A program made the translations under genes and the position numbers. Source: Azolla caroliniana (Eukaryota; Plantae; Polypodiophyta). From it: a stretch of DNA of 64,000 nucleotides. The stretch spans positions 5,208,001 through 5,272,000 of the forward strand of contig JBHGNT010000017.1 of assembly GCA_043228905.1 (NCBI GenBank), given 5' to 3'. The notes beneath the pieces were generated by a model. It did not search any database and was not told where the DNA came from. It saw nothing but the letters and a program-made list of their open reading frames with translations. This document shows positions 1 to 64,000 of the stretch, piece after piece (position 1 is the stretch's first letter; every line of letters starts with the position of its first letter).

Positions 1-2542
1 TCGCACTGAATCCCTTAGAGAATGGAAGATCTGTAATGAAGTCAAGAGCAATGGATTGCCATGGCTTGCTTGGAATTGGTAATGGTTCTAATAAACCATA
101 TGGATGATGTCTTGGCATTTTCGCTCTGCAGCATGTATCGCAAGTCTGAACAAAATCTTCGACAAATTGTCGCATACGGGGCCACCAGAATGATCGTTGT
201 ACTAAATCTAATGTTTTAGTACTACCAAAATGTCCTGTTGTATATGTGTCATGGCAGTTTTGTACTACTCGAAGGCGGCAAGAACCATTAGGAACATACA
301 AAAGTTCTTTAAAGAAGAGTAATCCATCACAGTATTTGAATTGCCGATAATCCGTACCTGGTGATTGTGATTGTGAACATGACGCTCGAGAGGGGTCAAT
401 TTGTGCTAGTATAGCTTGGGCGAAAGCGTCAGTCTTCAAGTCCTCACGTATAGTATTGGTAATGTCGGAATCCACGGGCATGTCAAAGACCTGTGCTGCT
501 TGCAGTCGTGCTGGACCCAAGATTACTTGCTTCTGGTTATCGAAAGCTGGCTCACCGGGACGTGGTGTTAGATACGAACGCCGTGATAATGCATCTGCCT
601 TCCCTTGGTGCTTCCCCGGACGATATGTAATTTTGAAGTCGAAGCGTGTGAGGAAGTGGGCCCACCGAGCTTGACGTCGATTCAGTACACGAGCATCTTG
701 AAAGTAGGCAAGGTTCTTGTGGTCACTGAATACAGTGACCTGATGAGGAGATCCCTCCAGGAAATGCCTCCATTGCATAAAAGAATCAACTATTGCTAAT
801 AGCTCTTTATCATGAATTTCGTAGTTGATTTCGGCGGCGTCAAACTTACGGGAGTGGAAAGCCACAGGATGTAGCTTCTCGTCGTTACCCTGTTGTGACA
901 GAATGCTCCCCAATGCGAAATCCGATGCGTCAGCTTCGATAATGAATGGTTTTTCCGGATCCACATGACCTAAAATTGGAGCTGATGTAAACGCCTTCTT
1001 AAGACTCTCGAAAGCCATGTCCGTCTCTTTAGACCAAATGAATGATTGTCCCTTCCTGGTGAGCTGTGTGAGAGGCAGCACAATTTTTGAGTAATTTTGT
1101 ATGAACTTCCGGTAAAAATTTGCAAAGCCTAGGAAGCATTGCACATCCCGCACCGAACGCGGAGTGTGCCATTCTATCACCGTTTTGACCTTGGCTGGGT
1201 CCATAGATATGCCTTCTGAGGAGATGACATAGCCGAGAAATTCCACTTGGTTGCACCCGAAACTACATTTCTCTAACTTTGCATACAGACCATGTTCTCG
1301 AAGTCGTTTTAGTACTAATAGTACATGAGAATCATGTTCTTCTTGGGTCTTTGAATAAACCAGTAGATCATCCAAATAGATGATCAAAAAATCATCCAAG
1401 AGATCTCGAAATATATCATTCGCCATGTGCTGGAAGACTGCCGGCGCATTAGTGAGTCCGAACGGCATGACCGTATACTCGAAGTGCCCATATCTGGTGC
1501 GAAACGCGGTCTTCCATTCATCTCCTGGTCGGATCCGTACGAGGTTATAGGCTCCTCGTAAGTCGATCTTCGTGAAGAACCTAGCACCGTTGATCCGTTC
1601 TAAAAGACTTGAGATAAGGGGAAGAGCATACCTATTTCTTACTGTGACCTTATTCAAGCCACGGTAATCTACAACGAGTCGAAGCGAGCCATCTTTTTTC
1701 TTGACGAAGAAAATGGGTGCGCCGGCTGGAGATTTCGAATGCCGAATGAAACCGTTCTCCAAATTCTCCTCTATATAGGCTCGAAGGACTTCTAGCTCGG
1801 TTGGTGACAAATTGTAGATTGGCCCCCATGGCGGCTCTTTTCCCGGTTGTAAGTCGATGGCGCAATCGTACGGCCGATGATGAGGAAGTGTGTTGGCTTG
1901 TACTTTATCGAACACATCAGCATACTGACGATACTTCTCGGGAAGTTGAACGGTGGACTCCTCTTTGGTGGTGCTGGAGGGTTGTACTGATATTGCGAAG
2001 AGAAACATTTCCTCCTTGCGCCCTTCCTCACGCAACTGACGTAGCGAAATGGTTGCAACCTTCTGGGTAGATCCTTGGGTTTGTCGCAACCGGATTTCCC
2101 TTGTCCTCCAATCTATGTCTGGGTTATGTAACTCGAACCATGGTAATCCTAAAACTATGGGATGTTCTGGAATACTAATAATATTAAATGATACTACACA
2201 TGTTAAGTTATCTAGGACAATATTAACGGGTTCCGACTCTTCTATGATATTACCAGAAGCAATGGGACGACCATCAATGACTACTACTGAGGCTGGACAT
2301 GGGAGCTTTCTGATAGATATCTGATGAGCTCGGGCAAAATTCCTATCCATGAAGCAAGAATTAGCTCCGGAATCTAGAAGGGCTAAGGTATGTACTGGAG
2401 GGGTACTTTTAGTACTAACTGCTACTTGGGCTACGAACACATCACTAACTTGCTTAGAGGGAATGGAACCACTAATGGGCTGCACAGATCTAGGGCTGTC
2501 CAACCAAACGGCTCCTATTTTGGCTGGACTTAGTCGTTTAAC
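1..2542 (-). CDS. pol: pol (protease, RT, RNase H, N-terminal integrase) of element A, partial; -1 frame relative to gag
   Basis: -1 frame at the gag end reads VKRLSPAKIGAVWLD...TLALLDSGANSCFMD; YLDD near 1365-1380; absent from the ORF track, consistent with running off the edge without a stop (not checked codon by codon). Confidence 0.85.
2490..2542 (-). promoter_or_regulatory. Putative -1 ribosomal frameshift signal (G UUA AAC plus stem/pseudoknot)
   Basis: Heptamer GTTAAAC at 2542-2536, 6-nt spacer, 11-bp stem GTCCAGCCAAA/TTTGGTTGGAC; the -1 frame opens into protease. Confidence 0.75.
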
Positions 2543-3699
2543 TCTTCTTCTAATTGGCTAAGGACATCAAATTTGTTTGCGAGATTCGGACTATTAGTAC
2601 TATTAGGACTATTATGACTATGAGGACTATCAGAGATTCCTACTGAAATAGACTCGGGTTTAGTATAGTCAGAACTAACAACGACTTGGTTTACCTGCCT
2701 TCTTGGTCTATGGGGACAGTTTATCGCGATATGCCCTGGTCCACCGCAATAAAGGCATAATCGGTTTGTTCGGCGTCGTTGCTTTTCCTCCTCCGATAGC
2801 GGCCCACGACGACGTGTAGTGTCAATTTCCATTGGAGTTGGAGTACTTACTGGAGGCGCATTATGTGACTCCCTTTGAAAAGGTTTCGCTACCACTGAGG
2901 CATAGGTAGGCTCGGATCTTGCCCTCGGCATCTGAAATTGTCGTTCCGAACGTCGCTCGAAGAGGCGGTTGTCACATCTGACCGCTCGACTGATTGCTTC
3001 TGTTAATGATTTTGGCTCTTCAGGGAAAGTCAAGAGTAAATCCTTGACATCGTTGCGTAGACCATAGCGGAACTGCTCCATCAATGCTTGATCATCCCAG
3101 GGGATATCGGCGGCGAGTAGGCGGAAATCTGCAGCATATGCGGAGGCTGGACGGTCACCTTGGCGTAATCGCCGGATTTTGTTGATTGCAGTCCTTATGC
3201 TGTCAGTATCTCCAAAACATGCTTTAAACTCACTTATGAATTCTTCAAAATTATTTAGTACTGGAGATTCCTTTTCTAGTAGCGGAGCGAACCATGCTAA
3301 TGCTGAGCCATTTAACAACGTGCCTACTAAACCCACTCGTGATGCATCGGTGGGATATCGGGACGGATGCATTTGAATAACTAACCGTACCTGGTTAAGA
3401 AACCCTCTAAACTGCGATCGCGTTCCATCGAACTTCGTGGGAAGGCCAATCTTGGGTTCTTTATGAATCCCTTGTGCTCCGTGCCCTTGTTGTTGCATTG
3501 CTACAATGGTTGCTTCGAGTTGTTGCACGCGTAACGCAAGTTCCCCATGCTGTTGTTGCGTTTGCTGCTTTTCTAAGGAAATTTGCTGAAGATCCCCCAA
3601 CAAGCGTTGATTTTCTTGTTCCAAAGCATGAAACTTCTCTTTCAAGCATTGAAATTCCGAGAAAACGGATTGATACTCTTCAGCGCTAACGGTGGCCAT
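2530..3699 (-). CDS. gag: Gag of element A (coiled-coil N-terminus, capsid, CCHC zinc knuckle)
   Basis: 389-aa ORF; PTKFDG, LRQGDRPASAYAADFR, PMEID, CLYCGGPGHIAINC. Confidence 0.95.
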   Translation of the reverse strand: MATVSAEEYQSVFSEFQCLKEKFHALEQENQRLLGDLQQISLEKQQTQQQHGELALRVQQLEATIVAMQQQGHGAQGIHKEPKIGLPTKFDGTRSQFRGFLNQVRLVIQMHPSRYPTDASRVGLVGTLLNGSALAWFAPLLEKESPVLNNFEEFISEFKACFGDTDSIRTAINKIRRLRQGDRPASAYAADFRLLAADIPWDDQALMEQFRYGLRNDVKDLLLTFPEEPKSLTEAISRAVRCDNRLFERRSERQFQMPRARSEPTYASVVAKPFQRESHNAPPVSTPTPMEIDTTRRRGPLSEEEKQRRRTNRLCLYCGGPGHIAINCPHRPRRQVNQVVVSSDYTKPESISVGISDSPHSHNSPNSTNSPNLANKFDVLSQLEEELND

Positions 3700-3786
3700 G
3701 GGATGAAGGAAAAGGGAAATAAGAGACTAGTAGGAAAGGAGGGAGACAGAAGGAAGAGGGAGAGAAAAGACCAGACAGGCACCCGA

Positions 3787-3798
3787 AAATCGGTTCAA
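3787..3798 (-). promoter_or_regulatory. Non-tRNA (self-priming type) primer binding site of element A
   Basis: TTGAACCGATTT 2 nt after the 5' LTR, no TGG start; complementary to LTR 4054-4043, which begins 33 nt from the first T of TATAAAA. Confidence 0.75.
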
Positions 3799-3800
3799 AC

Positions 3801-3929
3801 TGTCAGGAACTCTATTAAGGCAGAGAAGGAATTAGTACTAAAAGAAGGATTAGTACTATTGTTGGGGAATAGTACTAAGACAAAGAAGGATTAGTACTAT
3901 GAGAGGTGTCGAACTTTGAGAGAAGGAAT

Positions 3930-3973
<44 letters not shown>

Positions 3974-4263
3974 TGATGCGAAAGATATATGTATTATATG
4001 AAGGAAGATATACAACAGTAGTTAGAAGGCTTAAGACTGGCGTTGAACCGATTTGGTTCGAACTAATGCCTTGCGCCTCCTTTTATAGTGTCTTCAGGAA
4101 TACTCCTGAAGTTTCTAGAATGTTCCAGAGAAATCTGGAATATACATCAATTTCCCAATAAAACCTAAATGAAAATAATATCCTTCAAATTACAATTCAT
4201 AACCTAATGGTAAAGTCTCGACCCGTGTAACAAAAGGTTATGGGTTCGAGTCTAGTTATGACA
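3801..4263 (-). repeat. 5' LTR of element A (463 bp)
   Basis: TG...CA ends with TGTCA inverted repeat; TATAAAA at 4087-4081; (AG)n tract; homologous to the LTRs of B. Confidence 0.93.
4165..4263 (+). promoter_or_regulatory. tRNA-like Pol III type-2 promoter module (A box/B box) at the LTR terminus, antisense to the element
   Basis: TAACCTAATGGTAA at 4200 and GGTTCGAGTC at 4243, with tRNA-like spacing. Confidence 0.6.
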
Positions 4264-4410
4264 CATGGATCTCGAGGTAGAACAGTTAGACGTGAAGACG
4301 ACGTTCCTCCACGGCGACTTTGAAGAGGAGATCTACATGCATCAACCAGAGGGATTTGTGAAGAAAGGGAAGGAGCACCTGGTTTGTCGGTTTAAGAAGA
4401 GTCTCTACGG

Positions 4411-4526
4411 TGTCACGATAATTCGCGAGTGCATGTTGAAAGGGGCGGGACCACGGGGGTCATGGACGAGGAAGAAAGGGATGCTAGGAAAACCAACTCC
4501 GGCCACGTACTAGGGGCAACCGAACA

Positions 4527-4558
<32 letters not shown>

Positions 4559-5125
4559 CATGCGCGCAACACTGACTCTTATGTACAAGAAACAAAGGAG
4601 GGGAGTTATGTACCCGACACCATCAGAGACACCATTATGCACAAACAGACATGAATATATATATATATATTAAGGGGAAGATACAACCCCGGCTTCGAGC
4701 TGGGCTACACTCAGAAGAAGAAGAAGAAGAACTTAACCCTAACAGAGCCTTGCCGCCATGGCTGCGGCGCCCAACTTCTCAAGAAGGAGAAGAAGAAGAA
4801 GACTACCAAGAAGTTACTAACCCTAGAAAAATTCTTGACAAAATGACCCTCGACCAAAATGGTATACCCTTATGACTAAAAAAAGGGCAACCCCTCTACA
4901 AGGGACCCTTCCTTCCTTTTATAGAACAAGGAGAGGGATACGTTACAATGTGGGATAAACCCTGATTTACATGGGATTCTCTGTCCTGACTTAACTCCTA
5001 CTCGGCACCATAAAGGTCACCCTATTATTGTGACATGTTTTTACAAGGATAAGTGCACATGATGCACTCCGCCGATTCCTCCAATATCTCACGGTTTCTC
5101 ACCGTAGCCCAAAATCTTCACGACA
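4411..5125 (-). mobile_element. Solo LTR of the F/G gypsy family (715 bp), 4-bp TSD ACGG
   Basis: TGTCACG...TCACGACA; ACGG at 4407-4410 and 5126-5129; removing it restores copia LYGLK. Confidence 0.9.
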
Positions 5126-6250
5126 ACGGTTTGAAGTAGGCTCCCCGGCAATGGTACCAGAAGTTCAACTCCTTCATGACTGATCAGGGGTACCACAAGA
5201 CGCAGGCCGATCATTGCGTATTTGTGAAGAAGTTCGAAGGTGGAGATTTCCTGATACTCCTCCTGTACGTGGACGATGTTGATCGTCGGACAAGACCAAG
5301 TCAAGATACAGATGCTAAAGAAGGCCCTGAACCAGACCTTCTGAATGAAAGACTTGGGTTCGGCAAGACAGATACTGGGGATGCATATCATCCGGGACCG
5401 GTCAACGAAGCAATTGTGGCTGTCACAGGAGAAGTATGTGACAAAGGTGCTTTACAATTCAACATGTCACACGCAAAACCGGTCAGATCGACACTCCCGA
5501 CAAACTGCAGGTTATCCGGTAAGCAAAGCCCGAAGACGAAGGCAGAGAAGGCAGATATGATGAAGATACCATATGCCTCTGCCATTGGGAGCTTAATGTA
5601 CGCAATGGTGTGTACCCAACCAGATATCCGATATCTAGTCGGTGTGGTGAGCCGGTTTATGAGCAATCCCGGAAAGGAGCACTGGAATGTGGTAAAATGG
5701 ATACTCTGGTACTTGAAAGGCACCTCAAGTATGTGTCTCCGATTCGGCTCCGGTAAACCCCAACTTGATGGTTTCACCGATCCAGATATGTCGGCTGATG
5801 CGGATACCAGCCAGTCAACATCGGGATATGTTATGACATATGTAGGGGGAGCTGTTTCGTGGCAGTCGAGGCTGCAGAAGACGGTTGTGTTGTCCACCAC
5901 GGAAGTGGAGTACATGGAAGCTATGGAAGCCAGCAAGGAAATACTATGGATGAAGGATTTCATCGGAGAGCTAGTGATCCGGCAAGAGGAATATCGGCTC
6001 TATTGCGACAGTAAGAGTGCCATCCACCTTGCAAAGAACGTTGCCTATCATTCCAGGACAAAGCACATGCAATGTAGGTACCACTGGATCCGGGAGCGAG
6101 TTGAAGATCTAGAGTTCGTGTTGATGAAGATCCACACGGAGGAGAACGAGTTCAATATGCTGACCAAAGTGTTGACACCCGACAACCTAGATGCATGCAG
6201 GAAGAGGATCGGATTGACGGGGCATCCGATTCCGAAGTGAAGGGGGAGTT

Positions 6251-6878
6251 TGTTAGGATTTTGGTCCCTCCGGATGGGATATAAGTACCCGGTAAGGAAA
6301 ACCCAGTGAGAACCGGATGACGAGTACCCAGTAAGGAAGGCCTGGTGAGAACCGGATGGTGAAAACCCAGCAAGAGCTGGATGATGTAGACCTAGTGAGG
6401 ATCGCTCACTGGATGAAGGGACATATTTATAAATATGTTTCTGAGAGCCCAATGGGGCTATATTTGTAAATAGCCCGAAAGTCATATTAGTATAAATATG
6501 ACCTAGGGCAAAACATGTTGTGCATGTTGGTCATTCTTTGTTGTCATATTGCTGTAACTGTTGTACAAAGACAGAGAGAGAGAGAGAGAGCGTGAGAGCA
6601 GCTACTAGCACTCTCTGTTGTAACCGCCGCCAGGCGAAGAGTGTGATCACGAGGTCGTTGCATGTGTGCCCCCTGTTGTATTCTTTGACATAGTGATAGT
6701 TTGAAGTCTGTGGGCTCCCGTGGTTTTTCCCTCTCAGGGTTTTCCACGTTATCATCTTGTGTACTCTTTTGTTCACAATGTGTGTGTGCATATACGTGTA
6801 TTTCTCCCTATTCCCATCTTTCTGTGGTTGATCCTAAGACTCGGTTGTGGCTGAGCAATATTCCGCATTTTCTCTACA
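6251..6878 (+). repeat. 3' LTR of copia J
   Basis: Starts TGTTAGGA right after the PPT and ends CTCTACA; shares family LTR motifs. Confidence 0.88.
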
Positions 6879-7465
6879 GGTCTCTTCCTAATCTTCATAT
6901 TCCCACATTTTCGCCTTCCCTTTGTCCAGCTTCGGACTCGGCCGAGATGTGCTTTCATCACTCAGCGGCTCTGATGGCCCAATCATCATTGTCGTGATTG
7001 GGCTATCTTGTAACATCTATGTGAGCCGATCCTCAGCATCAATTTCTATTTCAGTGTCATCCGTGTCAAGCGGGGTTGGAGTCGAAGTATTCTCAGGTGC
7101 ATACCAGGATGCGTATTCATCGAAGACTACATCTCAACTTGTTCGAACCTTCCGGGTAGATGGGTTGGAGCCTTTGTACCCCTTCTGTTCGAGTGAATAA
7201 CCTACGAGGATACATTTCTCCGAATTTGGGTCAAGCGTTTGCCGTGTATCGTCGGGAATATGTACATAGGCGATAGAACCGAAAATGCGGACATAGGCGA
7301 TAGAACCAGCTTCTTTCCGAAGAACTTCTTATGTGGAGTTATATCGTGTACTCCTAAACTTGTGCACCTGTTCATGTGATATACGGCCGTACTTGCCACT
7401 TCTGCCCAATATGATTTCAGCAGGTTCTTCTCGTTCATCATGGCTCGTGCGACTTCTACTACATG
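6879..7465 (-). pseudogene. Integrase fragment of a second, distinct Ty1/copia lineage
   Basis: NEKNLLKSYWAEVASTAVYHMNRC...SEQKGYKG...VVFDEYASWY; differs from the Tork-like family; right boundary approximate. Confidence 0.75.
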
Positions 7466-10078
7466 GTGATTTTTATGCTCTGCTTGCCGGAAGTGTCGAC
7501 CCGACTAGCTTCGCATCCGTCATGTTGAATTGTTGGAGCACCTTCAACACGTACTTCTCCTGTGACAACCACAATAGCTTCTTCGTCCGGTCTCAAACTA
7601 TGTGCATCCCCAATATTTGTCTCGCTGGACCTAGATCTTTCATTGAGAAGGTCCAGTCCAAGGCCTTCTTCAGATTTCCGATTTTTGTCCGGTTCGGTCC
7701 AACGATTAGCATGCCATCCACATACACTAGGAGTCTTAGGAAGTCTCCTCCGTTGAAGTTCTTCACAAATACGCAGTGGTGAGCCTGTGTCTTGTGGTAT
7801 CCTTGATCGGTCATGAAGGAGTCAAACTTCCGGTACCATTGCCGGGGAGCTTGCTTCAATCCGTACAGCCTCTTCTTCAACCGGCACACCAAGTGCTCCT
7901 TTGTTTTCTGGACAAATCCCTTCAGTTGTTGCATGTAGATCACTTCTTCAAGGTCACCGTGCAGAAACATTGTCTTGACGTCTAGCTGATCAACCTCGAG
8001 GTCCATGCTTGCCGCAATGCTCAACACAGTCCGGATGGATGTTAATGCTCAACAAAATCCGGACGGATGTCATGTTGACTACTGGGGCAAAGATCTCTTC
8101 AAAGTCCACTCCTTTCTTCTACTGGAACCCCTTCACCACGATCCAGGCTTTGTATCTTGGTGGGTTTCCGGGGTCTTCCGGTTTCAGTTTGTACACCCAC
8201 TTGTTCCGAAGCACTCTCTTTCGCGTCAGCAACTCTATCAAGTCATATGTGTGGTTCTCATGCAGGGATCCATCTCATCCTGCATGACACTTAACCAATT
8301 GCGGTTGTGGGTGTCTTTCTTTGCTTCTTTGAAGCTTTCCGGCTCCCCCTCGTCGGTCAGCTCATATGTGTATGCTTTGCTAACACATAGAGACTTTGTG
8401 CTTCAACGTATGAATACCCCTTCTTAGAAAGGAGACATATATCAAGAACACATGTATACTTTGGTCCCATAGGTCAAAATTGACCTCTTTATGGACGATA
8501 AAAATTCTAATTCTAATTCTAATTCTGCATTCGGAAATATCCGGGGGGGCCTTCTCTCCCTGAGAAGATATCTTCTTCCTATGTTCTCGACCACTGGTTC
8601 CTCCATTTCTTCTTCATCCGAATCCGATTCAGGGTCTTGTCTGGTTCTGGTATCCAAATCTTCTTCTTTGGTTGGTCTGGTTTCTTGTTCGGATCCCACC
8701 GGTTTTTTGAGTGTCATCCGTCTTCCATCCGGATGAGTCCTTGTATCTTCTGTCTGATCTCTCTCTGTCGACCCAGAGTCCATTGCCTTCTTCTCCAACT
8801 CCTAGTCGGATATTGTCTTGTCTTCCATGAAGACTATGTCTCGACTGCAGAAGACCTTCTTGTCGACCAAGTCCCACACCCGGTAGCCGAACTCATCGTC
8901 GTCATATCCAAGGAATATGCATGGTCGGGACTTCGGATCCAATTTTTCTCTCTTGTCCTTTGCAACATGCACGTAAGCAAGAAATCCGAACACCTTCAGA
9001 TGCCGATAGGATGCGTTTTTACCAGTCCATACTCTCTGTGGTGCGTCTCCGTTCAAGGGCGCTGAGGGTGATCTGTTTATCACGTACGTCACTGTCATTA
9101 GTGTCTCAACCCAAAACGTGTTGGTCAATTTAGCATGTGCAAGCATGCTCCGAACTCTCTCCATTATGGTCTGGTTCATCCTTTAAACCAACCCGTTCAG
9201 TTCCGGTGTCTTCGGCATAGGGAATTCGAGTTGGATTCCCTTCGACCGACAAGACTCCTCAAACTGTCCTCGATATTCTCCTCCGTTGTCCGCTTGAACC
9301 ACCTTCAACTTCCGTCCGGTTTCTCTTTCCACTCTTGTGTGGAGCCCCTTGATGGGGGACAACACCTGATCCATTATCTTCAATGGTGAGTCCCACAACT
9401 TCCGGCTATGGTCTTCTATGAATGTCACGAAGTACTGCGATCCGGCAAGTGACTTCGTGTCCACTTGGCATACATCGGTATGCACAAGTTCTAGCGGTCT
9501 ATTCCATCTCGACGGTGGTCGGGTTCGGAGGGAGGTTCGGTTCTGCTTGCCGGAAAAGCAGTCAGTGCACTTCTCAAGCTGCACGTCTTTCACCTCCGGA
9601 ATGAGGTTATCCTCAGCACATCTTCTCATCCCCTTCTGACTCATGTGGCACAACCTCTTGTGCCATAGGTCACCGGCATTGTCGGATGCCGCATTCACTT
9701 CTTCCAGACATATACGGGCATGCATCAGGTACAATGTGTTGATCTTCGGGGCTCGAGCCACAATCAGGCTTCCTTGGCAAAACTTCATGACTCTGTTACG
9801 GATGCTACCCGTGTAGCCTTCATCATCTAGCCGTCCAGCTGATATCAAGTTCAACCGAACCTCCGGAATGTGTCAGACATCTTTCAGCAGCAATTTGCAC
9901 CAAGTTGATGTCGTCAACCACACATCTCCTATGTCGGGCATTTGGCTTGCACCTTCATTTCCCATCCAAACAGAATTGTGATCTCTGGCTCTATAAGAGG
10001 AGAAGCACTTCCGGTCGAGGGTCAAATGGAACAGCGCGCCGGAGTTGACCACCCATGTCCACTCGTCGCTAACAAGAT
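7466..10078 (-). pseudogene. Decayed Tork-like copia internal region (PR-IN-RT), no LTRs
   Basis: ORFs 9183-9854, 8802-9179 and 7593-8027 match the C polyprotein; about 160 bp of unrelated AT-rich filler at ~8365-8525. Confidence 0.88.
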
Positions 10079-11058
10079 GTAGTTTGCATAGGTCATGATG
10101 TATCTCGATGTGGACGGGGTGGTATCTACATTAGCTGACATGTCTGAATCTGTAAAGCCTTCCAATAGGGGTTTACTTGAGCCGAATCGAAGGCACATGG
10201 TTGAGATGCCTTTCAGGTACCGCAGGATCCACATGACATCAGTCCAATGCTCTCTTCCCGGATTGCTCATGAACCGGATGACCACTCCAACTACATGTCT
10301 AATGTCGGGCTGGGTACACACCATTGCGTACATGAAGCTTCTGACTGTTGACGCATAAGGTATCTTCATCATATCAGCTTTCTCCGTCTTTGTTTTTAGA
10401 CTTTGCTTTCCAGACTACTTGCTGTTTTCTTAAAGTGTCGATCTGACCAGCTTCGCATCTGTCATGCTGAACCTTTGGAGCATCATTGTCATGTGCTTCT
10501 CTTGTGATAGCCACAATCACTTCTCGTCTGGTCCCGGACTATGTGCATCCCGAAGATCTGTCTCGCGAGACCCATATCTTTCATTGAGAAAGACTTGCTC
10601 AAGGTTTTCTTCATTATCCTGATTTTGATGTGATCCCGTCTGACAATTAGCATGTCGTCTACGTACAACAGGAGTATTAGGAAGTCTCCTCCATCGAACT
10701 TCTTCACAAACACACAGTGGTCGGCCTGCATCTTGTCGTATCCTTGGTCGGTCATGAAGGAGTTGAACTTTCGGTACCATTGCCAGGCAGCTTGCTTCAA
10801 TCCATATAAGCTCTACTTCAACCGACACACTGGGTTCTCCTTCCCTTTCTTGACGAATCCTTTTGGCTGCTGCATATAGATCTCCTCCTCAAGCTCACCG
10901 TGCAAGAATGTAGTCTTGACATCTAATTGTTCGACCTCGAGATCCATGCTTGCCACTAAGCTCAAAACCATCCAGATGGATGTCATCTTCACCATTGGGG
11001 CAATGATCTCGTCGAAATCCACTCCTTTCTTCTGCTGGAAGCTCTTCACCACAAGTGC
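10079..11058 (-). pseudogene. Second decayed Tork-like copia RT-RH fragment fused head-to-tail to the previous one
   Basis: VVKSFQQKKGVDFDE...LLYVDDML...YIMTYA then joins directly to the protease region of the next fragment. Confidence 0.85.
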
Positions 11059-12973
11059 ATGAAGACGTCGTCGCATCCGGTTATACTCGGGGAACCGTAC
11101 ATCACGGCAGCACGGATGGAGACAAAGGTGTTGGACAACGGTTCGGCGTATGCACGGGTCCAAAGCCAGGATGGGCGTCACTCGGTCCAGTTCCTAACGG
11201 TGCGACCGAACCATGAGCGTAATCGCGAGACCCTCGGTGGCGAAACCCGAGGGGATTTTTAGAGAGGGCTATCAAGGCGTGGGGCCACGATAGTCTGGAC
11301 ACCCCGGAAAAACCCCATAGATGAACTATAGGCAAAAAGACTTGTACAATAGGTAGAAAATTTTGGTTCACCGATAGCGGAGGTTGTACGATAGCTGGCG
11401 TAGTTGGCTGGGAAAAGAAGCGGGCGGAGGTGCGACTTCGGGCATGTGGAGTCCTCGGCCCAGAAGAGGAAATCAACGGAGTCGTGGAGGCAGTCTCTTT
11501 CGACGACACCTTAGGGAAGTTACGGGAGGTGTTCGGAGAAGGCCTTAATGAGGACCGGACAATTCCGGTATGTTCAGAAAAGATGTACGAAGTCATCGCC
11601 GACTTCGGTAATGGATTCGAGTCGGATTGGACGGCCCGAGTGGATACGAAGTACAAGATTGTGGACCGGAAGGTGAGGCCAGTCACGGCACCCTTGCCGG
11701 AGGGCAGCGAGTTACGGATAAAGGGGGTCGCGTCAGACCCGAGTTTACGAGATTCAGCCAACATAGGACACACGTTCACCGACATAACACTACGGGAGCT
11801 CAAGATCGGTGGGGGTGGCTTTCTACTGATGGCGGAAGAGAACCGGTTTCGGAGAATGCTCAGGAGGCACGGGAAGGCTTTCGCGTTCTCACCGGAGGAG
11901 ATCGGGTGCATAGACTCGACGGTTGTGGAACCAATGGTGATCTTCACGGTACCGCATGTGCTGTGAAATCTCAAACCAATTCCGGTACCCAGAGCTCACA
12001 TCCCGAAGCTAATGGAGCTGCTGAAACACAAGATGGAAATGGGCATCCTCGAACCATCAAATGCCCCATATTCGAATCGATGGTTTACAGTGCCAAAGAA
12101 GAACGACACTCTACGCTTCATACTGGACCTGCAGCCGGTTAACAAGGTTACCATTCGAAACGCAGGTATCAGACCGACCATTGATGAGTTCGCGGAGGCC
12201 TTCGCAAGGAGGTCGATCTACTCGGTCGGGGATTTGTACTCCAGGTACGATCAGTTCCAACTAGTCGTACAGAGCAGGGATGTCACGACGATGCGGACTC
12301 CTCTCAGCCTAGTTCAGATGTGTACCCTACCGCAAGGGGGAACGAACTCGGTGGCGAACATGGTGAATGTGATGAACAAGGTGTTGAGGGACTACATCCC
12401 GGACATCACCATCTCGTTTCTGGACGACATCCCGATCAAAGGATGTCTGGTGGAGGACAAAGACGAATCGATCGGGCCTGACGGTTGCCGAAGGTTCATG
12501 ACGGATCACATCCGCGACTGCGAGAAGGTGCTATAAAGACTCGAGAGCGTGTCGCTCACCTTCTCTAGAGAAAAGTCAGCCTTTGGACATCCGGAGATCT
12601 TGGTAGTCGGACACCTGTGCGGGCCTTACGGCCGAAAGCCGTCCCCGGCGAAGGTAGAAGCCATCTCCGCGATGAAGGACAATTGCGGATCGGTCACGGA
12701 GGTCTGAAGGATCCTTGAGGCATGTGTGTTCTATCACATTTGGATTCCGCACTATGCGCATGTTGCGGAACCGCTTTATGGGTTATTAAAGAAAGGGCGT
12801 CGGTTCGAATGGAGGACGGAGCACACGGAGTCGATCTGGAGACTGAAGGAGGCGCTCGCTGTGGCACCGGATCTCCGGAAAGCGGTTTACAGCAAGGAAG
12901 TTGCCATTTACGTGACGGTGGACACGAGCCTGACTAGGATCGGGTGGGTGATCAACCAGGAAGACGAGGACGG

Positions 12974-13502
12974 TGTCGCATTGTTACGCGCGTGCGTGTA
13001 GAAGGGGCGGGACCACGGGGGTCTTGGACTAGGGAGCAGACGAGAAAGAATAAGATATGTTTGGAAGTTTAGCTCAAGAGGAGAAGAAGAAAGAATAAGA
13101 TCACGACATAGAAGGAGAGATTGACGGAGGTAAGATACTCAACAAGATATATTAAAGCAAATGAATGATTACAACAATGGTGGCCACATGGGCCGCACCA
13201 AACGACTATGAGAAAACCCTAACTGAGGATGAATAAGGAAACCCTAAACGAAACCCTAACCCTAAAATGGTAAGAACTCTAGACTAAGTGGTATACCTTT
13301 CATACGCAAAATAGGCAACAACTTCATAAGTGACCCCTCCCTTCCTTTTATAGCCCAAGGAGGGAGGGACCTTACAATGTGGGATAAAATTTCCCCTCTT
13401 ATTTCTACACACCATTTCCTAGTATACATGTGCACATGTTGCACACCACCAACTTGCCCATTCCACCCCAGTTTCCGCCTATGGATGAAAATCTTCACGA
13501 CA
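12974..13502 (-). mobile_element. Solo LTR of the F/G gypsy family (529 bp), 4-bp TSD ACGG/ACAG
   Basis: TGTCGCA...TCACGACA; removing it restores DEDGIRFPI in the RNase H of F. Confidence 0.87.
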
Positions 13503-15338
13503 ACAGCATACGGTTCCCGATCTAGTTCGGGGCAAAGGTATTGAGCGAGCGGCAGCGAGGATACGCCCAAAATAAGCGCGAGCTATGGGGTATCGTTTCG
13601 GTAGTCAAGGCCGAGAAGGACTATCTGATCGGGACAGAAGTGATCATCGAGACGGACTGCCTATCGATTCTGGGTATGGTTTCAGGACCTGGCGATGCTT
13701 AGGTGGATTGCGTACATCGTCCCTAAACCCGGAGATACGACACATCTCTGGAAAGGATAACGCCATGGCCGATAGGCTTTCAAGGGCGCGGTTGAGCGAC
13801 GAGGACAACATGGTTTCGGAAAACGAAGCAGTCGGCGAGGACATCTTCGGGTCAGCTAACATAACAACAAGAAAGGGGAGCACTCCGGTGCTTAACGAAT
13901 TCGACGAGAGCATGTACGACGGGAAGTGGCTCCAGATCGGCGGGTTCCTGAAGACAATGATACCGGACACGGCGTGGATGAAGGAAGAGACCAACCGGAT
14001 TCGGAAGAAAGCGTACCGATTCTTCCTACGGGAAGGGAGCATATGGAAGCACCCAAAGAAGAGAAACGACATCCCGCTCCGAGTGGTGGCGAAGAAAGAG
14101 GAACAGGAAGAATTGCTAACGACATACCACGAGAGTCCCTAGGCCGGGCACTGTGGGACTTGGGCCACATTCTAGAAGCTAAAGGGGAAGTACTGGTGGT
14201 CGGGACTATACCGAGACGTGCATCGGTTCGTGACGACTTGCGAAAGCTGTCAGGTGCACTCCATAGTCCAACATCGGGACGAGCTTCACCCGACCTACCC
14301 TCTGACCGTCCACTTCAAGTGGATGATGGATCTCGTGACGATGTCGATGGGGGTAGGGCAGAAGCGGTATCTGGTGCTGGCTCAAGAGGACCTGACGAAC
14401 CAGGTGGAAGGCCGAGCATTGAAGAACAAAACAACCGCGGTCGTGTGCCAATTTCTGATCGAAGAAGTGGTATGTCGGTATGGGTGCGTAGGTAAGATCG
14501 TGGCCGACCGTGGAGAATTGGACGTGCAAGAGGCGGAAGAGTTGTTTGACCGGCTAGGGATTAAACTCTCGCTCACCACGGCATACAATCCGGAGGCTAA
14601 CAGGAAGGTGGAACGTGGACACGGGTCGATTGTCAAAGCGTTAGTATGGGCATGCGTCGGCCAAGTTGGGAACTGGCCGCGACTCTTACTCTATGGGTTG
14701 TGGGCGGACCGAACTACGCACAGTTCGATAACTGGGTTCATGTTGGCAGAGCTAATGTATGGGCAGAAGCCAGTCATGCCAACGGAGCAGACAATCTCCT
14801 CATGGGCCACGGTGGACTGGAAAGACGAGATGAGCCGGGAGGATCTGTTAGCGGTGCGGATTCGGCAACTAGAGCGAAGACCGGAGGACATGGACGGGGC
14901 CACGGAGAAGCTACGGGTGGCGAGGGTAAAGAACAAAGGACGGTTCAACCGGACTCACTGACTGAGACCGAAGAAGATCGAGGAAGGTGACTGGGTTCTA
15001 GTGTATGACAGCAGCCTCGACAACCAGCACCAGGCAATGCAGAAGTTTGCTAGAAGGTGGTTCGGGCCTTATGTGGTGACAAGCGCCAACAACAATGGAA
15101 CCTGCCATCTCACGGAGCTCGATGGGACAAGGATGGCGGTACTGGTGGCGGGGAAGAGGATCAAAGCATTCAAAAAGCAGCACGAGGCTGAACCGGACCC
15201 GGACGACCAGGATAGCAACAACGACCGGCTCGGAATGGATGTCGGTCCGCAAGACAAAGGATGAGCATCGGCCGGTCTTCTCCAGCAAGAGTCTAAATTT
15301 GGCGCATACCGGTGGATGCGCGGTTAGGTAGGGGCGGA

Positions 15339-16000
15339 TGTCATGGAGAAAACCGTCCCGAGGCGGAAATCGGGTATAACGTGCATAAACCGGCCCTTAC
15401 ACGTGGGCACAAGTTTTGTGGTATAGCACATAGAAAGGTACAAGTCAACTGAGGTGAAATCCTAGGTAGCACGCATTCATTAGGGAGAGAATTGAGGCGT
15501 ATCCCTATCCGAAAGGACCGGGAATAAACATGATGTAACGGGTGATAACGGCCTCCCTCCTTGGGCTATAAAAGAGAGGGAGAGGTATTCACCAAAGGGG
15601 ATCGCGTTTTGTAGAGGACGAACTGCTGCCGGACTGGAACCGAGCTCTTCTCCTCTGTCTTCTCCTTCGTCGTTCTGTGCAGGTTTCAGGAGGCTGACTC
15701 TGCTCCGCGAAACGCCCGAGTGCTTCCTGCAAGAGTCTCCTTTTCGCGTTCTGAGTGTGTGTGTGAGAGAAGGCGTCGGAGCCTATCACTCGCCGGTTGT
15801 AACTCCTTGACTTATATATACATTTACATTTGTTCTGTCTCTATTGTTCCGAGTTAGCGGCAACTCCTGTGAATGTGCGTGCTTGTGCGCGTGCGAAGTA
15901 CATCGGGAGTTTCCTTCCCCTCTTCTCATTCGGTTATTTCTCAGTCCAAGGCCCCCGTGATCCCGCCTCGTTCTCCACGCACACGCGTAACAACGCGACA
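15339..16000 (+). repeat. 3' LTR of element F (662 bp)
   Basis: TGTCATGG...CGCGACA; TATAAAA near 15567; conserved family end motif CCCCCGTG(A/G)TCCCG. Confidence 0.88.
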
Positions 16001-18179
16001 ACGGCCTCGTGGTTTTCACACCGATACGGCCATGTTATGTGTACCGATTTATGCACCCAGTCTACGCAGTGGGTTACGCATCGTATTACACACGAATGTT
16101 GAGCTTGTTTCTCAACAACGACTCTCACAAGACACTTAATTTTTTTGGATAAATATAGTGGCCATGATAGTCCCCAACGAGAGTAAGTTGTCAGGTAACT
16201 CATGTATATTTGAAAGAACCAAGAGACGAGTGGTTCTTCACATCATCTGTTATTTGGTAGAAATAACGAAGAGATTTAGTGAAGAGGATCATATGGATAT
16301 TATATGTAGAGTGTTACACCATCAACGTTTGAATGAAGACATGGGGAGAATAAAATTTAGGGACCAATGGGTTTCAGAAGAGATTGTAGAGTCTATGAAG
16401 TCATCCCTAGACTTGGTGAAAGGTGTAGAGAGCATAGACAAACTTGCTGCAAAGAGGGCAGCCCTAGACATGGTTGTGAACGGTGCGAGAGAAAAAAAAA
16501 AATAGTGATACTAAAGTTGCCTTAGCCCTAGGTATTCAAAGAAGGAACATGAGGAAACATCATCGAAATATACACTCAAGCCAATTCAAGAGGTTGGGGT
16601 TGTGATGTAGACAATGATGTGATGCCTTGTCTCGATAGATTATTGAGAAAGTGGATTAGTTTTCGGCAAAAAATACGTGTGTCTCACCAATAAGAAGGAC
16701 GTGTGTAGACAACGAATAAGTCGGGGTAAGTACCAGATTCACCCTAGACACTTCTTGGAGATGACTGAGGTATTCCATTTTTTTATATCAATTCACATTC
16801 CATAAATTTTTGTTTTGACCAAGTGTATATTAATGTTTGCTATATATTGGTTGATGTAGGTTGAATTGTACATGAACTTTAAAGACCAACATCGAAGCAT
16901 GACTATTGAATTTTGTAAGTTCCAAGGTTTGAAACCATATTATGTTAGAAAATTAACTGAGAGAAATACATGTTGTTGTGTGTACCACGTGAAGATGAAC
17001 ATGTTAAGGTTTGGAGCGAATGCAATGCGTACTGATTCTAAGGGTATACACGGGGAATTATGTGTCTGCACTTGTGAGGTTTGTAGACCAAATGGGGAGG
17101 ATAATAGGTGTAATGCACGACAAATGACTTATGCATCCGTTTCTGAGTTATGGAGGTCTTGTGTTTGTGAAAAAGAACCATCTTGTGAGTGGCATTGTCG
17201 TACATGTCTTTTAAGAACATGTAAGGTTTGTCCGCTACCATTATTTTGTAGACAGGAGCTTGATTTGACAAACAGTCATATTGTGAAATGGAAATATTTA
17301 GAGTATGTGACTGAAAATATTGGCAAGGGACTTGTTAGTAAGCGTATCAACGAAGTATATAAGGAGACATGTATTGCTACCCTTGTCTCCGAATTTAAGA
17401 AACAACTTGGGGAGTTCATTCCACATAACTTCCGGAGTTATTGGCAAAATTCATAGTTCAAGGAATTTATGAATAACTTGCCACAAGGTGTCATCGTATC
17501 CGTTATTGACTTTGCAGAAAACTATACATTTAAAGTTAAAAATGAGGTTCAATCAATGCATTGGTACAATGATCAATGTATGATACTTGTACATATTTGG
17601 TATTGGAGATAAGATGGTGAGTTACATAAGAAATCAATATTTTACATTTCAGATGATAAAAAGCATGATACACTATTTGTTCAACATTGTTTTAAGCTTC
17701 ACCATGCAAATTTATTGTCTCTAACTGCCATTGGGTTTAGCTTTAACCGCCATTGGGTTTGGTCTAATGGTGTTGCTTTGTAGTTTAAGGCACCACGATC
17801 ATTCTACTTTATCACCAGGTAATTTTTAATCCATATATTTAGTACTTATAATGCAATGTGGAAGGAAGTAATTCTTGTGTAAGTGCTCATCCTTCATGTG
17901 AATCAGTACTACTTGTTGGGTTCAAAGTTTACATCTTAATATTGTACTCCCTATTGCGTTTGTAGTTATTGTCTACACACTCACTATTTTAGTATTCTTG
18001 CAAGACAAGTGGGTATTCTCCTATCATGTCACCTCCAACTTAGTTTTGTCTGCCCTTCTGCATCAAAAAACTCTTTTCAGCTACATAAAAAACTATTGAT
18101 AGACAACACAGTACTATTCAAACGGATGCATGCATACTAATTATGCTTGTAACTATGTTAAGTGTTCTTGATTGATCAC

Positions 18180-18740
18180 ATAGTACTATCCTTTCACGTG
18201 AATCCGTGTTTATTATCTTTTAATCCATGTAGAGTGTTCTCCATAGATACATTGTATTGTGTTGTATGTTGTATCTGTACTAAATCAATAGAGTGTTGAA
18301 GGATGTAAGTATTTGTTTTGTATCATAGTATTGTTCGTTCTTGAGAGTTTGTACTAATTATCTTTTAATCCATGTTGAGAGTTCTCCATGAGCACATTGT
18401 ATTGTATTGTGTGTTGTATATGTACTAAATCAGTATTAATGGATGTAAAGTACTCGTCATCAACAACATAGTATTGTCCAATATTGAAGAGTTTGTACTA
18501 ATTATCTTTTAATACATGTAGAGTGTTCTCCATGAACACATTGTACTATGCTTTGTGTTGTATACGTACTAAATTAGTATTAATGGATGTTAAGTATTGT
18601 TGGTTGACAACATAGTACTATTTATCTTTTAATCGGTTTAGAGTGTTCTCCATGGATACATTGTACTATTCTTTGTTTTGTATTTGTACTAAATCAGTAT
18701 TAATGGATATATAGTACTCTCGATTGACAACATAGTACTA
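18180..18740. repeat. Degenerate AT-rich tandem repeat (~120-145 bp units, ~4 copies) in the transposase intron
   Basis: Recurring TTATCTTTTAATCCATGTAGAGTGTTCTCCAT-like motif near 18215, 18361, 18504 and 18625. Confidence 0.8.
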
Positions 18741-18835
18741 ATATTTGTTGGAAACCTGGGATACAAAAGCAGTTACTTCTCCCTATTCAACATTCGTATG
18801 CAATGGAACTACTTCAGGTCTGGACATGGAAAATG

Positions 18836-19407
18836 AGAGCATCATGACGCGGGGGCTGTGATCAAACATGCTCTTACAAGTGAGCAGTTGGATACTAATG
18901 ATGCTAAGTTACAAAATGCACATGATATTGTGGAGTGGCTAACATGGAAGATGTCAAATGATGGTAAGAACAGATTGTTTGTTGAGGTTCACGCTGATGA
19001 GGTCGATAGAACTAAATCATATGGTTGTAAAACCATGAAAGGCACGCAACACCCATTGTGTATTAGGGTTTACCCGTAAGGATACAACACAATTGTACTC
19101 CGTACTTTATCATGCTTTTGTAGAGCATGATGACGCGGGGGCTGTGATCAAACGTGCTCTTACAAGTGAGCAATTGGATAGTAATGATGCTAAGTTACAA
19201 AATGCACATGATGTTGTGGAGTGGCTAACATGGAAGATGTCAAATGATGGTAAGAACATATTGTTTGTTGAGGTTTGCGCTAATGAGGTCGATAGAACTA
19301 AATCATATGGTTGTAAAACCGTGAAAGGTGCGCAACACCCATTGTGTATTAGGGTTTAGCCATAAGGACACAACACAATTGTACTCCGTACTTTATCATG
19401 CTTTTGT
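18836..19407 (+). repeat. 286-bp tandem duplication of a transposase exon segment
   Basis: Units start at 18836 and 19122; near-identical translations (AVIKxALTSEQLD...). Confidence 0.92.
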
Positions 19408-20289
19408 TCCATGTGTATAGATGAAGCTTGGGATGAAGGCATCAACCTATCAATTGTGAAGCCCTAGAAGCTGCAGAAGCTTGAGCTTGAACGACAAGAT
19501 GATATTGAAGAGAATGCACAATCAAATGATATTGTATACTACAACCAACGTCAAGACTTCGCAGTTTTATTGGAAGTGGGAGATCATTTTGCAGTGCTCA
19601 AATCTCCTCAGAATGAAGATTTAGAAGACTACTACATTGTGGTGTGCAAGCAAGGGAAGACATTATTGAAAGAAGTGGTGAGGGATGGCCGGGGCCACAT
19701 GTTCAACGTTCGTGAGTCTGTCATGTATGGAAACTATTACGCAAAGTTACCGCAGTGCAAGAACACATATGCATTACTAAAAGATGCACCCGCCGCATTA
19801 ATCTACGTTGCTGCCATTATTGGGATCAAGTTCAATATGACTCAAGCAAAGCACAAGCTTAAGGGATATAACACTGTCTACAAGGTCCCCCAAGAGGTTC
19901 ATGAGCATATATTGGGGGAGGTCTCTCTGTTTAATGCTTGAAAGGTGCCCTATTAATACATTGTAGTTGGCAATTGAAAAACATCCTCTTGTAGTTTACT
20001 ATTTGTATATTGTATCTAGATCGGTTATTAATTTTGATGATTGACAAGTGAATCAATATATTTCATCTTTCTTCTAAAGTGTTTAGAATAATTATTGAGC
20101 TTGTTTTGTAAGTGTTCAAGTTAATTATAGAGTTGCTTGTTTCTAGGGTTAAGGGTGTGAAGTCTTTATTTAAGTATCAATACTTAGTAGCATTAATATG
20201 GCCCTAGCTTATTCAAGTATCAATACCAGTAGTCTAATCCCTATTGTGTTAAGTCTTTATTCAACTCTGACTATGTCCCAAACTTATTA

Positions 20290-20920
20290 CAATATACATA
20301 TTAGTTTAGTACTAATGTGAATGTCAAATGTTCACTAATACATAATAGTCTCCCAACGTTTCTCAGTTAGACGAAAATAACATATGTCATTATAGTACTG
20401 ATATGAATGTCAAATGTTCACGGATACATACATCTTAGTTTAGTACTAATATGAATGTCAAATGTTCCCTAATACACTGAAGGAGATAGTATCTTATTTG
20501 AAATCAACACAATCATGGCGGCAGGACAATTGACAATAGAGTACATCCTCATTCTCTACAATTAGCAATATAGAATTTCACATTATGCTTACAACATTAG
20601 ATGAGTGAACTAGAGTCAATACAACATTTCACATTAGCAATTTAGACAGTATTTTGGTATTAAAAATAGTTCAAGTACAAACATCACTAACAGTTTAGCT
20701 GTAGTTCAACACAATCATGGCTGCATGACAATTGTCAATAGAATACATTCTCATTCTCTACAATTAGCAATATAGAATTTCACATTACGCTAACAACACT
20801 AAATGAGTGAACTGGAGTCAGTAGTAAGTACAACATCTCACATTAGCAATTTAGACAGTATTTTGGTATTACAAATAGTTCAATTACATACATCACTAAC
20901 AATTCAGCTGTAGTTCAAGT
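20290..20920. repeat. Tandem repeats between the convergent pseudogenes (3 short units, then 2 x ~202 bp)
   Basis: TGAATGTCAAATGTTC x3; CAACACAATCATGGC at ~20505 and ~20707. Confidence 0.8.
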
Positions 20921-20971
20921 ACAAACTTTTCAATTACAAACTTCTCAATAGAAAGACAATCAGGCACCATT

Positions 20972-22862
20972 TCACAATTTCGTTGATCTTGTAATGCGCT
21001 TGTTATTGGTGCCAATCTTTTGTGATTTTACATTCTTCTTTATCTTAAATCCTTTAGGTATCAACTTACTAAGTGGTACTTCATCATCAAAGGCATCAGA
21101 GACAGGGGTGGATGTATGGGCACCATGTATCAGTGGCAATCTTGAGAGAGCAACTGTGTTTTCTACAACTGCAATGCTTGTACACACATCCACAAAGGTA
21201 TTGTTGATAGTAAAATTATCACTCGTCTTGTTCTCCACATGTTGTTACTCCTGTATGTAGGCTATGGTAGTACTCATGGTCAACTCCTGGCTGGTGATGA
21301 TAGTCATCTCATTCATAAGACCACTGTGCTCCCCTTCCTGGGTGGTTTTTATTTCCCTGTCCTCATGGGTGATGCTAGTATGCTCGTTCTTAGTACAATT
21401 ATGCTCTTGTATGTGGGTTGTAGCAGTACTCATGGTGAACTCCTCTTGGATGGTGATAGTCACCTCATTCTTAAGACCACCATGCTCCCCTTATTGGGTG
21501 GTCTTTATTGCCCTATCCTCATGGGTGGTGCTAGTATGCAAATTCTTAGTACAATCAGGTTGTTGTATGTGGGCTTTGGCAATACTCATGGTCAACTCCT
21601 CTTGTACGGTGGTTGTCACCTCAGTCTTAAGACAACTGTGCTCCCCTTCTTGGGTGGTCTTTCTTGCCCGGTCCTCATGGGTGATGCAAGTATGCTCGTT
21701 CTCAATACAATCAACCTCATCTTCAGTACTAGTGATATCCTTTCCACACTCATCATGGGCTTCTTTAGACAAATTGTTGTTTGTACATTCCAACTTCTCT
21801 TCAAATATGAATGCTTCTCCTTCCTTCTTTTCACAGTCCTCACGTGTGGAAGATGTGCTTCTAGAGTCTGCCTCCGTGCAAAGGTTAGTCCCAGAATCTG
21901 ACTCTTCACTTGTGCTCCATATAGTTCCTGATTCGTTTGATTGCAGTTGGGAATCTGACTGCTCTTGTAAACCTAAATAATGGGATCCCAAAGAATATTA
22001 GTATCAAATCACATACTCAAAAGTTTGCAAACATACCAGCAACTATGAACATAGGAGGTTAATAGCCACATTTTAACCTATTGTTACTTCATCATATTGT
22101 ACAACCGTAGACAACCCATTGCAAGTGGTAGGGTCAATCATCTTCTCCACAACATCTAAGTGTTCATCAGATTTAGGGATGGTGCCAATCGCAGGTTGGA
22201 GCTCATTGTGAATAGAAGCTTTCATAATAGTATCTATAGAATGCACCAAAAGCGCCACTATAATAGGGTTGTTATGATCTAAATCATTGTTTTCTTAGAG
22301 GGCTTTTGACGTGTACCTGGGAGTGCACATAAATTCATCTTCATGATCAGGCTTTGGACTCGTATCTCCTCTCCTAAGATCATTTCGTCAACAACTAGTA
22401 ACACAAATACATGGTATTAGACAATGCATTAAGTTGACAACTCTCCAGATAGGTGAGAACATATATGACTCACCATTGCATTCAACTCTGCCTTTCTTGC
22501 CCTTTCCATACAACTTTCTTGCAACATTCCGCTTCTTAGTGGGCTCTTTTTTAAAGACATCAGGCATTCAACATACACACAAATGAGAAATAAGATGTGG
22601 AACCACAATTTGTGTTACCTGGATTGATGTGATGTTGACTAGAGCTTGGGGAATTTGTTTGCAGAAGCATATGTTCCAATGCTCCAATGACCCTTCTCAT
22701 ACATTCATCTTCATCATAAAACTCATAGGTTACTGGTAATGAAGGTCTCTGAACCTTGGAATGTGCAGCAGATACCGAGGGTTTAGGCACAAGAGCTGAT
22801 TGTTCCATTATCTTCCCTTGCGTGTAGTTGCTTGACACTACAACATTCATTGCAAGAAACAA
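20972..22862 (-). pseudogene. Unknown spliced gene remnant encoding a Thr/Glu/Ser-rich protein with ~44-aa repeats
   Basis: ORFs 21491-21991, 21245-21463 and 20972-21238 share one frame broken by two TAA; GT-AG intron 22077-21973 joins the upstream exon in frame; 5' extent uncertain. Confidence 0.55.
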
Positions 22863-22900
22863 AAAAAACCTTCAACGTTAGTACCGTGATATAAAAAATA

Positions 22901-23608
22901 TGACAGGAACTACACACTCCCGATGAACAACGCTCGGCCACAACCGAGCCTAGAATAAAACACAAAAAATAGGAAATGAAACACAACACGATAGAGAGAA
23001 TGTACAATAAGAAAGCATCGAGGCCACGACCTCGAGCTTACTATCTTCACCACATGCGGCGGTTACAATCAGAGGCGACGACCTCTTCCTCTCTCTCACT
23101 CTCTCTGTACACAGTTGCACACTCTAATCTTGCACCAACAAGAAATGACAACAACATCTCTAAGTTTGCCCTAAGTCATATTTATACTAATATAACTTTT
23201 CGGCTATTTACAAATATAGCCCTGATGGACTCTCAGAAAACATATTTACGATATGTCCCTTCATCCGGTGAGCACTTCTCACCGGGCCTTCATCATCCGG
23301 CTCTTGCCGGGTGTTCCTCATCCGGTTCTCACCGGGTCCTCCGTAGCCGGGTACTCCTCATCCGGCACTTGCCGGGTACACCACATCCGGTTCTCACCGG
23401 GTCTTCACCATCCGGCTCTTGTCGAGTACTCGTCATCCGGTTCTCACCGGGTCTTCCGTTGCCGAGTATTTGTCATCCGGTTCTCACCGGGTCTTCCGTA
23501 GCCAGGTAGTCCACATTCGGTTTCGGCCGAGGCCTATCGGCCTCGGCCGAGTTTACTCATCAGTACTGTTCTTCTCACTTCCCATCCGGAAGGATCTGTT
23601 TCCTAACA
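22901..23608 (-). mobile_element. Tork-like copia solo LTR (708 bp), TSD AAATA
   Basis: TGTTAGGA...CCTGTCA on the minus strand; AAATA at 22896-22900 and 23609-23613. Confidence 0.9.
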
Positions 23609-23778
23609 AAATACAATGTAGGTCACAAGAGTTGTACTACTAAATCATTAGGCTACACCTAGTTCCCATATTACACAACTAGTACTAATCGTGAACAATG
23701 TACTACAAGTATAGAACAATGTACTATACTAGTATTGGGCAAGTTGTAATATAGATTGGCCTAACATCTAATCCAACA

Positions 23779-24040
23779 TGTTGGGAAATCAGTCCCTCTG
23801 GATGGGATCCGGTTATGGATGAAGAGGACCCGGTGAGAACCGGAAACCGGATCAAATGTACCCAGAGAGAACTGTAAGAGATATGGAAACCGGATTGGAT
23901 GGACCCGGTGAGAACCGAAAGAGAAGACATACTTGTAAATATGTTTTGAACAAGCCTATTGAGGCTATATTTGTAAATAGCCCTAAGTTCATATAAGTAT
24001 AAATATGACTTAGGGCAATCACTTTACGAGTGTTATAGCC
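23779..24040 (+). repeat. 3'-truncated Tork-like copia LTR (same subtype as the LTR at 59826)
   Basis: TGTTGGGAAATCAGTCCC...GACTTAGGGCAATCACTT, then abrupt junction to gypsy sequence. Confidence 0.82.
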
Positions 24041-24043
24041 ATA

Positions 24044-24657
24044 TTGAGCACCGAAATTGAGCGAACAACGGACCTACGAAAGGTCCTTGACGAACAGATC
24101 CTCGACAGCAAGGTGGAGTTGTTGTTACGGGAGGTACTCGGGATTTCCAAGAAGGAGTTCCACGACTGCATTGTAGACTTGGTAAAGAGTAACTGGCTCT
24201 CGACGGAACCGGAGCCGGATAAGCCTTCGGAGGTGCGGACGACACGCCTAGAAGACATGGCCCTAGAGGACGAGTTGGCGGACACGCACTATTCGAAGTT
24301 GCATTGGGTCAGAGCCACTACGGAGACCCCTGTTCGGATCAGGGACGTTCCGGAGACGGTAGTTGCATTGATAGACCATGGATCCGAAATCAACTTGATG
24401 TTTATGGATTTCTATAAGAAAGGGAAATGGCCGATCAACACCAAGCACGTGTGGAAGATACACGCGGTGACGCGCGCTACGGACGAACTGCATGGTGCGT
24501 GCCCGAATGTGTGCGTAAAGATCGGCGACATCGAGATAGATCAACACTTCTCTGTGCAGGAGACATCCTCGCACCCGGTGATACTCGGCGAACTGTACAT
24601 TACGGCGGCACGTATGGAAACGAAGGTGCTTGACAACGGTTCGGCATACGCGCGCGT
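24044..24657 (+). pseudogene. gag-end/protease fragment of the F/G gypsy family
   Basis: ALIDHGSEINL...HPVILGE; colinear with ORF 43534-44217. Confidence 0.85.
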
Positions 24658-25406
24658 TGTCGAGGTTATTCTCGCGGATGCGTAGAAGTCGGGGACCACG
24701 GGGGTCTTGAACCAAGGAATCAAGAAAGCGAGGAGGGGGGAGTTTAGAGACTGCGTAGGTCTTGGGACCACGGGAAAACAGGTAAGGATAGCACTCGGGA
24801 GAGAGTAAGAGAGTCGTGCGTGGATGCAGACACGGTCAAAGACACTGGGCAAAGGCACTGGGCACGACGTGTGTTAGGAGAAAAAGGGTTTCTATTAAAC
24901 AAAGCAAGTGCGTGGTGTTGCAGGTGAATACAACCGGATCAGAGCCGGCGATGGAGCGTAGAGCTTCGTAAAAGCCAGTTACAAAGAGACGTCGGTGCGC
25001 AGAAGGTCGATCCCTAGGTTGGGAGCACTTGGGCGTTTGACGCGAGCAGGGGAAGCGCCTTCTTCCGCGATTAGTTGTCGATCCTTCTCTGTATATCCTT
25101 TCCTCTAGATGGCATCCCGAAGACAGTCAAAGGTCGCCCCTTTTATAGCACAAGGAGCAACCGTTACAAGCATTCATGACCCGTCACTTTTCATCCTAGA
25201 TTTTCTCCCATGATTTACTCTCCTCGTAACTCTCCCTACTTATGCGATGTCTATATCTTCTTTAATGCTCTAACTACCTAGTACCCCTCGTTATACTCAT
25301 GCCTAGTACTTGTCCTATTTAATTCCCTCGAGGTGTGCACTCGTGTACACTGGTGTCCCTGTGCGTTTCACCTTGTTTCCGCTTATGGCCTAGAATCTTC
25401 ACGACA
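24658..25406 (-). repeat. 3' LTR of element G (749 bp)
   Basis: Minus strand TGTCGTGAAGATTC...CCTCGACA; family end motif. Confidence 0.87.
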
Positions 25407-28400
25407 TCCACCCCCACTAAACCACACATCCTCCGGTATGTGCCGGATTGCGAATTTAGTGAGGGATTCCGGGCCATCGGTTACTCGTCATCCTCTCCTG
25501 AACTGGCACTTTCAGCTCCCGGGTTCAGTTCTGCTTTGTTCCATCTCTTGAAGGCTTTTATCCGCTTCCTAGCCACCGGAGTCGTTATCCGCGTCCCGTC
25601 GAGCTCTGCGAGATGATACGTCGCGTTGTTGTTGGCGCTATTTACCATGTACAGTCCGAACCAATGCTTCGCAAACTTGCGAGTAGACCTATGCTAGTTG
25701 TCAAGGCTGATGTCGTAGACTAATAGCCAATCACCTTTCTCGATCATCCTTGGCCGAACCGGGCTTTGTTTCGGATCTACGCTTCTTTCAACTTTGTCAT
25801 GGCTTGTTCTATGTCTTCCAGTCGTCGCTCGAGTTGCCGGATTCATGCCGCTAGAAGCTCTTCTCTGCTCATTTCATTAGACCAATCGATTGTCGTCCAC
25901 GAGGCAATCGTTCTCTCAACTCGCATGATGGGTTTTTGTTCGTACATTAGTTCTGCCGGCATGTACCCTATCACCGAACTGTGGGTGGTCCTGTTCGCCC
26001 ACAACGCGTATAGAGGCAACCTCGACCAGTTGCCGACTCGACCTTCGCACAATGATCGGACCGTGGCCCCATTCAATCTTTCCATTCGCCTCGGGGTTGT
26101 ACGACGTTGTGAGGGACAGTTTTACGCCTAACCAATCGAATAGTTCCTCAGCCTCTTCCGCGTCTAGCTCTCCTCGGTCAGCCACGATTTTCCCCATGCA
26201 CCCATATCGGCATATGACATCCTCGATCAAAAACTTACATACTGCCGTGGTGGTCTTGTTCGTTAGTGCTCGTTCCTCTACCTGGTTGGTTAGGTCCTCT
26301 CTAGCTAGCACTAGGTATCGCTTCTGCCCTTCACCCATGGGCATCATAACTAAGTCAACCATCCACTTGAAGTGCACGGTCGGAGGATAAGTCGGGTGTA
26401 GTTCGTCGCGGTGCCGAACCACCGAGTGCATCTGGCAGCTTTCGCATGTAGACACGAAGTCGTGCACGCTCTTGTACATGCTTGGCCACTAGTATTTTTC
26501 CTTTAACTTCTCGAATGTAGCCCATGTACCCTGGTGTCCAGACCAAGGGCTCTCGTGGAACTCCGATATTAGCTTATGTTGGTCATCCATTCGCGCTATA
26601 ACCTGGAGCGGCGCGTCGTTTCACCTTTTTGGGACCCTCCAGATTTTCCTGTTCCGTAGGAAATATCTGTACGCCTTCTTCCGGAGCTGTCCGGCCTCCT
26701 CCCTAGTCATTGAGACGTCCTTCGTCATTGTCTTCAGAAACTTCCCGATTAGAAGCCATTCTCCGTCGTAGTCGTCTTCGTCGAATTCATTCACTGGCAG
26801 AGTGCTTCGTCTTTTTAAATTCATCCTCGCTAATTTGAAGAAGTCTGCGCCGACTTCTTCGTTCTCTGATACCATGCTGTCGTTGTCCTCGAATCTTGCT
26901 CTTTACCCGAGATGTGTCGTATCTCCGGGTTCAGGGACGATGTACGCAATCCACCTGAGCATGGCCAGGTCAGGGGTCGCGCATCCGGAGACCATACCAA
27001 GAATCGGCAGGCAGTCCGTTTCTATAATTACTTCCGCCCTGATTAAGTATTCTTTGTCGACCTTAACCGCCGAAACGATACCCCACAGCTCGCGCTTGAC
27101 TTGGGCGTATCCTCGCTGTCGTTCACTTAGTACCTTCGCACCGAACCGGATAGGGAAGTGCGTGCCGTCTTTGTCCTCTTGATTCACAACCCATCCGATC
27201 CTAGTCGGGCTAGTGTCCACTGTGATGTAGACCGGGCTAGTGTCCATTCGAATTTCCTGCTCTTCTTTAGCAAGTTGTAGAGCGGTTCGGCGACGTGCGC
27301 ATAGTGAGGGATCCATATGTGGTACAAGGCACATGCCCCTAAGAATCACCAGACTTCTGTGACGGATCCGCACTCCTCCCTCATTGCCGAGATGGCCTCT
27401 ACCTTGGTCGGTGATGGCTTCCGGCCGTACGACCCACATAGGTGGCCAACCACTAATATCTCTTGTTTCCCGAAGGCCGACTTCTCTCCCGAGAAGGTAA
27501 GTTGCGCGCCTTCGAGCCTTTGTAGTATCTTTTCGCAATCGGCAATGTGGTCCATGACAAACCTTCGGCACCCGTCCATGCTGATCGACTCATCCTTGGT
27601 GTCCTCCGGACACCCCTTGATAGGGATGTCGTCCAGGAAAGGCATGGTGATGTCCGGAATGCAATCCCTCAGAAATCTGTGCATAGCATTCACCATGTGT
27701 GCAACCAAGTTGGTTCCTCCTTGTGGTAAGGTGCACATCCGAACTAGACCGAGAGGGGTTCGCATCATGTTGGAATTAGTCGTATCCTGAGTAAAGGTCT
27801 CAGAACAAGTATATGGACCTTCCAGCGAAGGCTTCCGCGAACTCATCGATCGACGGTCCAACTCCCATATTGCGGATGGTCACTTTGTTGACCGGTTGTA
27901 AGTCCTGGATGACCCGCAACGTACCGTTCTTCTTCGGTACCGTAAACCACCGGTTAGAATAGGGGGCACTCGGCAGTTCGAGGATGCCCAACTCTACTTT
28001 CTGTTTAAGGAGCTCCATCAACATCGGCATGTGAGCCCTCGGTACTTGGATTGGCTTGAGGCTCCATGGTATGTGCGGTACCGTAAATATTACCATTGGC
28101 TCGACGATGGTCGGGTCGACGCACCCGATCTCTCCTGGTGAGAATGCGAAGGCCTTTCCGTGCCTTTCGAGCATCCTTCTGAACCGATCCTCTTCCACCG
28201 GTAGCAGGAAACCACCCCACTGATCTTCAGTTCTCGTAGCGTTTTCTCGGTGAAACGGTGCCCTATGCCGGCCGGATCCCGCAAGCTGGGGTCGGTAGCG
28301 ACCCCCTTTATTCGTTCCTAGCTACCCTCCGGCAAGGGAGCCGTGATGGGCTTCACCTTCCGGTCCACAATCTTGTATTTCGTGTCTACTCGGGCAATCC

Positions 28401-28685
28401 GATGCACCCGGGTTCCTCTTTCAAAGTCCACAATGACTTCATACATGTTGATCGAGTTGACCGGTATGACTCGGTCTTCGCTTATACCTCCTTCGATTAC
28501 CTTCCCAATTTCACCCAGGGTGTCATCGAACGAGACCGCCTCCACGGCTTCCCCAATTCCTTCGTCGTGGCTCAAGGATCCACACGCCTTTAAGCGTATG
28601 TCGGCCCATTTTCTTTCTCGGCCACTGATGCTGACTATGGTACATCCTCCATTGTCAGAGAACAAAACTTTCCTACCTATTTTAC

Positions 28686-28755
28686 AGGTGTGGGGAGCTT
28701 TCCGGTTATTCAGACTATCATGGCCCCACACCTTGATAGCCCTTTTTAAAAATCC
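28686..28755 (-). promoter_or_regulatory. Putative -1 frameshift signal between PR and RT in G (G GAU UUU plus pseudoknot)
   Basis: Stem1 GGCTATCA/TGATAGTC; loop AGGTGTGGGG pairs with downstream CCCCACACCT; homologous site in F at 11253-11320. Confidence 0.75.
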
Positions 28756-31700
28756 GCCTTGTTGTTGGCCGGTCAGAAGTGGAAGGACAAGTGGGAAGGC
28801 GGAATCGGATAGAATAATATAAAGTAAATATTAGTAGAATTATTATTCGGAGGGACGGATCCGGTACAGTTGTACCGATCCGGATCCGGACCGATTCGGA
28901 TGCCGGTTGCCTAAGCGCACCATTTTGTAATCTTGCCGGATGCCTATAAAAGGATCCGATGAATTGTAATGAGTTTTTACGGAAGTAATACAAGCTTAAC
29001 TATTTGTGATTATTTTAGTGTCTGTATTGTCTTACCGTCTGTGCTAATTGTAACTATCTTACGCGTGTACTCTAACATCCAATCCTCACCACCCCCTTTG
29101 GAGAAGTGTCGGAAAGACACTTGTGTTGGGGCTAGTCCGGCCAGCAATACAACACTATTTTGGTGACCACGATTCCTGCAAAGTGCAAAGAACAACTGGG
29201 GGATGGATGTCTAGACCGAACGGCGACCACATCACCAAACGAGGGAGACGATACGCCGAACGACAGCAACGACGGGAAGCCTTGCAGCAAGCCGCCGAAG
29301 AGATCCGGCAAGATCGGTCATTCTCTAGAACTCTTCGGAGAGTCGCAGAAGAAGCACTGCAATTCCGGGGTCTGCAATTCCCTGACGAAGGCAGTAGCAT
29401 AACGAGCCTACAGGAGACGGAAACGATACTACAGACGCTCGCTGGGGGCGACGGAGACGCGGAAGCATTTGCAACACTCGAGTCGGAATCAGAAAGCGAC
29501 GAAAGCGTTGTGTCCCGATATAAAAGCAGCCACGACACACCGAACGACCCGATGGAAAGAGAGTCGGACGACTCATCGACACCGGAGCCAACGGAAGAAA
29601 TAACCTTGGAGTTCGGTGACCGGCAATCTCCGAGAGAGGCTGACAGGACACCGACACCACCCGTGGAAAAACCAAAGGAGCAGACACCGACGCCAACCGC
29701 AGAGAAAGAGCAGAGAGAGCAGGAGAGTCAGTTGGACGACACGATGCCGTATCCATACCCAAAGTACCGGGATGAGCCCGACGCGGAGGCTCATGTCTAC
29801 GCATTCCTCCAAACATGGGAAGCCAACCATGTTTCTCAAAGATTGACGGAGGCCGAAGCCGAACGATCCAAAGTCTCCGAATTCGGCATGACATTAGAAG
29901 GACCGGCGGCCCGATGGCATGCAAAGCACTTACCGGGCAGCTTTGCCACATTCGACGCCTTGAAGGCCAAATTCCTGCGGCTTTTTCACAGACAAGTTGA
30001 ACAAAGGGAATTGGTCAGTCAATTCTATACTACCCGGCAGGAAGAGCATGAAACCGTGCCACAATTCATAATTCGGTTCCAGACCTTGCACACCCAACTG
30101 ACAAGAGCACCACCCGAGGACGAAGCCAAGGTAGTCTTTTTGGCCGCGTTAAAGGAGCCACTTCGAACAATGTGCGGAGTCCTTGACTTCTGTACCAGCA
30201 CAATGGACCAAGTCATCGATTGGGTATTGGAAATGGACAAAACTAGCTCCTTCATGTCAATGGGGATGCTACACCGGGCACTCCCGAAGGAGGAAGATCT
30301 GAGGTTCCGGCAAGCCTTACAATGCACGACGTGCCTAAATTCGGGCCACTCGACGGTGGACTGCAATCTGCGCACACAATGTATGATCTGCAACTCTCAA
30401 GCACATACAACGGACCGTTGCGAGTATAACTTGTTAAATCGGAAGGCGGCACCGGTCCGACACATAGAACCGCGCAACAATCAGGACCCGGAAGAGGATC
30501 GATTCCGGAGAGATGACCGCAACCAACGTGAACGTGGTGACAGATACACTGACCGACAACGCGATAACTATGACCGAGAGGAAAAACGCAGAGATAACTA
30601 TCCCAGGGACCGGTATGACCGAGATGACTCCCCGGAGTATGATCGACGCAAAGACGAGAGACGCCATGGGAACCGAAACTTCCGACGAAATCAAAAGCGA
30701 GGATTTTTCCAAAGAGAGGAACGCCGGGAAGCAGCAAGGAATGACAACCTAGCATCGGCACCGTATAACCGGAAAGCCGAAGACAACCGCCTGAGTATAC
30801 CCACCTACCAAACCGGGGACAAAGGGGAAGGAAGTAACAACCACAAGGTGTATTGTTACTACTGCCGTAAAGAGGGCCATTATAGTAACCAATGCCCAAG
30901 CAAGACAAATGAAAAACAATCGGCAGTCAACATGGTTACTGCCGAAGTAATTGAGGTGCAGCAAGTCACAACCCGGTCGAAAGGGAAGGCTGCCGAATGG
31001 GAAGCCCAAGAGGCAATCAGGAAGCAAGCGGCGCAATGGATCGAGAAGGCCAATGAACAAAATGCGGCGGAGATAAGAGACCAGAATACGCCAAGGGAGG
31101 AAGAAATCACACAGCCAGTAGAAAACCCGACGTGGCAAGCACTCTAGGACTGTCAGATCGTGCTGCCATTAGCACGACTACTTCAGTTGGTGCCTCGGTT
31201 CACAGCAGATCTACAGGCAGCGGTTACCAAACCAAAGCCGACGCCAGCACCGGCATTCTTCTCCAACCCGGAAGAAGGACCAACTATGGTCGATACAAGC
31301 AGCCCGGCAATCACGGCAATCGTGAAAGGGAAGGAAATCGCCGGAACGATTATTGACGGGGGATACGGAGTAAACGTCATCAGCTGGCAAACATGCGATA
31401 ACCTAGGCATCCGGGAATGGGAACCATGTCCTTTTTGGTTACACATGGAGGATACCAGCTCAGTCCGACCGGCCGGGCTTATCCGGGACCTGGAAGTCGC
31501 TATCGGAGGCCACGTATTCCGTATATCGGCCGTCATGCTTCATCTGAACGTACAAGGCGCGTATCCTCTGCTGCTGGGATGACCATGGCTACGAACGGCC
31601 CATATTAAGCAGAATTGGGAAAAGAACATCATCACATTCCGGCGGGGAAAAACAAAGGTACGCGTGGCGATGCAACCACGGGTAATCGCCAGTAAAGAGG

Positions 31701-32272
31701 AAACCCCATTATACGCGGAGAGCATTAACATGTTGGAGGGGTTACCGGATGACGAGGTCGATCGATACCTAGAGGAACACCCACGAATCGTACCGCTATT
31801 TGAGGTAGACATCACGGCGGTGGTAGAACCGTATATCACGACACCGGGACAGGACGAACCGGATCAAGCAGCAATCCGGGAACTGCGCCAAGCACAAGAA
31901 TCATTAGAAAAAGAAATGACAATATCCCAGAGGGTGAAGGCATCCCAACTGGAGGAGGTGGACCTCGGCACAACAGACAAGCCCCGAGCGGTAAATGTTG
32001 CAAAGGAATTGCCGAAAGAAGAGAAGAAGGCAATGGTGGCGTTATTAACGGACTTCAAGGACATATTCACATGGTCGTATGAAGACATGCGAGGGCTGGA
32101 CCCTCAGCTGTACCAACACCAAATTCATCTGAGTACGGACGCAAAACCGATAGCTCAACGACGGTACCGAATGAACCCGAATTATGCAGCAAAGGTCAAG
32201 GAAGAGATCGACAAGCTTCTCCGGGTCGGATTTATCTGACCAGTAAAGCAGGCAACCTGGCTAAGCCCGATA

Positions 32273-35200
32273 TGTTGGGATTACGGTCCCTTCGGATGGG
32301 ATGGTCGGATGTCGGAGATGAATGCCGACAAGCCCGATTGCGGTTTTGGAACCGGATGATGAAGACCCCGGCTTCGGAGCCGGATGACGAATGTACCCGG
32401 AGAGAGATCCGGATGCGGGGACATATCTGTGAATATGTTTGCCAAGGGCCCTTGAGGCTATAGTTGTAAATAGCCCCAAAGTCATATGTGTATAAATATG
32501 ACTTAGGGCAAACAGTTTTACTGTTGCTACTCATTTTTCTGTTTTTCCACTCAAGAGAGTGAAGAGAGAGCAGCCGTGAGAGAGATAGAGCGTGAGAGAG
32601 GAAGAGGTCGACGCCTCTGTGTATTTCCGCCGCCTGTGGCGAGGACAACGAGCTCAAGGTCGTCGCCTTGCAGCTCGCCATTGTATATTTCTCTGTGCAT
32701 AGTTTTGGTTTGGAGTCTTGTACTCCCGTGGTTTTTCCCGTACAGGGTTTTCCACGTTAAATCGTGTGTCCACTCTATTTTTCGCATTTCCCATTTTTCT
32801 GCAACAACGATTCGTGTGTTTCCTTGGTTGTGGCCGAGAGGTGAAGCTTGGAAAGTGTCGATCGTTATTTTCATCAATTTGGTATCAGAGCGAGTTGCTG
32901 CAGAAAATGGAAGGCGGCGGCAGCGGGCAGCCGGGGATGATGGTGCTGAATGCGCAGAATTACGCCGACTGGAAGATCAAGATGGAGGATCTTCTGATTG
33001 TTCGGGACTTGTACGAACCGATTGACAAGTCGGAAATACCGAAGGGAGTACTTGAGTCGGAATGGAGGCTTCTGAACCGGAAAGCCGTTGCAACCATTCG
33101 GCAATACGTAGACGTGAGCGTTCTACAACATGTGGCGAACGACACCAACGCATATGAGATGTGGCGGAAGCTGTCGGGCCTCTATGAGGGGAAGAATGCG
33201 TTGAACCGAACCTCCCTGACGAGGAAGATAGTTAACCTCAAGTACCGGGACGGCGAGAGTATGGTGGAACACGTAAGCACGTTCATGGGATTCGTGAACC
33301 AGCTTGCGGCGATCAAGTTCCCGTTGGAGGATGCAATGCAAGCCATCATTCTGATGTGTACATTGCCGGAAAGCTGGGAGAACTTGGTAGTGACTCTCAG
33401 CACCTCCTGCACCGAAGATAACTTGTCCCTACAAACGGTAAAGACAAGTATTTTGAACGAAGAAGCGCGTCGGAGAGATAAAGAACCGGCCTCCGACTCG
33501 AAGGCACTGCTTACCGAATCGGATCGGGGAAGACAACGGAACCGGAGTCCGCAAAGACGGGAGAAGTCGGGGACCTGGTCGCAGTCAAGAGGAAGACCCA
33601 CATGCTTCCACTGTGGGAAGCCGGGGCACTTCCGAAAGAATTGTCGGCATTACCGAAAAGACAACGGAGCCGACGACACCGATTCGAAGAAGTCTTCGGA
33701 ACGGAACGGTGCTTACCGGGGAGCCACGGACCGGAATGGTTCAGATCGGCGAGGGCAGGACCGGAAAGGAACGACGGCACTCGCGGCAAGTGAAGAGGAG
33801 ATCATGCTCATCACCGAAGAAGGTGAACTAAACATTGCCGGCGATGAGACTACCTGGGTGGTCGATTCCGGAGCGTCGTTCCACCTGACCCCGGAAAGAA
33901 GATACTTCTCATCCTACACAGCCGGTGAGCATGGCTGTGTTCGGATGGGAAATGAAGGTACGTGCCGGATTGCCGGCATAGGAGACGTGTGGTTGACAAC
34001 CCCGACCGGATGCAAAATGCTGCTGAAGGATGTCCGACACGTTCCGGAGGTTCGATTGAACCTGATTTCGGCCGGGAGGCTAGACGATGAAGGCTACACA
34101 GGTAGCATCCGGAACAACGTAATGAAGTTCAGCAAGGGGAGCCTGATAGTGGCTCGGGCCCGGAAAGTCAACACACTGTACCTTATGAATGCCTGGTTGT
34201 GTCCGGAAGAGTTGAACGTGGCAGCCGACACTGCCGGTGAGCTGTGGCACAAGAGACTGTGCCACATGAGTGAGAAGGGGATGAAGAGGCTTGCAGAAGA
34301 CAACCTTATTCCAGTGAAGCATGTGCACCTGGAGAAGTGCACCGATTGCCTGGCCGGTAAGCAGAACCGAACCTCCTTCCATTCAAGGCCACCGACGAGA
34401 CGTAGCGCACCATTGGAGTTGGTGCACACTGATGTGTGTCAGGTAGAAACGAAGTCACATGGCGGAGCCCAGTACTTCGTAACATTCATTGATGATCACA
34501 GCCGGAAGCTGTGGACGGCACCGTTGAAGACAAAGGACCAAGTGTTGTGCGTCTTCAAAGAACTCCACGCGAGAGTGGAAAGGGAATCCGGCAAGAAGCT
34601 GAAAGCGATACGAGCGGATAACGGAGGGGAATATCGGGGGCAGTTCGCGGAGTACTGTCGCTCGAAGGGAATCCGGCTCGAGTTTACTGTGCCGAAGACG
34701 CCGGAACTGAACGGGCTGGCCGAGAGGATGAACCGGACCATAATGGAGAGGGTCCGGAGTATGCTGGCGCATGCGAAATTACCCAAGGGGTTTTGGGCTG
34801 AGGCAATGTCGACGGCGACATACATGATAAACAGATCACCCTCAGTACCTTTGGACGGAGACACGCCGCAGAGAGTGTGGACCGGCAGGGAAGTATCCTA
34901 CCGGCACCTGAAGGTGTTCGGGTGTCTCGCATATGTGCATGTGGCTAAGGACCGGAGAGGAAAGCTAGATCCAAAGACCCGGCCATGCATATTCCTCGGT
35001 TACGGTGATGACGAGTTCGGCTACCGAGTATGGGACCCGGTCGACAAGAAGATATTCCGGAGTCGTGATATCATCTTCATGGAGAACAAGACACTCGCCG
35101 ACTGGGAGTCGGAGAAGAAGATGAAGAGCTCCAAGTCGACCGGTGAGGATCAACTCTACGAGGAGCAGTCCCGACCGGCAAGGGACCGGTTAGCACTCGA

Positions 35201-37595
35201 GGATCCGGCCGAAGAAGGTGAAGAAACAGAACCGGCCGAAGAAGATGAAAATGATACCGGAACCGGCCCCGATCCCGAAATGGATTCGGATGAAGAAGAA
35301 TCGGAAGAACCGGTTACCGAAGCTCCGGAACGGAGATATCCTCTAAGAGAGAGAAGGGCCCCCCGGAGATTTCCGGAACCAGAGCAAGTGCTGCTAACCG
35401 ACGAGGGGGAGCCGGAGAGCTTTGAAGAAGCAAAGCACGACACCCAGAGCCGCAGGTGGTTGAGTGCCATGCAGGACGAGATGGATTCCCTGCATGAGAA
35501 CCACACATATGAACTAGTGGAGTTGCCGAAAGGAAAGCGGGCACTTCGAAACAAGTGGGTGTTCAAGCTGAAACCGGGAGATGCCGGAAACCCCCCGAGA
35601 TACAAAGCCAGGATCGTGGTGAAGGGGTTTTAGCAGAAGAAGGGCGTCGACTTCGACGAGATATTTGCCCCGGTAGTGAAGATGACCTCCATCCGGACGG
35701 TGCTGAGCATAGCGGCAAGCATGGACCTCGAGGTAGAACAGATGGACGTGAAGACGGCATTCCTTCACGGTGACCTCGAAGAAGAGATCTACATGCAGCA
35801 ACCGGAAGGATTCGAGAAGAAAGGGAAGGAGCACCTGGTATGCCGGTTGAAGAAGAGCCTTTACGGACTGAAGCAGGCTCCCCGGCAATGGTACCGGAAG
35901 TTCGACTCCTTCATGACCGACGAAGGGTACCTCAAAACGCAGTCCGACCACTGCGTGTTTGTGAAGAAGTTCGGAGGAGGAGACTTTCTAATACTTCTCC
36001 TGTACGTGGACGACATGTTGATCGTCGGACGGGACCAGGTCAAGATACGGATGCTGAAGAAGACTCTTCACCGAACCTTCTCAATGAAGGACTTGGGTCC
36101 GGCGAGACAAATACTAGGGATGCACATCATCCGGGACCGGAAGAAGAAGCAGTTGTGGCTGTCACAGGAGAAGTACGTGACAAAGGTGCTTCACCGGTTC
36201 AACATGTCGGAAGCAAGACCGGTCGGGTCAACACTCCCGGCAAACTGCAAGCTGTCCAGCAAGCAAAGCCCCAAGACAAAGGCTGAGAAGGAGGACATGA
36301 TGAAAGTACCATATGCCTCTGCCGTCGGGAGCTTGATGTACGCAATGGTGTGTACCCGACCGGACATAGGATATGCAGTCGGAGTGGTGAGCCGGTACAT
36401 GAGCAATCCCGGCAAAGAGCATTGGAACGCGGCCAAGTGGATACTCCGATACCTGAAGGGCACGGCAAACGTGTGCCTCCGATTCGCCTCCGGTAAGCCC
36501 GAACTCGACGGCTTCACCGATTCGGATATGTCGGCTGATGCAGATACCAGCCGGTCCACAACAGGGTATGTGATGACGTATGCAGGGGGAGCTGTTTCAT
36601 GGCAGTCGAGGCTGCAGAAGACGGTTGCGTTGTCAACCACGGAGGCGGAGTACATGGCGGCTGTTGAAGCCGGCAAGGAAATAATATGGATGAAGGACTT
36701 CATTAGAGAGCTCGGTATCCGGCAGGAGGAGTACCGACTCTACTGCGACAGTCAGAGTGCAATCCACCTTGCGAAGAACACGGCCTATCACTCTCGGACG
36801 AAGCACATCCAGCGAAGATATCACTGGATCCGGGAAAGGATAGAAGACAAGGAGTTCGTGCTGACGAAGATCCACACGGACGAGAACGGGTCGGATATGC
36901 TGACCAAGGTGCTCACACCCGACAAGCTGGAAGCATGCCGGAAGAGGATCGGATTGGAGAGACATCCCATGCCGAAGTGAAGGGGGAGTTTGTTGGGATT
37001 ACGGTCCCTTCGGATGGGATGGTCGGATGTCGGAGATGAATGCCGACAAGCCCGGTTGCGGTTTTGGAACCGGATGATGAAGACCCCGGCTTCGGAGCCG
37101 GATGACGAATGTACCCGGAGAGAGATCCGGATGCGGGGACATATCTGTGAATATGTTTGCCACGGGCCCTTGAGGCTATAGTTGTAAATAGCCCCAAAGT
37201 CATATGTGTATAAATATGACTTAGGGCAAACAGTTTTACTGTTGCTACTCATTTTTCTGTTTTTCCACTCAAGAGGAGTGAAGAGAGAGCAGCCGTGAGA
37301 GAGATAGAGCGTGAGAGAGGAAGAGGTCGACGCCTCTGTGTATTTCCGCCGCCTGTGGCGAGGACAGCGAGCTCAAGGTCGTCGCCTTGCAGCTCGCCAT
37401 TGTATATTTCTCTGTGCATAGTTTTGGTTTGGAGTCTTGTACTCCCGTGGTTTTTCCCGTACAGGGTTTTCCACGTTAAATCGTGTGTCCACTCTATTTT
37501 TCGCATTTCCCATTTTTCTGCAACAATGATTCGTGTGTTTCCTTGGTTGTGGCCGAGAGGTGAAGTTTGGAAAGTGTCGATCGTTATTTTCATCA
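32273..37595 (+). mobile_element. Element D: full-length Tork/Tnt1-like copia; TSD CGATA
   Basis: LTRs 32273-32876 and 36991-37595 (5 substitutions plus 1 indel by eye); PBS TGGTATCAGAGC 32880-32891 (tRNA-iMet); PPT AAGGGGGAG. Confidence 0.97.
32907..36980 (+). pseudogene. Copia gag-pol of D with a single premature TAG (35631-35633)
   Basis: Same length (4074 bp) and frame as the intact C ORF, which has CAG at that codon. Confidence 0.93.
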
Positions 37596-40500
37596 CGATA
37601 GTGGTTGTCCCGAAGAAGAACGGCAAGATCCGGGTATGTGTGGACTACCGGAAACTAAATGCCGCAACAGTGACCGATGCGTTTCCATTACCGTTTACGG
37701 ACGGGGTACTAGATGCGGTGGCCGGCCATGAAGTCTACAGCTTCCTGGATGGATTCAGTGGCTACAATCAAATCCAAATGAACCCAGCCGACCAGGAGAA
37801 AACGGCGTTCGTCACGGAATGGGGAGTGTTCGTAGCTATCGTAATGATGTTCGGATTAAAGACGGCCCACACGACATTTCAACGTATAATAATGGAAATC
37901 ATCGGGGAATATATTCCCGGTTTTATGCAGGTCTTCCTCGATGATTTCGCGGTCTACAGCCGGCACGGGGAGCATCTTGATCACATGTGGCTGTGCCTAG
38001 AGAAGTGCCGCGAGTACCGGTTGAGTTTGAATCCGGCCAAGTGTGTCTTTGGAGTGGCAAGCGGTAACTTATTAGGACACGTGGTGAGTAAGGAAGGAAT
38101 CGCGGTGGATCCGGACAAAGTGAAAGCGATCCACGAGGCACCGGCTCCAAATAACGCAAAAGCCTTAAGTCGGTTCCTGGGCCAAATAAGGTGGCATAGC
38201 CGAATGATACGACACCTCGCAGATTTTGCCACACCGTTACATGCCGCCGTACATAGAGTACCCTTCCAATGGGCGGAGACCAAGGAGAAAGCCTACCAAG
38301 CGTTAAAGGTTATGCTATCGCAAGCCCCGGTAGTTCAACCACCGGATTGGAGCAAAAGCTTTCACGTATTCGTTGACGCGTCGAACGTGGCAATCGGCAG
38401 CGTCCTAATGCAACTCACAGAGCCGAAATGGTACCGGCCGATCTACTACGCAAGCCGGAAACTCTCGAAAGCAGAACGAAACTACTCTACAACAGAACGA
38501 GAGGCCTTAGGGATGGTGTATAGTGTCACCAAGTACAGACACTATTTGCTCGGAGGGAAGTTCTCCTTCCACGTGGATCATTCGGCACTACTCTACCTGG
38601 TATCGAAGGCATCCTTGACCAGAAAAATCGCACGGTGGACATTGTTGTTACAAGAATTCGAATTCGACATCTTCCACCGACCTGGGGTGCAGCATGCGGT
38701 AGCTGACTACCTAAGCAGACTTGAATCCGGGGAAGCAGGGGACGACGTACATGATGAGTTCCCCGACGCCGAGCTGTTCCGGATCACGACCGAACCGGCC
38801 ACGGATGCAATAGTAGCCGACGAAGACAAATGGCTAACCAAAATGCATCAGTTCCTGAGCACCGGAGTACCCCCGGAGAACATGGATCGCGATGAGAGGA
38901 AGAGGGTAGCCGTGAGAAACAGACACTTCTGCTTGGTTGGAGACACCCTCTATCACAAGGGGGAAGGATGGCATCTGGAGACGAATGGTGCAGAGTGACG
39001 AGAAGGATCTGATCCTGAGGGAAGCCCACTATGGAATAGCCGGAGGGCATTATGCCGGCGAAGCAACCGCTCGGAAGATATGGCAGAGCGGACTATGGTG
39101 GCCCACCACTCTAAAAGATGTCGTGAAGTATAGCAGGGAATGCGATTTATGCCAACGACTAGGCCAACCCACAGAGCAGGCCCGAATGCCACACCACCCG
39201 GTCTTGCCCTTAGAACCGTTTCAAAATTGGGGTTTGGACTTTGTCGGTCCCTTTAAGCCCCCGGCCATGAGAACCGGAAATCGGTATATCATAGTGGCGA
39301 CCGATTATTGCACCAAATGGGTGGAGGCGAAGGCGTTACGGGACAACACGGCCGCTTCCACTGTGAAGTTCTTGTATGAATGCATATGGTGCCGTTATGG
39401 CTGCCCGATCGAGCTAATAAGTGACCAAGGAGGGCACTTTCTCGGGCAGGTAGTGGAAAGCATGACGTCATTTTACACGGTAGTACACAAACGGAGCACT
39501 CCTTACTACCCGCAAGCCAACGGTCTAGCGGAGTCGACGAATAAAACTCTGCAAAACATCCTGCGAAAGATCGTCAAAGAGAACAGAACCGATTGGGATA
39601 CGAAACTGCAGAGCGCACTTTGCGCGTACCGGACAACGTATAAAACCAACATCCGGACAACCCCGTTCCGACTAGCATTCGGCTTAGAAGCGGTCATGCC
39701 GGTTGAATTCCAGATTCCCAGCTTACGGATCCAGGTAAAGGAACGCTTAAGTGAGAAAGAGTCCGAACGAATCCGACTGGCAACGCTATTAGAATTAGAG
39801 GAAAACCGGATAGCCAGTTTACTGCAGTTGGAACTAGAGCAAAGGAGAAGGAAGGTGTTCGTGGACCGACACCGACGGGGCAACGAAAAGGAGTTTGAAG
39901 TCGGGAAACCGGTATTACTATTCCAGACACGGATGGGGAACATGCCGAGAAAATTGCGATTTCGGTGGACCGGACCGTTCTGGATAACCAAGGAGTACAA
40001 TGGGTCGTATCAGCTCGGTACATTATCAGGAGAATTCATTGGTAAATGGGCAAATGGGTTCCGGCTAAAGCCTTATAAAGGACATATGCCAACCAACCCG
40101 TTCAAGCAAGACCCGAAGATCCGGCACGAGGAGGAACCGACACCGACAGAAACTGCTCCGGAAGTCCGACACGAAGAGGAATCGACACTGACAGAAACTA
40201 CCTCGGAGAACCGGCATGAGGAGATCCTGGTACCGGTGAGAACCGACCCGGACAAACCGGGTGCAATCGACAAATGACGTGACAAACCGGGTGCAACCGA
40301 CAAAATAATAATAAAATAATAATAATAATAATAAATAAAAATAAAAATAAAAAATTTAATAAGAAAATGATCAATCTATAATGATGACTAGGGAGATTGC
40401 AAGAGGTCGGAGCGCCAAGCATTAAAAAGGAAGCGCCGCCAATCAATGAAGAAGCGCCATTCAGTAAATAAGGACGTGCGGGTACTTGCTATTTAAGGTA

Positions 40501-40787
40501 GAGAACGTGGGCAAGGACCTGCTATTTACAGTGCAGACACCGACGTACGAGGAGAGATGCACGCGCGGGAATCATGAAAGGACTTGCTATTTATGGCGGG
40601 AGATATGCATGCGCGGGAATCGAAAAAGGACGGCTCGAGGAAAACGCAGCTACAAAATGCACAGGCCTGTGAAGGACTCACGTTTTACGAATTTTCATTC
40701 ACACAGGCGCAGAAGCACAGAAGAGCAATCTGACACACAGAGCATACACACCCCGATCAGCAGGCACCGGAAGAAGGATCAGAACCC

Positions 40788-43160
40788 ATGGCACTGTCGG
40801 ACGAAGCACGACAATGGATGACAGAAAACGGGATGGAAGGACTGCTGCGCATTGCCGATGCTCCACCACACGCAGAACCGGAGCAGGCGGCAGCAACAAT
40901 AGACCTATCGGAAGTCACGGAAGGAGCGGTGCAGGCGCTCACGGGAATAAAAGCCGGTGGACTCCGATCGATTGAGAACCCATCCAATCAGATCCTGTTC
41001 GAGTATTTCGGTGAATACTCCATAAGCAGCAAGGCGTACCGAATACAGGGCGGACAGAACCTGCTATTCGGAGAGGTGGCCCGGGCCATGATGGAACACG
41101 AGTTCGTGCATCCTCGTCCCCTAGCCATTCCCAAGTACTGGGCAGGGTTCGTGATTGCGGCGTATGAAGGGTTGCAAGTGGATTGGCTCCACTTCATAAC
41201 CGAAGGGCTGAAGGACACCATCAAGAACCTAGTAGACGGAAAAAAGCCATGGGCCGGAATAACGCAGTGGCTGACGGTGTTAGTCCCACCGGTACTCCCC
41301 ATCAAACAGAAGAAGAGAAGTCGGCAGGAGACCACTCCGAAGAAGACGGCAAAACGCCGACAGATCTTGGAGAAACACACCCCGGGATGGACCCAGGAGG
41401 AAGGAGAACAACAGGAGGAAGGACCATCCCAATGGCAACCGGAACAGGCGCCGGCACAAGCGAAACCGGCGGGGAAAGGAAAAGAAAAAATGGCAAAGAA
41501 GACCAACCGAGAACTGGCCGAGGAAGAGCCAGTGGTGCACAAGCTGATCAAGATAACACAGCGACGGCCGGAACCCGAACCAAAGGATTTCATACAAAAG
41601 GTCCGTCTGGGAACCGCACCGGAGGAGGAAGCTGAGACAGGAGATTCATCCGAACAACTGGTGAGACAACCACCAAGACAAGGACGGGAGAAACGGGCGA
41701 AAGGACCGGCTCTACCAGTTGACGGTACTCAGCGATGGGCGAAGGGACCACCTCCAGTAGCCGGGGCGGAAGGGAAAAAGGACGAAGTTAGGACCGCACC
41801 GAAGGGGGCAGCACCGGAACCGGTTTTGCCGGATTCCAGAGAACTGCGTGGACAGGCCGAGCAGGAAATAGAGCGGCTTCAGGAAGAACTCCGAGAACAG
41901 AAGGACCGGGATGACCAGTTACGGGCTCAGGTGAACCGACGCCTGAAGCAGAAAACGGAGGATTTCGACAGACTGTACCGAGATCACAAGCAGGCCGAGT
42001 CGGACAACAAGAAACGGGGAGCAGAATACGACCGGCAGATAGAGAAGCTGAAAGAGCAGCTCAAGGAAACCCAACTGGATTTGGCCAAGACAATGGAGGA
42101 GTTAGATGTCAAGAAAGAGGCATTGTCGGCGGAAAAGACCTTGGTGTCCGACCAAAGGAAGGAGTTGGAAGCACTTCGGCAGGAGAAGTTGGAAATAACA
42201 AAGAACCGGAATGAAGAAAAGGAACGGTCTACGTACGTGATCAACAAACTGCAAAGTACCTATGAAAGGAAGGCAGCGGAATACGAAGCCCTGGCCCAGG
42301 CAACGGCTGCGATTATAACACGGGAAAGAAAGGAAAATCAAGAAGCATATGCACAGGCTAAAGCAGGGGCGAACCGGATCCGGCTCATCATGTCATCATG
42401 GAGTGACCGAGCGCAGGCTAGCATCAATGAAAGCACTGAGAAGCTATGGAAGGAGTGGTCGCAACAAGCAGCTGAGCTGCAGACACTCCGAGCGGACGCT
42501 GAGAATCGGAGGAAGACGGGTGACAAGTTTTACAAGATGGATGAAGAAAGTATAGTCACCATTCGGGAGGAATTGCAAGAGGATTTCTTCGCTTTGGCAG
42601 AAGAACATCTAAAGGAGATCCGAGGGTTGGTGGAAAGGCTGGATGACGGGCAGCTCACAACTCAGTTGGAGTTGGAGAAGTACGAGCAGGACCGCTTACG
42701 ACAGGAAGCCGAGGAAAAAACGACGCCGATCACTATAAGGGAGGAAGAGAGACCGGCTGAAGCTGAACCAACCGATACCGAACAACGCCGACAGGGAATA
42801 CCCGAAGAAGAGCTTCCAGTCCAAGAAAATCAAGAGGAGCAGTTGCAGACCAATGCCGGGGAAGAAGAAGAGCTAGCACAAGGGAACACCAGGTCGGAGG
42901 AAGAAGTAGAACCGCACCGGCCTGTCGAGACCGGGGAAAGCGACACGGGTAACAGAATAGAGCCCAGAACGGAAGAAGAACAAGAGGAACCCGGACAAAG
43001 CGGAGAGGAAGCACCGGCACCACAGAAACAAGAAGAGCCGGAGCAGCAACCAATTCAACCGGAGGTCGGAGAAGAGGCAGGCAAGGAACGGGAACCCACG
43101 GAAGAGGCACCACTTGACACTTTCGAGCGGACCTTGCTCGACATTTTGGAGGAAGACTGA
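40788..43160 (+). CDS. Extra ORF of element E (790 aa): globular N-terminal domain, long coiled coil, acidic tail; function unknown
   Basis: Uninterrupted ATG-started ORF between the integrase stop and the 3' LTR; heptad-like E/K/Q/R-rich middle. Confidence 0.85.
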   Translation: MALSDEARQWMTENGMEGLLRIADAPPHAEPEQAAATIDLSEVTEGAVQALTGIKAGGLRSIENPSNQILFEYFGEYSISSKAYRIQGGQNLLFGEVARAMMEHEFVHPRPLAIPKYWAGFVIAAYEGLQVDWLHFITEGLKDTIKNLVDGKKPWAGITQWLTVLVPPVLPIKQKKRSRQETTPKKTAKRRQILEKHTPGWTQEEGEQQEEGPSQWQPEQAPAQAKPAGKGKEKMAKKTNRELAEEEPVVHKLIKITQRRPEPEPKDFIQKVRLGTAPEEEAETGDSSEQLVRQPPRQGREKRAKGPALPVDGTQRWAKGPPPVAGAEGKKDEVRTAPKGAAPEPVLPDSRELRGQAEQEIERLQEELREQKDRDDQLRAQVNRRLKQKTEDFDRLYRDHKQAESDNKKRGAEYDRQIEKLKEQLKETQLDLAKTMEELDVKKEALSAEKTLVSDQRKELEALRQEKLEITKNRNEEKERSTYVINKLQSTYERKAAEYEALAQATAAIITRERKENQEAYAQAKAGANRIRLIMSSWSDRAQASINESTEKLWKEWSQQAAELQTLRADAENRRKTGDKFYKMDEESIVTIREELQEDFFALAEEHLKEIRGLVERLDDGQLTTQLELEKYEQDRLRQEAEEKTTPITIREEERPAEAEPTDTEQRRQGIPEEELPVQENQEEQLQTNAGEEEELAQGNTRSEEEVEPHRPVETGESDTGNRIEPRTEEEQEEPGQSGEEAPAPQKQEEPEQQPIQPEVGEEAGKEREPTEEAPLDTFERTLLDILEED

Positions 43161-46100
43161 GGCCGTGTGTGGGTTCAAAGTGCAAAGCACTTTCCCACGG
43201 GCGTGCCATGTGTTGGCCGGTCAGAAGTGGAAGGACAAGTGGGAAGGCGGAATCGGATAGAATAATATAAAGTAAATATTAGTAGAATTATTATTCGGAG
43301 GGACGGATCCGGTACAGTTGTACCAATCCGGATCCGGACCGATTCGGATGCCGGTTGCCTAAGCGCACCATTTTGTAATCTTGTCGGATGCCTATAAAAG
43401 GATCCGATGAATTGTAATGAGTTTTTACGGAAGTAATACAAGCTTAACTATTTGTGATTATTTTAGTGTCTGTATTGTCTTACCGTCTGTGCTAATTGTA
43501 ACTATCTTACGCGTGTACTCTAACATGCAATCCTCACCACCCCCTTTGGAGAAGTGTTGGAAAGACTTCTGTGTTGGGGCTAGTCCGGCCAGCAATACAA
43601 CACTTGTTATCATTTCTGAGGGTGCCCCGATTTTGTTCGTGGTTCTTCCGAACGGTCAAAAATTGAACAGAGTGACGGCCGTCCTGACTTTTTACCCTCG
43701 CGTAGGCTGAACCATTGTCCAACACTTTTGTTTCCATTCTAGCCGCCGTGATGTATGGTTCCCCAAGGATGACCGGGTGAGAGGACGTCTCTTGCACGAA
43801 AAAGTGTTGGTTTATGTCAACGTCCCCGACGCTCACCCTGACGTTCGGGCAAGCCCCGTGTAGCTCTTCCGTGGCTCTTGTAGCCGCGCGTATCTTCCAC
43901 CCATGTTTGGTATTGATCGGCCAATTCCCCTTTTTGTAGAAGTCCATGGACATTAGGTTAATTTCCAACCTGTGGTCGATTAACGCCACCACCGGTTCCT
44001 TGACATTCCCGATACGAACCGGGGTTTCTGTAGTAGCTCTTGCCCAGTCCGGTTTGGCGTAGTTGCTCTCCGCGAGCTCGTCTTCCATGGCTATCTCATC
44101 GAGGAGTGTCGCCCTTACCTCAATCGGCTTCTCAGGCTCCGGTTCCGTTGCGAGAAGCTTTCTCTTCATGATTTCCACGATGTTGTCGTGGAACTCCCTT
44201 CTTGCTATGCCGAGCACTTCCCTAAGCGTGAGTTCTATGCGACTGTCGAGAACTTGCTCCTCTAGAACATTTTATAGGTTCATTGTTTTCTCTATCTCCG
44301 AGCTTAAGCAGAAGCTCGGAATCCTGCCCTTCTCCTTCTCCTGGAATCCGGTCCGAGCGGCATCATGCTTTTTGGTTGCGCTTCGTGTATCATGCCTCCC
44401 CGAGGGGCCGCTCCCCCGGTTTTTCCCGCTCGCCTTTCGTCGATCAGGGCTTCGCAGTTTCTGCACCCGGCCTCAACAAAGCCAGTGCTTTCTTCAACGG
44501 GGTCGCTCCACCCGGTAACTTCGCGAACACGTTCTTCTGCGTGCTCCGCTTCCTCCTTCTACACCCTTCCTCTGGACAAAGTCTCAAGAACGATCGGCCA
44601 GAACCCAGATTTGGAATCAGGTTTGTTCGTCTTCTCCCCTATGCATATGCAAGCCGAAGGCGAATAGTGGACGGCTTCGACGTGCCGGGCCACGGCTTCT
44701 TCCATTTGCCTCTTCATGCCCCCTCGTCTGAAATTCGTGTCGAGCAATCTTCGCTTGTCGCTCGCATGTACCCTGCCGTTCGAAAGGTAAACTACATTAC
44801 TCCTGAGCGCTTCTCTGAAGTCAGCGTATTCTCTCTAGGCATGTCCGGTGGCGTCGCACCATACGCACCTCTGATTGGCCGGTGGTCGCCGGTCACGCGG
44901 CTGACCTTCGTCGCTTCGTTGGGCCTGAGGGGTCACGCACCATCCTTGCCAGTTCTTCTAGTCTGGCGCCACCTGCAGGTCCCGCGACTATGTTCGCCGG
45001 GGGTGGGCCTAGATCGAGCCACCTCCTCGTTTCTTCCATTCGGGTCGGCGTTGGTTCGGCCTTGATTTCGACAGCCGGTCCGACCGACGAGGACTCCTTT
45101 TCTTTCCAGTCTCGCCATTTGTCAATCCTACTGCATACTTCCTTGATGATCACCCAATCAGTCGTGAGGCCTCGGTTGGTTTCCAAAAGAAGACCCACAT
45201 TTTCCCGGACACGTGAGTCGAATGAAGTGACAACAAATAGAACCTTGCTCGTTTCGAGCACAGTTCGGTCCAACCTAGAGAGTCGTGCAAACCTTGACTC
45301 GAACTCCTGGAGGAGCGCAGAAGCATTCTGACCCTTGTTGGGGCTGTTGACCCAGTCCATAAAATCCTTTCTCGATAGCCAGAGTGAATCATCATAGTTG
45401 TACCTCTCGAGAACTTCCTCTGCGAACTCCGCCCAATCGTGACAACCCGCTTGTATCTTGACCATCTCTGTATGGATGTGTGGTGTTATGACCCGGGGAA
45501 ACCCCGCTAGCCATCTATCTTCGGGTATGTTCGTCATCTACATTTCAGATTTGTAGGTCTCTACGTAACACGTGGCGTCCTTTCCGCCGAACCGGCCTAT
45601 CTTGCCAACTGTTGCCTCTATGGCCCGGAGAGTTCAGACCGAAGAGGCCTGGATCGGAAAGGAACGTCGGCGATCACGACAAGTGAAGAAGAAATTATGC
45701 TCATCACGGAGGAGAATGACTTAAATCTTGTCAATGACGAGACAATGTGAGTTGTCGATTCCGTAGCGTCAGTCCACCTGACACCGAATCGGAAATGCTT
45801 CTCATCCTACACAACCGGTGATCATGGTTGTGTCCGGATGGGGAATGATGATACATGCCGAATTGTCAGCATAGGAGATGTGTTGATGACGACATCAACC
45901 GGATCCAAGTTGTTGCTGAAGGATGTCTGACACGTTCCGGAGCTAGATGATGAAGGCTACAAGGGTAGCATCCGGAACACAGTCATGAAATTCAGCAAGG
46001 GAAGCTTGATTGTGGCCCGAGCCCGGAAGGTCAAGATATTGTACCTGATGCATGCCCGGATATGCCAAGAAGAAGTGAACGTGGCATCCGGCACTGCTGG

Positions 46101-46359
46101 TGAGCTATGGCACAAAAGATTGTGTCACATGAGTGAGAAGGGGATGAAGAGGCTTGCCGAAGACGACCTCATTCCGGTGAAGGACGTGCAACTTGAGAAG
46201 TGCACCGATTGCTTGGCCAGCAAGCAAAACCGAACCTCCTTCCGGTCAAGACCACCAATGAGACAGAATGCACCACTGGAGCTGGTGCATACCGATGTGT
46301 GTCAAGTGGACAGTAAGTCACATGGCAGATCGCAGTACTTCGTGACGTTCATAGACAAC

Positions 46360-46904
46360 CACATCCGGAAGTTGTGGCTCTCATCGTTGAAGACAAAGAA
46401 TCAGGTTCTATCCGTCTTCAAGGAGCTCCACGCGAGCATGGAAAGAGAAACCGGCTGAAAGCTGAAGGTGGTTCGAGCAGATAACGGAGGAGAATACCGA
46501 GGTCACATCCGGAAGTTGTGGCTCTCACCGTTGAAGACAAAGAATCAGGTTCTATCCGTCTTCAAGGAGCTCCACGCGAGCGTGGAAAGAGAAACCGGCC
46601 GAAAGCTGAAGGCGGTTCGAGCAGATAACGGAGGAGAATACGAGGGCACATCCGGAAGTTGTGGCTCTCACCGTTGAAGACAAAGAATTAGGTTCTATCC
46701 GTCTTCAAGGAGCTCCACGCGAGCGTGGAAAGAGAAACCGGCCGAAAGCTGAAGGCGGTTCGAGCAGATAACGGAGGAGAATACGAGGGCACATCCGGAA
46801 GTTGTGGCTCTCACCGTTGAAGACAAAGAATTAGGTTCTATCCGTCTTCAAGAAGCTCCACGCAAGCGTGGAAAGAGAAACCGGTCAGAAGCTGAAGGCG
46901 GTTC
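46360..46904 (+). repeat. Tandem amplification (4 x 143-144 bp) of an integrase-core segment
   Basis: Units start CACATCCGGAAG at 46360, 46504, 46647 and 46790; the fourth resumes after the solo LTR at 47583. Confidence 0.93.
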
Positions 46905-47582
46905 TGTTGGGAGACAGGTCCCTTCGGATGGTGCAGACCCGATGAGAACCGGATGAGGAGTACCCGGCTACGGAGAGCCGGATGGTGCAGACCCGGCTAT
47001 GGAGAAACGGATGGTGCAGACCCGGCTACGGAGAGCCGGATGGTGCAGACCTACTGAGAACCGGATGAGGAGTACTCAGCTAGATCCGGATGATGCAAGC
47101 CCGGTGAGGAGTGCTCTCCGGATGAAGAGACATATTTGTAAATATGTTTCTGAGAGTCCATCGTGGCTATATTTGTAAATAGCTGAAAAGTCATATTAGT
47201 ATAAATATGACTTAGGACAAACCTTTAAAGGTTGTTGTTGTTGTTGTTGTTATTCTTGTGTGTGCAAGAATAGAGTGAGTGCATAACAGTGTACACAGAG
47301 AGAGAGGGCAAGAGGTCGTTGCCTTTGTTGTAACCGCCGCCTGTGGCGAGGATCGTGAGCACGAGGTCGTTGCCTCCGTGAACTCACTGTTGTACATTCT
47401 AGCATAGTGATAGTTTGCAGCCTGTGGGCTGCCATGGTTTTTCCCTCCTTGGGTTTTCCACGTAAACATCTCGTGTACTCTTCTCCTCTTTGTCTCGTGC
47501 TTTCATTGCCCGTTTTCTGTGTATGAATCTAAGCTTGATTGTGGTCGAGCGTTGCATATAGGGGAGCGTTTAGTTCCTGTCA
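46905..47582 (+). mobile_element. Tork-like copia solo LTR (678 bp), TSD GGTTC
   Basis: TGTTGGGA...CCTGTCA; GGTTC at 46900-46904 and 47583-47587. Confidence 0.92.
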
Positions 47583-47786
47583 GGTTCGAGCAGATAACGG
47601 AGGAGAATATCGAGGGCAGTTCGAGGAGTACCACCAGTCGAAGGGAATCCGGCTTGAATTCACCATGCCAAAGACGCCAGAATTGAACGGGCTGGCGGAA
47701 AGGATAAACCAGACCATAATGGAGAGATTCCGGAGCATGCTCGCACATGCCAAGTTACCCAAGATGTTTTGGGCTGAGGTGCTGAC

Positions 47787-48418
47787 TGACGTGGAATACA
47801 CGGAATAATCTCCGGTCACAACCGAAGCGTAGATCACTTGATAACAATCGAACACAAAAGAAATGGGAATGGAGGTAAGTACCCAAACAGAAAAGAGAAT
47901 ACACAGGATGTTAACGTGGAAAACCCTGAGAGGGAAAAACCACGGGAGTCCACAGACTCCAAACTATCACTATGCCAACAATTACACCAGGGAGCGCAGA
48001 GGCAACGACCTCCTGCTCACGATCTTCGCCTTGCAGTGGTTACAATAGAGACATGCTCTGTATCGCTCTCTCTGTCTCTCTCTCTGTACAGTTGTTACAC
48101 CAAAATTACACACACACACACCACTACTGAGTTTGCCCTAGGTCATATTTATACTAATATGACTTTTGGCTATTTACAAAATATAGCCCCAGTGGGCTCT
48201 CTAGAACATATTTACATATATGTCCCTTCATCCAGTGAGAGGTTCTCGACGGGCCTGCATCATCCGGCTCTCACCGGGATCTTCCGATGTCAGGCCTGCA
48301 ACATCCGGTTCTCACCGGGTACTCCACATCCGGATTCGGCCTCGGCCTCGGCCTCCGCCGAGTTGCTCATTAACATTGTTCTTCTCACTTCCCATCCGGA
48401 GGGACCTGTTTCCTAACA
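47787..48418 (-). mobile_element. Tork-like copia solo LTR (632 bp), TSD CTGAC
   Basis: Minus strand TGTTAGGA...ACGTCA; CTGAC at 47782-47786 and 48419-48423. Confidence 0.92.
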
Positions 48419-49565
48419 CTGACGACGGCGACCTATGTGATAAACAGATCACCCTCAGTACCCTTGGGAGGAGACTCACCTCAGAAAGTATGGACTTGTA
48501 AAGATGTATCTTACCGGCATCTGACAGTGTTCGGGTGTCTCACATACGTGCATGTGGCGAAGGAAAAGAGAGCAAAGCTGGATCCGAAGTATCGACCATG
48601 CATATTCCTTGGATACGGCGATGATGAGTTCGGTTACCGGGTGTGGGATCTGGTCGATGAGAAGGTGTTCCGGAGTCGGGACATAGTCTTCATGGAAGAC
48701 AAGAACATTGCCAATTGCAAGTCGGAGAAGAAGATGACCAACTCCGGTTCATCCAATGAAAAAGGTCTTGAGGACACAAGGACCTACCTGGTTGAAAACC
48801 GGATGTTAGCCGGTAACTGGATGACACTTGACGAACCGGTCGGATTCGGACAAGAAACCGAACACACCAAAGAAGAAGAAGAAGAAGACGACAACGGAAC
48901 CAGACAAGATCCTAAATCGGATGAGGATGAGGAATAGACGGAGGAACCAGTAGTCAGAAACCAAGGACGAAGATATCCTCTCCAAGAGAGAAGAGCCCCC
49001 TGGAGATTTCTGGATGCAGGCCATGTGTTGCTAACCCACAGCCGCAAGTGGTTGACTGCCATGCAGGATGAGATGGATTCCCTACATGAGAACCACACAT
49101 ATGAACTGACGGAGTTGCCGAAAGGAAAGAGGGCACTCCGGAACAAGTGGTTGTACAAGCTGAAACCAGGAGATGCCAAAAACCCACCAAGATACAAAGC
49201 CCAAATTGTGGTGAAGGGATTCTAGCAGAAGAAAGGAGGGGACTTGTCAGGAATAGTACTAAAGCAGAGATGGAATTAGTACTAAGAAGAGTAGTACTAT
49301 TAGTACTAAGAGGACGGGACTGCGTAAGATTCCCGAGAGAGAGGAAGTGAGAAGAGGAGAGAGAAAGAAATAGGGTGATGACAACAGCTCTTATATTATA
49401 TGAAAGATAAGTACAAATCGACTAAGAGGTTTAAGACTGGTGTTGAACCAATTTGGTTCAAAACAATGTCTTGTGCCTCCTTTTATAGTGTTTTTAGGAA
49501 TAATCCTGAAACTTCTAGAATGTTCCAGAGAGATCTGGAATATACATCAATTTTCTATGATAAAG

Positions 49566-49670
49566 TATAAATAAAAATAATATCCTACAAAATACAATTC
49601 ATAGTCTAATGGTAAGAGCTCGACCCATGTAGCATAAGGTCATGGGTTCGAGTCTTGCCATATCATGACA
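49566..49670 (+). promoter_or_regulatory. tRNA-like A box/B box module in the 3' LTR of B
   Basis: TAGTCTAATGGTAAGAGC at 49602 and GGTTCGAGTC at 49645. Confidence 0.62.
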
Positions 49671-51104
49671 TTATCTCCCCCTTAAAGACGCTAATTGCGG
49701 ACCAGGTTTGTCCGGATACTTTCGGTGGAAATCAGCAAGAAGATCTTGTGCATTGGCAACATGCTCGACGGGTTCCCAAGTACGTTCGCTCGGTCGATTT
49801 GCGGCAACTTCATACTCCGGGCCGGCGTCCAACTCCAGCGGGGGCGGCGGTGGTGTCACACGATCGGGAATGGTGTTTGCTTTATAAGGCTCAAGAAGAG
49901 AACAATGGAAAACCGGATGTATCTGAAGCTGTGGAGGGAGAGAGATCAAGGCGGAAGGTGACATCATTAAGCTTCCCCGTAATACGGAAAGGACCGAGTC
50001 GTCGATAATCCAACTTGTCGCACGGTCGAGTAGTCTTGATGTGACGACGTAAGAGCCATACTCGATCTCCGATGGCAAAAGAGGAGGGAATCCGATGACG
50101 ATCCGCATAAGTCTTCTGTGTGTGTTGAGCATGACGAAGGTGAGTAGAGAGATCCATCTGGATCTTGCGTAGCCTCTCCAAATGATCCTCGGCACGAGGG
50201 TTGGTAGGTAGCTCCGGAGTGTCGATCACCGACCAGCGAGGATGGAAACCGGTATAAGCGAAAAATGGGGAGACCCAAGTCGAGGAGTGAATAGCATTAT
50301 TATACGCAAACTCCGCAAAGTGGAGAATCTCGGCCCAATCGTCCTGTTGATAACTCAGGAAACACCGGAGATATTGCTCCAGCGTTTGGTTTGTTCGTTC
50401 CGCCTGTCCGTCGGTCTGAGGATGGTAGCCGGAGGAGAGGTTGCAGGAGACCTTGAGCATCTTGAAGAGATGCTGCCAAAATTTGGAGACAAATTGCGGG
50501 CCTTGGTCACTGATAATACTGTCTGGGAGGCCATGATGCCGAAATACCTCACGCATAACAAGAGCGGCGGTTTCCTCACTAGTGATGGCTTTAGTACATG
50601 GCACAAAATGTGCCATCTCTGTATATCGATCGACGACGGTTAGGATAGCATCGAACCCCTTCGAGACCGACAGATCTGTGATAAAATCAAGACAAATAGA
50701 CTGCCATGGCTTACTTGGAATCGGTAAAGGTTCCAACAAGCCATATGGATGGTGTCGTGGCATCTTTGCTCGGCAGCAAGCATCACAGGTCCGAACGTAG
50801 TCGTCGACAAAACGGCGCATGTGGGGCCACCAAAAAGATCGTTGCACTAGCTCCAACGTCTTAGTACTACCGAAAGGTCCCGCCGTATGGGTGTCATGAC
50901 AATGTTGGACGATTTGAAGGCGACAGGAGCAATCGGGGACATATACGCGCTTTTTAAAGAATAACAAACCATCATGATATTCGAATTGTCGGTAGTCAAT
51001 ACCTGGTTGTTGAGACTAAGAACAGGATGCCCGAGAAGTATCAATGTGCGCTAGGATGTCTTGAGCAAAACTATCCGTCTTCAAGGTTGCATGTATGTCA
51101 TCGG

Positions 51105-54100
51105 TGTTGGGATTACGGTCCCTTCGGATGGGATGGTCGGAAGTCGGAGATGAATGCCGACGAGCCCGGTTTCGGTTTCGGATCCGGATGACGAAGACCC
51201 CGGTTTCGGTACCGGATGACGAATGTACCCGGAGAGCGATCCGGATGCAGGGACATATCCGTGAATATGTTCGCTATGGGCCCCTGAGGCTACAGTTGTA
51301 AATAGCCCAAAGTCATATAAGTATAAATATGACTTAGGGCAAACTGTTTTGTTGTTGCTAGTCATTTTTCTGTTTTTCCACTCAAGAGGAGTGAAGAGAG
51401 AGCAGCCGTGAGAGAGAGAGAGAGAGAGAGAGAGCGATAGAGCGCGAGCGAGGAAGAGGTAGACGCCTCTGTGTATTTCCGCCGCCTGTGGCGAGGATAG
51501 CGAGCTCAAGGTCGTCGCCTTGCAGCTCGCCATTGTATACTTCTCTGTATAGTGTTGGTTTGGAGTCTTGTACTCCCGTGGTTTTTCCCGTCTAGGGTTT
51601 TCCACGTTAATCCCTGTGTACTCGCGTTTTTTTTTCTTTGTTTCTCCGTGTGGTTCCTATTTTCTGCTCCATTGATCCGCGATTAATCGGTTGTGGCCGA
51701 GTGAAGAAGGCGAATCGAAGCGTTGATTCCCAACAAACTGGTATCAGAGCAAACTGCTGCAGAAAATGGAAGGCGGCGGCAGCGGGCAGCCGATGATGAT
51801 GGTGCTGAATGCGCAGAATTACGCCGACTGGAAGATCAAGATGGAGGATCTTCTGATTGTTCGGGACCTGTACGAACCGATTGACAGGTCGGAAATACCG
51901 AAAGGGGTACTTGAGTCGGAGTGGAAGCTCCTGAACCGGAAAGCCGTAGCGACGATCCGACAATATGTCGATGTAAGCGTCCTACAACATGTGGCGAACG
52001 ACACCAACGCATATGAGATGTGGAAGAAGCTGTCGGGCCTCTATGAGAGGAAGAATGCGTTGAACCGGACCTCCCTGATGAGGAAGATAGTGAATCTCAA
52101 GTACCGGGACGGCGAGAGTATGGTGGAACACGTAAGCACGTTCATGGGATTCGTGAATCAGCTTGCGGCGATCAAGTTCCCGTTGGAGGATGCAATGCAA
52201 GCCATCATCCTGATGTGTACATTGCCGGAAAGCTGGGAGAACTTGGTGGTGACTCTCAGCACCTCCTGCACAGAAGATAACTTGTCCTTGCAAACGGTAA
52301 AGACAAGTATTTTGAATGAAGAAGCGCGTCGGAGAGATAAGGAACCGGCCTCCGACCCGAAGATGTTGTTTACCGAATCGGATCGGGGAAGACAATGGAA
52401 CCGGAGTCCGCAAAGACGGGAGAAGTCGGGGACCCGGTCGCAGTCAAGAGGAAGGCCTACATGCTTCCACTGTGGGAAGCCGGGGCACTTCCGAAAGAAT
52501 TGTCGGCATTACCGAAAAGACAACGGAGCCGACGACACTGATTCGAAGAAGTCACCGGAGAGAAACGGTGCATACCGGGGAGCCACGGACCGGAGAGGTT
52601 CGGATCGGCGAGGGCAGGACCGGAAAGGAACAACGGCACTCGCGGCAAGTGAGGAAGAAATCATGCTCATCACCGAAGAAGGTGAGCTAAACGTTGCAGG
52701 CGATGAGACGACCTGGGTGGTCGATTCCGGAGCATCGTTCCACCTGACCCCGGAGAGAAGATACTTCTCATCCTACACAGCCGGCGAGCATGGCTGTGTT
52801 CGGATGGGAAATGAAGGCACGTGCCGGATTGCCGGCATCGGAGACGTGTGGTTGACAACCCCGACCGGATGCAAAATGCTGCTGAAGGATGTCCGACACG
52901 TTCCGGAGGTTCGATTGAACCTGATTTCGGCCGGGAGGCTAGACGATGAAGGCTACACAGGTAGCATCCGGAACGGCGTAATGAAGTTCAGCAAGGGGAG
53001 CCTGATAGTGGCTCGGGCCCGGAAAGTCAACACACTGTACCTGATGAATGCCCGGTTATGTCCGGAAGAGCTGAATGTGGCAGCCGACACTGCCGGTGAG
53101 CTGTGGCACAAGAGACTGTGCCACATGAGTGAGAAGGGGATGAAGAGGCTTGCAGAAGACAACCTTATCCCAGTGAAGCATGTGCACCTGGAGAAGTGCA
53201 CCGATTGCCTGGCCGGTAAGCAGAACCGAACCTCCTTCCACTCAAGGCCACCGACGAGACGTAGCGCACCATTGGAGTTGGTGCACACTGATGTGTGTCA
53301 GGTAGAAACGAAGTCACATGGCGGAGCCCAGTACTTCGTAACATTCATTGATGATCATAGCCGGAAGCTGTGGACGGCACCGTTGAAGACAAAGGACCAA
53401 GTGTTGTGCGTCTTCAAAGAACTCCACGCGAGAGTGGAAAGGGAATCCGGCAAGAAGCTGAAAGCGATACGAGCGGATAACGGAGGGGAATACCGGGGGC
53501 AGTTCCAGGAGTACTGTCGCTCGAAGGGAATCCGACTCGAGTTTACTGTGCCGAAGACGCCGGAACTGAACGGGCTGGCCGAGAGGATGAACCGGACCAT
53601 AATGGAGAGGGTCCGGAGTATGCTGGCGCATGCGAAATTACCCAAGGGGTTTTGGGCTGAGGCAATGTCGACGGCGACATACGTGATAAACAGATCACCC
53701 TCAGCACCTTTGGACGGAGACACGCCGCAGAAAGTGTGGACCGGTAAGGAAGTGTCCTACCGGCATCTGAAGGTGTTCGGGTGTCTCGCATACGTGCATG
53801 TGGCAAAGGACCGGAGAGGAAAGCTAGATCCAAAGACCCGGCCATGCATATTCCTCGGTTACGGCGATGACGAGTTCGGCTACCGAGTATGGGACCCGGT
53901 CGACAAGAAGATATTCAGGAGTCGAGACATCATCTTCATGGAGGACAAGACACTCGCCGACTGGGAGTCGGAGAAGAAGGTGAAGAGCTCCAAGTCGACC
54001 GGTGAGGATCAACTCTACGTGGAGCAGTCCCGACCGGCAAGGGACCGGTTAGCACTCGAGGATCCGGCCGAAGACGGTGAAGAAACAGAACCGGCCGAAG

Positions 54101-56480
54101 AAGATGAAAACGATACCGGAACCGGCCCCGATCCCGAAATGGATTCGGATGAAGAAGAATCGGAAGAACCGGTTACCGAAGCTCCGGAACGAAGATATCC
54201 TCTAAGAGAGAGAAAGGCCCCCCGGAGATTTCCGGAACCAGAGCACGTGCTGCTAACCGACGAGGGGGAGCCGGAGAGCTTTGAAGAAGCAAAGCATGAC
54301 ACCCAGAGCCGCAGGTGGTTGAGTGCCATGCAGGACGAGATGGATTCCCTGCATGAGAACCACACATATGAACTTGTGGAGTTGCCGAAAGGAAAGCGGG
54401 CACTTCGAAACAAGTGGGTGTTCAAGCTGAAACCGGGAGATGCCGGAAACCCCCCGAGATACAAAGCCAGGATCGTGGTGAAGGGGTTTCAGCAAAAGAA
54501 GGGCGTCGACTTCGACGAGATATTTGCCCCGGTAGTGAAGATGACCTCCATCCGGACGGTGCTGAGCATAGCGGCAAGCATGGACCTCGAGGTAGAACAG
54601 ATGGACGTGAAGACGGCATTCCTTCACGGTGACCTCGAAGAAGAGATCTACATGCAGCAACCGGAAGGATTCGAGAAGGAAGGGAAGGAGCACCTGGTAT
54701 GCCGGTTGAAGAAGAGCCTTTACGGACTGAAGCAGGCTCCCCGGCAATGGTACCGGAAGTTCGACTCCTTCATGACCGACGAAGGGTACCTCAAAACGCA
54801 GTCCGACCACTGCGTGTTTGTGAAGAAGTTCGAAGGAGGAGACTTTCTAATACTCCTCCTGTACGTGGACGACATGTTGATCGTCGGACGGGACCAGGTC
54901 AAGATACGGATGCTGAAGAAGGCTCTTCACCGAACCTTCTCAATGAAGGACCTGGGTCCGGCGAGGCAAATACTAGGGATGCACATCATCCGGGACCGGA
55001 AGAAGAAGCAGTTGTGGCTGTCACAGGAGAAGTACGTGACGAAGGTGCTTCACCGGTTCAACATGTCGGAAGCAAGACCGGTCGGATCGACCCTCCCGGC
55101 AAACTGCAAGCTGTCCAGAAAGCAAAGTCCCAAGACAAAGGCTGAAAAGGAGGATATGATGAAAGTGCCGTATGCCTTAGCCGTCGGGAGCTTGATGTAC
55201 GCCATGGTGTGTACGAGACCGGACATCGGATATGCAGTCGGAGTGGTGAGCCGGTACATGAGCAATCCCGGCAAAGAGCATTGGAACGCGGCCAAGTGGA
55301 TACTCCGATACCTGAAGGGCACAGCGAATGTGTGCCTCCGATTCGGCTCCGGTAAACCCGAACTCGACGGTTTCACCGATTCGGATATGTCGGCTGATGC
55401 AGATACCAGCCGGTCCACATCAGGGTATGTGATGACGTATGCAGGGGGAGCTGTTTCGTGGCAGTCGAGGCTGCAGAAGACGGTTGCGTTGTCAACCACG
55501 GAGGCGGAGTACATAGCAGCTGTTGAAGCCGGCAAGGAAATAATATGGATGAAGGACTTCATTAGAGAGCTCGGTATCCAACAGGAGGAGTACCGACTCT
55601 ACTGGGACAGTCAGAGTGCAATCCACCTTGCGAAGAACGCGGCCTATCACTCCCGGACGAAGCACATCCAGCGAAGATATCACTGGATCCGGGAAAGGAT
55701 AGAAGACAAGGAGTTCGTGCTGACAAAGATCCACACGGACGAGAACGGGTCGGATATGCTGACCAAGGTGCTCACACCCGACAAGCTGGAAGCATGCCGG
55801 AAGAGGATCGGATTGGAAAGACATCCCATGCCGAAGTGAAGGCGGAGTTTGTTGGGATTACGGTCCCTTCGGATGGGATGGTCGGAAGTCGGAGATGAAT
55901 GCCGACGAGCCCGGTTTCGGTTTCGGATCCGGATGACGAAGACCCCGGTTTCGGTACCGGATGACGAATGTACCCGGAGAGCGATCCGGATGCAGGGACA
56001 TATCCGTGAATATGTTCGCTATGGGCCCCTGAGGCTACAGTTGTAAATAGCCCAAAGTCATATAAGTATAAATATGACTTAGGGCAAACTGTTTTGTTGT
56101 TGCTAGTCATTTTTCTGTTTTTCCACTCAAGAGGAGTGAAGAGAGAGCAGCCGTGAGAGAGAGAGAGAGAGAGAGAGAGCGATAGAGCGCGAGCGAGGAA
56201 GAGGTAGACGCCTCTGTGTATTTCCGCCGCCTGTGGCGAGGATAGCGAGCTCAAGGTCGTCGCCTTGCAGCTCGCCATTGTATACTTCTCTGTATAGTGT
56301 TGGTTTGGAGTCTTGTACTCCCGTGGTTTTTCCCGTCTAGGGTTTTCCACGTTAATCCCTGTGTACTCGCGTTTTTTTTTCTTTGTTTCTCCGTGTGGTT
56401 CCTATTTTCTGCTCCATTGATCCGCGATTAATCGGTTGTGGCCGAGTGAAGAAGGCGAATCGAAGCGTTGATTCCCAACA
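51105..56480 (+). mobile_element. Element C: intact, very young Tork/Tnt1-like copia; TSD ATCGG
   Basis: 631-bp LTRs 51105-51735 and 55850-56480 with no differences seen; PBS TGGTATCAGAGC 51739-51750; ATCGG on both sides. Confidence 0.98.
51766..55839 (+). CDS. Copia gag-pol polyprotein (Gag, CCHC, PR, IN, RT, RNase H), 1357 aa
   Basis: CFHCGKPGHFRKNC, WVVDSGAS, HTDVC/ADNGGE, LYVDDML, FTDSD...SDMLTK. Confidence 0.98.
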   Translation: MEGGGSGQPMMMVLNAQNYADWKIKMEDLLIVRDLYEPIDRSEIPKGVLESEWKLLNRKAVATIRQYVDVSVLQHVANDTNAYEMWKKLSGLYERKNALNRTSLMRKIVNLKYRDGESMVEHVSTFMGFVNQLAAIKFPLEDAMQAIILMCTLPESWENLVVTLSTSCTEDNLSLQTVKTSILNEEARRRDKEPASDPKMLFTESDRGRQWNRSPQRREKSGTRSQSRGRPTCFHCGKPGHFRKNCRHYRKDNGADDTDSKKSPERNGAYRGATDRRGSDRRGQDRKGTTALAASEEEIMLITEEGELNVAGDETTWVVDSGASFHLTPERRYFSSYTAGEHGCVRMGNEGTCRIAGIGDVWLTTPTGCKMLLKDVRHVPEVRLNLISAGRLDDEGYTGSIRNGVMKFSKGSLIVARARKVNTLYLMNARLCPEELNVAADTAGELWHKRLCHMSEKGMKRLAEDNLIPVKHVHLEKCTDCLAGKQNRTSFHSRPPTRRSAPLELVHTDVCQVETKSHGGAQYFVTFIDDHSRKLWTAPLKTKDQVLCVFKELHARVERESGKKLKAIRADNGGEYRGQFQEYCRSKGIRLEFTVPKTPELNGLAERMNRTIMERVRSMLAHAKLPKGFWAEAMSTATYVINRSPSAPLDGDTPQKVWTGKEVSYRHLKVFGCLAYVHVAKDRRGKLDPKTRPCIFLGYGDDEFGYRVWDPVDKKIFRSRDIIFMEDKTLADWESEKKVKSSKSTGEDQLYVEQSRPARDRLALEDPAEDGEETEPAEEDENDTGTGPDPEMDSDEEESEEPVTEAPERRYPLRERKAPRRFPEPEHVLLTDEGEPESFEEAKHDTQSRRWLSAMQDEMDSLHENHTYELVELPKGKRALRNKWVFKLKPGDAGNPPRYKARIVVKGFQQKKGVDFDEIFAPVVKMTSIRTVLSIAASMDLEVEQMDVKTAFLHGDLEEEIYMQQPEGFEKEGKEHLVCRLKKSLYGLKQAPRQWYRKFDSFMTDEGYLKTQSDHCVFVKKFEGGDFLILLLYVDDMLIVGRDQVKIRMLKKALHRTFSMKDLGPARQILGMHIIRDRKKKQLWLSQEKYVTKVLHRFNMSEARPVGSTLPANCKLSRKQSPKTKAEKEDMMKVPYALAVGSLMYAMVCTRPDIGYAVGVVSRYMSNPGKEHWNAAKWILRYLKGTANVCLRFGSGKPELDGFTDSDMSADADTSRSTSGYVMTYAGGAVSWQSRLQKTVALSTTEAEYIAAVEAGKEIIWMKDFIRELGIQQEEYRLYWDSQSAIHLAKNAAYHSRTKHIQRRYHWIRERIEDKEFVLTKIHTDENGSDMLTKVLTPDKLEACRKRIGLERHPMPK

Positions 56481-58463
56481 ATCGGTAATCCGTGAATCCA
56501 TCGAGGTGTGAAAAATGTGCGTCGTGTGCAATCGTGCTGGTCCCAAGATTACTTGCTTTTGATTATCAAATGTTGCGTCACCAGGACGAGGTGCAAGATA
56601 TGAGCGCCGTGATAGTGCATCTGCTTTTCCTTGCTGCTTCCCCGGTCGATATGTGATTTTGAAGTCGAAACGCGTGAGGAATTGCGCCCACCGAGCTTGC
56701 CGTCGATTTAGTACGCGAGCATTCTGAAAATAAGCAAGATTTTTATGATCGCTAAAGACAATGACCTGATGTGGAGAGCCCTCTAAGAAATGCCGCCATT
56801 GTACAAATGAATCCACGATGGCTAATAACTCCTTGTCATGTATTTCGTAGTTGATTTCTGCGACATTGAATTTGCGCGAATGGAAAACCACCGGATGCAA
56901 CTCTTCTTTATCACCTTGTTGAGAAAGGATGCTACCGAGGGCGAAATCTGATGCGTCGGCCTCCATGATGAATGGTTTGCTGGTATCCACATGAGCTAGA
57001 ATCGGTGCTAATGTAAAGGCTTTCTTAAGATGCCGAAAAGCCATATCTGCTTCTATGGACCAAAGAAATGCTTGGCCCTTCTTCGTAAGTTGTGTGAGAG
57101 GTAAAATAATCTTCGCAATTGATTGCGATATGCCCTAGTCCACCGCAATAAAGACATAATCGATTTGTTTTTCTTCCGATAACGGGCCGCGTCGACGCAT
57201 GGTATCGATCTCCATCGGTGTCCAAGTATTTGCTTGAGGAATGTCTCGTGCAACTGGTCTAGCCGCGACTGCGGCGTAAGTGGGCTCCGGCCTAGCGCAT
57301 GGTATCTGTAATTGACGTTCCGAACGCCGTTCGAAGAGGCGGTTGTCACATCGGACCGCTCGACTGATTGCCTCCGTAAGAGACTTTGGTTCTTTGGGGA
57401 AGGTTAGAAGTAGATCTTTGACATCATTTCGCAGGCCATAGCGAAACTGCTCCATTAGTGCTTGATCATCCCAGGGTATGTCGAAAGCGAGTAGGCGGAA
57501 ATCCGCCGCATAGGCAGAGGCTGGACGATCGCCTTGACGCAATCGCCGGATCTTGTTGATCGCCGTCCTGATGCTGTCGGTATCTCCAAAGCAGGTTTTG
57601 AACTCACTAATAAAATCTTCAAAGTTATTAAGCAAGGGCGATTGTTTTTCTAGAAGCGGAGCGAACCATGCTAAGGCTGAGCCGCTAAGCAACGTGCCTA
57701 TTAAGCCGACTCGGGATGCATCAGTGGGGTATCGGGAAGGATGCATTTGGAGGACTAATCGTACCTGATTAAGGAATCCCCTGAATTGCGATCGCGTTCC
57801 ATCAAATTTCACAGGAAGTTCAATCTTCGGCTCTTTATGAAATCCTTGGGGACTTGATCCTTGTTGTTGTAATGCCGCTTCAAGTTGTTGCACCCGTAAC
57901 GCTAACTCCCCATGTTGTTGCTGCGTTTGTTGCTTTTCTAGAGCGATTTGTTGCAGATCCCCTATCAGCCGTTGGTTTTCTTGTTCCAGGGCAACAAACT
58001 TTTCTTTTAGACACTGTAACTCGGAGAAAACGGATTGATATTCTTGGGCGCTAACAATAGCCATAGTAGGGGGGAAAGGATGGGAGGATGAGGGAGAACA
58101 ACAAGTAGGCTGGAGGAAAGAGGAAGAAAAATTGGTTCAAATTGTCAGGAATAGTACTAAAGCAGAGATGGAATTAGTACTAAGAAGAGTAGTACTATTA
58201 GTACTAAGAGGACGGGACTGCGTAAGATTCCCGAGAGAGAGGAAGTGAGAAGAGGAGAGAGAAAGAAATAGGGTGATGACAACAGCTCTTATATTATATG
58301 AAAGATAAGTACAAATCGACTAAGAGGCTTAAGACTGGTGTTGAACCAATTTGGTTCAAAACAATGCCTTGTGCCTCCTTTTATAGTGTTTTTAGGAATA
58401 ATCCTGAAACTTCTAGAATGTTCTAGAGAGATCTGGAATATACATCAATTTTCTATGATAAAA

Positions 58464-58568
58464 CATAAATAAAAATAATATCCTACAAAATACAATTCAT
58501 AGTCTAATGGTAAGAGCTCGACCCATGTAGCATAAGGTCATGGGTTCGAGTCTTGCCATATCATGACA
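58464..58568 (+). promoter_or_regulatory. tRNA-like A box/B box module in the 5' LTR of B
   Basis: TAGTCTAATGG at 58500, GGTTCGAGTC at 58543, with upstream CAA and an AT-rich TATA-like stretch. Confidence 0.62.
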
Positions 58569-60072
58569 GGACTTCGATGAGATTTTTGCCCCGGTAGTAA
58601 AGATGACATCCATCCGGATGGTATTGGACATAGCGGCAAGCATGGACCTCGAGGTAGAGCAACTGGACGTGAAGACGTCATTTCTCCATGGTAACCTCAA
58701 AGAGGAGATCTACATGCATCAACCAAAAGAATTTGAGAAGAAAGGGAAGGAACTCCTGCAATGCCGGCTGAAGAAGAGCCTATACAAACTAAAGCAAGCT
58801 CCCCGGCAATGGTACCGGAAGTTCGACTCCTTCATGACCAACCAAGGGTACCACAAGATGCAGGCCGATCACAGCGTGTTTGTGAAGAAATTTGACAGAG
58901 GAGATTTCCTGATACTCCTCCTATATGTGGATGATATGCTTATCTTCGGACGGGACCAAGGCAAGATTCGGATGTTGAAGAAGGCCCTGAACCGGACCTT
59001 CTCAATGAAAGACTTGGGTCCGGCAAGACAAATATTGGGAATGCACATCATTCGGGACCGGTCAAAGAAATTGTTGTGGTTGTCACAAGAAAAGTATGTG
59101 ACAAAGGTACTCCAAAGGTTCAACATGTCGGAGGCGAAACTAGTCGGATCGACACTTCCAGCAAATTGCAAGCTATCCGAGAAACAAAGCTTGAGGACAA
59201 AGGCGGAGAAGATGGATATGATGAAGATACCATATGCCTCTGCTGTCAGAAGATTGATGTATGTGATAGTATGTACCCGGCCGGATATCGGATATGCAGT
59301 CGAAGTGGTAAGCCAGTTCATGAGCAATCCCGGAAGAGAGCACTGGAACATGGTCAAGTGGATACTCCAGTATCTGAAATGCACCTCGAGTGTGTGCCTC
59401 CAGTTCAGCTCCGGTAATCCCCAACTTGACGGATTCACAGATTCAGATATGTCGGCTCATGTGGATACCAGCCGATCTACGACCGGATATGTCATGACTT
59501 ATGCAAGGAGAGTTGTTTCGTGGCAGTCGAGGCTAGGCATCTAACAGGAGGAATATCGGCTCTACTGCAACAGTCAAAGTGCCATCCACCTTGCAAAGAA
59601 CACGGCCTACCATTCCCGGACGAAACATATCCGACGGAGGTACCTCTGGATCCGAGAGAGAGTAGAAGATCAAGAGTTCGTGCTGACGAAGATCCACACG
59701 GAGGAGAGTTCGTGCTGACGAAGATCCACATATGATGACCAAAGAGTTGACAACCGACAAGCTGGACGCGTGTCGAAAGCGGATCGGGCAGACAAGATAT
59801 CCCATGTTGGAGTGAAGGGGGAGATTGTTGGGAAATCGGTCCCTCTGGATGGGATTCGGTGATGAATGAAGAGGAGCCTGTAAAAACCGGGAGAGATCGG
59901 AAACCGGAGGAGATCTAGGGAGAACCGGAAGAGAGGAGATATTTGTAAATATGTTTTGAGTAAGCCTATTGAGGCTATATTTGTAAATAGCCCTAAGTTC
60001 ATATAAGTATAAATATGACTTAGGGCAATCACTTAGTAAGTGTGCATAGGGTGATTGTCATATTGTTGTATG

Positions 60073-60708
60073 CATAGATTAACACATGCGTGATATTCGT
60101 GATTTTCTCCATGCGCAATATTCTCAATATTCGAGAATACGAAATGGCCCCAAGAATATTAGAAAACCATTTGTTTTACAAAATAAATATAAAAGATTTA
60201 TTTATTTATTTAAATAAATTTATTTCACTGTAAAAAAGAACTATTATGTATATGAAACTTATTTTAATTAATCAATTAATCAATTAATTTTAAAAAAAAG
60301 AATATTTTTATATTTATTATACAAATATGATTAGTATGAACTTTGAAGATATGATTAGTTTGAAGTACTATTTTTAATGTCAAAATAAAAATACATTAAA
60401 TTTTCAGGGAATAAAAAGTGAGAAATTAATGAGCCTTTATTTTATTTTATTTATTTATTAAAAATAAAATGAATACTTATAACTTATAAGTTATACATTT
60501 ATTATAAAAATTTAGTAGTCTCAAATCCCCAAGTCCATCTTTTATTATCCCTATTTATTGTCAAGTTCCTTTTTTTTTATCCTAGGAAATTATAAAAGAC
60601 AGAGTATTTTTGTTTTTTTAGTTAAACGAATACTTGACCACCCATTCGTATTCGTATTCATTTACATTCAAATGGGAAACCCAACGAATGCGAATATGTC
60701 AATCTATG
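60073..60708. mobile_element. Non-autonomous hAT-type MITE (636 bp) in the LTR of H
   Basis: Imperfect TIRs CATAGATTRACAYAT; 8-bp TSD GTTGTATG at 60065-60072 and 60709-60716; subterminal ATTCG/CGAAT repeats; AT-rich core. Confidence 0.9.
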
Positions 60709-61006
60709 GTTGTATGTGGATAACTACTATACAAAGAGCTACACACAGAGAGAGAGAGAGAGAGTAGCTATGAGCAATCTCTGTTGTAACCGCCGTCTAG
60801 CGAAGATCGCGAGCACGAGGTCGTTGCCTCTGTGCCTCCACTTTGTGTTTCCTCTCATATAGTGATAGTTGTTCCTCTTGGTTTTTCCCTATTAGGGTTT
60901 TCCACATAAACATCCTGTGTCATTTCTGTGTACTCTCTCGCTCATTCCCATTTCTGTGACTCAAGACTCAGTTGTGGCTGAGCGATATTCCGCGCTATTC
61001 TCCACA

Positions 61007-64000
61007 CCTTAGCACTTCCAGATTCCGGGGCAACAATGTGTTTTATGGACGAAAGGTTCGTTCATAAACACAAATTCCCGGTTGTCCGATTGTCCAATCC
61101 CAGTGGAAGCTCTCGATAGATGCATGCTTTCTTCAGGAGTAGTCACCGAAGCCATTGTCCCACTTATCTTATAGTTCGGGGACCACCAAGAGGCCTTGAC
61201 GTTTTATGTTATCACTTCATCGCGACATCCAGTCATCCTCGGTTTGTCTTGCCCGAAGGCACAGAATCCACTTGTTGATTTGCACAATCACTCGATTACT
61301 TTCTCCCAAACTAGCTCAAAGGTGCAAGAAATATCTCATGTTGTTGCAGGCGCTCACCCTCCCATTAATGCAGCAATCCGCTCCAAGGTGGATGCACACA
61401 TCCCAGTCACAACAAGGAAAATAGTGCATAGTGCCTCGTCGAGCAATCCAATGAGGACAGTTATTGACTCACTACCGTCCAAGTATGAAGACTTCAAGGA
61501 TGTATTTGAGAAAAAGAATGTTGATCACTTGCCTGAGCATCGACGCTACGACTGTCCAATCGATCTGTAGGAAAGTGCCAGTCCTCTCTTTGGCCCAATT
61601 TATGGGTTGTCGGAATCAGAACTCCAAGCACTCTGAATGTATCTCAACGAGAACCTTGAAAAGGGTTTTATTCAAACCTCAAAATCACCAGCAGGAGCTC
61701 CTTTTTTGTTCGTGAAAAAGAAAGATGGATCCTTACGCCTCTACATCGACTATCGGGGTCTAAACAAGATTACTGTTCGCAATCGTTAAACACTGCCTCT
61801 CATTCCAGAGCTGTTGGATCAACTCCGGACTGGGAAGATCTTCTCCAAGATTGACCTACGAAGAGCATACAATTTGGTATGGATCAAACCTGGAGATGAA
61901 TGGAAAACTGCCTTTAGAACGCGCTACAGACATTTCGAGTATAAGGTAATGCCTTTCAGCCTCACTAATGCTCCTACAATAATTCAGCATGTGATGAATG
62001 CCATATTCCGAGAGTATCTAGATCACTTTGTTGTGATCTATCTAGATGATATCTTGCTCTACTTTTCGAACATCAAGGAGCATACTCGACATGTCAGGTT
62101 AGTCCTCGCCAAACTTCACGAGCACGGACTCTATGCTAAAAGTGAAAAATGTGAATTTGATTGTACTTCTGTAGAGTTTCTTGGGTATGTCATTTCGACA
62201 TAGGGAATCACAATGGACACACGGAAAGTCAAGACTATCAAAGAGTGGGTTGTCCCAACTCGGGTACGAGATGTGCAATCATTCCTTGGTTTTGCCAATT
62301 TTTATTGTCGCTTCATCAAAGGATTCTCAGTGATCGCACAACCTCTCATTGCTCTTACCTGCAAGGATGCTACTTTCGAATGGACAACAACTACCCAAAA
62401 GGCGTAGGACATGCTAAAACAAGCATTTATTATGGCACCAGTCCTTTTACATCCTGACCCAACTAAGCCTTACCAAGTCGAAACGGATTCTTCCGATTTC
62501 ACCATTGGGCGATCCTCTCCCAGCCAGATGAGGTCGGTGTGCTTCACTCGGAGGCTTACTACTCCCGCAAATTCACGACCCTAGAAATCAACTACCCCAT
62601 ATACGACAAGGAGCTTCTCGCTGTTATTGTTGCTTTTGAAGAATAAAGACCCTATTTAGCCAGGGCGCAACACCGTATCCAAGTGATTACCGATCACAAA
62701 AATATAATATACTTTTCTACCACACGAACCTTAAATCGTAGACAGGCGCGATGGTCGACCTTCTTGGCAGACTATGATTTTGAGATAATCTTTCGACCTG
62801 GCGCTCAACACATGACGACCAATGTCTTATCCCATCGGTCTGAGTTCGATCTCACTCCGGATGATGAAGCCTATGCTTACAAGTCCTAGAGTTTGTTAAA
62901 GCCTAACCAATTCTACAACTTCGCGACTTGCTTGCTCCGGGACTCTTTGCTCAAGCAAATAACAGAAGCCACTACGGCTGACAAGTTTGCCACAGAGGTC
63001 AAGACAAGTATCACAAACCCCTCCCATGAAACCAAAAGACCTTATTTAGGTCATTTTACAATTCAGGATAATCTATTGTATGTCCCATTGTCGGAGAAGG
63101 GTGCTTCACGAGTGTCACGATGATCCACTTGTTGGTCTTTTTGGCATTGTGAAAACCTTGGAGTTGATATCTCGGAGATACTGGTGGCCACAACCATGGA
63201 AATTGGTCAAAGAATTCGTTAAGTCATGTGACGTTTGTGCTCGCTCTAAAGCATCTCATCATCGACCATATGGTCTCCTTCGCCCTCTCCCAATCCCCAA
63301 ACAGGCTTGGGCCTCTCTTTCCATGGATTTCATCACTGACCTTCCCTTTGTTAGTGGTTATGACTCGGTATTCTTCATGGTCGATCGCTTCACCAAGATG
63401 GCTCATTTTGCTCCATGTGCCAAAACCATTACTAGAGAGGAGACAGCCGATTTGTTTTCCAAAACTATGGTTCGACTACATGGACTCCCGAATGATATCA
63501 CTTCTTATCAAGGACCACAATTTGTTTCCAATTTCTGGCGGTGCCTTCTGCAAACCTTCAGTTGTATTGTGAATCCATCTTACGCTTATCATCTGCAAAC
63601 AAATAGACAAACGGAGCAAGTTAACCAAACCTTGGAACAATACTTGTAGTGCTCTCTTAGTTACCAACAAGACAACTGGGTTGACCTTCTCCCACTTGTC
63701 GAGTTTGCCTACAACAACTCTCTGCATGCATCTACGGGAGCTATTCCATTTTTTGCCAACTACGGTCTCCACCCCCGCTTCAACATTTCACTCCCCTCTA
63801 ACTCTCTCAATCCTTCTGCGGAGGACCAGGCCTCTTGGAAGATGTACATCAAGATCTTTCCTTGGAGCTCACCTTCGCTAGCGAATGCTACAAGGAGCAA
63901 GCTGACTGTCATCACTTAGATGCTCCCTAGTTTGAGGTAGGAGAATTTGTTTGGCTTCTCCGTCGCACTATTGCCACCACTCATCCTTGTCCGAAGCTTG
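61007..64000 (+). pseudogene. Element I: old Tcn1-like chromovirus pol (PR-RT-RH-IN), runs off the right edge
   Basis: [33 protein letters not shown] motifs with many stops and frameshifts. Confidence 0.9.

What the first reader, a model, noticed from the sequence alone, without database searches (positions are those of the whole stretch)
4407..5129. F/G gypsy family makes 4-bp TSDs centred on CpG
Seen: solo LTR 4411-5125 is flanked by ACGG/ACGG and solo LTR 12974-13502 by ACGG/ACAG; only a 4-bp duplication restores the host frames (LYGLK; DEDGIRFP). The single surviving flanks of F (ACGG, 16001-16004) and G (GCGT, 24654-24657) also read N-CG-N. Every other LTR element here with both flanks has an unrelated 5-bp TSD (AAATA, CTTGT, CGATA, GGTTC, CTGAC, GGACT, ATCGG). 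Established: plant LTR retrotransposons usually give 5-bp TSDs with little sequence preference; CG-rich 4-bp targets are known from Drosophila ZAM and Tirant. Inference: the integrase is sequence-selective or mCpG-selective, which would steer a chromodomain-less element into CpG-rich transposon DNA. The sample is only four sites.
Basis: partly seen in the sequence, partly recalled or inferred. Interest (0 to 1): 0.75.

Follow-up and report, generated by a model that had tools for sequence, protein, structure and literature searches.

The report
Phygy-type retrotransposon inserts at CpG
This jumping-gene family, likely from a fern, almost always lands on a CG pair and duplicates four bases there, a habit already published for the moss lineage Phygy to which it likely belongs; its integrase likely reads the sequence itself, and whether the CG must be methylated is untested.

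Summary
L1 (4411-5125) is flanked by ACGG/ACGG and uninterrupted paralogues hold ACGG once; L2 by ACGG/ACAG; F and G flanks read N-CG-N; the seven other elements have 5-bp duplications. Beyond the window, 56 of 65 distinct LTR 3' junctions from metagenome contigs have CG at positions 2-3 (background 0.04). Seven more are TG/CA/TA, the same decay rate as the LTR's own terminal CpG, so original targets were close to all CpG. 9 of 11 5' junctions mirror this. The symmetric preference is C-[A>C>G]CG[T>G>C]-G. It is not new: Neumann et al. 2019 list Phygy as '4 bp (100%) (NCGN)'. The family lacks a chromodomain and extra RNase H, is 59-70% identical in the protease to Physcomitrium proteins and groups with them. 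The host looks like a fern. Most likely a PFV-like intasome bends the target at the CG step and reads bases directly. Methyl-CpG dependence is not excluded but has no support here; flanks are not CpG-rich.

The parts
4407..4410 (.). Left copy of 4-bp target duplication ACGG (CCGT in element orientation)
4411..5125 (-). Solo LTR L1 (715 bp) of the F/G family, inserted in a copia reverse transcriptase region
   Evidence: shares terminal boxes with L2, F, G; 74-81% to LTRs in L012, L022, L050
5126..5129 (.). Right copy of the duplication, ACGG
4264..6777 (+). Copia host of L1 (interrupted at 4411-5125); uninterrupted paralogues at 35720-37505 and 54579-56368
11055..15338 (+). Element F internal part: end of protease, RT, RNase H (interrupted by L2), integrase, polypurine tract; 5' part missing; several stops and frameshifts
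12970..12973 (.). Left copy of L2 duplication, ACGG
12974..13502 (-). Solo LTR L2 (529 bp), inserted in F's RNase H
13503..13506 (.). Right copy of L2 duplication, ACAG (CG to CA decay inferred)
14176..15264 (+). F integrase: zinc finger, DDE core with D-R-G-E, GPY motif, short acidic tail, no chromodomain
15339..16000 (+). F 3' LTR (662 bp)
16001..16004 (.). Single surviving flank of F, ACGG
24044..24657 (+). Fragment H: gag end and protease of another F/G-family copy, host of G; its last four bases GCGT (24654-24657) are G's surviving flank
24658..25406 (-). G 3' LTR (749 bp)
25407..28762 (-). G polypurine tract, integrase, RNase H, RT; cut by another element at 28763-43602 (5-bp CTTGT duplication)
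43603..45621 (-). G protease and gag (weak DUF4100 hit); 5' LTR missing, joined to copia DNA

Best explanation
F/G is a non-chromoviral Ty3/gypsy family, likely of the Phygy lineage and likely in a fern, that inserts with a 4-bp duplication centred on a CpG, likely because its integrase itself selects that sequence. Shown: 4-bp duplication, CG at its centre, symmetric preference C-[A>C>G]-C-G-[T>G>C]-G with T almost absent at the first and A absent at the last position, no chromodomain, relationship to Physcomitrium proteins. Inferred: the intasome cuts the two strands four bases apart, which needs a sharp bend at the central step; a pyrimidine-purine step is favoured for this in retroviruses with 4-bp duplications, and here base contacts narrow it to CG alone. 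Avoidance of T at the joining position is the general intasome rule. A glutamate at the position of PFV Ala188 (67 of 70 relatives) is a candidate contact for the C just outside the duplication (speculative). After insertion the duplicated CpGs are methylated and decay to TG/CA (inferred), which gives ACAG at L2 and the non-CG junctions.
For: Junctions: of 120 loci from the pattern scan, 27 were chance bacterial-like matches and 93 family; 94 motif hits gave 16 followed by a primer-binding site, 6 set aside without a clean end, 72 target-flanked, 65 distinct; CG 56, TG 2, CA 2, TA 3, AG 1, AA 1. CG at offset 2 in 56, at offsets 1, 3, 5 in 0; p = 3.5e-66 for 55 of 65 under the first end rule, background 0.041. 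Decay 7 of 63 in targets against 6 of 63 in the LTR's terminal CpG, Fisher p = 1. 5' junctions: 11 of 22 candidates passed an LTR-similarity filter; 9 CG, 1 CA, 1 TG at -3,-2, and C just outside in 8 of 11; mirror-image placement fits only a 4-bp stagger. Base 5' of CG, both strands pooled: A 62, C 30, G 19, T 1 of 112 (T expected 0.33, p = 2e-18; A expected 0.24, p = 7e-13); G just outside in 26 of 56 (p = 9e-5). Such sub-preferences are not explained by methylation alone. Phygy: 186 elements, 4 bp (100%), NCGN. Physcomitrium proteins match F/G/H protease at 59-70% and hit none of the window's other gypsy elements; tree clade 97/91 with Physcomitrium, Riccia, Adiantum. Model pLDDT 83, best matches PFV intasomes and Ty3; D71-R-G-E74 aligns with PFV D-Q-G-A. 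Central YR preference and T0/A+3 avoidance in 4-bp retroviruses. Purified ZAM integrase binds CGCGCg.
Against: No biochemical test; sequence data cannot tell CpG from methyl-CpG. Only two true duplication pairs exist (L1 perfect, L2 3 of 4). The four apparent solo LTRs in the metagenome contigs have mismatched flanks (3, 3, 3 and 1 of 4), probably chimeric assembly or inter-element recombination; the 4-bp register still fits best or ties. Retroviral 4-bp integrases favour any YR step only weakly, so near-absolute CG needs an extra determinant, which could be the methyl group: methylation created strong sites for an avian retroviral integrase in vitro (as reported by a review). Phygy membership rests on the gag-protease region, not on REXdb's RT-RH-INT set.
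Confidence: 0.7

Rival explanations
1. The integrase needs or strongly prefers methylated CpG, so DNA methylation replaces the chromodomain as the signal that sends the element to silenced DNA.
For: CG-only centre is stricter than bendability predicts; duplicated CpGs decay like methylated sites; no chromodomain; methylation makes strong sites for an avian retroviral integrase; Phygy nested in Tcn1 is common in Physcomitrium; all three identifiable hosts in the window are retrotransposons.
Against: Decay shows methylation after insertion only. Strong A-over-C/G and outside C/G preferences show direct sequence readout anyway. CG-centred 4-bp targets occur for ZAM, whose purified integrase binds the motif (Drosophila's lack of CpG methylation is recalled) and for Ginger1. 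No methyl-binding domain in the integrase by Pfam or fold search. One site lies in a U1/U2 snRNA gene array and one about 2.8 kb from a transporter gene.
Confidence: 0.2
2. A host factor or chromatin state brings the intasome to CpG-rich transposon DNA, or selection keeps such insertions, and the CG centre is a by-product.
For: Slightly higher CG frequency near sites (0.039-0.042) than beyond 500 bp (0.035); 17 of 65 flanks hit a window transposon or family protein, 7 of them the family itself.
Against: Regional effects cannot fix CG at one offset in 56 of 65 with 0 at neighbouring offsets; many flanks are AT-rich and CpG-poor.
Confidence: 0.07
3. The pattern is a boundary artefact: NCGN belongs to the LTR end, or the duplication is really 5 bp.
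For: LTR ends are themselves CG-rich; four apparent solo LTRs have unmatched flanks.
Against: The same ends are followed by the primer-binding site in 16 cases and preceded by the polypurine tract in 14, with no NCGN; uninterrupted paralogues hold ACGG once; the 533-base joint; positions 1 and 4 vary freely among sites.
Confidence: 0.01

Closest known systems
Phygy lineage of non-chromoviral Ty3/gypsy elements (Neumann et al. 2019, PMC6317226; passages and Additional file 5 seen)
   Same: 4-bp NCGN duplication, no chromodomain, no extra RNase H, polyprotein fills nearly the whole internal part, one conserved primer-binding site, close protein similarity to Physcomitrium sequences
   Different: Defined there as specific to Physcomitrella patens; here a fern-like host (ferns and a liverwort are reported to hold Phygy: PMC13477047, PMC12885004, passages). 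Estimated length about 7.1 kb against 7.7-10.0 kb. The extended consensus and the decay-corrected near-100% CpG are measured here.
Ginger1 DNA transposons (Bao et al. 2010, PMC2836005; passages)
   Same: Gypsy-type integrase with GPY motif; 4-bp duplication CCGG (75%) or CCGT/ACGG (24%)
   Different: Cut-and-paste element with inverted repeats and no RT; prefers C, not A, before the CG
ZAM errantivirus of Drosophila (PMC2527525; abstract)
   Same: LTR element whose integrase targets a CG-rich motif (CGCGCg) and binds it directly
   Different: Insect lineage with a longer CG run; relationship to F/G not tested
Prototype foamy virus and gammaretroviral intasomes (PMC4422553; abstract, sections 6 and 14)
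   Same: 4-bp stagger, central pyrimidine-purine step, T avoided at first and A at last position; closest solved folds
   Different: Only a weak YR bias there; small neutral residue where F/G has Glu
Selgy and TatI lineages (PMC6317226, Additional file 5)
   Same: 4-bp duplications in non-seed plants; TatI also uses tRNA-Trp
   Different: No NCGN listed; Selgy uses tRNA-Ala and is about 5 kb; TatI has an extra RNase H, absent here

Membership tests
Phygy | Ty3/gypsy order PR-RT-RH-INT without chromodomain | tested here: met
   no chromo hit; tail after the last conserved integrase motif 24 residues in L064 and P0001, mostly 13-62 in relatives, low-confidence in the model
Phygy | No extra (archaeal-type) RNase H | tested here: met
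   One RNase H in P0001, P0002, P0004, P0108, P0025; a weak RVT_3 hit in P0025 overlaps that same domain
Phygy | 4-bp target duplication | tested here: met
Phygy | NCGN target preference | tested here: met
   56 of 65 3' and 9 of 11 5' junctions, plus 4 of 4 window sites
Phygy | Primer-binding site for tRNA-Trp | tested here: inconclusive
   16 LTR ends are followed by TGGTGAACCCGACGTGA or a close variant. That it matches plant tRNA-Trp is recalled; searches found no tRNA or paper to confirm. F and G themselves lack the 5' end.
Phygy | Polyprotein spans nearly the whole internal region, no extra ORF | tested here: met
   Integrase ends about 75 bases before the 3' LTR in F and G; gag starts shortly after the primer-binding site in L002, L073, L077, L095
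Phygy | Length 7.7-10.0 kb | tested here: inconclusive
   No whole copy; G adds up to about 7.1 kb if the missing 5' part is like its relatives'
Phygy | Clusters with Physcomitrium non-chromoviral elements (proxy: gag end and protease) | tested here: met
   59-70% identity in protease; clade 97/91 with 11 Physcomitrium rows, 72 of 120 sequences kept by a length filter, midpoint root, long outgroup branches. That these proteins are Phygy is inferred: they are not Tcn1-type.
Phygy | Placement in the REXdb RT-RH-INT tree | not testable with these tools
   Additional files 1 and 3 of PMC6317226 too large to read; the Physcomitrium proteins found end near the start of RT
Selgy | tRNA-Ala primer-binding site, about 5 kb | tested here: inconclusive
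   G exceeds 6.1 kb without its 5' LTR, near the top of Selgy's 4.4-6.7 kb; primer identity is recalled only; no Selaginella protein among hits
Tat (TatI) | Extra RNase H domain | tested here: not met
Chromoviruses (Tcn1, Galadriel) | Chromodomain at integrase end | tested here: not met
Ginger1 | Terminal inverted repeats, no reverse transcriptase | tested here: not met
   LTRs, primer-binding site, polypurine tract and RT present

The most novel reading that the evidence does not exclude
Phygy-type integrases are direct readers of methyl-CpG: a conserved core (Glu at the PFV Ala188 position) lets a chromodomain-less element land only on CpGs that the host has already methylated, from mosses and liverworts to ferns, so the host's silencing mark is the element's homing signal.
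Probability: 0.2. Interest if true: 0.75.

Novelty: new member of a known kind. Interest (0 to 1): 0.27.

Why it matters
The motif itself is in print for Phygy, so the finding mainly shows that the trait is kept in a fern-like host and refines it (near-total CpG use, a six-base symmetric preference). My searches found no paper that tests its mechanism. Sequence-specific LTR integrases are rare in plants, and intact natural integrases exist among relatives (P0001), so the CpG versus methyl-CpG question can be tested directly. If methylation is read, it would be a new way for a retrotransposon to find silenced DNA without a chromodomain.

Tried and rejected
No whole genome is held, so no genome-wide count. 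Viral contigs held no relative and no tRNA match. The ESM Atlas returned nothing for two queries. Laying contigs on the L2 end gave only small consensus rows (2-7 contigs each; X2 begins CCGG, rows that run through AC continue with G, one X1 row begins CCCC): in line with the motif but too thin to count. A loose 5'-end pattern gave 22 candidates, 11 dropped by a similarity filter that also dropped two likely true ends (L003 CCGT, L050 CCGG). Six 3' ends were set aside; three of them end CGATA and are followed by ACGT, ACAA, TTGT, which would make 57 of 68. Two flanks flagged as own-family (L011, L042) are the window's other gypsy type. DUF4100 hits in G and H are below Pfam's cut-off and no paper names that domain. 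Troyka and GingerRoot papers were checked and do not apply. PMC7466625 passages give no duplication data. Kitamura 1992 is not held. Flank CpG content cannot decide methylation, and short-read contigs favour low-copy flanks.

Full report
Observation. The window is a nest of LTR retrotransposons. Solo LTR L1 (4411-5125) starts TG, ends CA and has ACGG on both sides. Aligning each flank on its own to uninterrupted copia paralogues shows a 4-base overlap: ACGG stands once at 35863, 54722 and 7861 (minus strand), with two more diverged paralogues reading ACAA and ATGG. L2 (12974-13502) has ACGG/ACAG and sits in the RNase H of element F; contigs from two runs join 12969 to 13503, skipping 529+4 bases, while more diverged copies give other joints. 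F (plus strand) ends at 16000 before ACGG; G (minus strand) ends at 24658 beside GCGT, inside a fragment H of the same family. All 7 of the 7 five-base duplications listed for other elements are present.

More sites. No genome is held. I scanned metagenome contigs for a 19-base box that lies about 35 bases inside the LTR 3' end. Of 120 loci, 27 were chance matches and 93 family loci from one series of assemblies, about 70-88% identical to the window's elements where they align. The 94 motif hits split into 16 followed by a primer-binding site, 6 without a clean end (set aside) and 72 target-flanked, 65 after removing near-duplicates. The centre of the 4-mer is CG in 56, TG 2, CA 2, TA 3, AG 1, AA 1; CG occurs at offset 2 in 56 and at offsets 1, 3 and 5 in none, against a background of 0.041. 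The 7 of 63 decayed centres equal the 6 of 63 decayed CpGs in the LTR's own end (Fisher p = 1), so the original targets were close to all CpG. At 5' ends, 11 of 22 candidates passed a similarity filter; 9 have CG, 1 CA, 1 TG at -3,-2. The mirror placement fits only a 4-base stagger. Against: four apparent solo LTRs in these contigs have unmatched flanks (3, 3, 3, 1 of 4), probably chimeric joins or recombinants, so true pairs remain the two in the window.

Finer preference. Pooled over both strands the base 5' of the CG is A 62, C 30, G 19, T 1 of 112. The base just outside is G in 26 of 56 3' flanks and C in 8 of 11 5' flanks. The best site is therefore the palindrome C-ACGT-G.

What the family is. 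F's integrase has relatives at up to 85% in metagenomes and 42-65% in Riccia sorocarpa, with one in Adiantum. There is no chromodomain and no second RNase H. A search with the gag-protease region of a Riccia relative returned 14 Physcomitrium patens proteins among 111 hits; they match the protease of F, G and H at 59-70% and hit none of the window's other gypsy elements. A tree of 72 of 120 sequences puts G and H in a clade (97/91) with Physcomitrium, most Riccia and Adiantum rows (midpoint root, one region only). A zinc-transporter gene on one family locus is closest to Adiantum (78%; two longer models score higher at 61-62%), so the host of the loci, and by similarity the window's, is likely a fern.

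What is known. Neumann et al. 2019 (PMC6317226; passages and Additional file 5 seen, files 1 and 3 unreadable) state that Phygy elements prefer NCGN and list 186 elements with 4 bp (100%) (NCGN), tRNA-Trp primer and no extra domain. Jedlicka et al. 2019 (PMC6911290, passages) also find 4-bp duplications commonest in Phygy. Phygy is reported from ferns (PMC13477047, passage) and a liverwort (PMC12885004, passages). The 16 primer-binding sites here are uniform; their assignment to tRNA-Trp is recalled, not confirmed. Ginger1 transposons make CCGG or CCGT/ACGG duplications (PMC2836005, passages); ZAM integrase binds CGCGCg (PMC2527525, abstract). Searches for NCGN, Phygy, CpG-targeting integrases and fern Phygy found no test of the mechanism.

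Mechanism. A model of the integrase core and C-terminal domain from L064 (70 sequences, pLDDT 83) matches PFV and Ty3 intasome chains best. In retroviruses with 4-bp duplications a flexible pyrimidine-purine step is favoured at the centre, T is avoided at the first and A at the last position, and the residue at PFV Ala188 sets preferences just outside the cut (PMC4422553, abstract and sections 6, 14). The family shows the same T/A avoidance, and has Glu at that position in 67 of 70 sequences. I infer direct readout by the intasome, narrowed from any YR step to CG (0.7). Methyl-CpG dependence remains possible (0.2): a review reports that methylation made strong sites for an avian retroviral integrase (PMC11054761, passage; original not held). 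The data here do not favour it: flanks are not CpG-rich (0.039-0.042 near, 0.035 far, 0.054 in the window; 17 of 62 with o/e under 0.6) and 17 of 65 hit a known transposon of the window or family, a lower bound biased by short-read assembly.

Verdict. A real, strongly supported feature, but the published hallmark of Phygy seen in a new, fern-like member. Interest 0.27; the open part is whether the CpG must be methylated.

Noticed in passing
L007, L033, L040, L057, L059: One family LTR end (target CCGT) is carried inside a tandem array of U1 and U2 snRNA genes with a unit of about 3 kb; counted once.
   Followed up: partly
L012, L016, L049, L058, L078: Elements with L2-type LTRs whose 1-3 kb upstream of the polypurine tract has no pol similarity: likely non-autonomous partners that use the same integrase and keep the NCGN target.
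   Followed up: partly
P0092 (residues 1747-1789): A distant relative (42% in integrase) carries a PHD finger after the integrase, a possible alternative chromatin reader.
   Followed up: no
L002, L030, L091, L095 and other 5' LTR ends: The primer-binding site is separated from the LTR by 3-5 bases (TCT 5, TCTT 6, TATT 5, TAAAT 1).
   Followed up: no
window 12974, 24658; L080, L090, L100, L028: Self-insertions, some into the CG-rich end of the family's own LTR; 7 to 10 of 65 flanks are family DNA. No proper background was available.
   Followed up: partly
window 51105-56480 and 32273-37595: Two copia copies 94% alike; the first has identical LTRs and one unbroken 1370-residue frame, so it is very young.
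   Followed up: no
window 28763-43602: Gypsy element with 98% identical 394-bp LTRs, a nested copia, and an 808-residue frame (40734-43160) with no Pfam hit.
   Followed up: no
window 16001-22900: AT-rich stretch with tandem repeats and frames without Pfam hits, repeated in the sequenced runs at its start; host of F, identity unknown.
   Followed up: no
whole window: CpG o/e is 0.92 and TpA 0.74: little CpG depletion for a transposon nest.
   Followed up: no

Follow-up and report, generated by a model that had tools for sequence, protein, structure and literature searches.

The window, i.e., the entire 64,000-nucleotide stretch of Azolla caroliniana DNA that was analyzed, holds two gypsy-type LTR retroelements, B/C and A, whose LTRs carry a tRNA-like unit (Table 1). 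The initial annotation had described this unit as a module shared by three Tcn1-like LTRs; the motifs that it quoted are indeed in place in all three, but B and C, which differ at 5 of 426 positions (98.8% identical), are the two LTRs of one insertion, and thus the window contains two independent elements rather than three. Element B/C lacks the protease-RT region, and its chromodomain carries an internal deletion; with its junction near 57135, it is a deletion derivative, possibly mobilized in trans. Both elements were inserted inside copia RT sequence (n = 2 insertions), and the copia neighbor in the window is of the land-plant type. Since B/C reads on the minus strand, the unit is antisense to it and lies at the start of U3, of which it occupies the first 76 nt, adjoining the PPT in the 3' LTR. 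Two further observations were made elsewhere in the window. Another gypsy element at 28763-43604 (LTRs 28763-29156 and 43211-43604) has no PPT, and just before its 3' LTR there is a tRNA 3'-arm-like stretch ending in CCA (approximately 43160-43208). Tandem repeats of about 144, 286, 156 and 202 nt were seen at 18179-21713 and 46354-46926, along with a 143-nt triplication inside a copia integrase.

Table 1. Features of the tRNA-like unit and of the two elements that carry it, in window coordinates.
Feature	Position	Strand	Remarks
tRNA-like unit	58493-58568	+	tRNA positions 1-73, then LTR end; antisense to element, U3 start of 5' LTR
A box (T8-G19)	58500-58510	+	T8, T16, G18, G19 identical in 8/8 modules
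Variable-loop motif AGGTC (44-48)	58535-58539	+	outside the scoring profile
B box (G53-C61)	58544-58552	+	G53, T54, T55, C56, A58 in 8/8 modules; C61 in 7/8
AT-rich stretch upstream of unit	58453-58492	+	predicted TFIIIB site; AT 0.85 vs 0.64 for whole LTR
Family-specific hairpin of ~20 bp	58507-58559	+	arms 58507-58527 and 58539-58559; kept in L011, weaker in A
B/C, whole element	49245-58568	-	TSD GGACT at 49240-49244 and 58569-58573
B/C 5' LTR (copy C)	58143-58568	-	426 bp, TG...CA
B/C 3' LTR (copy B)	49245-49670	-	second copy of unit: T8 at 49602, B box 49646-49654
B/C gag	57135-58136	-
B/C RNase H	56352-57134	-
B/C integrase	49891-51015	-
Copia element nested in B/C	51105-56481
B/C polypurine tract (PPT)	49674-49683	-	3 nt ahead of 3' LTR
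B/C Pol II TATA box	58379-58385	-	115 nt from T8
B/C heat-shock-element-like TTCnnGAA array	58406-58423	.	mid-U3; presumed motif
B/C self-primer, predicted RNA 5' end	58341-58352	-	12 perfect pairs with PBS
B/C primer-binding site (PBS)	58129-58140	-	complementary to element's own R region; no TGG
A, 5' LTR	3801-4263	-	78% identical; unit with T8 at 4200, B box 4244-4252
A, gag	2530-3726	-	open
A, pol	2-2557	-	open as far as window edge

The domains follow the gypsy order PR-RT-RH-INT-chromodomain, and PF00385 was found in the closest relatives. A full Pol is encoded by the related locus L011, and element A has open gag and pol. The L011 chromodomain retains Y, W and Y at what we take to be the aromatic-cage positions; in the B copy of the window the chromodomain is deleted. 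Membership in Tcn1 is likely; the likeness to SM-Tcn1 was judged by eye, and the quick integrase tree was built without named Tcn1 references. The array at 58406-58423 we take to resemble a heat-shock element, and such TTCnnGAA arrays occurred in the U3 of 6 of the 14 LTRs scanned, including those of the window element, L011, L012, L018 and L019, but not in those of L014 and L015. In all six elements examined, no tRNA-complementary PBS was found; instead, the 11-12 bases that follow the 5' LTR pair perfectly with a self-primer, and primer and PBS covary. In 6/6 LTRs examined, 40-43 nt separate the TATA box from the self-primer's end. Such a layout was predicted for Tcn1 in passages of PMC6317226, and it is visible by eye in the SM-Tcn1 sequence given in the supplement of PMC2864245; the text portions of the latter report no sign of self-priming, although the printed sequence has an R-region stretch that, by eye, is complementary to the PBS. 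A separate hairpin was noticed at the U3/R border (58341-58360 in the window; also in A, L011, L012, L014, L015, L017, L018 and L022). The arm on its upstream side complements the self-primer and covaries with it, and within the RNA this hairpin would hide the copy of the primer in the 3' LTR.

The tRNA likeness of the unit was scored with a profile consisting of the A box, GG and the B box, built from 97 aligned class I tRNA genes that are phage-borne, not plant; the source was a set of 319 distinct genes called by ARAGORN in viral-contig loci. The three LTR copies scored 28.6, 28.6 and 26.0 bits and were the top three sites on both strands of the window, the next one reaching 13.0 bits. The best maximum of 60 dinucleotide shuffles was 22.2 bits, below all three copies, and in local shuffles the score was reached in 0 of 1000 for C and 0 of 1000 for A. 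By way of calibration, held-out tRNAs (n = 170) had a median of 34.8 bits, and the lower quartile of the training set was 25.4 bits. A covariance model from the same 97 tRNAs was discarded as a poor discriminator: modules, i.e., copies of the unit, made up 9 of the 18 hits that it gave at E<=10, but its best hit fell in the coding sequence of L012. The unit is not a functional tRNA, as the initial annotation had also held in noting that a full cloverleaf was missing: ARAGORN called no tRNA in the window or in 58 loci, no Rfam tRNA match was obtained for the unit at E<=10, and the anticodon arm is decayed, with the stem paired in 15 of 30 cells, T33 present in 3/8 and a purine at position 37 in 1/8 modules.

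Eight modules were compared, namely those of C, A, L011, L012, L014, L015, L016 and L018, six families being used for the identity figures. T8 and G53 are 44-46 nt apart in all eight, which is the class I tRNA spacing; in C (58500 and 58544) and in A the distance is 44 nt, exactly as had been claimed for the two diverged elements. In addition to the box positions listed in Table 1, R57 was found in every module, A14 in seven and G10 in four, while L014 carries C61T and G52T. Between the boxes, A44, G45, G46 and T47 are present in 8/8 modules and are always followed by a pyrimidine, giving AGGTY. Letters foreign to tRNAs are also shared (T37 and A41, each in 7/8). Across the six families, identity was 0.93 at the ten invariant box positions and 0.93 at positions 44-48, but as the box positions were picked by the profile, the box value is partly by construction, and 44-48 alone is independent. 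Elsewhere, the values were lower: 0.32 for the anticodon arm, 0.34 for the acceptor region, and 0.29-0.39 for the sequence upstream. With respect to secondary structure, D-stem pairs are kept in 18 of 24 cells with differing pair types (permutation p 0.11-0.14), and T-stem pairing equals the permutation mean (p 0.6-0.7). Two further candidate features were rejected: the Levitt pair 15:48, which matches in 2/8 modules, and an in-register acceptor stem, paired in 12/42 cells; a +1 register gave 22-23/42 (p 0.008-0.06) but was picked post hoc. A role of the unit as an att site was likewise rejected, since its distance to the LTR end, counted from the B box, varies between 11 and 40 nt while the T8-G53 distance is fixed.

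The expectation that the boxes would be better conserved than the rest of U3 was thus borne out between distant families, but not between close copies, A and C being identical at 44/53 positions of the unit and at 55/62 of mid-U3. Contigs of two DNA runs (X1, 1469; X13, 1073) had no substitution of at least 3% at 58507-58518 or 58533-58568, the B-box CpG included; they varied at 58487-58498 and at 58525-58532, with substitutions of 3% or more lying upstream, at variable A-box positions and in the loop, and many had one extra base at tRNA position 20a. It is to be noted that these contigs were selected at 80% likeness, which biases the variation seen toward conserved places, so that they lend supporting color only. 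Some of them match the unit through the B box (58547-58553) and then diverge, and could derive from further LTR subfamilies or from a free-standing SINE-like source. Upstream of the unit, AT content was 0.75-0.95 in 8/8 modules, against 0.60-0.73 for the whole LTR. Thus, of the upstream signals proposed, the TATA-like stretch near -30 exists as an AT-rich region without a defined TATA; the CAA near -7 does stand at -7 (58486) in both C and A, but L011 has lost it, and 58487-58490 belong to the positions at which the family varies most. Both the upstream AT-rich region and the CAA of plant Pol III genes are weaker outside flowering plants.

Relatives were collected as 98 loci, 79 from a metagenome scan (the best 80 of 597 matches) and 19 from two viral scans. 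Scored in antisense over the first 160 nt of U3, L011 reached 26.8 bits, L016 24.1, L015 22.2, L012 20.5 and L014 13.1, values equaled in 0/300 shuffles each, and L018 scored 15.4 bits (0/1000 shuffles). In the five module loci scored on both strands, the sense score was below 0, as against 13-29 bits in antisense. L011, L016, L015 and L012 were the top four sites when all 98 loci (752,145 bases) were scanned; the background over whole loci extended up to 19.8 bits, and thus L014 and L018 rest on position and AGGTC. Among the Pol ends that are followed by 150 nt or more (n = 87, which excludes L016 with its 148 nt), six reached 13 bits in antisense, comprising five modules and a mid-region hit in L070. 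Two sense hits were also seen: L082, a distant, probably fungal chromovirus, has an A-box/AGGTC/B-box match at 8281-8335, downstream of pol, which at 16.0 bits is within the background range, and in the LTR of L080 a T run comes after a perfect B box (5355-5520; 18.5 bits with wide spacing).

In a quick integrase tree, the window element and L011 to L016 formed one group (support 89), and the unit was present in every member of it that had U3 sequence; L013, L020, the second L012 copy and the 61-64 kb element of the window had too little U3 to score. The sister group has the unit in L018 and doubtfully in L022 (7/300 and 51/1000 shuffles), and lacks it in L017, L026 and L029. It is also absent from L019 and L024, from most other chromoviruses scanned, and from the IMG/VR relatives (35-42% Pol identity), and none was visible by eye at the U3 start of SM-Tcn1. 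Tcn1 elements can therefore do without it. Box-pattern scans gave 21 hits in viral contigs, none of them a retroelement, and none in prokaryote genomes. The integrases of the distant carriers are 59-73% identical to the L011 protein, and by blastn their LTRs matched the window LTRs only in short stretches of R, L011 excepted.

The pattern could be regarded as a neutral relic, i.e., tRNA or SINE heads captured recently and perhaps repeatedly, their conservation reflecting nothing but the boxes shared by the sources. This would explain why the unit is kept no better than mid-U3 between close copies, why its presence is patchy, with L018 standing in the sister group beside L017 and L022, and why the families have different but compensated D-stems, as expected if they were captured independently. 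Nonetheless, the unit occupies the same place with the same polarity in six families, the anticodon arm and the acceptor have fallen to background while the boxes have not, the shared letters T37 and A41 point to one ancestor, and the integrases differ by 27-41%, all of which leaves a relic improbable. The common place and polarity, together with the decayed anticodon arm and acceptor, indicate selective retention of the boxes. We consider it very probable that the unit is both tRNA-derived and under selection, in support of the original proposal of a tRNA-derived A/B-box unit fixed, in antisense, in the U3 of a protein-coding Tcn1-like gypsy lineage.

If the unit is selected, the selected product may be an RNA. 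In that event a Pol III gene would yield an RNA, tRNA-like or folded as a hairpin, that reads outward from the 5' LTR and, from the 3' LTR, antisense over the PPT and integrase, and that tunes either the element or silencing by the host. The hairpin first noted is real and strong in the family of the window: that of C has a folding energy of -31.4 kcal/mol (z -5.85 on the plus strand, -4.69 on the minus). Moreover, of the four CpG transitions possible in the paired CG/CG stem, C58519T alone exceeds 3% in the X1 and X13 contigs, and it leaves the B box intact and retains a G:U pair on the plus strand; A58525G in the same contigs is also G:U-compatible on that strand. The D- and T-stems mostly pair, one six-family set having 12 G:U cells as opposed to 2 A:C cells, and a TTTT lies 21-79 nt beyond G53 in L014, L015, L016 and L018. 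Precedent exists in simian foamy virus (SFV), as passages of PMC3993851 describe miRNA cassettes in foamy-virus LTRs. However, the long hairpin is not general, being absent from the four distant families L012, L014, L015 and L016 (z -0.5 to -1.2, or +0.1), and L018 has a different one. The inner-stem differences in A are G:U-compatible on the plus strand only, as had been pointed out, but the outer stem of A is broken and the two strands fold equally well (z -3.0 and -3.2). The T-stem pairs no better than by permutation, and the counts are small, with ancestry shared. Finally, the first TTTT lies 1297 nt beyond the B box in the 3' LTR of B/C, and none occurs within 540 nt in L011, over more than 660 nt from A, or in the 700 nt of L012 that were examined. 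Three presumed RNA runs (X20 to X22) yielded 2, 6 and 0 short contig pieces, which speak neither for nor against a transcript. A discrete RNA as a general feature, as initially envisaged, is thus not supported, and with terminator and hairpin unconserved, a defined RNA product is less likely than the binding of a factor; we regard the RNA explanation as unlikely.

The unit might alternatively act within the genomic RNA, where the 3' U3, being complementary to the D loop, variable loop and T loop of tRNAs, would anneal host tRNAs for packaging or strand transfer. The antisense polarity, the exact tRNA spacing and AGGTY are what pairing to class I tRNAs would need. Ty3 has a bipartite primer site, and a tRNA3Lys gene-like sequence in the U3-R of HIV-1, reportedly tied to the primer tRNA and strand transfer (a finding ascribed to Piekna-Przybylska, 2010), may be offered as precedent; HIV-1 resembles the present case in having tRNA-gene-like sequence in U3 but differs in that the elements here have no tRNA primer. 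Indeed, because the element primes itself and primer and PBS covary, no tRNA would be anchored at the 5' end; in the family of the window the anti-T-arm is locked in a sense-RNA hairpin of -25 kcal/mol; and G10T, A14T, C61T and T37 (7/8) would be mismatches rather than wobbles. This renders annealing to tRNAs quite unlikely. The unconserved terminator and hairpin and the absence of a tRNA primer thus weaken the RNA-product and the primer-bridging explanations alike. Priming by RNA of the unit through its T loop was rejected as well, since the PBS differs in L012, L017 and L022 and follows the R-region primer.

A TFIIIC site might also steer integration, either because it tethers the end of the cDNA to Pol III clusters or because elements that target Pol III use it as a landing pad, and the location of the unit at the cDNA terminus would suit such a role. 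Against this, none of the three copies in the window has an insertion upstream of its boxes, both elements sit in copia RT, and ARAGORN called no tRNA gene in the window (n = 2 insertions), all of which makes a steering role very improbable.

The explanation that we favor starts from what is directly observed, namely the position, orientation and spacing of the unit, retention of the boxes, loss of the cloverleaf and the self-priming layout. From its sequence, the unit would be a Pol III promoter of type 2 to which TFIIIC binds and which keeps chromatin open, or blocks silencing, at the outer edge of the Pol II promoter, a reading to which we give slightly less than an even chance. The positions retained in the modules are the ones that TFIIIC reads. 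Passages of PMC12409998 state that TFIIIC has a high affinity for the B box and a low one for the A box, that tRNA genes and ETC sites have an established TFIIIC-dependent barrier and insulator activity in both yeast and human, and that TFIIIC sites also act as nucleosome placeholders. Mechanistically, one tRNA or SINE head would have been captured, with the polarity of a reverse-transcribed tRNA, its 3' end nearest the PPT. Purifying selection would then have kept the boxes; the B box would bind TFIIIC; and TFIIIB could occupy the AT-rich stretch that separates the unit from the HSE-like array and TATA, creating a divergent Pol III/Pol II pair roughly 115 nt apart. The benefit would be a barrier or nucleosome-free zone rather than an RNA, which is the least certain step. 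Of the components, binding by TFIIIC is predicted and rather likely, and a barrier or open chromatin may be the selected function, which we hold tentatively, with the odds somewhat against it. By the same passages, TFIIIC tolerates 32-93 bp between the boxes (PMC12409998), and thus the exact spacing, AGGTY and the D-stem (18/24) exceed its known needs and hint at a constraint at the RNA level. In its fullest form, the proposal is of a portable tDNA-type insulator in an autonomous lineage, in which an outward-facing captured promoter at each LTR edge would recruit TFIIIC and TFIIIB, shield a stress-inducible Pol II promoter from flanking heterochromatin, and seed the host with mobile TFIIIC sites; this is possible but somewhat doubtful as a whole.

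Short non-autonomous elements are known to be driven by Pol III promoters in their LTRs, but a tRNA promoter that faces backwards cannot transcribe its element and must therefore do something else. In the literature searched, seen partly as excerpts and covering few subscription papers and not Repbase, no LTR of Tcn1 or of another autonomous plant element is described as carrying a tRNA promoter in antisense, and the unit, which is real and selectively conserved, is apparently new in this form. Its closest counterpart is Helenus/TRIMp3, of which one family occurs in Selaginella; as described in portions of PMC10886601, it likewise has tRNA-derived sequence in both LTRs, with conservation centered on the A and B boxes, a non-functional tRNA and a 5-bp TSD. 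However, Helenus elements are non-coding, tRNA-primed TRIMs of 311-1263 bp, as opposed to a self-primed Gag-Pol lineage with a Pol II TATA, and their unit is in sense (GGTTCGA 120 times and TCGAACC 7 times in the supplement of PMC10886601), where Pol III is proposed to transcribe the element, while the present one points outward. The same portions of PMC10886601, which analyzes TRIMs only, remark on the likeness of 'not a few' LTRs in Repbase to part of a tRNA and expect autonomous partners to use ordinary Pol II LTRs. Cassandra TRIMs, as presented there (PMC10886601), also captured an internal Pol III promoter in their LTRs, but it is 5S-derived, of type 1 and in sense, and transcribes a non-autonomous element. 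Plant Tcn1 chromoviruses such as SM-Tcn1, in the sections of PMC2864245 and PMC6317226, have the same Gag and Pol with chromodomain, LTRs of about 440 bp, a 5-bp TSD, no tRNA PBS and the primer/PBS layout, but no tRNA-like unit is described there. The foamy-virus cassettes, by the excerpts of PMC3993851, are A/B-box Pol III units within the LTR of an autonomous element as well, yet they belong to animal retroviruses, are demonstrably transcribed, have terminators and give hairpin products, and are not described there as tRNA remnants. The tDNA and ETC barriers, finally, share TFIIIC-bound boxes that halt the spread of heterochromatin, but in the passages of PMC12409998 they are fixed host loci of yeast and mammals and not mobile, and passages of a review on plant barriers contain no example of a plant tDNA barrier. 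The unit offers a compact case for asking if TFIIIC barriers are functional in plants and if a transposon can turn one against silencing, and an abundant family carrying it would add many TFIIIC sites to the host genome.
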